Origin: Gnetum montanum
Lineage: Eukaryota; Plantae; Gnetophyta
NCBI GenBank assembly: GCA_015680685.1
Contig: MNCI01000614.1
Coordinates: 660,248 to 724,247, forward strand
Reading direction: 5' to 3'
Length of the DNA: 64,000 nt
The notes under the pieces were generated by a model. It did not search any database. It was not told the origin of the DNA and worked only from the letters and a program-made list of their open reading frames with translations. Positions 1-64,000 of the stretch are shown here, piece by piece. Position numbers and translations under genes: made by a program. How positions within the stretch are numbered: position 1 is the first letter of the stretch; each line of letters opens with the position of its first letter.

Positions 1-1609
1 CTACACCGCGTAAGGATTAGCGTCACCAATGTTTGGGGCCCTAAAAATGAGTCAAAACAAGCCAAAATCAAGCACAAGGACCCCCCATGACCTTCACCAA
101 GGTCCCCAGCGGTTCCCAGCCTTCAGAAAATCAAGATTCGGGCCTTAGATGAGGTGTTTTTGGCTGATTACGATATGGCTACATTTTATTACACTGCAGA
201 GCATAAGATGCGTAAAACATTATTCATCGCGCGAACACTATTCATCGCAATTTTAGAAAATTCCAGAAAAGTTTCAAAAAAATGGCAGAAGATCCTTAGC
301 ATCAGCAACTTCTAGAAAATCAAGATTCGGGCCTTAAAAGAGGTGTTTTCGGTTGATTACGTTGTAGCTACATTTTATTACGCTATAGAGCATAAGATGC
401 GTAAAACACTATTCATTGCGCAAACACTATTCATCTCACGCTCAAACACTATTCATCTCATGCTCAAACACTATTCATCTCATGCTCAAACGCTATTCAT
501 CACGCGAACACTATTCATCGAAGTTTCAGGAAAAATTCCAGAAAAGTTTCAGAAAATGGCAAAGAATTACCAGCATCAGCAACTTTCAGAACATTTCAAA
601 AAATTTCAGAAAGACTCAGAAACAAAGAAGTTTCACGCAAACGGGGGTCAAATTTCTCTTGTTGTACATTTCATTGTAAGTCGACATATGTGGGCACGTT
701 AGGCCCTCATGTTTAAATTAAATGTACTTTCATGGGCTTCAATAACCCATAAATTGTAAAATGCAATGTACCTGGTCTAAGAACGTAGCTTGCCGGCACA
801 CATCCAACTCGTGTACAACTGTCCGACACACATCCAACTCTCGCCAGTATGCATCCAGCCTAAGTACAACTGTCCATTGGACACATGTTACCAGATCCAC
901 TTTCCTCTCATCTCTCAGCCGTTGATTCCATTCTGAAATTCTGTGCCGGAGCACGGCCCAACCCTATAAATACCCTGTCAATTCACATAAATTAGAGGAG
1001 GGGGCCAATTGAAAAGCAATTGAAGGCAAAAATCAGAGACATCGGCAATTCTAAGAAAGACAGAATCTGCAATCCTTGGGCGCTCGACATATCTGACTGT
1101 TGGCATCCAAGCATTTCTTGCATTCATCACATCACTTCAGACATCATCCTGAGGCTTAGTGCTTGACCTGCCATCCACATGTGCAGCTACACTTTGACCG
1201 GTGCATACATTTCTATTAAACAATACAATACAGTTTCATTATTGCCTCCCGTTCACATTGTTTACTTCAGTTTATGCTTTGTTTATAGTATATATCTGTT
1301 TATGCTTTATTTATAATTCAGTATGCTCTGTTTACATTTTGTGTCTCTGTTTGCATTCCATTTACATCCCGTTTACATCGTTCACGATAACCCCAGTGTT
1401 AGCTGTAGCTTATGCTCGGGGAAGTCCTTGTTTGATTTGCGTGCAAACCATCCAAGGCACTCTGCCTTCGTTCCCTTTTCCAGCTTGCCCTCAATCAAAG
1501 GCAGGGTCAGCTGTGGCTGCCCAACGATCTCTCGGTGTCTGTTTCCCTTCCAACCTTACACCGACGATTTAGGTCAGTACACTAGTTTAGCCTCAAATTG
1601 GTTTCTACA
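1..1609 (+). mobile_element. Right-hand part of a long LTR (probably Ty3/gypsy), relatively young, inserted into the RT region of the Athila-type element that follows
   Basis: TATA-like CCCTATAAATACCC at 962-975; internal tandem repeats; ends ...GGTTTCTACA (CA terminus) at 1609 and is followed directly by minus-strand RT sequence (...VLKRC); far richer in CpG than its neighbours. Left end lies outside the window. Confidence 0.6.
121..600 (+). repeat. ~190-bp tandem duplication with an expanded 22-bp minisatellite in the second copy
   Basis: AGAAAATCAAGATTCGGGCCTT at ~125 and ~314; unit CAAACACTATTCATCTCAYGCT repeated about 4-5 times at ~405-520. Confidence 0.85.
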
Positions 1610-2230
1610 CATCTTTTTAACACTTACTCCAACTCGTCCAAGGCTTGATCAAAGTTTGCTCCATAAGTGGAGAAGTCATCCATACAGCCCTCCATGTTAT
1701 TCCCTATCTGCTATTGGAATATGCTTAGAACTATTTGTTGAAATGTTGCAGGGGCATTGCACAAGCCAAACAACATCTTTTTGTATGCAAACGTTCCCCA
1801 AGGACTAGTGAACATAGTCTTGGCTTGGTCTTCTGGGGCTATTTGTATTTGGTTATATCCACTATATCCATCTAGAAAGCTGTAATAGTGATGCCTTGCA
1901 ATGGTGTCTAAGACTTGGTTGAAAAATGGCAATGGAAAGTGATCTTTGAATGTTACCATATTTAGTAGCTTGAAATCTATGCACATCCTCCATCTGCCTC
2001 GCTTTATAGTCATAATAACTAAGGGGCTAACCCATTCACTATCGGCAATGGGGTATATGAACCCAGCCTTGAGAATTTGTTCAATTTCTTCCTTAACTAC
2101 TTGCTCAAGCTTAGATTTCAATTGCCTCTGCGGTTGTCTTCGAGGCTTCATGGAGGGGTCAATGTAAATTCTATGCTGGCATATCCTATGATCTATTCCA
2201 GTTAATTCAGGATATGATCAAGCAAAGGCT
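1610..2230 (-). pseudogene. Reverse transcriptase of element A (disrupted)
   Basis: ORF 1711-2151 plus downstream frame-shifted RT sequence up to the LTR junction. Confidence 0.9.
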
Positions 2231-2655
2231 TTCGACCATTTATTTATTATCTTTAGTAGTTCTTCTTTCTATTGAGGAGTAAGCTTAGCATTGATAATTA
2301 CTAATTTTCCATTTTTAAGGAACATGTATTCCATACTGGTGGGCAATGGTTTCATCTCAAGTGACTCCTACTTAAATTTCTCAAGGATTTCCAACTTCCC
2401 TTAGTTGATATTTTCGAGGTTAAGACTTGGAAGTTGGTGGTGGACTTGCTCTAATGTATCTATATTATCGATGTAAGCACAAGTTAAACCCTCAGTTGGT
2501 TTCATGCATATCAGTGAACTGCTTTCTTGATTAGCTATCAGCCACTGGGTGTCTTCCTCTCATGTAGTTACTGCATATAGGCATATTTTTATGTTAATCA
2601 CTTGTGCACATTGATTGCATGCAGGCAATGTTAAACTTTGCACAAATCATGATCT

Positions 2656-5600
2656 CTACACACAATTACACCTTGTGTTATTATATGTGATGCACAGAAC
2701 TTTCTTCTTCTTGATCTTTCCAAATGTATTTTCCTTTGATATTTCTAGGAAAAGATCATGGATTCCTAGGTGTGTGTCGATGGTGCTTAGCCATGCTCTT
2801 TTCATTATGATTGGGAAGTCCCCCTTACTGTTGTTTACTTGAATCACTAGGAAGTTAGCTAGTTATGACCACCCAAAAACATTGGTAACAATGTCTTCCA
2901 CCAGTCCCAATGGGAAAGTGATGGACTGGTCAGCCAACTCTAGATGGATGTTGCTCTTTTTCAATGGAGGTAGGTTATAGGCCTTGTACATTTCTTGAGA
3001 AATCAAGTTGACACTAGAACCTAAATCCAAAAGAGCCTTGCACGGTGCATTTCCAGCAATTTGTAAGTATATCAGAGGACTCCTAGGATCAGAGAATTTC
3101 CTAGGAAGGTGACCAACTTTGATCCAATCAGTGATAGCATGTGTTAGCATGACCGTATGCATTGAGTATGGTGATTGGGTTGAAGAGGGCTCCAAAGTTT
3201 TGATAGATACTGAGGCATTTAAGGAATCAACTACTTGTGATTGCAAGGGCTTGGTTGGACTATTGGTTCTAAAGAAAGGTCTTTTCTTCATGTGATTGTT
3301 GGAACCAATAGTAGATTGAGAGTTAACAACCCTTGTGGCATTATGTTGCTATGGGTGGGTAGGCATTTCACCTTGCATCACGAGAGTAGGTGGTAGTGGA
3401 GCTATTGGTGGAAGAGATGTGGTTGGATGAGAAGGATGATATGCTTGTAGAATATCACCTCTAGAAGAGGGAGCCCCATAATACTCATGGGCTTGGTAGT
3501 GAGGTTGAGGAGTGACGTGAATAGTAGAGTCATGTGGGGAGATTGGCTGCTGCACATAATATCCATATGGGTTAGGTTTCTGGTAAGGATACTACTACCT
3601 TGGTGGTGGCATTCCCCATGATTGTGGGTGCTACCATTGTTGATATTGCTCAATCGGTTGTGGTGGAGTTCCACTGGGATATTATGTTAAGGGTTGGTGG
3701 AACTACCTTGGGTTATCTTGAGGATAAGGTAGCCTTTGGGGTGTTTGCCTTTTGTTTAATTATGGGTCGAGTGCATACACTCCAGACTCCTATAGATGTG
3801 AGATTATAGGGCAACATCCCTTAGGATGGTCATATTAACATATCTCACATCCACTATCATTGTTTGTTTCCAAATCCACAACCTCTTCAATGATGGAAAC
3901 TTTTCCCTTACCCTTGCTACGTGCATGTTCAACCTATTTCTTTTTTCTTTTCTCACTACCTTGCTCTCTAGACTCCTCTACTATTTTAAGAATAGTTTGA
4001 AATCTATTGTCTAGTCAATCCCACATTTGATCTACCTTTGCAAAAACTTCTGATGTCATCTTTTGGATAGGCAAATTTCTCCTATTCACCATCTCTTCGA
4101 GTGATGATTCTTCTTCATCCTCACAAAATCTTACTCCCCTCTTCTGCAGGGAAGGATCTCAGTTATACTCTTTCGCACTTTCTCTCTTCTATAGCTCATC
4201 TTCTTCCTTAGCAACTTGCTCTAATAGTCTTTGAATTTCATGGGACCTAAGCTTGGATAGTCTTCCTTGGGCATAAGTCCCAAGGGTTCTTCTCATTTCA
4301 TGCCTAAGCCCATCCATGAGATGGTGCAGTTGATCCCTTTGTGAATAACCATGGTCAAGAAAATGATGTAACAGTGCATAGTATCAACCCATGGTAGCAT
4401 TCAAGGGTTCATGTCCTCCTTGTTTCTAGCCTTGGATTTGTTTTTGCAAGTTAGACACTTGGGAGTACATTTGGTACTTGTCATTAAATAGTTCTAACAT
4501 ATTACTCCACCTATGAATGGATTTTGGTTCTAAAGACCAGTACTAGCTTTCCACTTCTTTAACTAATGTCCGTGGGAACAACTTAAGTTTTTTCCATTCA
4601 TTCTCTATGTTCTGTAAGGCATATGCATCACAGAATGCTTGTAAATGATTTTTCGGAGTAGTGTTGTATCCCCCTTTAAATCATGGGATGTTATTCATAT
4701 CTAATCTCTTGATCCTACTATCTTTCTGATGCATTGTTGGAATTCTAATAGCCTTAGTTATGTCCAACATAATTCGAGTAGTCAGAAGGGATTTATCAAG
4801 AAAGTCTTGTCCATGGAATCTATGATGCCTACGTTGTTCCCTACTCTCTATTCTTCTATGTCATGACTCTCTAGAGTGCCCTTGTCCCCTTTCTTGGCTA
4901 TTTCATCTATGACTTCCACTTTGCCTACCTTTATCCCCATGGTCTTTTTCTTTCTGATTGTATCTGAATATTGAAGGAGAGGGTGAAGGAGATGATGAAG
5001 GTGAAGAAGAAGGAGACTCGTCACCATGACGGTGTCTGCTACCTTCTCTTCTACGATCTCAACCTCGATTGTGATTGCCATCATAATGTCCACCTTTAAA
5101 CCCTTTATGCCTATGGGTATCAGAACCTAGGTTATGAATAATGGAATGAAGGTTCTGATACACAAACCTTTGGCGAAAGTCAAGGGGAGGAACATCATTG
5201 TGTGGATGACTACCTGAGGTAGGTTCACCACCCTCATTTTCGCTTAAGACATGTGGGGCATCCTGGGACATCTTACCCTTCAAAGACTTATGATGTCTCT
5301 CTTGTTGCAAGTCCCTTTGATGTTGTGCCTTTGTAGGATGGTATTCTCTCAAGTCATGGTCTTGCACAATGTGTTCTACATGTAAGTGCGGCATGCCAAT
5401 TTGTGTGAGAGCATGAAAAAGCATGCTTGGGATTGAACGATTAAGAGGTAACACTATGTTACCTTCTAAGTCTCACCAACATAGTTTTTCATCCTGATGG
5501 AGGATAAAGGTGAAGTCTAGTATATACTCATCAGGATGAATATATACCACTTGAACTTGTTGAGGAACTGGCGGATCAACTTCATGTGTATTATGTCACC

Positions 5601-5660
5601 AACTATTTTCTATTTTAGACCTAGGTGGTGAGGTGCTTTCATACAAGAAAGAAGACATAC
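2656..5660 (-). pseudogene. gag-protease of element A with long N-terminal extension (disrupted)
   Basis: Protease fragments at 2656-2847 and 2863-3291; retrotransposon gag core ~4150-4700 (KLKLFPRTL..., W..MLELFNDKY); colinear with 28420-31560 of element X. Confidence 0.8.
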
Positions 5661-5775
5661 TTGTCTATTCAGTGTGCAATGTATTCTTGTTTATTATTTT
5701 CTCAACCAACCCTAAAGGTTAATTTCAATGATGTGAATGATTTCCTATGTTTTAGTTAGTGCACAAACAACTAAG

Positions 5776-5793
5776 TCCCTGGCAACGATGCCA
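5776..5793 (-). promoter_or_regulatory. Primer binding site (tRNA-Asp type)
   Basis: Minus strand TGGCATCGTTGCCAGGGA right after LTR end ...GCTCATCA; matches the Athila PBS consensus TGGCGCCGTTGCCGGGGA. Confidence 0.85.
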
Positions 5794-5794
5794 A

Positions 5795-6497
5795 TGATGA
5801 GCAGTGAGGTACCCCTACACTCAACCATACGAATACAAGTGTTTCACGCATGATCTACTCATATTCAAAGGACTAAGTGCTTATGCAACCTTGTGGAATA
5901 AGGATGGGTTGGTTGATCATTGTCTTCCCAAGCTTACCTATATGTCATGATTATATAGTTAAGTAAGCTTGAGGCATATGATTTTTATAGCTTTTATGTT
6001 TTTATATCCTACGCTAGTAGGGAAGGAGAGAGGTAACTAAGTGACTAATTTAACTTAACTACTCATTAACTAAGTTCTAACTAATCCTAACACCAGCATC
6101 CATTCCCACTTGCTTTACACATCCTAAACTAGTGAAACACTACTAGGATTACCAAATGCTAATTGTTACTAGGTTACCAAGCATTACACGTATGCTCGAA
6201 GTGGCCATGCTTGTGTAATTTAATGATTTGCTTAATTGATCAAAATGAATTGCTATGCTAATAACATAAATGTAAAGTGCATAAAATAAAATATATGCAT
6301 AAGAAAATAAAATAAAATAAATGCATAAGAAAACAAATCTCAAGTGCTTCAAGGATGAATCAAAGAGCTTGTCTTTATTGCCATACATAAGGTGTGCTCA
6401 TGTGCACAATGCTTGAATTAAGATCTATCCACACTTAGACCTCCTGCTACGAGCACTTGGAAAATACTCTAACTTTCAAATAAACTACAAGAGTTTC
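5795..6497 (-). repeat. 5' LTR of element A (truncated by N gap)
   Basis: Begins TGATGAGC on the + strand; homologous to LTRs at 25757, 31707, 55054 and 61181. Confidence 0.85.
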
Positions 6498-6653
6498 NNN
6501 NNNNNNNNNNNNNNNNNNNNNNNNNNNNNNNNNNNNNNNNNNNNNNNNNNNNNNNNNNNNNNNNNNNNNNNNNNNNNNNNNNNNNNNNNNNNNNNNNNNN
6601 NNNNNNNNNNNNNNNNNNNNNNNNNNNNNNNNNNNNNNNNNNNNNNNNNNNNN
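6498..6653. other. Assembly gap (N run); others at 24346-25103, 27208-27548 and 57219-57306, plus a single N at 41462
   Basis: Runs of n in the sequence. Confidence 1.
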
Positions 6654-9600
6654 CCACTCTAATAATTAGAATAACTACTAGAGTAACCGCTAGAGTAACT
6701 ACTAGAGTAACTGCTAGAGTAATTGCTCTCATTAGAGATGGTGGAATCAAATACCAAGAGATGAAAAAATAAAAGTATTAAATGGACCTTCTCTATTAAT
6801 TATCAATGCCATAGCAAAAGAATTTCTTAATGATAAGAATGAATATGATGACTTATACCAAGCGATTTTTTAAGGCTAGTTTACATAGAATAGAAGATTT
6901 GCCAACATTTTTAGACACCATGGAAGAATGGTACTATTTTGGCAAATTAACCCATGAACTTGATGCTAAAGAACATTTTCTCAGTTGTTCACCTCAACCC
7001 TTCTGTAATAAGTATCTCACAAGAGCTGAAATAGCAAAATCTGAAGGTAGAAGAAATGAGATTTAATGCCATTTGACAATTTATTAATGAGGTGAACAAA
7101 GATATTTGTTATGATCAACAAATGCAAAATTAAGTCAAGGAATTAATTAGAAAATTAGGAAAGTCTTTATGTTTAGATTTATGTCTTGAAGAAAAGTTAC
7201 TTAGATCTAAACCCCAATGCTGTGATAAATGCTGGTCCAAAAAGAAATACCATCATCCCCAACAATAATGGTGATGAAAGTATCCTCCACAAAAATCATG
7301 CAAACACTTTAGAGGAATGTTTAAATGCCAAAAAACAAAGGTTTAACATAGTGATGTTAAGTGATTCCTTTGCAAAGGAAATCACTTTGCTAATAAATGT
7401 CCTAACTAGGATCATTATCCCCACAAAGTTCATTTTATTGAGGCACATAACCTTTTGGAAAAACATTATAATTTCATCACTGATGAAGATATTCCATTTG
7501 AACATGACAATATTCTTCTAGAATCCTTTGATTATTTTATTGATGATAATCTCAACACTGATCCCAATTACGTGTTATTAGGTTGAGTCAGATGATTTTG
7601 ATGTTGTGTTTTTATGATAATATGAATCGCCATCATTTTAATCATGGAATGAAATACCCTAGTCACTAACTTGGACATGGAATGGAAGATGAATCTTCCT
7701 CACATAGATCACATAGATCCTACAAATAGGAAAAAACTAATCCCATAGAACCTAAACCTATCTATAAGAATTTAAAATTTTAGGTCATAGAACTAGAACA
7801 AAAACTAAAACATACACCAGTAGATGATATACATAAGTACATGTCTGTTAAGTGCAAGTTCTAGGAAAAGAAAGAAGAACTCCTACTCTAGAAAGACCAG
7901 TTATAAAAAAGATATTTCTTTTACCAAGAATCTCAACAACCTCTAGACATTGAAGATGAACTTAAAGAGTTAGAACATATTGAGAATGAATCTAGACCTT
8001 CTGGAAACTCCAGGTAGTCTTTTGAACAATCTTCTCTAAATAAGAAAGAAAATTTGCCTCACCTAAATTTGGAAAGATTTGTTTGGCACATCCATAGGAT
8101 AATATAACTACAAACATTTTTCCAATGTACTACACAAGAAATTGAACAACTAGAACAAGAAAAAAGTGAACAAAGATAGTAGTACCAAGAAGAAATACAG
8201 ATAGATTTGCTTGTTCAATTGGTAAATAAAAATCAAAAGTTTTGTTATATGCTCCCAGTTTGTACCTTCTTAATTAAATTTATTTCTTACAAACCATATC
8301 CTATAGATGTATTAATTGATAGTTATGCAAAAATTTCTTTAGCAAGAATGAATGCAATCCAAAGGCATTTTTGAATCAAGAGGAAAAGAACATGTGTCTC
8401 TTTCAATGCTCAAAAAAGACCCATAGATCATAAAGTAGAAATACCAATTACAATAGCCAAAGGTAAGTAATTTTCTATTACTATATATCAATTTGATATA
8501 CCTTCTTATGATTTGCTTCTAGGGACTGATAATCTATAGCACTTAGAACCCTACATTATTAGTTTAGATTATATTAGTTTAGTAGGACAAATATGTAACT
8601 GCCTAGCTAAAGATGTTATTAGGTTTCCAATATAAAAACAAAAAAAACATGGAAAAATGGAATGGATCATAAACTCAATTGAAAAACTAGATGATCAATT
8701 CTAGAAAATAAAAAAATATTTATTGGAATTAGCTAGCAAATATCCAACATGCTTTAGACCCAAGATGGAACATTGGTGCCACATTGAATTAAAAGAAGAT
8801 GTGAAAATCATATCAAAATCTCATCACCTAAGGATTCCATCCAACTTAAAGACAAAATGTGATGCTAAGATCAAACAACTCTTAACAAAATATTTAATAC
8901 AACCAAGTGCAAGTATGTTTGCTTATGCTTCTTTCTATGTAAACAAACAAGTTTAATTGGTAAGAGGTAAGAAGAGATTAGTAGTCAATTATAAACCTCT
9001 TAATGACTTGATTAAGCTAGTGCAACATCCTATTCCAAATAAGGATGATCTATTTCAATGATTACACCACACACGTCTATTCAAAGTTTGATTTGAAATT
9101 TGATTTCTAGAAAATACAAGTGTATCTTGAAGATCATTGAAAAATAGCTTTTATAGTCCCTGGTGGATTGTATGAATGGACTATGTTACCTTTTGGCATT
9201 AAAATGACACCTTTTATACTTCAAAATTGCATGGATCAAATTTTTAATGCATATCATTTTATTATTGTATAAATAGATGATATTCTAATTATGAGTAAAA
9301 ATACCTTAAGCATTTAAATGTCTTTTGGGAGATTATTGATAAGGATGGTTTAGTTTTATCTCCAATGAAAATGCAAATAGCTCAAGATAAAATAAAATTT
9401 CTAGGATTAGAAGTAACATAAGGTATGATTCCTTGCAAGACCATATTCTCAAAGCAATTAAGAATTTTTCTAATGAAATACGAGACAAAATACAACTCTG
9501 ACATTTTTTGGGATGTGTAAATTATGTCTCTAAATTTTCCAAAGATCTAGCAAAAGATAGAAATATTTTGAATGAATAGTCAGGGAAATCTCCACCTAAA

Positions 9601-10075
9601 TGGTCTCAAAGTCATCTTTTGACTATCAAGAGATTGAAGAACCAATTTCAAAATCTTCTCCAACTCAGACTTTTGTCCACAGGTAAGTTAATTTTAGAAA
9701 TTGATGCATCGCATGAATTTTGAGGAGTTGCATTGAAGGAAGACCTTGATGAAGTAATTTACATATGCAGGTATGCTTCTGGAAAATTCTCTCCTAATCA
9801 GTTGAATTATCATAGCACTCATAAAGAGCTACTTGCTATAATCAAGGGGATTGAGAAATTTAGACTATTCCTACAAAATCAACATTTCATCATTCAAAGT
9901 GATCTAAAACATTTTGATAGGTACCTTAGTATTAAGAATCTAAATAAAGTAGCTCATACTTGATTAATTATATGGGCCTTGTATTTACCTAACTTTGAGT
10001 TTAGTATTGAATATATTAGTGGGTAGCAAAATAGTTTAGCTGATTTCCTAAAAAGAGAGTATAATCTCTCTTAGA
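6654..10075 (+). mobile_element. Endogenous plant pararetrovirus (Caulimoviridae) fragment: coat protein, aspartic protease, RT, RNase H; heavily decayed
   Basis: CP-like WWNQIP...AIAKEFL and zinc-knuckle remnant *FLCKGNHFANKCP (~7360-7402); protease-like IDVLIDSYA (~8300); RT ASFYVNKQV*LVRGKKRLVVNYKPLN, FSKFDLK, YEWTMLPFGIK, IDDILIMS; RH LILEIDAS...ICRYASGKFSPNQLNYHSTHKELLAIIKGIEKF. No integrase follows. Confidence 0.9.
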
Positions 10076-12946
10076 GTTACTAATTTGTTTAATGATGTTG
10101 TAGATATTTTGTAAAGGGAAGGATGGGAACTATGGTCCTCTTCATACATTCTAGCCTACCATGAAAATGAAGTCTATTTGCTCCATTTGAAAGAAGAAGC
10201 TATTGGATTCCAACATGGAGTTGATTTCATGGCTTATAGATTGTTTTGCAGATTTCAAGATCATAATGCTCGGATCAAATAGATGACCTATCATCCTTAT
10301 CATTCTTTTTGTTATACTATATGATCCTTCAAACATAGCCTACATTGATCAAGAAAGTTCTCAAACTTCATAGGTTTCTTCCATTTTAAATGAGACTAAA
10401 AAAGCCAAATCTTAGAGAGGAGTGTTGAACCCATGGTAATAAAATATCATATATGAATCTTAAAATATGTATTTTTTATCTAAATAAGAACAAAAATCCA
10501 AATATAAGGATGTGCCAAATAAACCAAAAAGTAGTCATAGTTTATGTGGGTTATAAATAAATCACCCCACAAAAATAAGATAGAGATATAATGTATTGAA
10601 CATAGTCCAAAAAAGTATTGAAGATGACTAAATCTAAGTTGCATGGGAGTTAAGAATTTAAAAGAAGCATGACTCTCATATGTTGATGATGAAGGTGAAA
10701 GAAATGTATCATAGGAGAAGATAGATGGAAAAAATAAATAATGAATACATGGAGAAGTGATAGTTTGTGTCATAAGAACTAGGTCCAATAGTAGGTGGAA
10801 CATTGAAGGAGAAATAGTATGGATCAAATTCATTCAGCAACCATAACCTACTAATCAATGAGATAGAAACATCATTCATATTAGAATCCGAATGATGGAA
10901 ATCCAATGGTGAGAGAAATAGAGAAGGTGAAGTTTTTCTACATGGAAAATGGAAGATGAAAACTAACATGTAATGGAGGATGGAAACCATGTTATGAGAA
11001 AGATAGATAGAATGACCATACAACCATCTATAGTGTACAAGACCATCATAAGAAGTGACACACTCCTAATTGAAAGAGGTGAGTACAGAAATAAAAATTC
11101 CTTAGATGGAGAAATGAATGATGTAGAAGATAACATGAAACATAAGCTAGATAAGACTACACATAAGAGTGCAACATCACAAGAAGCCCATAGGAGAATG
11201 AAAAATTCATTAGTCAAATGGAAGATGTAAGTTCCAGATAAAATGAAACAACTTATTTGTTGAAAATACAATGTAAAACTTGTGGAAATGTAATTACAAA
11301 TTTGATATCGGTTCTTGTGGCAATAACATTATGATCCTCATAATTAATTCAACATGGAGGTTAGCATCTAGCAATATGTAAATGCAGATTCATGCTTTGA
11401 TGAGTCTATATTTGGATGTTCTAAGATTTTCTAGTGTAATTAGTTTCTAGATAAGCCACTAATTGCCATGAAGACCTCCTTGTACTAGAGTTCTAGTGGG
11501 AATTTTGGCAATCGAATTGTAGGGCTTCTAATTATCACCCTCTAAATATTCACTACAATTATTTTCAACTTCTCAGAACATGGAACAATACTTAACACTA
11601 GAAACTAATAGGGATATCACTCAATATAATGGTGGTTTAATTATAGGGCCTATGTATGTTCTTTCCTTATTGATCTTAACATGTTGTTGATGAGATGAGA
11701 CATTTTTACTTTTGATAATTCTAAGGATTGATGCATCAATTGTATATTGTTTATCTTTAGTAGTACTATGGTACCTCAAAGGCTAGAATAACCAAGGGTA
11801 ATGGCTATTAGTTCTCATCACGTATGAAGCTAGAAAACATCAAAACATTTATGTGATTCATGCATTTCAAGTTTTCTTTTACAAGTAGTACCAATGCATT
11901 TGGTTAGATGTAACCATAATCCTCCATTATGTTTCTGCCAAAGAATATCACTTAATCTATAATAGGTTTCAAATAATGGTGGGGTATAAAAAAATATATA
12001 GGTTTTACAATGTGCCATTGCATTCTCACATTGAGGGTCATCCAACTCAAACAATTTAGTCACCATTCAACCATGAGTTAGGTTATCTTTGGGGTTCTAG
12101 TTGTGGCATTGGGTGAGAAGGAAGCATCATCACTACCTCCTATGCTATGGGTGGTTACATTGGAATTTTATGATGTCAAAAACCTTCTTTTGAAACCTAA
12201 TGAATGATAGGCAACCATAGGGAGTTTTCAATACAAGCATTTTGAACTACACCATGATATACCCCTAAGATAGTGCATCATTGGAAACCTTTAGTTATGT
12301 CACTCAACCTTGTTGAGTTCAATGGCCTAATATATTAAACTTAATTAAGCATATGTATGGGTAGGTTTGGATAGTGGTGTTCATCTTCACATCTAGGGAA
12401 AGGTGTATGTAAAATAAATAAATAATGCAACCTATCCATTTAAGGTATGGGGATGAATATATTATTATTAAAATGATTAATTAATGATTCCTAGAAAATA
12501 AAACATGCTTCACATAAGACACACTAATCAAATACATTATCCTCTTGAGTACTAATTATTTAGATAAATTATTTATCCTAGGGCCCAAAGGACTTCTAAT
12601 CATAATTCATGTAGGTTCATTTTATGAAAAGCAAATAAACATACATGATCAAAAATATATTTTTCTTTCTTTTCTTTACAAAAATAAAAGAACATAATTT
12701 CGGGTAAATAATGAGATTAGCATATTGAAACAAGAATCAATAAATAATATTTTTCTTTACATGAAAGGAAATTAACTATGACAAAATGTACAAAATATTC
12801 ATTATGCATTAAGATACTTACTCCAAGGAGACTTCCAAGCTCCAAGATCTACTATCCTTAACTTACCATGGAAAGAAAATAATTGTGTATCTCAAGTGAG
12901 TTTTAAATGCCATTGAAGAAACTAGATCATACATAAAATAATGGAG

Positions 12947-15900
12947 CTTTTTTTTAGAAATTTTTTGGATTTATTATAAAAGAAAAATATGTACATGCAG
13001 GATTAGCACACCCATCAGCCAAAAGTCACCAAGCACCATTCGACCACACTTAGCAGGGTCGACATGTGTCATAAACCAAAATAGCCACCTTTGCTAGAGA
13101 TTCCAACCCACTCCAAGATAAGGTCCCAAGGCCTGTTGAAATGCAATCATGTCCATGCACAAAAATCCTATGGCTCAACCACAAAAGCAAAAAGCCCCAA
13201 AACCCCAACCCCTAGATCCCCAAAGTAATATAAGACATGCCACATCAACCTAGTAGTCGAACATCAAAACCTAAGCTAATGAGTCACTGAACAATTACTA
13301 TGGCTTCACTTGAAGGACTCCCATGGCATTCCCATGCAAAGATCCCTCTAGTACCTAATCCTCTTCCATGTGTTGCATTACTTCTTTCATGTGCTGCAGC
13401 ACTTCCTGCTCTAGTTTGGGTTAGATCTAGAACTGTAGCTCATCTCTCATGATCTACTTTTACATCTCCTCCTTGTGTATCCAATTATAATGAGCCTCAA
13501 CCTACAACGTTTTCCTTGGGGGCATCACTAAATCCATCACCCTTCACAATTTAGCTTTTCATGCCTCCCATCGAGCCTCCCACTTCATCCTTTCCTCCTC
13601 TCACACTTGCATGGTTGCCTCCCTACTAGCTCTCCACACAAGAGCCTCAATTTTAGATCTTGTTACCTACCCCTCCTTTACACATGGTGAAGTAGCAACA
13701 TCTTCTTCCAATCCTTGATTCACTTAGCGATGAACTGAAGTGGTCCCCCCCTTTACATCCTAGACACGTCACCATGAATACACAAGCAAAGGCTCCAATC
13801 ATGGCTCCAATGGTAACAATAATGTACTAAAATGCTACAAAGCCAGAATAAGCCTAAGATGTCTCCCAAGCCTTCTATGTCATAGATAATTCAAGAAGAA
13901 CAACAACATATTCATCTACACCCCATGCTTTAAGTAGCACAAAAAGCAAAGTGAACCCTCATCAACTTAGCTAAGCTACCAAATTGCACCACAAATCTAT
14001 CCACTAGCACTATCACATCCTATCAAACTGATGACAACATTGATTTGGGCACATGCCCACTAGTAGTTTTCAGTGTCTTTCCTAGAGAGAAGTCTCTTGC
14101 ATGCCCCATAATGTGCACCACTGGAGGTATAACCTTTCCCACTATTGGCACTCCCAACACTGCCACTAGTGCTACCTTTGTCAAAAAAATCATGTTTCCC
14201 CTAAATGTAGTAACCTCCCCCTCCTAGTTTACAAACAAAGTGTTATCCACTAGATTTGACACCAATCTTGATGATCAATTATCATAGCTCAACATTACCT
14301 TGGAATTCATGCACCATTGGCTCATGGTATCTTGTTTGCCCCATACCTCAAATCGACTTGTCCCAAAGACATACCCTAGCAATTGTAGCAACAACCGGTA
14401 GTAGAAGCCTCTATGCCTTGAAGACCAAGTTATCTTGGTATTTCTAGACAACCCATAAAAGTGTGGTCTTCTTTGCATCACTGTTTAACCATATAGGCAG
14501 TGCCAACCCAACTGCTTACCAAGTGTCTTTCATGTAGGTGTAGTGGTAAATAAAATGATTAGTAGTTTCCTCTTCTTTCATGCACAAAGGATAGCTAGGA
14601 TCAATATTCATCCCTCACTCTCCCAAAAACCCCCTCACTGATAGTGCCTTGTGTGCAATAAGCCAAGTAAACACCTTCAATTCCTTCGATAGTCTCCTAT
14701 GCCATATGGCCTTCCAACCAACAACCTGCAGATACTTGTTCTTAATGATTTATTTGGGAGCTTTTTCCAAAATATCTCTCTCCCATCCCCCATTCGTGTG
14801 TTTACACAACGCCATCTAGAACCATGACCCTCTTATGTTAGCCTCCGAAAGCTAATATTTCTATTGCACAATCCTACTCCACTGCACTTGTCCCTTCCCT
14901 TGCACCATAACCCTATTCTCTAGCCTTTGCATCCCTAACATAATTTCATCACTAAAGGCTAGAAACCCTATTCCACCTACAGTCTTTGGTTTCACCATAT
15001 TTTCCCAACATTTGAGGTAGAGCTTGTCCCATCCCTTACCCCTTGACCAAAAAAAATATTAGAGGATTTGATCTATTTTTTGAATCACTCTAGTAGGAGG
15101 ATGGGCCATGGAACCAGTGAAACACACTATCATTGTAAGCACTATTGATGCTAAAACAATCTTACCTTTCCTAGAAAAAATTGATTAGTCTAGTAGTCAA
15201 TCCTCCTCTATAGGTTCTACACCAAAGCAATCCATCTTTGACACTAGTTCCACTCAAAAATTGGCATTCCAAAATAGGAATCTTGGATAGTCCCTGGTAG
15301 AATTCCCAACACTTGGAAAATTCATCCCTTTAGCCACTCTATTGTATTAACTAGATGAAGGGCCAACTTTTCTTTGTTGATATCTAGCCCAAGTTTGATC
15401 TCCATCCTTCTAGTGCCCTTTGAAGAGCCATCACTTGTGGAACAACCACACAGGAGAAAAAAATAGTGTCATCTACTTAGTGCTCTGCAAGGTAGTGCAC
15501 CTTGACCACCCACACACCAACAATCTCATTTGACTCATAATAACCCTATAGAGTGTCCATAACCATAGTGAAAAGCAACAAGATGATAAGGTCCCCTTTC
15601 CAAGAGCCTTAAACCTCCATAACTATCCCTTAATGTCAAAAGAATATCTTCTTAAATATTTTATCAGAAAGTAGAGATCTACAAAATTGGTTGCAAAACC
15701 TTTCCTCTACATGAATTTCTATAGTGCCTTCCAACTCATCATATTATAAGCCTTTTTAATATGTAATTTAACACACATTACAGGAATGCTAGAAAGATGG
15801 AACAAATGCAGAATTTCTTGCAAAAGAATCACTTGATCTTGTAGAAAATAGCCTTGCACAAACCACACCTGATTCTCTCTTACCAACTTAGGCATTAAGG

Positions 15901-15949
15901 GAGCAAGCTATTGTACCAACATCTTGTTAAAAATCCCAAGAAGGGTATC
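12947..15949 (-). mobile_element. 5'-truncated L1-clade LINE (copy A): RT, zf-RVT, extra C-terminal domain, 3' UTR, poly(A)
   Basis: RT QSGVVCAR/DQVILLQEILH...IKKAYNMMSWKAL; zf-RVT NIDPSYPLCMKEEETTNH; T8 run at 12948-12955; 11-bp TSD AAATAATGGAG at 12936-12946 and 15950-15960. Confidence 0.9.
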
Positions 15950-16829
15950 AAATAATGGAGAGTTACAACATAGGTTTATTTATCTTTTAGGTTAAACAAG
16001 AAGGTTGTTACTACCTCACAATGTTGATCCTAGATGAATATTCAAATATGGAAATTAACCATGATTCCCTCACTTAAGGCATCCTAAATATTTTGGAAAA
16101 CAAATTTGAGTGTAGAGGACATTGAGGGCCTAAAATAGATCTGAGAATATAAATAGCAACACAGTTTGTAAACATGGGGATTGCACAACTTTCTCCTTCA
16201 TCTAAGGCACTTCCAACCTCTAAAATTTCTTTAAATGTGAGGATTGAAACATTGGGATTAAGTGCCAACATTTTTATTTTTTGTCAACCTTTATTTTGGG
16301 TTTCTTTTCACTTGTAGAAAGAACCTAGTAAGACCTACAGGTTTAGAAAACTTCATAACTTGCAAGTGATACAAAATTCTTATGTATATGCAGACGTTAA
16401 ATCAAGAATAGACCTAAAAGGTATAGTTGGTGAGGAGACATAACCTGGAGTAGCCCCTAGTCTCAACCTAAACAAAGGACAAACACAACTTCTCTCTATT
16501 TTTTAAGGATATAGTATAGACTTCTAAAGATTATTGTTTATCATTATCAAATTTTTTATGGCATCAATAACAAAAATCAATGGCAATCTATAAACAAGGG
16601 ATAAGGGGAGTTGGAGTGAGTGTAGGAGCATTCAGTAGCATGGATGATGTGGATTGGATAGGGGATGGTGATGTGAGGATGGAGGCTAGGATGCATGTGA
16701 GGCCTAGTCACAAAGGAGTTGGAGTGGAAGATGGCTTGAGTAGGACCAAGCTTGGCATTGATTTATGGGATGGGGATGGAAGCCAAGAGTTCTTTGGAAT
16801 GTCACTAAGGATCAAAAACTCCTTGTGGT

Positions 16830-17900
16830 TCTAGGTCCCTTATTTACCATTGGAGGGCCTACATGTGGTTGAGTAGAGCCTTATTAGATGTTTTGTTTCT
16901 AGTGGCCTATGGTCCAAGTTGGAACTCATCTATAAATGGGTTGTTGCTACTTAGTACCTAGAGAATGTCAATGTGCAGAGCTTAACAAAGGAGTTGATCC
17001 CTTTTTTTCATAGTATTAAGGACTAGGATTGGGTTCTGTAAGGGGGTCCATGGTTCTTCAGCACTAGAGGACTAGCTCTTATGCAATGGTGGCTAAGAGT
17101 GCACAAGGACCTTGAACTATTCTTTCACGTCCCAGTTTGGATTCGAGCTTCGGGGATTCCATGGGAACTCTGAATGCTATATTTTTTGAAGTTGCTGGTA
17201 GCATTCTTTGGTGAATTTATTAGACTAGATAAGTTCACCATGTCAATGAAGTGTATGGGTTTCACAAGATTTTGTGCTTAGAGGTTCCTATCCCCCAAGG
17301 ATCTTTTTAAGGAAGTAGTTTTGGACCTCCCATTTGGGGAAGAATGTATATCAATTGAGTACAAGAATTGTTTTGCTAAGAGCTTACTTGTAACTTCAAT
17401 GGTAGGTCATTGTGGGTTCAATGGGAAGCTAGGCCATCTTGTTGAAACATGCAAGGTTAAAGATGGGGTTTTTGCTACCAATTCGATTGACATGGATAGA
17501 TGGGTGTAGGTGAGGCAATAGGGTCACAAGATGCTCAAGGGGTGTTCAAGTGTTGGGCCAGGGGATTGACTAGTGTTATAGGGTCACCGGGTAAGCTAAT
17601 GGCCCCAAAACTAGATGATGTGGTTGCCAAGCCAAGTGTGGGGTTGGCCTTAGCCAATATGTCAGCTTCAACATTAAGCCCTTGGTTGAATCTAGAAGAA
17701 GGTTTTGCTATGCCTCTAGTTTTCCTAGCTCAAGGAAAAGAATTTCCTCCACTAGGGAACTATGTTTTTGTAGTTCAAGGTTCAACCAAACCTAGTCTGG
17801 GGGAGGTGCCCCAACCAAGTGAAGAGGCTGGGGGTCTTAATGGATTCTAGCAAGGTTGGATGATCACTCATGTTGCTAGTATGCAATAGGCAAACTCAAC
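16830..17900 (+). pseudogene. L1 ORF1 (DUF4283-like region and degenerate zinc knuckle)
   Basis: GGPWFFSTRGLALMQWW...VPVWIRASGIPWEL...FGEFIRLD; HCGFNGKLGHLVETC; many stops. Confidence 0.8.
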
Positions 17901-17967
17901 TAGAGATTGATTTAGGGATTCAATTGACCATGAAAGAGGTCTACTAAAAACGTTCTACTAGTGGGCC

Positions 17968-19932
17968 ATGAAGATCATGATATGGAATTGTAGAGGCTAG
18001 GGTACCCCCTAGAAGCATCATATTGAAAGGAAATGGCATATAGGGAGAAGTGTGACATTATTTGTCTGCAAGAGACCAAGTTGTAACAATGAGAATTTGG
18101 GCTTTTAAAATGGAACTAGTGGTAAGTTCATCAAGTGGCCTTCCATGGGAGGGCTAGAGGTCTAGCCATCTCATCCTGACAACCATTCCATTTCATGAAT
18201 TCTTTGAACTAGAGCATTATTTTCAAGTTGACCTCTTCAGGCCTTTAGCTCATGAATTTCTATGGGGCCTAGGAATGGGAGAAGTGGCTCACTAAGCTTC
18301 ATAGGATCACTAAGGTTGTTCACAATTGATGGTGGTGAATCCTAGTTGGTGATTTCAACTAGAGGTTTCATGCCTAGGAGAAGTCAAGAAAAGATTGCAT
18401 TTCTCTTGGAGAGGCTGATCAATTTGCATCATTCCTCTAGTATCATGACCTTGTGGATGTTGGCAATAGGGACTACGTCTATACCCAGAGAAATCATAAG
18501 TAGGGGAAAGATAGGATGATGTCATAGATTGATAGGATTTGGATTAGCTCGACCTTATTGCTTGAGTAGGATATGTGAGTCACAAAGAAAGAAAAGCACA
18601 CTTTAGATCATAAATCACTACTTTGTTAGATTTGATGCCAATCCCATCCTGCACTTTTAAGGTTCAAATTTGAAAGAACCTGGCTCATAAAGTCATGGAT
18701 ATGACCACTTGTGATTGATATCTAGGACAAATACCCATTAGGTGGGGATCTACATAATTTTTTATAGAATAGCCTCAACCTCTTGAAGAAAGAGATTTGA
18801 TTGCTAAGGTAAGAAGAGAAATACACCTTTCAGTCACATTGATGGATGTTACAGCAATAGCTCCTAATGGTTTAAGTGTAGTAGGAGGCTAGGGAAGCTT
18901 TGGTTTAGGAGGAGTAAGATCTTCTAATGGGATTACAAAAGCTAGATAAGGAGGAAGCCGATTATTGGAGATAATGCTCACGGAAATGATGGATAAAGGA
19001 TGGGGATAGGCCCACACACTTCTTCTTTGTTATTTCCTATGCTAATAATCTATTGAAGCGGGTGCCTTTTTTGATTCAAGTAGGAATGGAACTAGTTTAA
19101 ACATAAGATATCACATAGGAGTTTTAGACATGATGGGATAATATTTGGAAGGAGAGGGAGTGGGTTCCTCTCTTAATCTCGGGGCCACAATCCTCACTAG
19201 GAGGATAATCATAAACTACTTTAGTTGTTTCCTTGGTGAGAGCTAGACAATGTCATGGAGGACTTGAAACTGGGTAAGGCTCCTGGGCTTGATGGGTGGC
19301 CCATATAATTCTTTAGGAAATTCATGAATGTTCTTGGGAGGAATGTGCTAGATGAATTTAACACTATTCTCAAATAGAGATAGGTTCACCATGAAATCAA
19401 CTACTCTAGGATGGTGCTTATCTTGAAAATTGTTGATCCCTTAGAGCCCTTACAGTTTTGGCCAATTGAAGTATGCAACACCTTATTGAGGTTGTTTACA
19501 AAGATGATTGTTTACCAATTGACCCCTCTCATGTTGAGACTAGTTAGTAACAATCAGGAGGGCTTTGGTAAGGAGTGGTTCCTGTAGGATCAAGTGATCT
19601 TGCTACAAGAAATTTTGAACTTCCTTTGTATAGTGCACTTCCCATGTTTGTATTTCAAACATGATATCACTAACGCCTATGATACCATTAGTTGGGGAGC
19701 CATGAGGGAAATTATGACCTATAAAGGTTTATGTCATAATTTTGTTGATTTATGTGTTCACTTGCAATCATTGGTTGCCTACTCCATTGAACTTGATGGT
19801 AGGCTTTGGGGATTTTCTTCCCCGAGTAGAGGTCTTAGGCAAGGGGATCTATTATATTCATACTTATTTATCATTATCATGGATACATTACAAGCATATT
19901 TTAGAGCTAAGGGGGTTTGGAGGTGGCAAAAT
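17968..19932 (+). pseudogene. L1 ORF2, endonuclease and N-terminal RT
   Basis: Starts MKIMIWNCRG*G; CLQETK; IDRIW; GKAPGLDGW; FWPIEVCN; RGLRQGDLLYSYLFII (ORF 19594-19935). Confidence 0.9.
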
Positions 19933-22900
19933 TGAGTACAAAATAATGCTACCCTCTCAATTAATTTATAGTTAGTGATTGATTGATACCTTACTAATTT
20001 TTAGGAATTAGCTAATTTGGAGAGATTTTCTCCTTGATTTTTTCTATGTAATTTCTATATATACCTCCACTTGTAAACAAGAAGCAAAAAAGTGAAAAAT
20101 ATTTCCCTTTCTTTTCAAATTTTGTCATGCTATTAGAGCCTTAGGTTTTGAATCCTAAGGAGATTTTTTTTATTTGGCCTTCATTGTTGTATTTCTTCTC
20201 TTACTATAGCCTTCATTACCATTTCCAATTGGGTAATTCATCCCTTATTGCTATAATCATCTTCTTCTATGTGTTTTTTCTTTTCCATAATGTCCAAAGA
20301 ATATAAGATCACTATCTACTTGTTGGAAACCTTCACCAACCCACAACTAGGAGACCTGTAGCAAATTAATATAGCCTATTGACTTAATGAAAAAAACTAG
20401 TTGAAGTGGTTCTAGTTGGTGCAAAAAATTTTGAAAGCAAAAGAAAAATCAAATCACATCTTACACATGGGACCAAAAGAGGATGATCCCAAGTTTGAAA
20501 AATGGGATGAGGAAGATTCGATGATCATTGCATGGCTCTAGAACTTGATGTCACCCAAAATAAGTGACACATGAATGTTTCTTCCCATAGCTTGAGATAT
20601 CTGGGAAGTTGTGAGAAAAACTTACTCCAAATTAAAAGATGCTACCCAAATTTATGAGTTGAAGATCAAGACAACTTTCATCAAATAAGAAAATTAGACT
20701 GTAACTGAGTATGCCAACCTTTTGAAGGGACTTTGGTAGGAGATGAACCACTACCATGTTTTTCAAATGAAATGCAATGAGGATGCCACAATTTTGAAAT
20801 ATTTCATAGAAAAAGATCAAACCTATGATTTTTTGGCAAGTCTTAATAATGAGTTCGATCATGTTTGAGTTCAAGTCCTTGGCAAAGATGACCTCCCCCC
20901 TCTTAACAAGGTAATTTCTACTATATTGGTTGAAGAGAGTAGGCATAATGTTATGTTAGTATCAAAACTAGTTGATGCCTCGACAATGCTAACTCATGGA
21001 GAAAGTTGTGGGCCAAGAAGGGAGCAATTAAGATAATGGGAAAGGAGAATTCAAACTCAATGGTCATGAGCCTCATGAAAATAGGGATAACTTGTGGTGT
21101 ACTTTCTACAAGAAACCAAGTCATATGAGGGAGATGTGCTTCAAGCTTCATGGAAAGTCAACAAGTAAGGAATGGGGAAATAAGGGTGGAAGGAAAAAGA
21201 TTCAAGGTCAAGCAAACCAAGCCTCATCTTCACAAGAAGAAGAGAAAGCTCTAGAAGTAAGGGAGTTTGACAAAGAAGAGATAGAGAAATTGAAGAATCT
21301 TCTAGCCACTCTTGAAAAATCTCCAGGTATCTATTCATTTATACATTTAGGTAAGCTTCCAATTTCTCATTGTTTAAGTGCCTATAATCAATATTTGAAA
21401 GACTCCTAAATCATCGATTCAGAAGCCACAGATCACATGACACATGCATCTCAAATTTTTATTTCTTATTTCCCTTTCCCTAGTAATCAAAAAATTACCA
21501 TGGCAGATGGATCACCAACCATAGTTGCCAGTATAGGCAATGTTGAAATTGATCATGATATGATTCTTAAAGATGTTCTTCATCTTTCAAAATTACCAAC
21601 AAATCTCATCTTCATCACCAAATTTTCTTGGGATGTAAATTGCAAAGTAACCTTCTTCCCAACTTATTATTTATTTTAGGACTGGGACTTAGGCAAGATG
21701 ATTGAACTTGCTAAGGAGAAGGGAGGATTAACCTATCTTGAAAAAACTGAAAAGATAAAGTGGCAATAAGTGGAATCCAACTCTAACCCTGTTATCTGCA
21801 AGTCATTCAACAAATAAAGGCATGATATGGCTTTACCACTTTAGACTAGGACATCCTTCATTCAAAATACTTGAAATTATGTTCCCTCATTTGTTTAAGG
21901 GCTTAGAAAAGAAAATGTTTAATTGCAAAACTTATAAACTTCAAAGCAAAAATGTGTAGCATTTCCCATCAATAATAAAAGAAGCATGTTTGAATCTGAT
22001 TTAATTCATACTGATATTTTGGGACCGTCTCTAATTTCAAATATTTTTGGAGCATTATGGCTTGTTTCATTTATCGATGATTGCACAAGAGTCATTTGGA
22101 TTTTCTTAATCAAGTCTAAAACTGATCTTAGTGATGTCCTCCCAGATTTAAATTCCATGATTAAAAATCAATTTGGAGTCAGTATCAAAAGGTTTCATTT
22201 AGATAATGCCAAAGATTATTTTAATCAAACACTGACTACGTTCTTTCAAAAGGAGGGAATCATTTGCAAGTCCTCTTATGTCTATACCCCATAACAAAAT
22301 GGAGTGGCAGAGAGAAAAATGGTCACCTTCTTTCTATAGCTTATGCTTTATTGTTTCAAAAGAATGTCCTAAAAAATTACTAGCAAGAAGCCATCCTTAT
22401 AGCTACACATATCATAAATAGATTACCAACTCAAGTGCTCCATTCAAAAGTCCGATAGAAGTGTTATCTCATTTCTTTTTAACACTTCATACTACAAACC
22501 ATCTTATCCCTAGGATATTTGGATGTGTTTCTTTTGTTCATATTCATAGTCAAAACATGGGAAAATTTGATCCGAGAGCCCTCAAAATGGTCTTTGTTGG
22601 ATATTCTTCAACCCAAAAGGACTACAAATGCTATCATCCACCAACTAAAAAATTCCTTGTTTCTATGGATTTCACCTTTGTTGAAACTAAGTCATATTTC
22701 ATACAACCTTATCTTTAGAGGGAGAAAATAGTAGTAGAAGATAAGGACTTCTTTCTTCTTGACCTACCCATAACTGAGTCTTCCAGGTCTTCCTATTCTT
22801 TGCTACCACAAATCGAGCCCAAGCCTCTTCCTCTTCCTTAAATTGCAAAACAAAATGATGAAGGTAATGAAACCACTATTGATACATGTCCTTCTCAAGT

Positions 22901-24000
22901 GTACTCAAGAAGAAAACATCCAAACCTAGAATCAAGACAAGTCCAAACATCAAGCTCGAGTGCTAGAAATGAGGTAATACACCGTAACACATCTTATTCT
23001 TCTACTGAATACTTGTCTGATATTGACTTACCTATTGAGGTTAGAAAAGGAAAGAGAGAATGCACCAATCACCCACTATATCCTATATCTCATTTTTTGT
23101 ATTTTCACAAATGTTCCTCAACTCATAGAGCATTTCTCACAAATCTTAACAATGTGTATGTTCCTTCAACATTAAGGCTTTAAACTATGAAAATTAAAAA
23201 AATGCTATGAATGTAGAAATGCAAGCCTTAGAGAAGAACAACACAAGGGAGATAGTGGACTTATCAAAGGGGAAGAAACTAGTAGGATGCAAATGGGTAT
23301 ACACTATGAAATACAAAGTTGATGGTTCTCTGGAGAGATACAAAGTGATATTGATAGCCAAAGGATACACACAAATGTATGGAATAGACTATCAGGAGAC
23401 ATTTGCACAAGTGGCAAAGATGAATATAGTAAGAATCCTTTTGTCTATGGCAGTTAATTATGATTGGCCTTTAAAGCAATTTGATGTGAAAAATGCTTTC
23501 CTACATGGGGACTTGGAAGAGGAAATGTACATGAAGATTCCACCATTCTATAATCATAATATGGCCTCAAAAAAGGTATGCAAATTAAAGAAAGCACTAT
23601 ACATCTTGAAGCAATCACTTAGGGTCTAGTTTGAAAGGTTTAGTAAGCTAATGATTAGAATGGGCTACAAACAGAGTCAAGGAGACCATACCTTGTTTAT
23701 TGGACATACTGATTTAGAGGGAGTCACTACCCTTATTATGTATGTTGATGATATTGTAGTAACAGGAAATGATCGTAGGGAGATAGAGAGATTGGGAAAG
23801 CACTTAGCAAAGGAGTTCGAGATAAAGGACTTGGAAAATTTGAAGTATTTCCCAGGTATAGAAGTAGCATGGTCAAAGTAGGGAATTTTCATAAGCCAAA
23901 AAAAATATATCCTAGATCTTTTAAGAGACATGTGGAAATTAGCTTGCAAATTATCAAGCACACCTATGGATCCCAATCATAAACTTGGAGAAGCAACAGT
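19933..24000 (+). mobile_element. Ty1/copia retrotransposon (Ale/Retrofit-like): short 5' LTR, PBS, gag-PR-INT-RT; 3' end deleted
   Basis: ~195-bp LTR TG(19933)...CA(20127); PBS TGCTATTAGAGC (degenerate tRNA-iMet TGGTATCAGAGC) at 20128-20139; zinc knuckle CTFYKKPSHMREMCFKLHG; INT LIHTDILGP; RT QFDVKNAFLHGDLEEE and YVDDIVVTG; stops after PMDPNHKL and joins L1 sequence. Confidence 0.92.
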
Positions 24001-25756
24001 TACAGTAGTAGATTGGTGACTGGACAATGCATTTTTTGATAAGGAAGGGAAGGATTCTCTTGGTAATGGCCATCCTTTTAGCCATTGCTTGGTTCATTAT
24101 GTCCATTGCTCCCCCACCATAAGAATTTGGAAACAAAGTGGATCAGTTGCTACAAGGCTTCATCTAGTCCAAGGGAAAGGGGGGGAAGTGGATTCATTTG
24201 GTGAGTTGGGATACCATGGCTTGGCTCAAGGAGGTGGGTGTTGAACCCCAAAATTTTGTTTGATTTTTTTATAAGTATTTTGTTAAAAGCATGCATTTCA
24301 ATTAATTTCATATTATTAATTAGTGTAAATTAATATTTATTTTATNNNNNNNNNNNNNNNNNNNNNNNNNNNNNNNNNNNNNNNNNNNNNNNNNNNNNNN
24401 NNNNNNNNNNNNNNNNNNNNNNNNNNNNNNNNNNNNNNNNNNNNNNNNNNNNNNNNNNNNNNNNNNNNNNNNNNNNNNNNNNNNNNNNNNNNNNNNNNNN
24501 NNNNNNNNNNNNNNNNNNNNNNNNNNNNNNNNNNNNNNNNNNNNNNNNNNNNNNNNNNNNNNNNNNNNNNNNNNNNNNNNNNNNNNNNNNNNNNNNNNNN
24601 NNNNNNNNNNNNNNNNNNNNNNNNNNNNNNNNNNNNNNNNNNNNNNNNNNNNNNNNNNNNNNNNNNNNNNNNNNNNNNNNNNNNNNNNNNNNNNNNNNNN
24701 NNNNNNNNNNNNNNNNNNNNNNNNNNNNNNNNNNNNNNNNNNNNNNNNNNNNNNNNNNNNNNNNNNNNNNNNNNNNNNNNNNNNNNNNNNNNNNNNNNNN
24801 NNNNNNNNNNNNNNNNNNNNNNNNNNNNNNNNNNNNNNNNNNNNNNNNNNNNNNNNNNNNNNNNNNNNNNNNNNNNNNNNNNNNNNNNNNNNNNNNNNNN
24901 NNNNNNNNNNNNNNNNNNNNNNNNNNNNNNNNNNNNNNNNNNNNNNNNNNNNNNNNNNNNNNNNNNNNNNNNNNNNNNNNNNNNNNNNNNNNNNNNNNNN
25001 NNNNNNNNNNNNNNNNNNNNNNNNNNNNNNNNNNNNNNNNNNNNNNNNNNNNNNNNNNNNNNNNNNNNNNNNNNNNNNNNNNNNNNNNNNNNNNNNNNNN
25101 NNNACATGAACATTATAAAATTATCACAATTTACCTTTTATATATATAAATATTAAATTATCAGCACTTTCTTATTATTTCAACTTTTCTCGTCCCAGAA
25201 GAAACTACCATCCGAATTTCACCACTTTGTTTGCACGTTAACGAATTTTGAATACGGTTTTATGTTTTGAAAGGAAATTTGAACTTGGGAATTTTATAAC
25301 TGTTGTGAATCTGGGATGGTATTTTAGACAAGCCACTGACATGTTACAATGGGCCCGACAGTAGAGCAAGGTTTCTAACGCTAATGCAATTGTTGTAGTT
25401 GTTAGTTAAGCAACTGGAAACTCTGCCGAAATAGATCTCACGAACAAACAATTTGAGAGGGAGAAAGAGGGAAATGCAATTGAGAGGGAGAAAGAGGGAA
25501 ATGTAGTAGCAGCAGTAGTTGGAGCCAAGAAAGGTAGCAAGAATCCCCCATCATTATCATGATCTTCATCAAGAGCGGCAGCTTTGGTTGCCCTGCACGT
25601 TCTGGGTGAGCTGTTTCTAAGCACAAATAGACTGATTCTTCTTATTATTTGTACACATGCAGAACAGTTGCAATTGAGGATGACGAGGATGACGACTTCG
25701 CCAATTTGTATATCATAAAACCTCATCACTATCACCATGGGAACTGCATGGACCAT

Positions 25757-26552
25757 TTATGAGTGACGAGGTACCACTACACTGAACGATACAAATACGA
25801 GGTGCCTACATGACTTATGGAACACTTAAGGTTAATCATTTGTTGTCTACCGAGACTTACTTGTATTTGTCATAGTTGTATGGTTAAGTAAGTCTGAGGT
25901 ATATGATTTTTATATCTTTTCTTTTTTATCTCCTATCCTATACTGACGAGGTGAAGGGGTGAAAAGACTAATTACTAACTTTAACTAACTAACTAAGCCT
26001 TAATTAACCCAGCATCACCATCCGTTCCCACTTACCGTTCACACCCTGAACTAATGCAACCTTGGTTACCAAACGCTACTCGTTGCTAGGATCACCAAGC
26101 GTAATGCACGTGCTAGAAGCGGTCGTATTGAATGTACTTAACTACGGGAGAAGGGTTGAGAAATATTTAATGACTAATAAAGCAATTAAATGATAAACAA
26201 TAAATAATAGTAAATAAAATCCCAATTAGCCTATTCCATGCACTGCAAGGTTTATCTAAGAAGTTCATCTTTATTTTCATACACAAACTTGTGTTTAAGT
26301 ACAATATTTGCTCGAATAAAAATCCATTCATTTTGGAGCTTCTACTGCAGGCACATGGAAATTATTCTATTTTTGGAGAGGTAAAATTGCCAGAGTTTCG
26401 CTACGGTCTAGGCCTAGAATGACAAACAAGGAAGAGTCGCCTCTTATTTATAGATCTGACAGTGCACTACGATATCATGTACGCGATATTACAGGGGAAG
26501 ACGTGATATCGCATATGCAATATCATGGCCCATGTGATATCGCATCCCATCA
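25757..26552 (-). repeat. 3' LTR of X
   Basis: Aligns with 31707-32563 apart from internal deletions; ends CATCA. Confidence 0.9.
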
Positions 26553-28124
26553 TACCCCCATGCCTGAATAAAAACTCATCCTCAAGTTCCTTACAAAATA
26601 TTAGGATGGTATGGAATTATTGACTCAAAATGGAACTAATGGGATGACATGTGAACGGATCATCATTACAAGATAAGACAAAACTAGTGTTCACGACAAC
26701 AAGAGTGAACACTTTATACATTTGATATCAAGCCTCATTTGGCAGCTGAGAAAGAGAGAGAGAGAGAAAGAAGTTTTGTTTTTGCCAACGCCAAGATTGT
26801 GCCTTTTTTTGCCTATCCATAAGCACGCCATCCATCTCGTTTTTTGCATAGTTGTTTCAGTGCCGATCCATTCCAAGTGTTTCCTCCAAATCCAATCCGT
26901 TGTTGTATGATCACCATCTGCACACACAACATAGTCTTTATATTAGTAAGGGTAAATGAATCATAATGCAATTGATACCTTGCTTTGGTGAAAGGTCCAT
27001 TGGTTGAGTTGTGATATGGCTGATACGGATTTGGAGGTATCATAGTGGTGACTACCGAAGCTATAAGGGTTAGGAGAAAATCAAAAATTTCAGTCTGGAC
27101 CCCCATGACTAAGAGCAAACCTTTGGTAGCGATAGAATGGAGAAAAAATAAAAAACAAGAAAGATGGAGAAAAAGAGACAAATATAACATCGATGAAATG
27201 GATTTCANNNNNNNNNNNNNNNNNNNNNNNNNNNNNNNNNNNNNNNNNNNNNNNNNNNNNNNNNNNNNNNNNNNNNNNNNNNNNNNNNNNNNNNNNNNNN
27301 NNNNNNNNNNNNNNNNNNNNNNNNNNNNNNNNNNNNNNNNNNNNNNNNNNNNNNNNNNNNNNNNNNNNNNNNNNNNNNNNNNNNNNNNNNNNNNNNNNNN
27401 NNNNNNNNNNNNNNNNNNNNNNNNNNNNNNNNNNNNNNNNNNNNNNNNNNNNNNNNNNNNNNNNNNNNNNNNNNNNNNNNNNNNNNNNNNNNNNNNNNNN
27501 NNNNNNNNNNNNNNNNNNNNNNNNNNNNNNNNNNNNNNNNNNNNNNNNGTCTAAGGGGTGTGCTTTGAATTCTCACTATTTTTTTTTGTTGTTTTATGTA
27601 TTTATGTGTGAGAACCACACCATGCAAAGACTTTGTTATTTTTATTTTCTTAGCTTCCCAATAATTGGGTAATGTCAGAACAGTAAGAAAACTCAAGAAG
27701 AAAACATCCAAGCACCCAAGAGAACGGCCAACATAAATGCATCAAGTTCCCTTGAACTCACACCCTTTTCAATCCTTGAGTCCTTCCTTAGTTTGAGAAA
27801 TGCCTAGTCACCGATTCATTGATAGTTCTTATTTAGAAAGGGACTATACATTTCCAAGCCAAGAGAGACTATAGAAATCTATGGATGTATGGATGAAGTG
27901 GACTCATTGTTTGCTATATCAAAAGAACCATACCTTAGTATCAACATCATGACTTAAAGGTAAAAACCAAACATTAGCAACCAATAGAAAAATAGTCCAT
28001 ACTATCATTAAGAACACTTATTGGTGACAAACTTAACAGAATGGATAATTCACACGCACACACACACAAGAAATGAAAAATTATGAATGATGTTGTAAAA
28101 TAAAAACAAGAAAATTTAAAGAAA

Positions 28125-28200
28125 TTTGTAAAACAAAAATGTGTAAAACAAAAATGTATAAAACAAAAATGTGTAAAACAAAAACGTGTAAAACAAAAAC
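28125..28200 (+). repeat. 15-bp tandem repeat (AAAACAAAAATGTGT-like), about 5 copies
   Basis: Visible directly; a related motif occurs at ~53095-53170 in element Z. Confidence 0.85.
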
Positions 28201-28289
28201 TTAAAAAGAACTGAGGGCCCCAAATGATTAGCATAGGTGGTTATCTGCCGAATGACTGAATGAAAAGGGCAGGATCCAAAATAACGAGT

Positions 28290-31200
28290 ACCTTTTTAAA
28301 TTTCTTAGAAGTGTCCAACTTCTTCCAACTGATGTTTTCAGGTTCAAGGATGAAAGTTGGCAACGCTCATATTCCAATGTATCTATGCTTTTGTTATGGG
28401 CATGAGTTATTCCCCAAGTTCATTCTATGCATGTTGGTTGGTTGCTCTTTCGATTAGCTATCAACCACGGGGTGTCCACTTGTTGTGTGGTTGCTTCATA
28501 TATGCACCTTTGTCTTAGAGTTTCTAAGGCATACCAGTTGCATGCAAGAGATGCTGAGCATTCCTCCATGTCATCACCCTCGAAGTCACTATATGTGATG
28601 CATGGAACTTTCTTCTTCTCGATCTTTTCATAAATGTTTACCTTAGATATTTCCAGGGAAAGATTGTGAATCCCTAGGCATGCACCTATTGTACTTAGCC
28701 ATGCCCTTCCCATTATAATTGAGAAGTCCCCTTTGTCATTGTTTATGTGGATCACCAGGAAATCAGCTGGGTATGACCAACCACACATAGTGGTAACGAT
28801 GTCCTCCATCAATCCCAATTGAATGGTGATGGATTGGTTAGCCAGCTCTAGTTGAATGTTGCTCTTCTTGAGTTGGGGCAGGTTCCAGGCTTGATACATT
28901 TCTCGTGAGATTAAGTTGACTCTGGAACCTGAATCAAGAAGAGCCTTATGAGGTTCATTCCTAGCAACTTAAGGGACTTACAGGGTCAAATAGTTTCCTG
29001 GGAAGGTCGCCTACCTTGATCTAGTCATTTACGGTATGTGTTAACATAACCATATGTGTTAAGCTTTGTGGTTGGTTTGAAGGGAGCTCCGAAGCCTTAT
29101 GTGTTGAGGAGCATATACAAACTCAACTGCTTGTGGTTGTGAAAGCTTATCTGGGCTTTTAATTCTAAAGAAAGGTCTTCTCTTCTTGCGATTGTCAGAA
29201 CCAACAACGGATTGAAGGTTTACAACTCTCGTAGCATTACGTTGCTGTGGTTGAGTGGGGAGTTCCCTTTGCATTGTTGGAGCAGGAGGTATTGGAACTA
29301 ACAGTGTGTGAGAGGTGGATGGATTTGAAGGATGGTATGGGTGTGGAGTATCTCCCGGAGGAGAAAGAGTCCTTCTAAAATACTCCCGAACTTGGTAGTG
29401 ATGTTGTGGAGTTGTGTGACCCATGGCTGTTGCATGTAGTAGCCATATGAGTCTGGTTGCCAGTAAGGGTATTGCTGTCTAGGCGGTGGCATCCCCCATG
29501 ACTGTGGGCGTTGCCACTTCTAATGTTGCTCGATAGGTTGTGGCAGAGTTCCACTTGGATAATGCGTTAACGGTTGGTGGAACTGCCTCAGGTTACCTTG
29601 GGGATAAGGTAACCAACGAGGTGCTTGTCGTCTATTAAGTCTCGGGTTGAGTGCATACATCCCAGACTCTTGTAGATGTGAGATTATTGGGCAATATCCC
29701 TTAGGATGGTCATATTGGAAGATCTCACATCCACCATCATTTTCTATGTCAGAATCCACAACCTCATCGACGATGTTCATTTTCCCCTTACCTTTGTCAT
29801 GTGCATGACCTGAATCTCTCTGCTTTTTCTTATCCTTGTCACTACTTCATTCCTCCTTAGATTCCTCTACAATTTTTAGGAAAATTTCAATTTTACTATC
29901 TAAGGAACTCCATATTTCATCTACTTTAGCCGATACTTCCATTGTTAGCTTTTGAAGTGGCAAGGTTTTTCTATTCACCAACTCCTTGAGTGGTGACTCA
30001 TCCTCTTCATCGCAGAATCTCACTCCCCTCTTCTGGAGGAAAGGATTGCTGTTATATTCTTCCATGCTTTCTCTTTTCCATAGCTACCCTTCTTCTTTAG
30101 CTACTTGCTCCAAAAATCTGTGAAGTTCATGGGATCTAAGTTCTAATAATCTCCCTTGGGCATAAGTCCCAAGGGTTCTCCTAGTTTCGTGTCTTAGCCC
30201 ATCTATGAGGTGGCGTAGTTGATCCCGTTGTGCGTAACCATGGCCCGGGAAACGATGTAGCAATACATAATATCAGCCCATGGCAGTATCCAAGGGTTCA
30301 TAATTACCTTTCTTCCATCCTTGGATCTACTTACACAAGTTAGACACTCTAGAGTACATTTGATATTTATCGTTGAAGAGTTCTAACATTGTACTCCACC
30401 TCCTAATGGTTTCCAGTTCTAAGGACTGGTACCAACTCTCTGCTTCTTTTATGAGTGTCCTAGGAAACAAATTTAGCTTCTACCACTTGTTTTCTATGTT
30501 CTGCAAGGTGTAGGCATCGTGGAATTCCTATAAATGATTTTGCAGATTAGCGTTGTATCCCCCTTCGAATCGTGGGATATTATTCATATCTAATCTCTTT
30601 ATTCGACTATCCTTTTGATACCTTGTAGGTATTCTCACTACCTCTATTATATCTAACATACTTTGGGTGGCAAGTAGGGGTTCATCATGATCATCTCTTT
30701 CATGACGTCTATGATGCCTACGTTGTTCCCTACTTTTTCTTCTACCATGCCTAAACTCTCTAAACTACCCTCATCCTCTCTCTTGATTTTCTCGTCGAGG
30801 TCTCTCATTTTGCTTACCCTTATCCTCACTGTTATGTTCTTGGTGACGGTGCCCTAATGTGGAAGGAGAGGGTGAATGATGTGATGAAGGGGAAGAAGAA
30901 GGAGAACCATCTCCATAATGATGTTTCTTACCTTCTCTTCGATGGCTTCGGCCCTGATCGTGATGATGATTTGAGTGCCCATCCTTATCATGTTTTTTTG
31001 TTCCCTTGGTGAATAGTTGGAGTTCACGGGGATCAGAACCACGGTTGCATATCATGGAGTGTAGGTTTTGATACCCCACCTCCTCACTATCGTTAGGAGG
31101 GGAAACATCATTTGATGAAGAACCTATTATGATTGGTTCACCATCTCCTATTTCTCTTAGGATATGCAGGACCCCTTTTCCCTTCAACAATGTATGGTGG

Positions 31201-31565
31201 CTCTCCTACCTTGAGTCCCTTAAACGTTGTGCTATTTTGGGATGGTAATCCCTATGTCAAAATCACCTATAATGTACTCAGCATATAGCTGTGTCATGCC
31301 TATCTGTGCAAGAGCACGAAGAAGTATGTCAGGGATTGCCCGATCTAGAGGTAACACTATGTTATCTTGAAAATCTCTCCAACGCAATTGTTCATCCTGA
31401 TTGAGGATAAAGGTAAAATCAAGTATATTCTCATCATGATGAGTATATACCACCCTATATTGTTGAGGAACTGGTGGATTTTGGTTATGTATGTTAGACT
31501 ACTGACTACTTCTTGTATGATCCCTAGGTGGTGAAGTGCTCTTATGAGAAGAAGAAGAAGACATT
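28290..31565 (-). pseudogene. gag-protease of X (disrupted)
   Basis: ORF fragments 28420-28899, 29059-29424, 29847-30065, 30771-31190, 31232-31453; colinear with element A. Confidence 0.85.
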
Positions 31566-31687
31566 GTGTCTTATTCGGTGTGTTGATTAACTGTTATATA
31601 ATTTTTTTTAATTAACCCTAAGGGTTCGTTTAGGCTCCCAATGATGTGGATAATTTCCTATGTTCTACTTAGCGCACAAACACTTAG

Positions 31688-31705
31688 TCCCCAGCAACGG
31701 TGCCA
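31688..31705 (-). promoter_or_regulatory. PBS (tRNA-Asp type) of X
   Basis: Minus strand TGGCACCGTTGCTGGGGA adjacent to the LTR. Confidence 0.9.
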
Positions 31706-31706
31706 A

Positions 31707-32563
31707 TGATGAGTGGCAAGGTATCCCTATACTCAACCATATAAATATGAGCGTTACACACATGATCTGGTCGAACTCCGTAAACGAAGTGCCTACACGC
31801 CTTATGAAACACTTAAGGTTAATCATTTGTTGTCTTCCCAAACTTGTATTTGTCATGGTTGTATGGTTAAGTAAGTCTGAGGTATATGATTTTTATATCT
31901 TTTCTATTTTATCTCCTATGTTGATGAGGTAAAGGGTGAAGAGACTAATTACTAACTTTAACTAACTAACTAAGCCTTAATTAACCTAGTATCAGCATCC
32001 GTTTCCACTTACCATTCACACCATAATCCAATGCAACCTTGGTTACCAAACGCTACTCGTTGCTGGGATCACCGAGCATAACGCACATGCTCGAAGCGGT
32101 CATACTGAATGCACTTAACTACAAGAGAAGGGTTGAGAGAGATTTAATGACTAATAAAGCAATTAAATGATAAGTAATAAATAATAGTAAATAAAATCCT
32201 AATTAGCCTATTCCATGCACTGCAAGGGTTATCCAAGAAGTTCGTCTTTATTTTCGTACACAAAATTATGTTTAGGTACAATATTTGCTCGAATAAAGAT
32301 CCGTTCACTTTGGAGCTCCTATTGTAGGCACATGGAAATTATTTTATCTCTAGAGAGGTAAAACTACCAAAGTTTCGCTATGGTGTAGGCCTAGAATGAC
32401 AAACAAGGGAGAGCCACCTCTTATTTATAGATCTAACGGTGCACTGCGATATCGCGTATGTGATATCGCAGGGGAAGACGCAATATCACGTACACGATAT
32501 CATAGGGGATGCAATATCGTAGTGGATGCGATATCGTGGCCCATGCGATATCACGTCCCATCA
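31707..32563 (-). repeat. 5' LTR of X
   Basis: TGATGAG...CATCA, 857 bp; TATA-like CTATAAAT on the minus strand at ~32423-32430. Confidence 0.9.
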
Positions 32564-32654
32564 ACCATCTACAGTGAGATTCTACAGTGAAGCAAGATCA
32601 TCGAAGGAGTCGCATAAACAATGGTAGCAAAGTGGCTAAGCGCAAACAAAAACA

Positions 32655-33260
32655 GCAACACATGCTAGTTTCCATACTAGAAAACTCCCACTTTGTCAAC
32701 AAATACATGAAGGATAACCAAAAAAGCCTCCATGAACATCAATGTCTACTTGTTTTGGGACTCAACTACGTTGGAATTCAATGCCTACAAGGAAATGCGG
32801 GGTTGTTTTGCTGAGTGGACATGAGAAATCTATTGCTATTGCAAGTGCCAAACAAAATTCCATTGGGAGCAGGGCACTACCCTTCAAAGATTTAGTGGTA
32901 TTTGACGATCTAGTAATGTAGGGGACGAAGAACACATCTCATGCTCTTGGCAAAGCCCAAGGACTGTACATGAACATAGGACACAAATCACCTTTACTTG
33001 GCGGACATAGATCTATTAGTTATTGGCAGCACCAATGCCTTTATCTTTGATCATGGCATTGCCTGATGCATCACATCTTAGCTCCTTAGAATCAGGCTCT
33101 GTTTTTAACATGAATGACTACGGTAGGGATAAAATTTCTTATACATTTCTGATGGTGGTGGAAGGCTACCCAATTTGGCACACCAATCCAAACCAGATCC
33201 ATGGTTGGAAAGGGCTATGCTTGGATATCAAGAATGGCAATGACAGCAACAGGGCTAGGT
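32655..33260 (+). pseudogene. Captured host gene fragments in the 5' LTR of Y (ACC synthase, dirigent, ricin-B-like lectin)
   Basis: GIQCLQGNAGLFC*VDMRNLL; FKDLVVFDDLVM*GTKNTSHALGKAQGLY; IHGWKGLCLDIKNGNDSN. Confidence 0.75.
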
Positions 33261-34038
33261 GGTCGTCTTTTTGCAGGGAAAATCAACACCTACGTGGGGC
33301 ATCACATACACCTCTTTTGTAGCTTGCCTTAAAATTCATATTAATTTAAAAAATTAGAAAGCTAAGATTAGTAGTAGTACCAATTTTAACAAATTGGTAT
33401 TGGGTTTTGTAATACCTATATATTATTATAATATTTATTTTTAAACCTTGTTGCAATATAAATAAGGCATCATTTGTGTATGAATACAGGGGGGCATTCA
33501 TTAGGCACAAAAGAAGAGAACACATTGTACATACACATTAAAAAAAATTTCATTTCTTTTGAGAAAACAAGAGAGGATGAGTTGATACCAATGAATTCTA
33601 CATCGAATTGGAATTAATTATTCTTGAGATTTTTGTTGAAGATTTGTTGAGCCTTGTGGAAATTCTTATAATTCATCATTAAAATTGTTGCATTGTGGAA
33701 ACAGCAAGGTAGGATTGCAATTTAGGCAAGTCCTTTGTGATCTTCAATTATTATTTATAATTTCAATTTTATTTAATTATAAATATTTATTCTTGAATTT
33801 GTGATTAGAAGTTTGGATAAAAGTTTATAATTTTACTTCTAAGTGAGAGGCATAAGTGTGGAATTTAATTGAATTCAATTCTAACTATTTATTGTTTTAA
33901 TGATTTCTTTGACTTTTTAACTGCTCATCCATGGGATACGACTTGCAGGTTAGTCACAGACAAGGTGACAATATCTAGAATAAGGAAAAAATAAATTTTA
34001 AAGATATTCAGCACCAAATTTTTTCTGGCTCATCAATT

Positions 34039-34056
34039 TGGCACCATTGCTGGGGA
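34039..34056 (+). promoter_or_regulatory. PBS (tRNA-Asp type) of Y
   Basis: TGGCACCATTGCTGGGGA three bases after LTR end ...GCTCATCA (34035). Confidence 0.88.
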
Positions 34057-34499
34057 GGTTGGCAGAGTTAATCATCATCAAGGGTTCAATAAGCTTTATT
34101 TTTTTTATTTTTTTTATTTCTTCATGCTTTTTATTTTAGCATTTTATTTTTCTTTTATTTTTGTAAATTAAGAAATGGTTTCTTTTACTTGTTTTTCCTA
34201 TCTAAAGAAAAATAAAAATAAAAATAAACAAAAATCCTAGAAATCAGCTCCTCTTATCATACAACCAGCTAAAATCATTAAAAAAGTTGCAATTAAAGCT
34301 ATGATACTAAGAGCCATTAAATCAATTTGTAAATTTTTAGGAATGATAGCCCATGAATGTGCCAACGAAGAGTGTTCATGTTAAATGAAATCAACAAAGC
34401 AACCAAAGAAACCCACATGAATTCAACCATCTAGAAGCACTCTTAACCTTTATAGATGTACAAAAGTTAATCAAAATCAAAATAAAAAATAACCAATAT

Positions 34500-37400
34500 G
34501 ATCAAGATCTGATTATTCTTCCCCTCAAGAGACACAAAATCCCAACGAGAAAATGCAACCTAATTTTCCATAACTATCAACCCTCTATTTGACATTTCAA
34601 CATTAGCCATGAGTTCAACTACGAGGGTAGGATCTCAAGATTTAAATACTACCTCAATATCAATCTATGTGAGCACAATTGGAGGTATTACCCTACCAAT
34701 AAGCACTTTGAATATACAAACTCCACCAATAGTAACCTCATTACCAAGTCCTATAGTAACTCCAACAATAGCTTCAACTTATACTATGGGATCATACTCA
34801 CATCATGTACCTCCTGCATTCTCTTTAGGTCCAATTTCTCTCTCTTTTGGTAGTTTGAGCTCTAATGTTCAAGTTAATCAACCATACCTAGGACAAACCC
34901 TTGGAGAATTATTAAATCAAGGAACATCAATTATACCTCAAGGCCCATTGGTTTTCCCACAATTAGTTCTTGGGATGAGTTTAAGAACACTTTCCTACAA
35001 AGATTTCTTTCTAATGATAGGCTATACTCATTAAGAAAGCAATTAATGAGTTTCATGCAACATGAGAATGAGGACTATGAAAGCACCTTTGATAGTTTTA
35101 AAGGGTAATGTTTAAGGAATCCAAACCATGGCTTTCCAGCCCCATCAATTAATCCAAATCTTTGTAGAAGGATTACTACCTTATTGTAGGAAAAATGTTG
35201 ACTTTGCATGTGGGGGAAATATTTTAAATGTGACACCAAAAGATGGTTGGAGAATTATAGATTCATTAGTAGACCAAAGTAAACGTTGGCCAAAACCCAA
35301 CATTATGCAAGGCATGACTCAACAAATAGAACAATTAAATAGAAAAGTTGATGAGTAAACATGTGTTTTTTGAAAAACAAGCTCATGGAATCCAAAGTGA
35401 AGCATGCACCATTTGTGGTAGTCCCCAACATGACCAAATGACTTGCCCAACCTTGTATTATTCTTAAGAGGAAATACAAGAGTTAGCTAAGGCTTTTCAA
35501 CAATTTAAGAGCCAACCAACAATGAACTTTCCTCAATTACCATTCTACACACAACAACATCATCAAAATAATTTTAGGCCATTTAAGAATCTAACTAATG
35601 AACACATAGATAAACTCACCCAAAGCCTCACTTAATAGAAGAAAGTAGATAATTTATGAGTGAAACTAGGAGAAGATTTCAAGACTTAACTAGACATGAA
35701 TTACAATCTCAACTTGAACCTAATCCTACATCTCAAAGAAAAGTAAAAGATCAATTACATTACTACAAGGAGTGGAAAAATAATTGAACCTAAACCCCAA
35801 AAGAAGGTGATATTCCAAGAGGTAGAAACACAATAGTAAATAGAACCACAAGTATTCAATAAGAAAGATCAACCAACTATGGAAAAAGAACAACCATTAC
35901 TCTCTAGACAACCAATTTTACCTCATTTTCCTAAACAATTGTAAGAAAACTTCACAACCAAAGCCCATCTTGAAAAAATGTTTAGTGAACTATACTTGCA
36001 TATTCCTTTAGATTAAGTAGTAAAATACATGCCACTGTATGCCAAATACTTAAGGGAATTATGCACCAGGAGAAGAAAAGAAAAAATTCCTAAACAAGTT
36101 TATTTAGTTGATAATCTTTCTCAACTTATACAAAGACATGAAATTCCTAAATACCAAGATCCAGGAGTTCCTACCATTCCAATCAAGATAAATGGACAAG
36201 AAATTAGGAATGGCCTATTGGATTTAGGAGCTAGTATTAATATTATGCCTCTTGAAATGGCTAGATAACTAGATATAGAGGATATAAGAAGAGTAAACAT
36301 GACAATATCATTAACTGATGGTTCAAGTGTAACACCCATAGGAATCATAAAAGACTTAATAATAAAGGTAGAAAAAGGAAAATACCCAATTGATTTTGTA
36401 GACCTAAAAGTGAAAGATCCTAATTGTTTTCCCATTATATTAGGTAGACCTTCGTTAGCAATGACTGATGTAGTAATTAATTGTAGATCTGGCCAGCTTC
36501 AACTCTCATTTGCAAATCTCACTTTTAAACTAAATGTATATGATAAGGTAAAAGAAGATCATTTAAATATAGACTTGAGGCAGGTAAGAATGCTCTACAC
36601 TCTACCCACTTCAGCAATGGCACAAGCTAGGGAAACCTTAGTGTTAAATAATTTTGAGGAAGGACCTTTAGACCCCTCAACTACGAAACAACAAGATTTC
36701 CTTGACCAAATTCTAAATTTAGGGTCTGAAAATATTGCAGAAATAATTCAACCTACACATAAATATTCCTTAGATCTTAAAGAATTACCTTATACACTTA
36801 AGTATATTTTTCTAGACAAAAATAAGTCATTAATAATAAATTCCCAACTTACCAATGAGCAAGAAAATAAACTATTAGAAATCTTGTGTAGAAAATTTGA
36901 GGCATTTGCATGGAGCTATGAGGACCTTCATCAAGGAATCTCACCCAACATCTACCAACATCGTATCTATCTATAATACAATGTTAAACCAAAAATAATT
37001 CCCCCAAGATGAATTAATCTAGCCTTAAGAAAATAGTTAAAGAAAAAATTTCAAAACTTTGGAAAGGAGAAATCATTTATCCAATAGTAGATAGTGAATG
37101 GGTAAGTCCCATTACTATAGTTCTAATAAAGGTTGGAAAATGGAGAGTTTGTGTAGACTATAGAAGATTAAACCAAAACACAAAAAAAGACCATTTTCCA
37201 TTACCATACATAGATCATATTCTAGAAAAAATAGGACATGAATACTACTATTTTTTGGATAGATTTAGTGGTTACAATCAAGTAGCTATTTCCCCTGAAG
37301 ACCAACATAAAACAACCTTTACATGTCCTTATGGAAATTTTTCTTATAGACGACGAATGCCTTTTGGCTTTTGTAATACACCAACCACTTTTTCGAAGAG

Positions 37401-39579
37401 CCATGATCTCAATATTTTCGAATATGTTAGAAGACTATGTTGAAGTCTTTATAGATGATTTTTTAGTTTATGGGGATACTTATGGTGAAACCTTACAACA
37501 TCTTGAACATGTCTTAGATAGATGTATAGATAAAAATTTAAAACTAAGTTGGAAAAAGAGTCATCTAATGGTTACAAGTGGTGTAGTATTAGGACATGTT
37601 ATTTCTAAAGAAGGGATAAGAATGGATGATGAGAAAATAAGCGTCATATCTACACTTCCAGATCCAACCAATTTAAAGACTCTTTGATCTTTTTATAGGA
37701 CATGTTGGATATTATAGAAGATTTATCAAAGACTTCTCAAAACTTGCTAAACCAATATATATGCTCCTAGAAAAGGATGTTTCATTTGTTTGGACCAATT
37801 ATTGTCATGAAGCATTTTTGGAACTAAAAAGATGAGTAACCACAACCTCTATATTAAATGCACCTAATTCGGATTATCCATTTCATTAAATGTATGATGC
37901 TAGTGACACAGCAATAGGGGTAATTTTGGGACAATACATTGATAATAAATAAAGAGTGATTTATTATGTGTCCAAAAGTTTAGACCAAGCCCAAGTAAAT
38001 TATACAACTATAGAAAAAGAACTATTAGCCATTGTATATGCTCTAGATAAATTTAGACATTATTTAATTGGATATAAAACTAGAGTATATATTGATCATT
38101 CAGCCATTAAATTCTTAGCTTCTAAAAAAAATAGAAAATTCAAGAATAATGAGATGGTGTTTATTACTCCAAGAATTTGACTTAGTTATTATAGATAAAA
38201 GAGGTAGGGAAAATGTAGTAGCAGATAATATTTCTAGGTTAGAAACTCCTAATGAGAATCAAACAAAAATAAATTTTCATGATGAATTTTCTGATGAACA
38301 ACTTTTTTCTACAAAGAAGAATCCTTGGTTTGTTGATATAGCCAATTATCTAGCTACTATGAAAACTCTTACCAATTGGATTAAGGAAGAAAAAAAAATA
38401 TTTCTTACATAAAATATCTAGATACATTTGGAGTAGTCCATACCTCTATAAATTATGTAAAGATAATATAGCAAGAAGATGTGTGGTTGAAAATGAACAA
38501 CAAGAAATTCTACAAAAGGGTTTATGATGGTTTAGGGGGAACCCACTTTGATAGTAAATGTACTACCATCAAAATCCTTCAAAGTGGATTTTATTGGCCC
38601 TCCATTTTTAAAGCTTCATCTAAGTATGTGCAAGAGTCTAATAAATGTCAACAAATGGAAGCTAAAAGAAAAAGACATGAAATGCCCTTAAAATCCATTT
38701 TAATAAAAAAACCATTTGATGTGTGGGGTATCGACTTTTTAGGACCATTTTCACCATCTAATGGATGTTAATACATTTTGGTTTGTATTGACTATGTTAC
38801 TAAATGGGTAGAAGCAAAAGCCACCCCAACAAATGATGTAAAAGTAGTTGTAGCATTCCTTAGGGAAAATATTTTAACATGCTATGGAACTCCACGGGCA
38901 ATCATTAGTGATCAGGGAACCCATTTTGTCAATAAAATCATGAAAAAATTCCTTAAGTCTTGTGGTATCCAACATATAATAGCTATTGCCTATCATCCAC
39001 AAATAAATGGCTAAGTAGAGAATGCTAATAAAATTATCTTAAATATATTAACAAAAACTGTATGTACCAAAGGGAAGGATTGGTTTAAAAAATTACAAGA
39101 TGCACTTTGGGCTTGTAGAATTACTTATAAACCAAGTTTAGGTTATTCAACTTATCAATTGGTTTATGGTAAGTTATGTTTATTACCAGTTGAACTAAAA
39201 TATCAATTTTTATGATTAACCCAACAACTCAATTTTGATGAAGACATGAACCAAGCCTCTAGAATTAATCAACTTCATGAACTTGACGAAATGAGGCTAC
39301 ATGCCCTAGATAAGCAAAGAATTGTAAAAAGATAAATGAAAACATTACACAATAAAAATATCTTTAAAAAATAATTCTCTGTAGGTGAAAGTTTTATTTT
39401 ACAATATGAGATTACATAAATTTCCAAGAAAATTAACAACTAGGTGGAAAGGCCCTTATTTAGTTGTTCAACCTCATGATAATGGAAGTATCCTCATATC
39501 ACCTATCGAAGATTCCTCAACAACGTTCCTAGTCAATGGTCAAAGACTTAAGCTATATCATCAACACCACATTGAGTAA
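34500..39579 (+). pseudogene. gag-pol of Y (gag, protease, RT, RNase H, integrase), many stops and frameshifts
   Basis: LLDLGASINIMP; DHFPLPYIDHIL; EVFIDDF; NYTTIEKELLAIVYALDKFRHYL; PFDVWGIDFLGPF; GTPRAIISDQGTHF; RWKGPY...VNGQRLKLY. Confidence 0.93.
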
Positions 39580-42139
39580 CCTAAAGAAGACAAATTAATA
39601 GAAGTAAGTGATCCAACTTATCCTACTACAAATGATTTACATGAAAACCATTCATTAGAAGTCCTAGCTCTTAAATATACCCCTAAACTAGACTCTTTCA
39701 TCATCAAATAAATTAATAAAAGAATTATATTCAGTCTACAAATTTTACCTTGCAAAATGTAGAGGTCAATAGAAAATTCTATTGTGAGTTGGGACTATAA
39801 AGAATTCAGTAGCATCATGTTTGAAATGCAAAGGAGAAGAACAACTCCTCCTACCTTGAAATAGGTAGGTTTAAACCCAAAATCCAACTAAGGGTGAGCC
39901 TTAGACTAATAAGTGTCTTAAACATAATAAATTTCATTGTTTCTAAAACAATATTCTTTAAGTACATTGTTCATAAATTAAGGTAGCTACATAGCTTAGT
40001 TTAAGGTAATGTTTATCGGTGTTTAGTTTCTATTAAATACTTACTTGGATGAGTCATTAAGGTGGAAAGGGTGTGTTATATTGGACCTTGTTTCTTCGGT
40101 AGTAAAAGGCATCTATCTATATTAAACCATGTGAGAAACCCTTATAAAATGAAATTGGCTCCCACAAGGACCTCATGATTTAAGTCAATTAGATATTGAA
40201 TTTCTTGCAAAAGAAAAAAAGAAAAAAAAAAGAATTAAAAAAATGAATGATGAGAAAAAAGAGAGTAAAAAGATAATATACAATGCAAGAAATAGTTAAA
40301 ACAAAAAAAAAATAATAACCCCACAAGAACCTTCAATCTTGAGTTGAGCCTCACTCCCACAAGAACCTTATAGTTGGGGTGATGCTCCAAGCTCACAATT
40401 TCAAGCATCCTACAAGAACCCCCTTCTGTAAGCAAAGTGTTTAAAGATTAGGCACCAATCATCAATCTACTCTTGATGCCCCTACCTTAGAACTAGGATA
40501 TAACATTGGTAGCAAAAGTGTCACTCATCCACAATTAGTATGTTAATGGACATCTTCACCTATAATCATTCCTTTCACTTTGTTATGTAGTTACTTTACT
40601 TATGTTTCTTTGTACTTTTTAGACTATTTTTTTCTTTGTTTTTGTTTTGAACTTCTCATATTATTATTTTCTTTTATTTACCTAATTTTTACCTTTTGAT
40701 ATTCCTCTTTTTCATTTCTACGTTATCATACTATTTTTATTCTACATGGTCATCTCATTTGACTAGTGGTATTTTTGTGCATGAGTTTTCTTTGTGTTTT
40801 CCATCATGTCTTCCATAGGTGTTAGTAGTCAAGATCCCTACTATGGTAGCCAATGATGGATACTAACACTTGTTCACCCATTGCCTTTGGTTTCCTCTTA
40901 GTTTGAATATATAAAACCTAGGGCAATTCTTGCTTTTGGTATATCCTTTGATCATGTTTTCTTTTAATAATTTATCTTTGCTAATTAACCTAAGTATGTT
41001 ACATACCTTAGCTTAATTTTGGGGGTGGGAGGGTGTGTGTGTGTGTGTGTGGGGCCCATGGATAACCAAGTAATAAAGGATATTATAGTAGGGTATAACT
41101 AAATTGGAAGCTAAACCAAGAACAAGTTAGCAAATGAGTAAGATGTAAGTAATGTATCTCGAATCCTTAAATCATAAGAGAGGTCTAACCCTTGAGGTTA
41201 TAAGAAATTCGTACACCTAATGAAGCAAACCTTGTGAGGTGATGTTAAGCCCAAGAAATCTTAGGTAGGGTCTTCCTAATCGAGTTCTATGTGGACTCAT
41301 ATCCAAGAATAAGAATTTATCACCAAAAGAAGAATAATCATATATACATAATAAATAATTAATGTTATATTAAGACATTATATATACAATTACATAAACC
41401 ATATAAACATTATAATTTATATGAATATTATATATATTATATAATTTATATAAATATCCTANGTATATATAAATATTAAATTATCAACACTTTCTTATTA
41501 TTTCAACTTTTCTTGTCTTGGAAGAAACTACCATCCGAATTTCACCACTTTGTTTGCACATTAATGAATTTTGAATACGGTTTTGTGTTTTGAAAGGAAA
41601 TTTGAAATTGGGAATTTTATAATCGTTGTGAATTTGGGATGGTATTTTAGACAAGCCACTGACATGTTACGATGGGCCCAATAGTGGAGCAAGGTTGCTA
41701 ACGCTAATGCAATTGTTGTAGTAGTTGTTAGTTAAGCAGCTGGCAACTCTGCCAAAATAGATCTCACGAGCAAACAATTTGAAGGGGAGAAAGAGGAAAA
41801 TGCAGTAGCAGCAGTAGTTGGAGCCAAGAAAGGCAGTAGGAATCCCCCATCATTATCATGATCTTTATCAAGAGCGGCGACATTGGTTGCCCTGCACGTT
41901 TCGGGTGAGCTGTTTCTGAGCGCAAACAGATGGATTCTTCTTATTACTTGTACACATATGCAGAACAGTTGCAATCGAGGATGACGAGGACGACGACTCC
42001 GCTGATCTGTATATCGTAAAACCTCATCACTATCACCGTGGGAACCGCAAGGACCATCTACAGTGAGATTCCACAGTGGAGCAAGGTCATCGGAGGAGTC
42101 AGTGTAAACAGTGGTAGCAGAGCCGCTAAGCCCCACCAG

Positions 42140-42325
42140 AAACAGTAGCACATGCTAGTTTCCATACTGGCAGACTCCCACTTCGTCAGGAAATACATGA
42201 AGGAAAACCAAAAAAGCGTCCATGAACATCAATGTTTGCTTGTTTTGGGACTCAGCTATGCTAGAATCCAATGCCTACAAGGCAATGCAGGGTTGTTTTG
42301 CTGGGTGGACATGAGAAATCTATTG
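42140..42325 (+). pseudogene. ACS: Captured 1-aminocyclopropane-1-carboxylate synthase fragment in LTR
   Basis: MLVSILADSHFVRKYMKENQK...LLVLGLSYARIQCLQGNAGLFCWVDMRNLL matches the conserved ACS region (L.SML.D..F...Y..EN..RL...GI.CL..NAGLFCWVDMR.LL). Confidence 0.85.
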
Positions 42326-42555
42326 CTGTTGCAAGTGCCAGACAAAATTCCATTGGGAGCAAGGCACTAGCCTTCAAAGATTTAGTGGTATTTGACGATC
42401 TGGTAATGCAGGGGCCAAAGAACACGTCTCATGCTCTTAGCAAAGCCCAAGGAATGTACGCAAACATAGGGCACAAATCGCCTTTACCTGGCAAACATAG
42501 ATCTATCAGTTATTGGCGGCACCAATGCCTTCAGCTTTGACCATGGCATTGCCTC
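42319..42555 (+). pseudogene. DIR: Captured dirigent-protein fragment (internally deleted) in LTR
   Basis: AFKDLVVFDDLVMQGPKNTSHALSKAQGMY resembles FG.lvVFDDp.t.gp...S..lGrAQGmY; in another frame DLSVIGGTNAFSFDHGIA resembles dlsVvGGTG.F..ArGiA. Confidence 0.75.
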
Positions 42556-42659
42556 ATGCAATCACATCTAAGGTCATTAGAATCAGGCTCTATTTTTAGC
42601 ATGAATGACTGCAGCAGGGTTAGAATTTCTCATACATTTCTGTTGGTGGTGGAAGACTA

Positions 42660-42750
42660 CCCAGTTTGGCAGATCAATCCGAACCAGATCCACGGTTGGA
42701 AGGGGCTATGCCTGGATATCAAGAATGGTAATGACAGCAATAGGGCTAGC
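42660..42750 (+). pseudogene. Possible ricin-B-type lectin fragment in LTR
   Basis: QIHGWKGLCLDIKNGNDSNRA resembles the I.G..GLC.DV..G...G motif of ricin-B repeats; short match only. Confidence 0.5.
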
Positions 42751-43517
42751 TTGTCATCTTTTTTGCAGGAAAAATCAACACCTATGTGGGGCATCACATA
42801 CATCTCTTTTGCTGCTTCTCTTAGAATCCATATTAATTTAAAATATTAGAAAGCCAAAATTAGCGGTACCCATTTTAACAAATCAGTATTAGGTTTTACA
42901 TATATTATTATATGTATTTATTTTTAAGCCTTGTTGCAGTATAAATAAGGCATCATTTGTGTATCATTGAAGGGGGCATTCATCATGCACAAAAGGAGAG
43001 AACACATTGTATATATACTAAAAAAAATTTCATTTCTTTTGAAAAAACAAGAGAGGAGGAGTTGATACCAGTAAATTCCACATCAAATTGGAATTAATTG
43101 TTCTTGAGATTTTTGTTGAAGATTTGTTGAGCCTTGTGACAATTCTTGTAATTCATCATCAAAATTGTTGCATTGTGGAGACAACAAGGTGGGATTGCAA
43201 TTTAGGGAAGTCTCCTTTGTGATCTTCAATTATTATTCATAATTTTAATTTGATTTAATTATAAATCTTTATTCTTGAACTTGTGATTAGAAGTTAGGAT
43301 AAAAGTTTATAATTTTACTTATGACTGATAGGCATAAGTGTGGAATTTAATTGAATTCAATTCTAACTATTTATTATCTTAATGATTTTTTTAACTTTTT
43401 AACCATTCCTCCACAAGATACGACTCGCGGGTCAATCACAGACGAGGTGACAATCTCTAGAACAAGGAAAAAATAAATTTTAAAGGTATTCAACACCAAA
43501 TTTTTCCTAGCTCGTCA

Positions 43518-45535
43518 GTGGGCAAACTAGGGATTCTCAAATTCATGGACATGATCAGAATGGGACATCAATAGCTAAATGGGATTAACACCAACCAGAC
43601 ACAATGGATCTAAATTATGCACAACAAATATCAACACTAGATAGTGGCTCCTCATGATTCGTTACTTTGGTGCTCACTTTTCCATCATGCGTAGAACATG
43701 ACACAGCTGGGTTTGATTACAGTACCATCTTGCCTCATTATATGCATCAATATCCTACAATGTCTAGTTGGTTGCCAATCTAGCATGGTAGATTACCAGA
43801 CAAGGTAAAGATGTTCTTGTGGTTAGTTAACCATGTTGCTCTTCCTATGCAAGTTGACTTGAAGAGACCAAGTTTGAACTTGGACAACAAGTGTCCCTCA
43901 TGTAATCAACTACCTAAAACATAGTGCCACTTTGCTTTTGAATGCACTTTTAGTAGGGAAACATGGTACATTGTTGTAATCTCCCCACCCATACATTTTG
44001 ATGATGACTCGAAGGCCACTATGATATTGTGGTCTTTGTGGTAGTCACACAATCACCTTATTTTTAGACAAGTGGCTTTATTACCACCTACGCAAGTTGT
44101 TGCAGAGGGAGTGAGGTTGTGACAAGAAGCTACAGTTGGAATGGTGGTGACTCCAACTTTCAAACCTTCCTACGCTAAGTTTTAGGAAATGCTTGAGTTG
44201 TGGGACCTAGTTATGCATGTTAGGTGGGCTAATTTCCTCCCATTGCTAGTGGGAGATTTGGCTTTGTCAAATAGTGAGTTTTTGCTAATTGGAAAAATGA
44301 CTGTACCACATTTCATGGGGTTCAAATTGAACTCACTGAAGAAGCATTGGTGAGAGTTCTAGGTGTGCTAGTCTCTAGCGAAGTTGTGCTACCAATAAAC
44401 AAAGGCTTGCAAGATGCAAAGGCCTTCTTCACCAAGCCTATGCCACAAACTACAAGCCAACAAGTGCCTAAATCAACATTGCCCTCACTATGGCAACATG
44501 TAGTGGAGTTGATTGAATGTTTTATCATTTAGACTGGTAATGTTTGAAAATTATAGGGGGCTTACTTTACACTCCTTAAATGTTTGATCATGGGACAGAT
44601 GATGAACATTCTTAGGTTTTTTCTGAACTCCCTAAGATGTCAGTGATTAGGGAGACCCTCAGGTCTTATTCTTTCCTTATGGAGGGTGGTTGGGTTGGCA
44701 CCTATGATGCAGAATCCTATTCAAGCCTATAGCTCTATCTATATTAGATAGAGGTAGCCATAGGTGGTTGTTGTTGCTCAAATGCCTCTAAGTTGGCTAG
44801 TGGTGGTGCTAGGAGAAGCCCAACATTCTAAGGAGGAAATGATAGAGACTGATGTTGGGTAAAGATCAAAAGGAAGTTAGGAGCTATCCACCTTGTAGAA
44901 TAGGATTGATGTGGCTATGGAAGAGGCCACCTCTTAGGCATGGGAAAAGGAGTGAAGGATATGGGAGGCAAAGTGGGAAGCTAGGAAAGAGGCCTTTTAG
45001 TGGTAGTTGTAATAGATGGAGCTCCAGCACCAAGAAATGGTTGAGGTACTTCAATGGTAAAGGGAAGTGGAGAACATGACTATTAGGGCTATGTTGAAAG
45101 AAGGACTCCACAAAGGATTGAAGAAAGAGCTTCAACAAGAGGAGCTCTTTAGAAAAACGCTAGAACATGAAGAGAAAATTCAAAGGGAAAATTGAGCAGA
45201 GGGAGAATGAAGTGTTATGACAGCAACTTGATCAAGCACATGAGCAAAACACAATCACCTAGCTATAGGAGGGGAAATGATCCTATGTCAAAATGCAAAT
45301 CAATCATAACTCCTCCTGGCAAGAGCTCAAATGGTGCATCTAGCTTGCATTGGTAAAACTCCATTTGAATGGTAGGGGCAATGTGCCTACCAGGGTGTGT
45401 AAGGCTGAGGCCTTTAAGATTTTTTAGCAAGTAGCTACCTTTGTGGATTTTGAGGAACATCATGCTCTACTGGACACTCTCCACTTGCAACCGAGGCCTA
45501 ACTGCATATGCGTGCATCTACCTTAGCATTTCTGA
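43518..45535 (+). pseudogene. L1 ORF2 C-terminal part: zf-RVT followed in frame by an extra domain and coiled coil
   Basis: LPDKVKMFLWLVNHVALP...CPSCNQLPKT*CHFAFEC; ILWSLW*SHNHLIF continues in frame to LWDLVMHVRWANFLPLLVGDL. Confidence 0.85.
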
Positions 45536-46479
45536 TGGGAGGGGTGTTTTGCTTTTGCTATTAGTTTTTTTATTCTTTTGTGTGTCTATTTCAAGTATGC
45601 CCTACTTGGATGGTTGGGTGTGTGTTTTAACTTTTTCTTTTTGCTTGTGGTTGAGTGTAGAAGGGACATGAGAATGTGCTTTTGGTTTTGGTGTGCATGG
45701 TTGGGAAAGAAAGTTTTCCAGGTCAGTGAATGGAGAGAGGTTTGGGGGTTGACAACCATCCCAATTTTTGGGTTTTAGATAGTTACATTGGGGTTTCTCT
45801 CCCCTAGTTTTCTTGTAAATATACCACAATTTTTATTTTTTAATATACTCCTAAAAAGTTTCTTAAAAAAATACAAGGGACAATCATCATAAAAGCACTA
45901 AAAATTCTGATTTTAAGCTAACAAATTAAGTGAACTATATGAGCTCAATTACAAAATAAAAAGGGAAGACAAAGATTGAAATGTATCAAGCTTGACCACC
46001 ATGTTGGATTAACATGGTTCCAAACTTTTGAAATCTTTATTTTCAAATTTTACAACCCTTATGTTTTCACATTGAGAAAAATGTAGGCTTGAACAAAGAA
46101 CCATTTAACAATGAGTTGGGACAAGGAAACTCTCTTAATAATCTCCCTAAAACTAATTATGAAAATGATCAACAAACAAAACATGTACTTTTCATTATGC
46201 ACAAGATACCAAAAATCATCAATATGCATAATTTCTTTTTATTTATAAATTAGTACTTAATGGGCCCTTTGGCCATCTAGATGGCATACTCCAAGTCCCT
46301 CCAACCCTACAACATATTGTAGCCCACACAAGAAGAACACTAGAGTTAGATAAATTGCTGGCAAGTAATACCATGAAGCTCTTCCAAGGACTAATACCTT
46401 GTAGCCTACACAAGAATTCACTAGTTTTGGATAGAATGATGAGGGGCATTCCTTAATAATTATCACAAAAACATTAAAT

Positions 46480-47480
46480 ACGTAAGTTCATGGTAGAAAA
46501 TGCTAACTCATAAACCCAATGCATGTATGCCGAATATCAAATTTATGACTTCTAAAAGATCATTTGCATGACTCACAACTCACAAGAAATCCCATATGCC
46601 CTATAGAAATAATCCTAAACTTGTCCAAACTAAGATAAAAAACACCTCTTGATAGTTAGAATGAAACAATGGTTTAGAGTACATACCTTTATGAATGGGC
46701 TAATTTGTTTGAGAAAGAAGAACACACTTCAAGCTTGGATTGTTATCCAATTAGCAACCTTAATGATTAGGTTAAATTTTTTCCCAACTAATAGCCTCAA
46801 GAATCAAAAAGCAAGTCATAATAAGAAGCCCAAGGTGCAACCAAAAGACTTAAGGAAAACTAGAGAATAACTATCCCTAGCATCAACTATAATAGACTCA
46901 AAATCAAGCACTAATAGCACCAAGGTCAACCTCTTATGTCTTCAAAAAAAGCTCACAAAGATCACTAAGATAGGTCTAATACTTGGTCCAAAAGGCAAGG
47001 TAGGAATAACCTCACACATGCTCCTCTCATCCTCTCCTCTATTCCTCACACTAAACTAGCAAAGTCTTTCCTCACTTCTCAAAATGTGAAAATATGAGAC
47101 TGCCCTCTATTTATAGGATGAAGGAGACCCCAAGGCTTAGGCAAATACTTGTGCGTAAACGTTTACACAATGGGTAACTATTAGGCATCACATCCTTCAA
47201 AAATCTCTTTTTTTTATTCATGTCATGATAACCACTTGACTTGAACAAGCGAGCTTATGAGAAAGTAGATATGTGAGAGTGGAAACACTCAAGAGAGTCA
47301 CATACCAAAAATTTATAATATATACAATAACTGTTGATGGAGAGTGTTTGAAGAAACACATATTTCTTTTTGGAGAGACTTTGGGTGTAAATTTAAAATA
47401 AAAAATATGCACATCATATCCACATATCCCAAAAATATGGGGAGAGAGCATCTTCCCTCATCTTAAAAATGGGGGTTACA
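46480..47480 (-). mobile_element. Probable LTR fragment or solo LTR (boundaries uncertain)
   Basis: Minus strand starts TGTAACCCCC at 47480; CCTATAAATAGAGGG TATA-like motif at ~47103-47117 followed by a GA-rich leader. Left end not identified. Confidence 0.45.
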
Positions 47481-47559
47481 GTCCCCCTTCCCACTCATCG
47501 CACTCACCAAAATTCTCCTAGAGAATTTAGAAAATAAGAAAAATCAAGAAAACAAAACA

Positions 47560-50165
47560 TGTGTTTTATCCAAACCCAAGTCACAACCCAACAAAAGATG
47601 CCCCACCCACAAACAACCTAAAGACACATTGGTAGCAGCGAGCACTTGTAGCAGCATTGCTCTTGGCTTTGAACTATATCCAAAATAGCCCTATTATGCT
47701 CGGTGGCAACAAATGTTGTTTCTTGCTAAAATTCTTTAAAGCTCACTTCCTTCATTGCACACTCCATGGCACTTTCCTCTCCATCTAGATGTAGCTTTTG
47801 ACTTTGATGTTGGATATGCCTCTAGAGCACAGCCCAAGGCACACTTGGTCTGATGTCTAGAATGATGTAGGGGCATCTCCCCTCCTATATCCATGAACAT
47901 GCATGATCTTCATGGGCTTGGTCCAATCTCTCCTAGATCTTTGCCTCCTCCTACTCCTCTTCCTCTCACCATTGGCACTGCTTCCTTGCCTGCTCCTCTT
48001 AGAGCCTAGCCTTTGCCTAGGGCTCTTCTCGAATCTCCTATTCGAGCTCATATTCCAGCTCCTATCTAGCTACCACCTCTACCAAGTCATGATACATGCT
48101 TTTTTCCCTCACTACCTCCTCATAGTAGTGAGTTAGCCATTCTAGCTCCTACTGGAACTACTTCTCACATTGTCTCATTTGCTTTGCCCAAATCGTGCAC
48201 TCTTCCATCCATCCACATTATATCATCTTTGATCCTATCAGTAGCCCCACCATCCTTGAAGTTTCCCCTTCTTCATCCCTCCTCCCTAACTTAGTTAGAG
48301 ATCCAACCCCTTAAGGTCCCTCCAATCCTTCCCAAGGATGTGATGACTTCCCCACTTCAGACTGCCCAACAACCCCCAATCCGATCTCCCCTCCGAAGCG
48401 GCCTCCTCTAACTTACTTGAATTAGTAGAAATGTCAAACACAAATGGTGGAACACACTACCTTCATTGTAACTTATACATGGCCTGCACTATTGGAGCCC
48501 TAGGTGGCACTGGGGCCCCTCTTGGTGGTGATCATTCCCTCACTTCCTACCAAAGTGTGAGAATAAGCCCTAAATGGATTCCCTCCCTCCTTCGATGCAA
48601 CACCTCCAAAATGTAATGAGGCAGGTTCACAACAAACCCCCTTTGAAGGCAACATAGGAAGCTAAAATGCACCCCTAGCAACTTCCACACATTGCCTGAG
48701 TGAATGAAAAATTGATCCACAAGCATTGTAGCACCTAGCCACATAGGTTCCAAAGCCAACTTGGTGACCTACTTACTACTTGTCTTGGAAACCATCCTTG
48801 GGAAAAACTCTAGTGCATCCTACAACCCTCTCTCCCATGACATCACATTTTTCCCTTTCATTGGTACCTATACATACTTGGCGATGGTAGCCTTGATGAG
48901 CTCAATTCTCACCCCCCAAAATAAAGTAATGTGCCCAGGCCAATTATTATAAAATATCCCATCATCCAAGTCAAGGTCCCCACAAAGTTGTTCCAACATT
49001 GAGGCCCAACCCACCTTGTCCACCAGATGCCAAATAATGGGATTAGCTTGATAATCTTCACAAGATAGTTCAAAAGTTAGGGTCATCCCCATCGTAACTT
49101 GTGTTTCCCTCCATGCCCAAAAACCTTCAGTTTCCACCTACGTCAGTAATGGTGGAGTAATGTCCTAAAAAATTTAGTAATTTCTAGTTATCCATAGCTA
49201 CCAAAGTATTGTTGCAACAAGTGAGTCTCTGTCCAATGTAATCAACAATGGAATAGCTTGCCACACCCACATCGAATAAGTACATTACCATGCAAAATGC
49301 TCCACCATCTCCTCCCCCAATATGTAAAGGGGACATGTGGCATTCACCTATAACCCCTGTCTTTTTAGCATGTTCCGCATAGGGAGAGCACCATGCCCAA
49401 TCAACCATACAAAAATTTTAATTTTTTCAGGGAGCTTTCCCAATCATAATTGCTACCACCCCTTGACAGCAAGGTACTTATGTTTAATTAACTACATCAA
49501 TTACTTATTTAGGAGCCCCAACGGTAAAATCCTCCACATGTGTGATACTAAAGAGTGCCAAACATTTGAATCACTGCATGATGCCTTCTAATACTGATAC
49601 TTATGATGCATAATTTGAATCCACTGGGTCAAGTAAAGGTCTTGATCACATAACTACCTCAGCAATCCCTGAAGCCCCATGGCTAGGACATCAACAAAAT
49701 GTAGCAATCCCAAACCTCCCCCCTACTTTGATCTGTCCATGATAGCCCATGCAACCAAATGCATCCAACCATCCCCTTTACCCCCCAACCACATGAAATT
49801 CTAAATAATGCAGTTAATTTTCTCCATAACTTTAATTGGAGTGGAGGAAGTAGATGCCATGAATCTAACCATAGCCTAAAGAACCAATGAAGTTAGAACT
49901 AACCTCCCTATATGGCAAAGAAACTGAGTAGTTTAGTGACTAACTCTTTCTAGCATTCTTTTGATAAGGCTTTCCTAGACACATCTTTTATGCCAATCAT
50001 ACAATGGTAATCCAAGGTAGGTATCTTCCTTGGACCCCAATGAAACCCCTAGCAACTTGAAAATTCTCCTCTACACCATCTACTCAACATTAAGGAGATG
50101 CACCATGGATTTACCTCTGTTGACCTCTAGTTCAATCTTTTCGGCCATTCGAAGCAGAGCTCAGT
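47560..50165 (-). mobile_element. 5'-truncated L1-clade LINE (copy C): end of RT, zf-RVT, extra domain
   Basis: TYLGLPL; GRLVLTSLVL; NFMWLGG...HLVAWAIM...GGGLG; LPEKIKIFVWLIGHGALP; ORFs 48868-49137 and 48547-48759 are homologous to copies A and B. Confidence 0.85.
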
Positions 50166-51229
50166 CAACAATAATAACTTAAGGAACTATAACCCTAGTG
50201 AATAGAAACACATTTTAATTGTGTTAAATGTATTGTTATTACTAAACTAGAAACATAATTGTATAATGGTATCGTAAATTCAAAACATTTTAATTTTTAA
50301 GAATAATAAACATAATAGTTATAGTGTAGTATTTGTTAATATTAAGCATAACTGTAACTTTATAACAAGAGAACATATGCTTATTTAAATTGTAGTTTCT
50401 TAAGGAAAAAATCTCATGCCAACTTTAGGTCAAGAGGTAGATGATATTGTGTGGCCATTATCAAAAGATCTCAAACAAGTAGTTATCATGGTAGCATCCA
50501 CATTATGAAATAAAGGAAGGAATGTAGATCTCGTTCTTATGAAAAATGATCAAAATGGGATTTTTTATTGGGCTCTCAATATTTAGCATTTCTATCATGT
50601 GCCAGTAAAGTCCATGATTATTTAAAAATAAGTGCTTTCTTATTACTATCATATATAATCCAAATGAACAAGGTTACTACTTAGTGCATTGTGTTATTCC
50701 ATCACATGTTGCATAAAAAAAATATTATCCTCTTTAGGTTCTCTAACTAATAAAGGAGCAATGCTTAGGTTCCAAGGCACTCAGGTTATTACTTTTGTGC
50801 TCCTCTAACTAGCCATGAGGGTGATTCTTTCCACACATAAATATTAGGGTGAGAAAAGCATCGAACTTACTTTTCAAGCTAAAGTGGTATCTACAAAACC
50901 TTTGATAAAGTTATTGTCAACTGTTTAACCCTAAAGCATGTTGACATGGGTGGCATGATCCACTTGAGTCCACACAGTTGAGAATAGATACAAGCTTTTA
51001 TTCTATTATTTGTAATAAGGGTTTGAATATTATTGGACACTTTCATTGTCACTTGAGACAACGACATTTATAGTAATTGGATTTTGACCTATCTCTGTAG
51101 GTTTTATATTTTGTTATTAGATGTTTCATGTTGTTAGAAATTGTTTACTAGTTGTTTTGATTATTTAGTAACTACATAATTTTCTATTCCTATAATGGTG
51201 GAAAAACATGATCATGGTAGCAATGTATA

Positions 51230-54200
51230 TCATGGAATTTAAATAGGCTATTTCATGTGATGATTAATGCATCAAATTATGCTTTGGGGGTAGTGGTTAC
51301 AAAGTTGGATGATCAAAAATGTCCATATTACATTCACTACACAAGTTGGAGTATCGTAGATGCATAGTTAAAGTACATCACTATGAAAAAAGAGTTGATG
51401 GTGGTGGTGTTTACCTTAGAAAATTTCAAGTACTATGTGATTGGTTATAAAGTGTTCATGCACACAAATCATAGCGCCATCTAGATTTTAATGAATAAAC
51501 CAACGGTGAGCCCCCATGTCATATGATGGCTCCTAATTTTGTAAGAGTTCAATCTCACAATGGTAGATCAAAAGGATGTGAAAAATGTGGTTGTCGACCA
51601 CTTATCACAGCTAAGATGAGATGACAACGATAAAGAAAGCCCCTTGTTTGATTAATTTCTTGATGAATATCTCTTTGCAAGGGCTACTAATACACAAATA
51701 CCTAATGAACTAAGATGGTATGAAACCACTCTTAGTTATTTTCTTAAGAAAGAATTGTTGCAAGGGCTAGACACCTGGAAAAAATAATAGATTCTTCACC
51801 AAGTTAAGCATTTCATGGAAATCAATGGGAAACTTTACAAAGTATGTCCCGATGACCTGGTATGTTAGCATGTCCCTGACACTAATCAACTATGTTTTCT
51901 CTAGGATGCTAATGAAGGTCCTTTTGGGGGCCATTATGCTGGGAGATGCACAACCATAAAAATCCTCATGGTAGGATATTATTGGCCAACAACCTTTATG
52001 TATGCACACTAGTTTGTCTGCACTTGTGACTATTGTCAGAGAGATGGTGGAATGATAGCTCAAATGGAGAGGCCATAGTAATGGATTCAACCTATTGAGC
52101 CATTCAATATTTGGGGAATTGACTTTATGGGTCCCATCATGCCTATGTCAAATGGAAAGGCATATATAATAGTCACAATTGACTATTGCACTAAGTGGGC
52201 AAAAGCAATAGCCATCATTGACTATACATCCACTATTGTTACTCAATTTGTACAATAGAACATTATAAATAGGTTTGGTGTGCCTTGTGCATTAATTTCT
52301 GATAATGGAACTTATTTCATAGGTGCCACTTTCCAAAAACTTATGTTGTTCTTGGGGGTTGAGCACAAACTCACAACACCTTATCACCCTCAAGCTAGTG
52401 TTCAAGCTGAAGTCACTAATCAGGATATTACAAAAATTATAACATGTACTATTAGCAAGTGCCGAAGGGACTGGAGCACCAAATTAAATGATGTCTTTTA
52501 GGCCTATCATTCCACATGAAAGCTTTTCATAGGTTATTCTTCCTATGAGCTCATGTATGGAAAAATACCAACACTACCCATTAAATTTGAGCTCCGTACA
52601 CTCTCTACAACCTGTGACCTTGACATGAATCTAAGTCTAGCACAAAAATAAAGATTAATGAATGTCAACTTGCTAGATGAAAATTGATTAATGATCCTAT
52701 CATCCAATGAAATGCATAAGGAATTCAACAAGAAATGCCATGATCTCAAAATACAAAAAGTCAAGTTTCAACCAGGAGATAAGGTTCTCTTTTAGAATCT
52801 TACACATGTACCTCAACGAACCAAGTTTCAAACATTTTGGAAAGGATGTTACATTATCAAAGAGAATTTTCCATCTAGGGCCATGATTATATATAAACCT
52901 AATAGCTTAGACAAGAAGAAATTAGTCAACATCCAACAACTAAAACCTTTCCATGAGCCCAAGCCAACCAACTCAACAAATACCTTGCTAGATGGATAAC
53001 CATGATCAATCTTTTGGATCTCCTCCTTCCAACTTAGTCATGGGGGAGATGGCCATCCATACTAACACTTTAAGTGGATGCTTAGTCTTTCAAATTTTTG
53101 TTTTACACATTTTTTGGTTTTACATCTTTTTGTTTTCATATTCTTTGTTTTACATCTTTTTGTTTTTCAGGTTAATGAAATTTTCTAAGTTTTTGGTTTA
53201 CATCATCGTTAGTATATTTAATATTCTTTGAGTACTCTTTTACTTTATTTTATATTTTCTTATATTTGGTGTAATCCTCTACTCTTTTTGCTAATAAGAT
53301 GCTAGGTACCATGGTAATGTGCTACTCAATGATGGTATGTATTAATTATGATTTGATTGTTGATGTCTATTTTTTGACTTTGAATGTCTTTACTGACAAC
53401 TAGGACATGATCTATTTTCATGTAATAGGTAGTGAGTCCACATCATCCACCCATCCACATTCTCTATGGTTTTCCTTATTTTGAAAACGTGCAGTTCCTT
53501 TTTCATTAATACAACCTTAATAAATTTGTGACTTGTGTAGTTTCTTGAATTGAGAAGGAATCAAAGGTTCAGATAGGATGTGGCATCAACGGGATGTGGT
53601 ATTCTTCATATTTTTCCATTTTCCTATGTGCAGGGATTTTCTTGTGAACCTCTCACCATTCTATGTCATTTCACAACAAGAAGTCAAATAAGTCCTTGCA
53701 TGGTGTAGTCCTCATCCTTAAGAAAAAAAGGAGATGAGAATTCAAAGTACACCCCTTGGATAAAATAAATGTGGAAACACATGGGTCTTTGCATGGTGTG
53801 GTTCCCCTTCAAAAATAATAATAATAAATATGAGAATTCAAAGCACACCCCTTAGACCTTGTCTTGTCTTGTCTCCTCTAACTAAGAGCCTTTCTTACTT
53901 CCTACTTCTTCTCCAATTTGGAATGGTGGTTGTTTTGTGGAAGCATTCTTGTGTCTCAATGGATGGACAAGTTTTAGAATGTTCATGTGAAATCACTAAA
54001 AGTGGTTACTTTTGGTCTGGACTACGGATTGATCCTATCAAGTCATTTAATCACAAACTCCATAAGGGACTTCATGTGACCATAATTAGGAACTCCATTC
54101 CATTCTCTCTCTTATTCATCTATGCTTTTTATGCCTCACCTCACTGCTAGTTTCATGTTTTGATTCAATGTTCTAGTTTGATGTGTCAAGGGTTCTTAGT

Positions 54201-55892
54201 CAGTTACTTTTGGGTTTTTGTACTTAACCTTCCATAATCATTAATCATCCATGGAGCCCATGGACTCCTTAGTTTGAAGTTATGAAAAGTCATAAAAGGC
54301 CTGTGCCTTCTTTGGGGAGGACCCACTTGCATATCTTTTGGTTTGATTAAGTTAACTTTTTTAACCTTAGATATTTTTATAATCAAATTCTTTTTATTTA
54401 CCCTATCAATGCCATCCAATTGTGCACATCTTCGAAATTTATTTTAGTGAATTCTATTTGTTTTTTAGTGTTGTGAATTTCCATACCCTCTTTCCAGTAT
54501 TCCTTGTGTTAAGTTTTTTTTTTTTTGAATTTTATGAACCACTTCTCTTACTTCACCTATTTGTTAGTCTTCCCACTAACATTATCAAGCAATCAATCTA
54601 CCACAACCACAAATTAGCTAGATAAAATCACTAATGAGACAAGGTATTCAACTACTTTGTGTTACACTTTATATACTAATCCTTTATTTTGTTGTGATTG
54701 TAGTGGGGAGCATGGACTGAAAGTAAGACTATCTTCACCAAGGATGATGCAACAATATCACTCATGGGAGATTGTTCATGACTACTGGATCTCTTCTACC
54801 TCTCCCTCATTCTTCTATTCCCAAGAGGGGTTGGATGTCCATTGGATTTTAGGATGTTCTTTCCTATTGTCATGAACACCCAACCTTGTATACAATTTTA
54901 ACAATGTATGCTTAGAAAATTTTGTATTTTTCTGTTTCCTTTGTGTCACTTTGCATATCAATCAAACATTCCATACCTCCTAATATATTTTGTAAGGGAC
55001 TTGTTCCTCTTCTTATATACTTGAGGATGAGTTTTCATTCAGTTGTGGGGGTAAGATGAATCGTATTTTACATAAGCTCTGATATCGGGGTAGTTGCGAT
55101 ATCCAGTACATAATATTAGGTACGTGATATCGTGGCCCAAGATGTGACATCAGGCATGCAATATCATGGGGTACTCCTGAGCCTATAAATATAGCCCTTG
55201 GATGAAATTTTTGTAGTTTTTTCATTCGAGAGTTAGAATATTTTCCAAGTGCCACCCGCAGTAAGAGCTCTAAGTGTAATTAGATATTTATTCAAGCATT
55301 GATGTACCTGAACACACCATTGTGTTGGCAATAAAGACGAGCTCCTTGATTCATCCTTGTAGCACTTGAGACTTTCTTTCTTTATGCATTTATACATTGT
55401 GATTTCATGCAATTCACATTTAATGTTATTCATTAAGTAATTAATTTTTATTAATTAAGCAACTAATTAAAATACACAAGCACAACCCCTTTGAACATAT
55501 GTGTGACACTTAGTAGCTCAGAAATGGTTAGCGTTTAACAACCCACCAATGTTTACATGAAGTTTAGGATGTTTCTAGGAAGTGGGGATAGTTACTTGTG
55601 TTAGGTTAAATTAGACAATAGTTCGCTTAGCATTCAATTACTCTCACTTTCATTATTTTTTTTAGATGATCAAATTGATAAAACATAAAATCATAAAAAT
55701 CTTATGCCTTAGTTACACTTAACCATACACTTGCATTTTACAAGTGAGATTAGGAAGACAACGAATGGACAACACAAACTCACTATTTAGCTCTAGCGCA
55801 CTTGGTAACTAAAGTCTACAGAATTCAACTAGATCGCACGTGAACACCTATGATTTGTATGGTTGGGCATAGGGGTACCTTACTGCTCATCA
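51230..55892 (+). mobile_element. Athila-type element 'Z', 3' half: RNase H, integrase, 3' non-coding region, PPT, 3' LTR; related to A and X
   Basis: KKELMVVVFTLEKFQ; PFNIWGIDFMGP; FGVPCALISDNG; TTPYHPQASVQAEVTN; PPT TGTGGGGGTA; LTR ends GCTCATCA at 55892. Confidence 0.88.
55054..55892 (+). repeat. 3' LTR of Z
   Basis: Reverse-complement homology to 5795-6497 and 31707-32563; CCTATAAATA at ~55183. Confidence 0.85.
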
Positions 55893-56035
55893 ATGAGTTT
55901 CTATTTTACAATCTATAGCTTGTGTTTTTTACAAAATCATGTCTAATTATCTAACATACCATATAGAAGAAGGTATTAGAAAGTAAAATTTTTTTCTTTC
56001 TAACATATTAGAGTCAAATTAGTACTTTCTAACAA

Positions 56036-56146
56036 TCAGGCATTAGCCTAGTGGTACAGGTCTTGGCCTAGTAACCCTATGTCATAGGTTCAATTCTACT
56101 AGGATGGCATTAAGTTATAAACTTCTATAGATAAAAGAAAAAAAAG
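56036..56146 (+). mobile_element. tRNA-derived SINE-like relic
   Basis: Pol III A box TAGCCTAGTGG (56044-56054), B box GGTTCAATTCT (56087-56097), A-rich tail 56131-56146. Confidence 0.6.
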
Positions 56147-56399
56147 AACTTTATTGATAAGATTCGTGATTTGAAAGCTCCAAGTTATTTATTCAATTTA
56201 GGTGTACAATGTTAAACTATAAAGTTCAAATTTGGGGGTGTTGGAACCCTAAAATAATTGTAATAAGTACATATCAAGATACATAGTCCATTGAACTCCT
56301 TGCTTTTGGTAGATTAAAAAACTAATTTTTTCTATAGTTATAGTCCCTAGCATTGCTCTTTCATCTTGCATCTATAAGTTTTAGATTTATTTTATTATT

Positions 56400-59300
56400 T
56401 TTAATTGCAATGCATATTGATTTAGCTATTTCCTACAACTACAATGTAAAAAATTTTCTACATTTTGCTACACATGTTAAAGCATAATTTCAATTTTCCT
56501 AACATAGTTAAATATCAAAAAATTTTAAATTTTAATTTTTCATTGTAGTTGCACTTAATACATTAGAGTTTTACAAGTTGGAATTCTAATACTTTGACAC
56601 TTTTTACAAGTTATAACTCACATAAGTTAACTTATATGTTGGATTTCTCACTTCCATAAGTTAAGTTATAGTTTAGATTTCTCACAAGTTGAGATTTCCA
56701 TAAGTTAGCTTATACATTGGAATTTTTACAAGTTGAGATTTCTTAAAAGTCAATATTTCTACAAGTTATACATTGGAAATTTAAGCAAATTTTCTTCTAA
56801 AAGAAAGATATCATAAGAAGTCTACATTTCCACTTGAAATTCATATATAAGAAATTATTTTTGAACATGCTCTAAGTTTTTCCAATTATGTGTGGAAAGA
56901 GAAGTTCCCCAAGCAACACATCCATATAATAATACAAGTTGGACAAGACTTTGAAAAAGTTTCATTTTGATTTCCCATGCCAAAATTTGTTTCATGCTAT
57001 AATTATTTCTTAGAGAAAATAGAGCTTGCATGTCACTTAAAACCATTTAAGCAATAAGGGTACTCTACTTATAATTACTAGCAAATTCAATTCCCATATA
57101 TTTAAAAGATTCACATATATCAAGCCATTTTCTCTAAGGAAAATATTATAATTTCTATTTCTAATACCACAAACTAGAATTTTAGTCTTATCAATATTAA
57201 CTTTCATACCTAAATGGTNNNNNNNNNNNNNNNNNNNNNNNNNNNNNNNNNNNNNNNNNNNNNNNNNNNNNNNNNNNNNNNNNNNNNNNNNNNNNNNNNN
57301 NNNNNNTAAGATTATCTTCAATAAGAATGTTAACCATCTTATAGATTCTTTAAGTAGTAGAAAAGAGATCTAGTGGAATATTAACAATATCCAATCTCTT
57401 CCAAATTTTATCTACAGTCACAAAATCATAAGCCTTAGAGAAATCAACAAAGAAAATGAAGATTGTACGATTGGGCTTTTTTGCTTTCTCTACACATTAC
57501 TATAAAGTTATTAGATGGTCTATAGTAGAATGATTCCTTTTGAAGCATGATTATGACTGAGCATGAAGACCTTTCATTTCTATCCATGAACTAATTTTAT
57601 TTTCCAAAATAGTACCCAAAAGATTAATGAAAATTGAGTTAATTGCAATCATTCTATAATTATTAAGATCTATCCTATCTTCTTTTTTGAAAAGAAAGAC
57701 TACTAGACTAGAACACTAAGAACGATCCGAATCATGTAGAAGCCCTTTATTAAGAAGAGTGCAAGTTGCTTTTCACACCAATGAACCACCCAATTTAAGA
57801 AGCTTTGCATATAATTCATTAACATCAACACCTTTCCTAGAAGATAATCTTTGAATTCCTATATAAATGTCATCAAGGAAAAACTCAAGAACACTAGAGT
57901 TGTCTTGCATAGTTTGGGAAGCCTCTTGATAGAAAAGTTCATTGAAGAAAGTTTGAATAGTAGACAAGAAAAAATCCCAACCATGTTTCTATCTATCTTA
58001 GAATAAATTCCAAAAGCTCTTTGGATTTGAGTGAAGCTCAAGAATCATTTTTTCCTGGTCTTCTTTAATGAACTTCATTTTTTGATCAAACAAATAACCT
58101 TTCTATAATTCTTTAGCATTGAAACATCAAAACATGAAACTATAACATCTCTACATGCTATCAAACAATCCACATCAAATCAAGGTTTTCTACAAGTAGG
58201 CTTCTTCTTAATATGCACTTGAGTAGTTGTAGACAAAAGAACATTAGTCAAATCTACCTCATTGTCACTATTGACCAAAATATTAAGCACTCTTGTTTGA
58301 AAATCCTAATGAAAGTCTTCTGGGAAATGACAAATTCTACATTTCTTAGAATGAATATATCAAATTGAAGAAAGAATAATGAATTTTAGGTAATGATGAG
58401 AAGATGCTAGAAATTTTCACCCACTTGAAAGTTTTTCACTACGTCTATATTATCATGAGTAAACAAGAAAATATCAATGCAAAAGTTACCTTATTATCAA
58501 ATAAAAGTGAAATGAGAAGAGGAAGGAAATTTCTTGATGCCATTAAGGATTAAAAAATTAAAGGAACAACCTAACTCTAAGAAATAAATACCTCAATGAT
58601 TTATACTATAATTAGTAGATAATCTTTTGTAAACTAAATAAATCTCTTCACTAAATTTTAAGTAAGAATTCCAATTAAGCATTTGAATCTAACTTTTTCT
58701 AATACAAGAATTAAAATTCCCACAAATGAAAACTTTACCAAGCTTGGAGAATTTTGCAACATCTTGACCCAAGTACTGAAAAGGATGCTCTCATGAAAGA
58801 TTAGCAAAATTGTAGATAGAAGAATCCCTTGAAGCAAAATAACAAAAAGTAATATAAAGAACCTCTAAAATTCCTTGAACTTGAACCCAAAAATATTGGT
58901 TATTATCATCAACTTTGTGCACCTTAATGAACTAATCTCTAGAATTCTTAATTAAATAAGCAATGCCACCCAAAGGTCTATCCATAACCTTGGAACAATT
59001 ATTTCTAATAGAAATGATATGAAATCCTTGAATAGACACAATCAAAGAATTTTATTCTTCCCAAGTTTCAACAAAAAGAAAATAGATCAAAATAACTAAA
59101 GAAATGACTAGTATCTAAAGCAACAACTTTATTAGCCAATAAGCCTTCAACATTAAGAAAGTCACATGTAATAGAATAAAAGTCCTATTTTGGGGGACTT
59201 TCCCTCTCTTTGATTATTATAACATATTTATAGTTTAAATAAGAAAATTTACCTTCAACATGAGCTTGTTTTACATTTTACCATTATTCCTACTTTTTTT

Positions 59301-60150
59301 CATACTCTTTTTTTGCCAAGTCTTCACTAATCCAAATGTTTTGTCCTTTCAAGATACTTATGTTATTTCAAACCTTATCTCTTCCACACCAATCAATAAA
59401 CTTAACAATAATCTATTGAGGTTTATCCACCTTAGGACCAAGTCTATTTGCACTAATTATTGGGGTGGAAGAAATGTGCTTTTTTTTCATAAATAAATCT
59501 GGCATGACCTACAAAAGATCCTTATCCTATTCTTTAAGAATTTTCATAGCTCAAAGATTCTAAATTTTGTTATGGATTTTTCATATTCACATGTTTTCTT
59601 AGTAATTACTTTTAAGCCTGAGTAATCAATTGTTATTTTTAACTCAAGAGAATCCAACTTTGACTACAAAGTATCCATATTTGTCTAAACTTGAGTTGCT
59701 TCAACATTTGATAATGAATCTTTCAATTCTATAGTGGTTGGAATGGTTTGTAACTTTTTAACCATGACTTCAACCATGGATTCCAATTACACAATCCTAA
59801 ATGCCATGAAGTTTAATATTGCAACCACGTTATCCCATCCTAGTGAGAACTCATAAATCTTATCATTGAAACCCTACTTTTGTAATTCCCAAAACTACTT
59901 GAAATGGAATATGTTGCTTTCTTGGGCTTGATATACAAAACTACAAATCCCAAATCACTAAAATATTAAAAGTCCAAATTAGATCTACAATCCATGAAAT
60001 TACAAAATCACCAAATTTCCAAAACGCTGAATCCCAAATCATTGAAACAAATATTACAAGGTTGTTCAAATTCTTCTTATTGACTTTCTTTTCTACCAAA
60101 AATGAAGAATATATTTTCACTTTGATGGGTACAAAAAGACTACACATGAA
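56400..60150 (-). mobile_element. Degenerate non-L1 LINE (RTE/RTEX/L2-like): APE endonuclease and RT, with possible ORF1 upstream
   Basis: EN FLNVEGLL...FVETWEE...RPLGGIAYLIK, ICGNFNS; RT IQRLSSRKGVDVNELYAKLLK, FFVDFSKAYD, LGMKVNIDKTKILV; C-terminal KMKLFQSLVQLVLLYGCVAWG; degenerate tandem repeats at ~56570-56790. Confidence 0.75.
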
Positions 60151-60264
60151 TATATTAAGTTTTTCTAAATCATCTTTTGGCTATATATCTTTGGATGTGC
60201 CTATAGTCAAATTGTTTTAAGTTCTCAGTTATGATTTAAAACTTCCAAGTCAAATTGTGTCTTT

Positions 60265-60358
60265 GGAGGTATTATCCTAGTGGTAAGACTCTTGATTTGA
60301 AAGTTACAAGTCATGGCTTCAATCCTAGTTGGTAATGCTAATTTATAAAGTTCTATAT
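60265..60358 (+). mobile_element. Second tRNA-derived SINE-like relic
   Basis: A box TATCCTAGTGG, B box GCTTCAATCCT; shares the downstream TTATAAA.TTCTATA with the 56036 copy. Confidence 0.5.
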
Positions 60359-61180
60359 CTTGGGGTGCACCTCTATTACAATTATTTTAGGTTCTAACAA
60401 CACCCCTTGCACATGCATCCTTTCTTCCCCTCCCTCAACAACATCAAAATTATTTTAAGTTTTGATTCTCTCCCCTAAAAAATTATGTTATATATTTAAA
60501 ATTAATTTCTTATTTTTTCCTACAACTAACCATTTTTTCTCAAACTAACTACTACTTGTTATATCTTAACTAGTCATTAACTATATACTATGTATTCTTT
60601 CTTTAATCTAATGTTAGTCCTTCTCCAAGCTCATCCTTGATCACCTCTAAAGTGTCTTGCTAAATTTACATATAAATAGATGTAGGAATGATTAGAATAC
60701 CTTCATGATAGATGAAATCCATTTTGAAAGTTTTTGAATAATAACTAGAAGATGAGGCTAACACTATAGACTATACTATTAGAACAAACAAAAATTATCA
60801 ATTAACATAACCTTTAATTAATACAATTAACATTAATATTAATACCTTCCATTAACCCATAATTTATCCTAGGTTCTCGTGATATTCTTATGAGGTTTCC
60901 AATATCAAACATTTAGATAACTATAAGACTAATACTAACTTAACTAGCTATCAAGGACTATTTGGTATGATAGCTCACCTATCTAGGTAAATCCTTATGT
61001 TTGACAATGTCTAACTATTGAGTGAGAAATCTTCATGTATGTCAAATAACTAACTATTGGGTTATGTTATGGTTAGTATCAACCCTATAGTTACCTTAGG
61101 CGCTAACTCCTCACTAACATCCTAGATAATACCTATTACCAACTAAATTAATCCCTAGATTGATGGGTTAACTCCAAAGC

Positions 61181-62067
61181 TAATGAACAAGTATACCCTA
61201 CACCCAATCATACAATCAAGCATGTACTAGTGATCTAGTTGAATTTTGTGGACTTAGTTCCTAATTTCACCCATAGTCAAAGACTGTGAACCAAAGGATC
61301 ATGTGATCATTATCTTCCAAACTCACACTTTTGTATGCTTTTCATATGGTTAAATATGAGTTAAGTTATATGATATTTTTTCTATTTATATTTTTATATT
61401 TTTTATCTTAAGTTCTATGTGGAAAGATGAATATTTAATGACTAGCTATTTTAACTACCTAACTTATTCTAAGGGCTAACTACCCTAACATAAGTAGTTG
61501 TACCCACTTACCATACACATACTGAATTAGTATTAATGCTACTAGGTTACCAAGTGATGATTACTGAGTGTACCAAATGACCACTGTTGGGATTACCAAG
61601 CATTATATGTTATGCTCAAAGCATCCATACTTATATGTTCATGATTAATTATGTTAATTACTATGATTTAGAATGTAAAATGCATTTAAAGTAAAGTGTT
61701 GGTAAGAAATATTAAACTAATCCAAGTACTACAATTAATTCTAGAAGTCTTGACTTCATTACTGTTCATGCCAATGCATTTAGATACTTTGTGCTCGAAT
61801 AAAGTTCCATATAATCTCTTTCATTCACATTGTGGATACTTAGAAGAAAATATTTTTAACCCTAGAAATAAAAAACTACAAGGGCTTTGCTATGTTATTG
61901 ATACAAGGTGCCATAAATGTGGTTGGTACACATATTTATATAAGCTTGACTACATCAGTGTTGATACATGTCACCATGCGTCGACAGGGATACATCAATG
62001 CAGCTATGTCGATGAAGATGTGTTGATGCATGTCTGTTAATGCAAACTATTTATTGAAACTTCATCA
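61181..62067 (-). repeat. 3' LTR of a further Athila-type element 'W', a diverged relative of A/X/Z
   Basis: TAATGAACAAGTATACCC...CATCA; shared LTR blocks (GGTTACCAAG, GATTACCAAGCAT, GCTCGAATAAAG); followed by AAAACTCATCCT as in X next to its PPT. Confidence 0.75.
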
Positions 62068-62299
62068 TGCCTCCATGAGTGATTGAAAACTCATCCTTTA
62101 GGAAAAAAAAGTAGGATTGAGATTTTTACAAAAATTAAGAAAGTATGGAATTTATTAACTTAAAAATAATAGACTAATTGATTGACTAAATTTTAGTTCC
62201 AAACTATACAAAATTAAAAATTGATGTCCATAACAACAAAATTGGATACTCTTACAAAAAATTCAATAGGTTTCCTTGAGCTTTTGAAGAGAAGGCAAA

Positions 62300-64000
62300 T
62301 TTTCAAACAATGCCTGGATGTGAATGCTCCAATGGTGTTGAAGCTCCTTCACTAGGTTTTGGTGCTTGTGGCAATGACGTAGCTGAGGCTATCTTGGTGC
62401 TACTACCACTACTAGTGGAAGCCTAAAATCATCCAATAATTCCTTCATCTTCTCTTCATTGCCATGGGGGTCATATGTAGTCATATTAGTCCACTTGGCT
62501 TCATCAATGTGGGATGGCACAAGTATATCCCACATGCATGACATTGTAGGGAACATCTCTTTCACATTAACAAACCATGTTCTGAATTGTTTACATTTGA
62601 TGTTGAACATCTTTACTAAGTTTTGTAGCTCATGGTAGTTATTCATTCTCAAAGTAAGGTTCTCAACAATAGATTGTTGATTTCTATGAAATTCAAGTTC
62701 TATGCTAGCTATCTCTAACTACTACTTGGTTTCCTTATGTTGCATGTATTTTTCTTGTATAAGAGGTAGGAATTAGCCACCTACTTCTCTAATTCAATTT
62801 TGGATCTTCCTACTATTAGCATAGCCACATTCACATATTGAATGTTGGCAAGCTCTATATATTTTGTCATGTCCTTGATCTATAGCTCCTTCAAGTAGAT
62901 ATTGTCTTTATTATATGTGTTAAGGTCATCGAAGATTGGTTGCCACACATTGCCTCTTTGTTGGAGTTGTTGAAGGACCTCATTCATCTTCACCTTATCT
63001 AGTTGTATCTCTTTCTCAATTACTTCCTTGAGGAGTCCAACTTGGTTCCTATAATGATTCTTAACTTGTTCAAATTTTAGGGCCTCATTTTTCTAGGTTT
63101 TTGGGAAAGCTCTTTGACTACCTTCATCAAGAGATTTTTGTTTTATGTTGCCAACCTCCTTAGATCAAGGTTCACCTTGGGTAGCTATTCATGCTATTAT
63201 CAAATAAATTTGACCATTCAATCTTTCTATTGTTCGACATTTTATAGGCAATGCATGTCCTTAGTAAGAATCAAATTCTCCTTATAGACTTGTGATGAGT
63301 CCTTGTTAGTGTTAAAGACCATGGATTTTGACATGAACACATCAAAGACTACTACCTACTTTGCATTCTTAACCTCTTTGATTTTGTTTTGAAGCTATTA
63401 GAAAGCTTCATCTTAGGTGAGGTTTGAGTTGAGAATGGTGGGGTTGGAGAGACGAGCTTGCAACTCCATAACTGTGATGGCCAACTATTGGTTTTCGATG
63501 GTGGCTACCTATAGTTGGACATTAGCAATGATGATTTTACCATTCATCTCCAACAACTATAACTAGGTTGTAGTAATTTCTTCTAGAAGATTAAAAATAT
63601 TTAAAAGCAATTGCTTGGTTCCCCCAAGTCTTTCCAATACTTCTTCATGTTGGGCTGCACTTAATCAATCACTTCCTATTCTTGTAGATATTTGAATATC
63701 AACCATTGTGATAATGTCTAAGATAGATGTTTCATGAGCATTTAGGACTTCTACTACCCTATTGGCCATCACCTCTACTACTGTCTCCTATCCTCAATGC
63801 TACATCATTAGGATAGTTTCCATCTTGTCTTCCTCTAGGCACACATAGAAAGTTGCAGCATTCTTAGAAATTTTAGGGAACTCCTATTTAAGGATGGACA
63901 CTATAAATTTCCAAGTGCTTGAATTTTTTCTAACTAGTACCTAATTTCTTTGTGTGGAGAATAGCAGAACAATTTTCTCTAGCCAACTGATAGTCCTTCT
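62300..64000 (-). pseudogene. Degenerate extra ORF upstream of the 3' LTR of W (coiled-coil rich; in the env-like position)
   Basis: ORF 62389-62652 extends upstream through stops as E/K/L/Q-rich sequence; no RT or INT motifs recognised. Confidence 0.5.

What the first reader, a model, noticed from the sequence alone, without database searches (positions are those of the whole stretch)
41640..42850. Athila LTRs carry a mosaic of captured host gene fragments (ACC synthase, dirigent, ricin-B-like lectin)
A GC/CpG-richer ~1.2-kb island sits in an otherwise AT-rich LTR. It contains abutting, intron-free, same-strand pieces of unrelated genes: ACS (42140-42325, NAGLFCWVDMRNLL), dirigent (42319-42555, two motifs with the middle deleted) and a lectin-like motif (42660-42750). 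The same mosaic is in the 5' LTR (32655-33260), so it was copied by reverse transcription as part of the LTR. Multi-gene capture is established for Pack-MULEs and Helitrons, and transduction into LTR-element internal regions is known, but serial capture within the LTR itself is unusual. Inference: template switching onto co-packaged stress/defence mRNAs (ethylene, lignan, lectin). Possible consequences are siRNAs targeting host defence genes, or protection of the LTR from silencing.
Basis: partly seen in the sequence, partly recalled or inferred. Interest (0 to 1): 0.85.

Follow-up and report, generated by a model that had tools for sequence, protein, structure and literature searches.

The report
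Host-gene mosaic inside retrotransposon LTRs
One old, dead plant jumping gene carries in both of its terminal repeats the same 1.3-kb patchwork of pieces from four or five host genes, which was likely put together elsewhere, likely pasted in as one block, and then likely copied to both ends by reverse transcription; it is rare in the family and shows no sign of use.

Summary
Real, and larger than reported. An Athila-type element (24239-43517, TSD GTGGG, inside a LINE remnant) carries a 1.28-kb mosaic (41491-42773) in both LTRs, upstream of the TATA box. Pieces: the 3' end of an unidentified expressed transcript in antisense, a cellulose-synthase-like (CslD-type) piece, ACC synthase (PDB E 7e-14), dirigent (Pfam E 1.5e-7) and a ricin-B-like motif (unproven, E 0.018). 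Island and ordinary LTR differ equally between the LTRs (K2P 0.115 vs 0.114), so the island was copied at insertion. Corrections: not all same-strand; no piece spans an intron; rare, not family-wide (contig depth up to 71 vs 100-27,000); no selection; 0 of 81 RNA reads at 95% identity or more. An 8-bp direct repeat brackets the island, there is no TIR or Helitron end, two donors share 9 nt at their junction, and a third locus keeps ACS-dirigent-lectin with the dirigent middle intact. Most likely a pre-built mosaic was pasted into U3 as one block (LINE-type or repair insertion); serial capture by the element's own RT is the main rival. The scan noted an mRNA fragment inside an LTR in another genome. 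New variant of a known kind; 0.5.

The parts
24234..24238 (+). 5-bp target-site duplication GTGGG, left copy (right copy 43518-43522); the flanks join into one LINE ORF2-like frame
   Evidence: zf-RVT E 2e-11 on the right flank
24239..34035 (+). 5' LTR (TG...CA), about 3.0 kb without the nested element; N gap at 24346-25103
25160..25756 (.). 5'-LTR copy of the left half of the island: 8-mer ATCAGCAC, antisense gene piece (25168-25682), first part of the CslD-type piece
25757..32563 (-). Nested LTR element (TSD ACCAT) inserted into the CslD-type piece of the 5' LTR
32564..33289 (+). 5'-LTR copy of the right half of the island: rest of CslD-type piece, ACS 32660-32843, dirigent 32829-33065, lectin-like 33110-33262, 8-mer 33282-33289
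34039..34056 (+). Primer-binding site TGGCACCATTGCTGGGGA, 3 nt after the 5' LTR (tRNA-Asp type is recalled, not tested)
34878..39570 (+). Decayed gag-pol in Ty3/gypsy order: gag, RT, RNase H, integrase; many stops and frameshifts
41464..43517 (+). Visible part of the 3' LTR; its start was not found (single N at 41462)
41483..41490 (+). 8-bp direct repeat ATCAACAC, left copy, directly before the donor match begins
   Evidence: (X6 record 9 starts at 41491)
41491..41983 (-). 3' part (likely last codons plus 3' UTR) of an unidentified, expressed, polyadenylated host transcript, antisense to the element
   Evidence: donor contigs 93% alike, RNA reads in X12 and X15, poly(T) loose end at 41604 in 3 reads, X12 first mates on + only
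41975..42100 (+). Cellulose-synthase-like (CslD-type) C-terminal piece with an internal deletion near 42021-42032, shared by both LTRs; 9-nt donor-donor overlap at 41975-41983
   Evidence: Pfam E 0.002, below cut-off; RNA loose ends; the CslD label is recalled
42101..42149 (.). Unassigned 49-nt spacer
42150..42333 (+). ACC synthase piece
   Evidence: X6 record 12, 85% over 42162-42333
42319..42555 (+). Dirigent piece with a net 89-nt middle deletion at 42459-42469, shared by both LTRs
   Evidence: X6 record 11
42601..42753 (+). Coding-like piece with a ricin-B-type motif; label unproven
   Evidence: negative
42774..42781 (+). 8-bp direct repeat ATCAACAC, right copy, inside the 20-nt zone where high-copy family homology begins
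   Evidence: (X1 depth 6.5 at 42770, 123 at 42790)
42782..43517 (+). High-copy family part of the LTR: TATA-like box 42940-42947, poly(A) loose ends at about 43204, CA end

Best explanation
A 1.28-kb patchwork of host exon pieces sits in the likely U3 part of both LTRs of one dead Athila-type element; it was likely assembled in steps at another locus, likely pasted as one block into a progenitor's 3' LTR, and then likely copied into both LTRs by the element's own reverse transcription. Shown: position between the element's TG start and its PBS, upstream of the TATA box; equal LTR-to-LTR divergence of island and ordinary LTR; shared deletions; rarity; neutral decay. Inferred (about 0.6): insertion as one block, from the 8-bp direct repeat at both breakpoints. 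Inferred (about 0.3 overall, the likeliest single route): LINE-type target-primed reverse transcription of a chimeric RNA in which all pieces were in sense, with twin priming inverting the 5' part. This would explain the repeat, the single antisense piece next to the left repeat, and the microhomology at the point where orientation flips. Two-sided break repair with filler DNA would give the same anatomy (about 0.2). The island is a passenger: one round of LTR copying gave two copies and the variant did not spread.
For: TSD GTGGG and a continuous LINE-like empty site fix the 5' end at 24239; the element's start is not repeated downstream of the island, so a tandem three-LTR reading fails. K2P island 0.115+-0.010 vs family part 0.114+-0.014. 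ATCAACAC lies directly before the donor match at 41491 and again in the 42771-42790 zone where family homology starts; chance about 0.001-0.002. No TIR, no 9-10-bp repeat, no Helitron 3' end. The two donors share TCGAGGACG at the orientation flip, read from RNA loose ends and the 41982 variant (chance about 4e-5). Third locus: X1 record 3 crosses the ACS/dirigent junction with 23 substitutions where the 5' LTR has 14; X6 record 11 has 43 vs 29 and 40 vs 31 and keeps the dirigent middle. 1169 of 1296 nt are assigned to exon-like pieces, 1016 without the lectin-like piece. Synonymous changes do not exceed a neutral null in 7 of 7 segments, P 0.17-0.87.
Against: The left breakpoint rests on one contig of a sister organism, with only 11 nt of flank in the laid stretch. 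The left 8-mer has one mismatch in the 5' LTR. No family LTR with the empty site was seen. There is no clear poly(A): GGAAAA in the 3' LTR and GGGAAA in the 5' LTR before the repeat. The third locus does not appear to carry the CslD-type piece upstream (one X6 contig at 42042-42086), so it is not the full predicted source RNA. An X6 contig joins the lectin-like piece to family LTR sequence (42706 to 43028) and depth is higher over that piece, which fits stepwise gain inside LTRs. The 3' LTR's start was not found. The nested element's K2P (0.14) is nominally above the host element's although it must be younger, so the clock is rough.
Confidence: 0.5

Rival explanations
1. Serial capture inside U3 by the element's own RT switching onto co-packaged host RNAs over several replication rounds (first reader; Bs1 and Tan-2016 type), lectin-like piece first and antisense piece last.
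For: Nearly all of the island is exon-like. 9-nt donor overlap at one junction. Copy depth and donor distance both rise from left to right: antisense donor 93% alike, ACS donor-like contig 85%, more contigs over the lectin-like piece. X6 joint 42706 to 43028. Template switching into an LTR is described for BARE-2 (PMC13317346).
Against: One piece is antisense, while transduced pieces are usually sense (PMC7264820). By the standard model (recalled), a switch onto mRNA during plus-strand synthesis would reach only the 5' LTR and not be inherited. The 8-bp flanking repeat looks like an insertion, whereas Tan et al. found replacement without insertion signatures. No intron loss shown.
Confidence: 0.3
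2. An ordinary Pack-type DNA element (Pack-MULE, Pack-hAT, CACTA or Helitron) landed in the ancestral LTR and lost its ends.
For: Multi-gene, GC-rich, exon-biased cargo is typical of Pack elements; an 8-bp duplication is the hAT length (recalled); the left flank lies beside assembly gaps.
Against: Host sequence begins directly after the left repeat, leaving no room for a TIR. No inverted match between the right end and the left flanks in 6 tests, best 5 of 200 shuffles. No multi-copy terminal sequence at 42722-42770. No CTRR followed by T near the right end; Helitrons make no duplication (recalled). A Pack element may still have built the mosaic at the third locus.
Confidence: 0.12
3. The island entered one LTR after the element had inserted and reached the other by gene conversion, or the second copy is an assembly artefact.
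For: Both LTRs lie beside assembly gaps, and the 3' LTR's start is missing.
Against: Island and ordinary LTR have the same divergence; both copies are present as separate contigs in a public DNA run (X1 records 1 and 4 match the 3' LTR with 0 differences; records 2, 5, 6 have exactly the 5' LTR's difference counts).
Confidence: 0.03
4. The island is useful: it shields the LTR from silencing, adds enhancers, or makes siRNAs that regulate the donor genes.
For: It lies 159 nt upstream of the TATA-like box; gene fragments in TE-linked loci can make siRNAs that act in trans (bioRxiv 10.1101/2021.06.10.447945).
Against: The variant stayed rare; neutral decay; 0 of 31 and 0 of 50 RNA reads reach 95% identity (long-RNA runs only); in Platycladus, TEs with captured pieces were not less methylated (PMC13477047).
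Confidence: 0.1

Closest known systems
Maize Bs1 (pieces of three host genes; PMC13317346 parts 1-2 and PMC5131818 passages)
   Same: A plant LTR retrotransposon carrying fused pieces of several unlinked host genes.
   Different: Bs1 cargo is described as flanked by the element and forms an expressed chimeric gene; here the cargo is in the LTR itself, present twice, with one antisense piece, flanked by an 8-bp repeat, and dead.
LTR-mediated retrocopies of animals (Tan et al. 2016, PMC5131818 passages)
   Same: Partial mRNA pieces, multi-gene chimeras, short shared sequence at junctions, further copying by the element.
   Different: There the cargo replaces internal ORF sequence and shows no insertion signature; here it lies in U3 with a target-duplication-like repeat.
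Cassandra, Helenus and Ajax TRIMs (PMC10886601 abstract and section 4.2)
   Same: Host-derived sequence inside both LTRs; proposed origin by a SINE insertion into an LTR that LTR replication then copied. This is the same two-step route as my best reading.
   Different: Their insert is one small-RNA gene that supplies a Pol III promoter, and the families are old and abundant; here it is a protein-gene mosaic in a full-length element, rare, with no shown role.
BARE-2 (Wis-2 sequence switched into the BARE-1 LTR; PMC13317346 part 2)
   Same: Foreign sequence gained in the LTR region.
   Different: The donor is another retrotransposon, not host genes.
Pack-MULEs, Pack-CACTA, Helitrons (PMC13317346, PMC2773423)
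   Same: Cargo of several short, GC-rich gene pieces.
   Different: No TIRs or Helitron ends here; the vehicle that doubled the cargo is an LTR.
LINE retrocopies with 5' inversion by twin priming (named in PMC9605557 passage; details recalled)
   Same: Target duplication, inverted 5' segment, microhomology at the inversion point.
   Different: No clear poly(A); the single chimeric source RNA is predicted, not found.

Membership tests
Athila clade (Neumann et al. 2019) | Ty3/gypsy domain order gag-RT-RH-INT | tested here: met
Athila clade (Neumann et al. 2019) | No extra archaeal RNase H (its presence marks Tat) | tested here: met
   No such Pfam hit among ORFs of 75 aa or more; only 334 nt between RNase H and the integrase zinc finger. 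Other positions were covered only by that ORF scan.
Athila clade (Neumann et al. 2019) | PBS for a non-Met tRNA; 5-bp TSD; TG...CA ends | tested here: met
   the tRNA-Asp reading of the PBS is recalled
Athila clade (Neumann et al. 2019) | RT phylogeny groups with Athila references | not tested
   No reference set at hand; hence 'Athila-type'
Athila clade (Neumann et al. 2019) | PPT directly before a 3' LTR that starts like the 5' LTR | tested here: inconclusive
   PPT-like TTTGGGGG at 41018, but the 24239 start is not found at 39500-41500; single N at 41462
LTR-mediated retrocopy (Tan 2016, Bs1 type) | Short shared sequence at junctions | tested here: met
   9 nt at the one junction where both donors were visible; other junctions not resolved
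LTR-mediated retrocopy (Tan 2016, Bs1 type) | Cargo replaces element sequence, with no insertion signature | tested here: not met
   8-bp flanking direct repeat; empty site not seen, so provisional
LTR-mediated retrocopy (Tan 2016, Bs1 type) | Intron loss relative to the donor | tested here: inconclusive
   Donor DNA contigs align without intron gaps over the ACS and antisense pieces, and the skips seen are in DNA and RNA alike
Pack-MULE / Pack-hAT / Pack-CACTA | Terminal inverted repeats | tested here: not met
   host sequence abuts the left repeat
Pack-MULE / Pack-hAT / Pack-CACTA | TSD of family length (9-11, 8, 3 bp; lengths recalled) | tested here: inconclusive
   8-bp repeat present, none of 9 or 10 bp
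Helitron | 3' hairpin plus CTRR before T, no TSD | tested here: not met
   9 weak hairpin-CTRR sites, all internal, none followed by T
LINE retrocopy with 5' inversion | Target duplication, and inverted 5' segment with junction microhomology | tested here: met
LINE retrocopy with 5' inversion | 3' poly(A) tail | tested here: inconclusive
   Only a few A before the repeat, and it differs between the LTRs
LINE retrocopy with 5' inversion | One source RNA holding all pieces in sense | not testable with these tools
   No host genome held
Ricin-B (beta-trefoil) lectin | Significant profile match | tested here: inconclusive
   Pfam none; PDB E 0.018-1.1

The most novel reading that the evidence does not exclude
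A relay between retroelements: a five-gene chimeric RNA made at another locus was retroposed by LINE machinery, with a twin-priming inversion, into the U3 enhancer region of an Athila LTR, and the LTR then became a vehicle that doubles and carries host exon mosaics ('Pack-LTR'), with sister LTRs in this genus holding other stages of the cargo.
Probability: 0.25. Interest if true: 0.72.

Novelty: new variant of a known kind. Interest (0 to 1): 0.5.

Why it matters
Surveys of gene capture treat LTRs as the frame and look at what lies between them. In maize, 0 of 425 gene-bearing intact elements held pieces of more than one gene (PMC2774510), although across 23 vascular plants 13.68% of capturing TEs of all kinds held two or more pieces (PMC13477047). 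Cargo in U3 is doubled at each round, can survive as a solo LTR, and sits next to a promoter. This case keeps a readable order of events (third locus with intact dirigent, flanking repeat, orientation flip with microhomology), so RT switching, LINE insertion and repair can be told apart once the genome is at hand. The effect on the host is probably nil.

Tried and rejected
No whole genome is held, so donors and family copies were judged from laid contigs and reads only. The look-up of sequencing runs: no RNA holder listed. The search for homologous proteins found nothing for the lectin-like piece, the antisense piece or the proven dirigent piece; the last blank shows that these blanks mean little. 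PDB gave nothing for the 27-aa CslD-type piece. The 24-nt inverted repeat at 41525/41625 as a miRNA hairpin: fold z -0.07 and -0.60, no Rfam match at gathering level; rejected. The 24 identical residues between the two lectin-like copies as selection: 5 synonymous of 7 changes vs 3.7 expected, P 0.21; rejected. Three-LTR tandem with the island in the 3' UTR: rejected. A bacterial promoter scan and tRNA scan were uninformative. Earlier scan notes by place, by sequence and by 'plant Athila' words: none. Three papers were not held.
Full report
Element. Self-comparison shows 41464-42060 repeated at 25141-25759 and 42053-43517 at 32564-34035, both 87-88% alike. The two parts of the left copy are separated by a nested LTR element at 25757-32563 with TSD ACCAT. 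The outer element starts with TG at 24239 and ends with CA at 43517, with GTGGG on both sides; the joined flanks read as one LINE-like frame and the right flank has a zf-RVT domain, E 2e-11. A PBS follows the left repeat at 34039, and gag, RT, RNase H and integrase follow in gypsy order. No extra RNase H was found, which fits Athila rather than Tat; no RT tree was made, so I write 'Athila-type'. Everything between 24239 and the PBS, minus the nested element, is the 5' LTR (about 3.0 kb with an estimated gap; about 1.7 kb without the island). The start of the element does not recur downstream of the island, so the island is not a 3' UTR between tandem LTRs. The start of the 3' LTR was not found; a single N at 41462 may hide it. 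A TATA-like box at 42940 and poly(A) loose ends at about 43204 place the island in U3; this is an inference from motif and reads.

Pieces. ACC synthase is certain. Dirigent is certain; both LTRs share a net 89-nt deletion, because X6 record 11 has 100 letters where the window has 11. At 41975-42100 Pfam gives Cellulose_synt E 0.002, below its cut-off. Loose ends of RNA reads there translate by hand as ISFTLTSKS, WTSLMIPPIT, ITIMMVNIIG and FFSFWVLAHL, which I recall as CslD-type motifs. At 41491-41983 donor contigs are 93% alike and RNA reads of both runs lie on it. Three X12 reads carry a poly(T) loose end at 41604, and X12 first mates lie on + here but on - over the CslD-type piece (few reads). 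The lectin-like piece is only suggestive: Pfam none, PDB E 1.1 for the whole frame, E 0.018 for a 29-aa query picked around the motif, with 4 of 4 hits ricin-B-type, and E 0.17 for a two-copy profile. In all, 1169 of 1296 nt are assigned, 1016 without the lectin-like piece.

Timing and copy number. K2P between the LTRs is 0.115+-0.010 over the island and 0.114+-0.014 over the ordinary LTR part, and the deletions against the donors are shared, so the island was in place when the LTR pair was made. Both copies exist as separate contigs in run X1. Summed contig depth is 0.6-35 (X1) and 3.7-71 (X6) over the 19 island bins, and 101-20,941 and 178-27,063 over the 11 bins from 42791. The tool warns that this is no copy number, but the contrast is up to three orders of magnitude: the island is a rare variant. 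A third locus crosses the ACS/dirigent junction in both organisms (23 substitutions vs 14 for the 5' LTR in X1 record 3; 43 vs 29 in X6 record 11) and keeps the dirigent middle. Its 141 upstream letters do not seem to align to the CslD-type piece, but the tool showed only 16 of 4452 pieces. The nested element's K2P of 0.14 is nominally higher than its host's, so ages are rough.

Ends and junctions. No TIR was found (6 tests, best 5 of 200 shuffles), no 9- or 10-bp repeat, and no Helitron 3' end. One 8-mer, ATCAACAC, lies at 41483-41490, directly before the donor match starts, and at 42774-42781, inside the 20-nt zone where depth jumps from 6.5 to 123. The 5' LTR has ATCAGCAC and ATCAACAC at these places; chance is about 0.001-0.002. 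The left breakpoint rests on one contig. Where orientation flips, the two donors share TCGAGGACG, with both LTRs reading T at 41982. The ACS/dirigent overlap could not be resolved because no dirigent donor was seen. No piece crosses an intron: donor DNA aligns without intron gaps, and the skips appear in DNA and RNA alike. An RNA intermediate is therefore not shown.

Mechanism. Shown: host pieces inside the LTR, doubled at insertion, built in at least two steps. Inferred: the block went in at once. A target duplication without TIRs points to LINE-type insertion or break repair with filler DNA (PMC3445842 passages). Twin priming, which gives 5' inversions (PMC9605557 passage; details recalled), would turn an all-sense chimeric RNA into this layout: repeat, inverted 5' segment starting at its 3'-most base, microhomology, sense remainder, repeat. 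The poly(A) is weak and the source RNA was not found, so I give this route about 0.3, repair about 0.2, serial RT switching about 0.3, an eroded Pack element about 0.12. The left-to-right rise in copy depth and donor distance, and the 42706-to-43028 joint, favour the serial reading and are the main results against mine.

Function. Synonymous changes between the LTR copies do not exceed a neutral null in 7 of 7 segments. None of 31 (X12, about 2 in 100 of the run read) and 50 (X15, about 26 in 100) laid RNA reads reaches 95% identity, so the reads come from donors and family relatives. Small RNA and methylation were not testable. siRNA action from gene fragments is documented elsewhere (bioRxiv 10.1101/2021.06.10.447945, abstract and section 7), but nothing here supports it.

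What is known. Papers seen: PMC13317346 parts 1-2 of 6 (Bs1, BARE-2, Pack elements); PMC5131818 passages; PMC2774510 passages (0 of 425 multi-gene cases); PMC13477047 passages; PMC7264820 part 1 of 3; PMC10886601 abstract and section 4.2; passages of PMC6317226, PMC2773423, PMC3726574, PMC3414828, PMC9605557 and PMC3445842. Ten searches listed no paper whose title, abstract start or read passages describe a multi-gene protein-coding mosaic inside both LTRs of a plant element. The library lacks most subscription papers, three papers were not held, and supplements were not read, so this is weak. The scan's own notes hold a single-gene mRNA piece inside a solo LTR in another genome (e1-8589519) and a repair-type paste into an LTR (e1-9868148); these are unchecked leads and gave me the id of the Tan paper.

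Verdict. New variant of a known kind, interest 0.5.

Noticed in passing
window 25757-32563: Nested minus-strand LTR element (TSD ACCAT, LTR K2P 0.14). Pfam found only a protease among its ORFs of 75 aa or more. An older relative lies at 2372-6211 (71% alike).
   Followed up: partly
window 24160-24238 and 43518-44120: LINE remnant (zf-RVT E 2e-11) split by the element; the two flanks read as one frame.
   Followed up: yes
window 41730-41768 and 41797-41827: Two stretches of the antisense piece are skipped or replaced in donor contigs and RNA reads; 41706-41727 and 41799-41820 are a 22-nt imperfect repeat. The true donor may be a paralogue, or the piece was locally rearranged.
   Followed up: no
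window 42706 and 43028: One contig of organism C joins the lectin-like piece to family LTR sequence (43 letters on the short side): possibly another LTR-borne copy.
   Followed up: no
window 42363-42700: A contig of organism C matches the 3' LTR island with 3 differences in 338, so the insertion likely predates the split of organisms A and C.
   Followed up: partly
window 41018-41461: PPT-like run, (TG)n microsatellite and about 420 nt with no counterpart visible in the 5' LTR; either 3' non-coding DNA before a hidden gap, or a 3' LTR that lost its start.
   Followed up: partly
window 42101-42149: The unassigned spacer differs far more between the LTRs (K2P 0.32+-0.10) than its neighbours.
   Followed up: no
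window 25453-25503: 27-nt tandem duplication private to the 5' LTR.
   Followed up: no
window 41525-41648: 24-nt inverted repeat in the captured 3' UTR; folding no better than shuffles.
   Followed up: yes
window 21400-23900: Decayed Ty1/copia pol (integrase, SH3, RVT_2) just left of the LINE remnant; other gypsy remnants at 1700-3350, 9700-9960 and 51250-52780.
   Followed up: no
window 43067-43204: Family LTR reads on both strands in run X12, with poly(A) loose ends at about 43204: relatives of this LTR are transcribed.
   Followed up: no

Follow-up and report, generated by a model that had tools for sequence, protein, structure and literature searches.

The usual picture of a LINE ORF2 is that of an endonuclease and a reverse transcriptase (RT) followed by a short cysteine-rich tail. 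To our knowledge, the further domain gains that have been documented in LINE ORF2 are few, namely the RNase H of plant L1 elements and the helicase of insect R1 elements. Some plant L1 LINEs carry an archaeal-like RNase H downstream of the zinc-finger region (Smyshlyaev et al., 2013, as cited in PMC4686597). In the R1/TRAS LINEs of insects, the C terminus of ORF2 bears an SF1 helicase domain that resembles that of tobamoviruses, and foreign domains are tolerated at this end of the protein (PMC4686597). Arrangements in which the ORF2 of a LINE has gained a module at its C terminus are known, and the extension that we describe here adds a new variant to them, the family of its first domain being putative.

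The stretch of DNA that was analysed, hereafter the window, comprises 64,000 nucleotides from Gnetum montanum (assembly GCA_015680685.1, contig MNCI01000614.1, positions 660,248 to 724,247 of the forward strand). Three LINE copies in the window, all of them decayed, carry such an extension, namely copy A (12947–15949, minus strand), copy B (43518–45871, plus strand) and copy C (47362–50203, minus strand), and the best explanation is that they are dead insertions, each from a different sublineage of one plant L1-clade LINE group, and that these sublineages diverged long ago. It is likely that they represent a once-functional C-terminal extension of L1 ORF2, a judgement that covers jointly the colinearity of the copies, the continuity of frame at the junction, the constraint at the protein level, the enclosure of the extension by target-site duplications (TSDs) and its fusion into ORF2. 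As far as the cited account describes the plant L1 elements with RNase H, the likeness is that ORF2 has acquired a domain, which is joined to its C-terminal end directly after the CCHC/zf-RVT region, but the domain found here is not an RNase H and the whole tail after zf-RVT is far longer, at approximately 500 aa in at least three parts. The insect R1/TRAS elements are alike in having an extra C-terminal ORF2 domain, but clade, host and domain are all different, and the donor family can be told from the sequence there but not here. The initial annotation of this DNA had proposed one extra domain fused to ORF2; such a domain is present, but the tail is longer than was then thought, since beyond this domain it includes a charged stretch and another conserved block and extends to approximately position 45523 in copy B. 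Among the papers searched, none described a LINE with a tail resembling the plant mobile domain, Transposase_32 or a J-domain. The features of the three copies, with coordinates in the window, are as follows.

12936–12946, minus strand: 3′ TSD of copy A, CTCCATTATTT, an exact 11-nt repeat with 15950–15960
12947–13837, minus strand: charged stretch of copy A, followed by what is left of the C-terminal block, the 3′ UTR and the A-rich end
13838–14491, minus strand: linker and extension domain of copy A, with frameshifts near 14250 and 13945
14492–14773, minus strand: zf-RVT region of copy A (PF13966, E 4e-4 on 14618–14749)
14774–15949, minus strand: 5′-truncated RT remnant of copy A (tblastx match of 15949–15593 to the LINE RT at 19477–19833)
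15950–15960, minus strand: 5′ TSD of copy A, CTCCATTATTT, the pair of 12936–12946
43518–43744, plus strand: RT C-terminal remnant of copy B, immediately downstream of a nested gypsy element, the 3′ LTR alignment of which ends at 43517 (tblastx match of 43599–43718 to copy C 49629–49510)
43745–44041, plus strand: zf-RVT region of copy B, ending in W..W..(R/H)N..IF (PF13966, E 2e-6 on 43784–43921; tblastx matches to A and C)
44042–44682, plus strand: linker and conserved extension domain of copy B, with a frameshift at approximately 44279–44281 and seven in-frame stops (tblastx 92 bits to C and 66 bits to A; without Pfam match)
44683–45193, plus strand: charged stretch of copy B, rich in E, K, R and W, with broken frames, coiled-coil-like by eye (short match of 44914–44988 to A 13630–13556)
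45194–45523, plus strand: second conserved C-terminal block of copy B, KLHLNG ... FKIF ... ALLD (tblastx match to C 47959–47630; J-domain-like by motif only)
45524–45871, plus strand: 3′ UTR and A-rich end of copy B, the last ~50 nt of which align with the ends of A and C
47352–47361, minus strand: 3′ TSD of copy C, ATGTGTTTCT, an exact 10-nt repeat with 50204–50213
47362–47629, minus strand: 3′ UTR and A-rich end of copy C
47630–47959, minus strand: second conserved C-terminal block of copy C, KLHLDG ... FKEF ... RAILD (tblastx match to B)
48550–49233, minus strand: linker and extension domain of copy C, in one frame with zf-RVT, with seven stops and no frameshift
49234–49515, minus strand: zf-RVT region of copy C (PF13966, E 6.5e-4 on 49351–49443; tblastx matches to A and B)
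49516–50203, minus strand: 5′-truncated RT remnant of copy C (tblastx match to A 15321–14855)
50204–50213, minus strand: 5′ TSD of copy C, ATGTGTTTCT, the pair of 47352–47361

The window as a whole is a dense nest of decayed transposons with a mean GC content of 35.6 %. Copy B has been split by a gypsy-type LTR element (25141–43517) that separates its upstream part from its 3′ part; the 5′ LTR of this gypsy element is itself split by another LTR element. Older LINE parts on the plus strand at 19477–19833 (RVT_1) and 24042–24239 are probably the upstream part of copy B, and they are broken up by a copia fragment as well as an assembly gap (24346–25103). A search for a TSD of copy B found none.

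That the three copies are LINEs of L1 type, as had been stated at the outset, was borne out by the zf-RVT regions of A, B and C, an RVT_1 match, TSDs, A-rich ends and 5′ truncation. The Pfam zf-RVT domain (PF13966) was matched in all three copies, with a score above the gathering threshold in B, and RVT_1 was matched on 19588–19932 with an E value of 6e-5, under the gathering score. By tblastx, the RT remnant of copy A shares 44 % identity over 119 aa with the LINE RT that bears this RVT_1 match, and the likeness begins exactly at 15949, the base adjoining the TSD. A-rich ends are present in all three copies, and TSDs surround A (11 nt) and C (10 nt). The upstream pieces of B gave no Pfam match to an APE-type endonuclease or to an ORF1, and A and C are 5′-truncated; a pattern resembling the CCHC knuckle of an ORF1 (C..C..GH....C) was noticed by eye at 17282–17506. 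The placement of A, B and C in the L1 clade, based on zf-RVT, RVT_1, TSDs and tail rather than on phylogeny, is accordingly to be read as putative.

Among A, B and C blastn detected no DNA similarity at all, yet at the level of protein ungapped tblastx alignments showed them to be colinear over the RT tail and zf-RVT and onwards past the junction into the extension. The junction itself is crossed by the matches of B 43745–44221 to A 14740–14264 and of B 43964–44281 to C 49269–48952, and within the extension further matches join B 44281–44682 to C 48951–48550 (134 aa, 35 % identity), B 44278–44595 to A 14238–13921 and C 48972–48658 to A 14256–13942; ungapped matches across and beyond the junction span 105–134 aa. 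When the extension alone was compared, B and C scored 92 bits (E 8e-29), B and A 66 bits and C and A 52 bits; none of 100 shuffles exceeded 24 bits. The translations quoted in the initial annotation are present in the sequence, and its claim that amino acids are conserved despite low DNA identity agrees with the silence of blastn beside tblastx scores of 52–92 bits. Similarity extends also to the linker that joins the W..W..(R/H)N..IF motif to the core of the domain, a segment included in single ungapped matches between B and A and between B and C, and on the strength of this similarity through the linker we take the extension to be part of the ancestral ORF2.

The reading frame had been said to continue without a frameshift. 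This holds at the junction of zf-RVT and extension in all three copies, and copy C keeps a single frame from 49908 to 48550, but B shifts at approximately 44279–44281 and A at approximately 14250 and 13945. The shift in B had been masked by dots in the earlier reading. Each copy has approximately seven or more in-frame stops in the extension, and no copy has an intact ORF. None of the aligned stop positions is common to two copies, and at least ten of the stops face TGG, CAA or CAG in other copies, as is expected from C-to-T and G-to-A decay of methylated cytosines, a course of decay that has been documented for Welwitschia transposons (PMC8275611).

Past purifying selection on the extension, which had been suspected from its conservation, is evident from identity at the three codon positions. 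Nucleotide identity between copies is 0.49–0.52 at first, 0.57–0.65 at second and 0.36–0.38 at third positions, for which chance identity is 0.25; these alignments were chosen by amino-acid score, as were those used for dN/dS, so that the periodicity is somewhat inflated, yet it is far beyond chance. The zf-RVT region and the RT tail show the same pattern as the extension. By the NG86 method, dN on the extension is 0.59–0.65, and dS is saturated (at least 2, or undefined). The codon-position pattern indicates that most of the divergence arose under protein-level constraint, i.e. in active lineages.

In a window so densely nested with transposons, LINE fragments might have come by chance to lie beside, or nested in, some other repeat that carries a conserved coding region. 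Such a juxtaposition is hard to reconcile with the identical order and spacing of the parts in three copies between which blastn detected no similarity, and within the TSD pair of A, as within that of C, lie the RT remnant, zf-RVT, the extension, all that is 3′ of it and the A-rich end, each TSD adjoining the A-rich end on one side and the point of 5′ truncation on the other. Between zf-RVT and the extension, neither a boundary nor an A-rich end was found in A, B or C. TSDs that enclose all the parts, together with the lack of an internal boundary, argue against nesting or chance adjacency, which we regard as extremely improbable. The main alternative to fusion into ORF2 is that the extension was a separate downstream ORF3 which merely shared the frame of ORF2 and was not joined to ORF2p. 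In its favour are the lack of an intact copy and the weakness of conservation in the linker, which from W..W..RN..IF to the first residues of high conservation is less conserved than the rest of the region; the starting methionine of the related Welwitschia ORF described below (P0002) aligns inside the linker, and the prior probability that the two frames coincide is one in three. Single ungapped matches of B to A and to C nevertheless traverse the linker, no stop position within it is common to any two copies, and no conserved ATG context was seen there. We give the separate ORF a small chance, and fusion of the extension to ORF2 remains the reading that we prefer.

The identity of the first domain, the globular part that follows the linker, was sought by several routes. 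Five stop-free pieces of the extension (34–91 aa, which is short for the recognition of remote family members) gave no match to PF20167, PF03078, PF10536 or RVT_3 in a Pfam hmmscan at E≤1. A profile built from alignment A2, which covers only the N-terminal and middle part of the extension, was searched against 1.84 billion protein representatives and retrieved two proteins at E≤0.001, P0001 and P0002. P0001 is a tandem-repeat protein and was judged a spurious relative. P0002 comes from a transcriptome of Welwitschia mirabilis, in which it is an intact ORF of 91 aa; it matches copy C with an E value of 1e-10 in a search within the window, and is the sole real relative among the 1.84 billion representatives. 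The finding of a single relative indicates that annotated plant L1 ORF2 proteins do not ordinarily end in such a tail. Searches for homologues with piece B2 and with alignments A3 and A7 yielded nothing besides P0002, and in an hmmscan at E≤10 P0002 likewise gave no match to PF20167, PF03078, PF10536 or RVT_3. In a protein atlas of language-model neighbours, in which scores below 0.9 serve as leads only, the nearest neighbours of P0002 are unnamed Streptophyta clusters (0.94) and its closest named neighbours are PF20167 (0.89) and PF03078, ATHILA (0.88); seven of its ten best named matches belong to a common family or clan. A piece from the C-terminal half gave no usable match in the same atlas. 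AlphaFold models were of low confidence (pLDDT 58 for P0002 with alignment A3, and 48 for piece B2 with alignment A8) and consist of helices, a beta hairpin and then further helices. A wide fold search of the P0002 model with VIA-align gave Z scores of at most 2.5, which we take as uninformative.

The domain had initially been called LTR-retrotransposon-like, an identity that is so far unsupported, Pfam being silent and the named atlas neighbours falling below 0.9. Homology of the first domain to the group formed by Transposase_32, ATHILA ORF-1 and the plant mobile domain is a tentative proposal to which we give slightly less than an even chance, and a specific capture of Transposase_32 (PF20167) or ATHILA ORF-1 from an LTR retrotransposon seems rather unlikely. 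Such a capture would agree with the closest named atlas clusters of P0002 and with the common family or clan of most of its best named matches. In a sunflower Athila element, moreover, PF20167 lies in a 3′ extra ORF and is said to be related to PF03078, a relation that makes the idea of Athila kinship coherent, and the low-confidence models are compatible with the mixed alpha/beta description given there (PMC11728184). Against it stand the silence of HMMER up to an E value of 10 and the atlas scores under 0.9, and the LTR elements within the window were found to have no ORF of PF20167 or PF03078 type with which the extension could be compared. A strongly diverged RNase H, as in plant L1 elements with the archaeal-like enzyme, would occupy the identical position after zf-RVT. 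The claim that the extension stands in place of RNase H is sustained in that it follows zf-RVT where some plant L1s have RNase H and that neither Pfam nor PDB gave an RNase H match. RNase_H (PF00075) and RVT_3 (PF13456) are absent from the Pfam matches of the extension pieces and of P0002, and profile searches of the PDB with the extension gave no match, although that database is rich in RNase H chains. In addition, the alignments revealed no conserved D-E-D-D pattern, and the order of secondary structure predicted by the low-confidence models appears to open with four helices, where RNase H has a three-stranded sheet. A diverged RNase H is accordingly very improbable, and we prefer to regard the first domain as an acquired module of putative family.

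Transposase_32 and ATHILA ORF-1 of Athila/Tat elements are the closest named atlas neighbours of P0002, with which the motif resemblance pointed out in the initial annotation agrees, but they are separate extra ORFs of LTR elements, whereas the LINE domain would lie inside the ORF2 of a non-LTR element and has no HMMER match. The plant mobile domain (PF10536) occurs in Gypsy and MULE elements and in the host MAIN/MAIL1 proteins. It is similar in being an accessory domain borne by transposons, the biochemical role of which is unclear, but no Pfam match to it was obtained in the LINE extension. Since domains related to the Transposase_32/ATHILA/plant-mobile-domain group also occur in MULE transposons and in host genes, the donor cannot be named even if the homology holds.

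The last conserved block, near the C terminus, was considered as a possible J-domain. Its tripeptide is HLD in copy C (CAT CTA GAT) and HLN in copy B (CAT TTG AAT), and the codons of each can be reached from those of HPD by transitions. The flanking FKEF...RAILD resembles what we take to be helix III of a J-domain. No match to DnaJ (PF00226) was found in Pfam or in the PDB, the pieces of the last block in B and C being only 20–35 aa in length.

From the sequences of the three copies, none of which is intact, we infer a single continuous ancestral ORF. In the active ancestors, ORF2 would neither have stopped after zf-RVT (CCHC) nor have passed into RNase H; in the same frame, zf-RVT would have been followed by a globular domain of approximately 210–230 aa, a charged stretch of approximately 150–170 aa and a conserved block of approximately 110 aa, downstream of which would have come the 3′ UTR and then the A-rich end. 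The module would be translated within ORF2p and would act in cis in the LINE ribonucleoprotein (RNP), presumably as an accessory module for binding or assembly, the partner of which might be nucleic acid, chromatin or protein. If the first domain is akin to Transposase_32, ATHILA ORF-1 or the plant mobile domain, it might link the particle to chromatin or act against silencing. The last block, for its part, may be what is left of a J-domain by which Hsp70 was recruited. That all three identities hold together, so that an L1 ORF2p would have carried a domain shared with Athila/Tat elements (Transposase_32-like or plant-mobile-domain-like), a coiled coil and a J-domain as its accessory module, seems to us doubtful; if true, a non-LTR element would share an accessory domain with LTR elements and bring its own Hsp70 co-chaperone.

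That the tail was constrained throughout the divergence of several sublineages indicates that the element needed it. A tail of approximately 500 aa therefore offers a handle on what limits the propagation of LINEs in large, heavily methylated gymnosperm genomes, for which RNP assembly, access to chromatin and escape from silencing are candidates. The near absence of the extension domain from protein databases suggests, furthermore, that the transposon proteins of gymnosperms are a poorly sampled source of protein families.

The upstream part of LINE copy B, the plus-strand member of the three decayed L1-type copies (A, B and C), is separated from its 3' part by a gypsy-type LTR element (25141-43517), the LTR pair of which is 87-88% identical. 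The 5' LTR of this element is itself split by a second LTR element at 25797-32519, whose own LTRs are 87% identical, and an N run at one boundary between copy B and the inserted element conceals the junction.

Parts of the gypsy-type element and assembly gaps in the window
25141-25759 and 32564-34035, split 5' LTR
about 36269-39576, internal protease, reverse transcriptase and integrase-like pieces
41464-43517, other LTR
6498-6653, assembly gap (N run)
24346-25103, assembly gap, concealing the boundary with copy B
27208-27548, assembly gap
57219-57306, assembly gap

The regions 2372-6211, with aspartic-protease signatures at 2866-3291, and 28296-32106 share 71% DNA identity over 3.9 kb, and are therefore two related LTR-element internal regions. 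A copia-type fragment (21032-23976), with an RVT_2 match on 23207-23626 (E 3e-38), sits within the plus-strand LINE, in its upstream portion. Upstream of the reverse transcriptase of this LINE, a zinc-knuckle-like C..C..GH....C stretch at 17282-17506 (+), which had no Pfam match, is possibly an ORF1 remnant of copy B.

At the other end of the LINEs, the probable ORF2 tail closes with a second conserved block carrying the motifs KLHLNG or KLHLDG and FK.F...A(I/L)LD; Pfam and PDB searches for a DnaJ J-domain, conducted with short pieces of the block only, returned no match. The terminal ~50 nt of all three copies could be aligned at the DNA level, the remainder showing no blastn similarity between copies.

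Tail-end blocks and aligned 3' ends of the LINE copies
45194-45523 (+), second conserved block, copy B
47630-47959 (-), second conserved block, copy C
45815-45871 (+), 3' end, copy B
12947-13005 (-), 3' end, copy A
47362-47420 (-), 3' end, copy C

As this region is AT-rich, chance contributes to the 3'-end alignment. The pattern common to the three ends, in which TCC(T)AAAAA.TTTCT.AAAAAAA comes after a T-rich stretch, may represent a 3'-end recognition or polyadenylation element.
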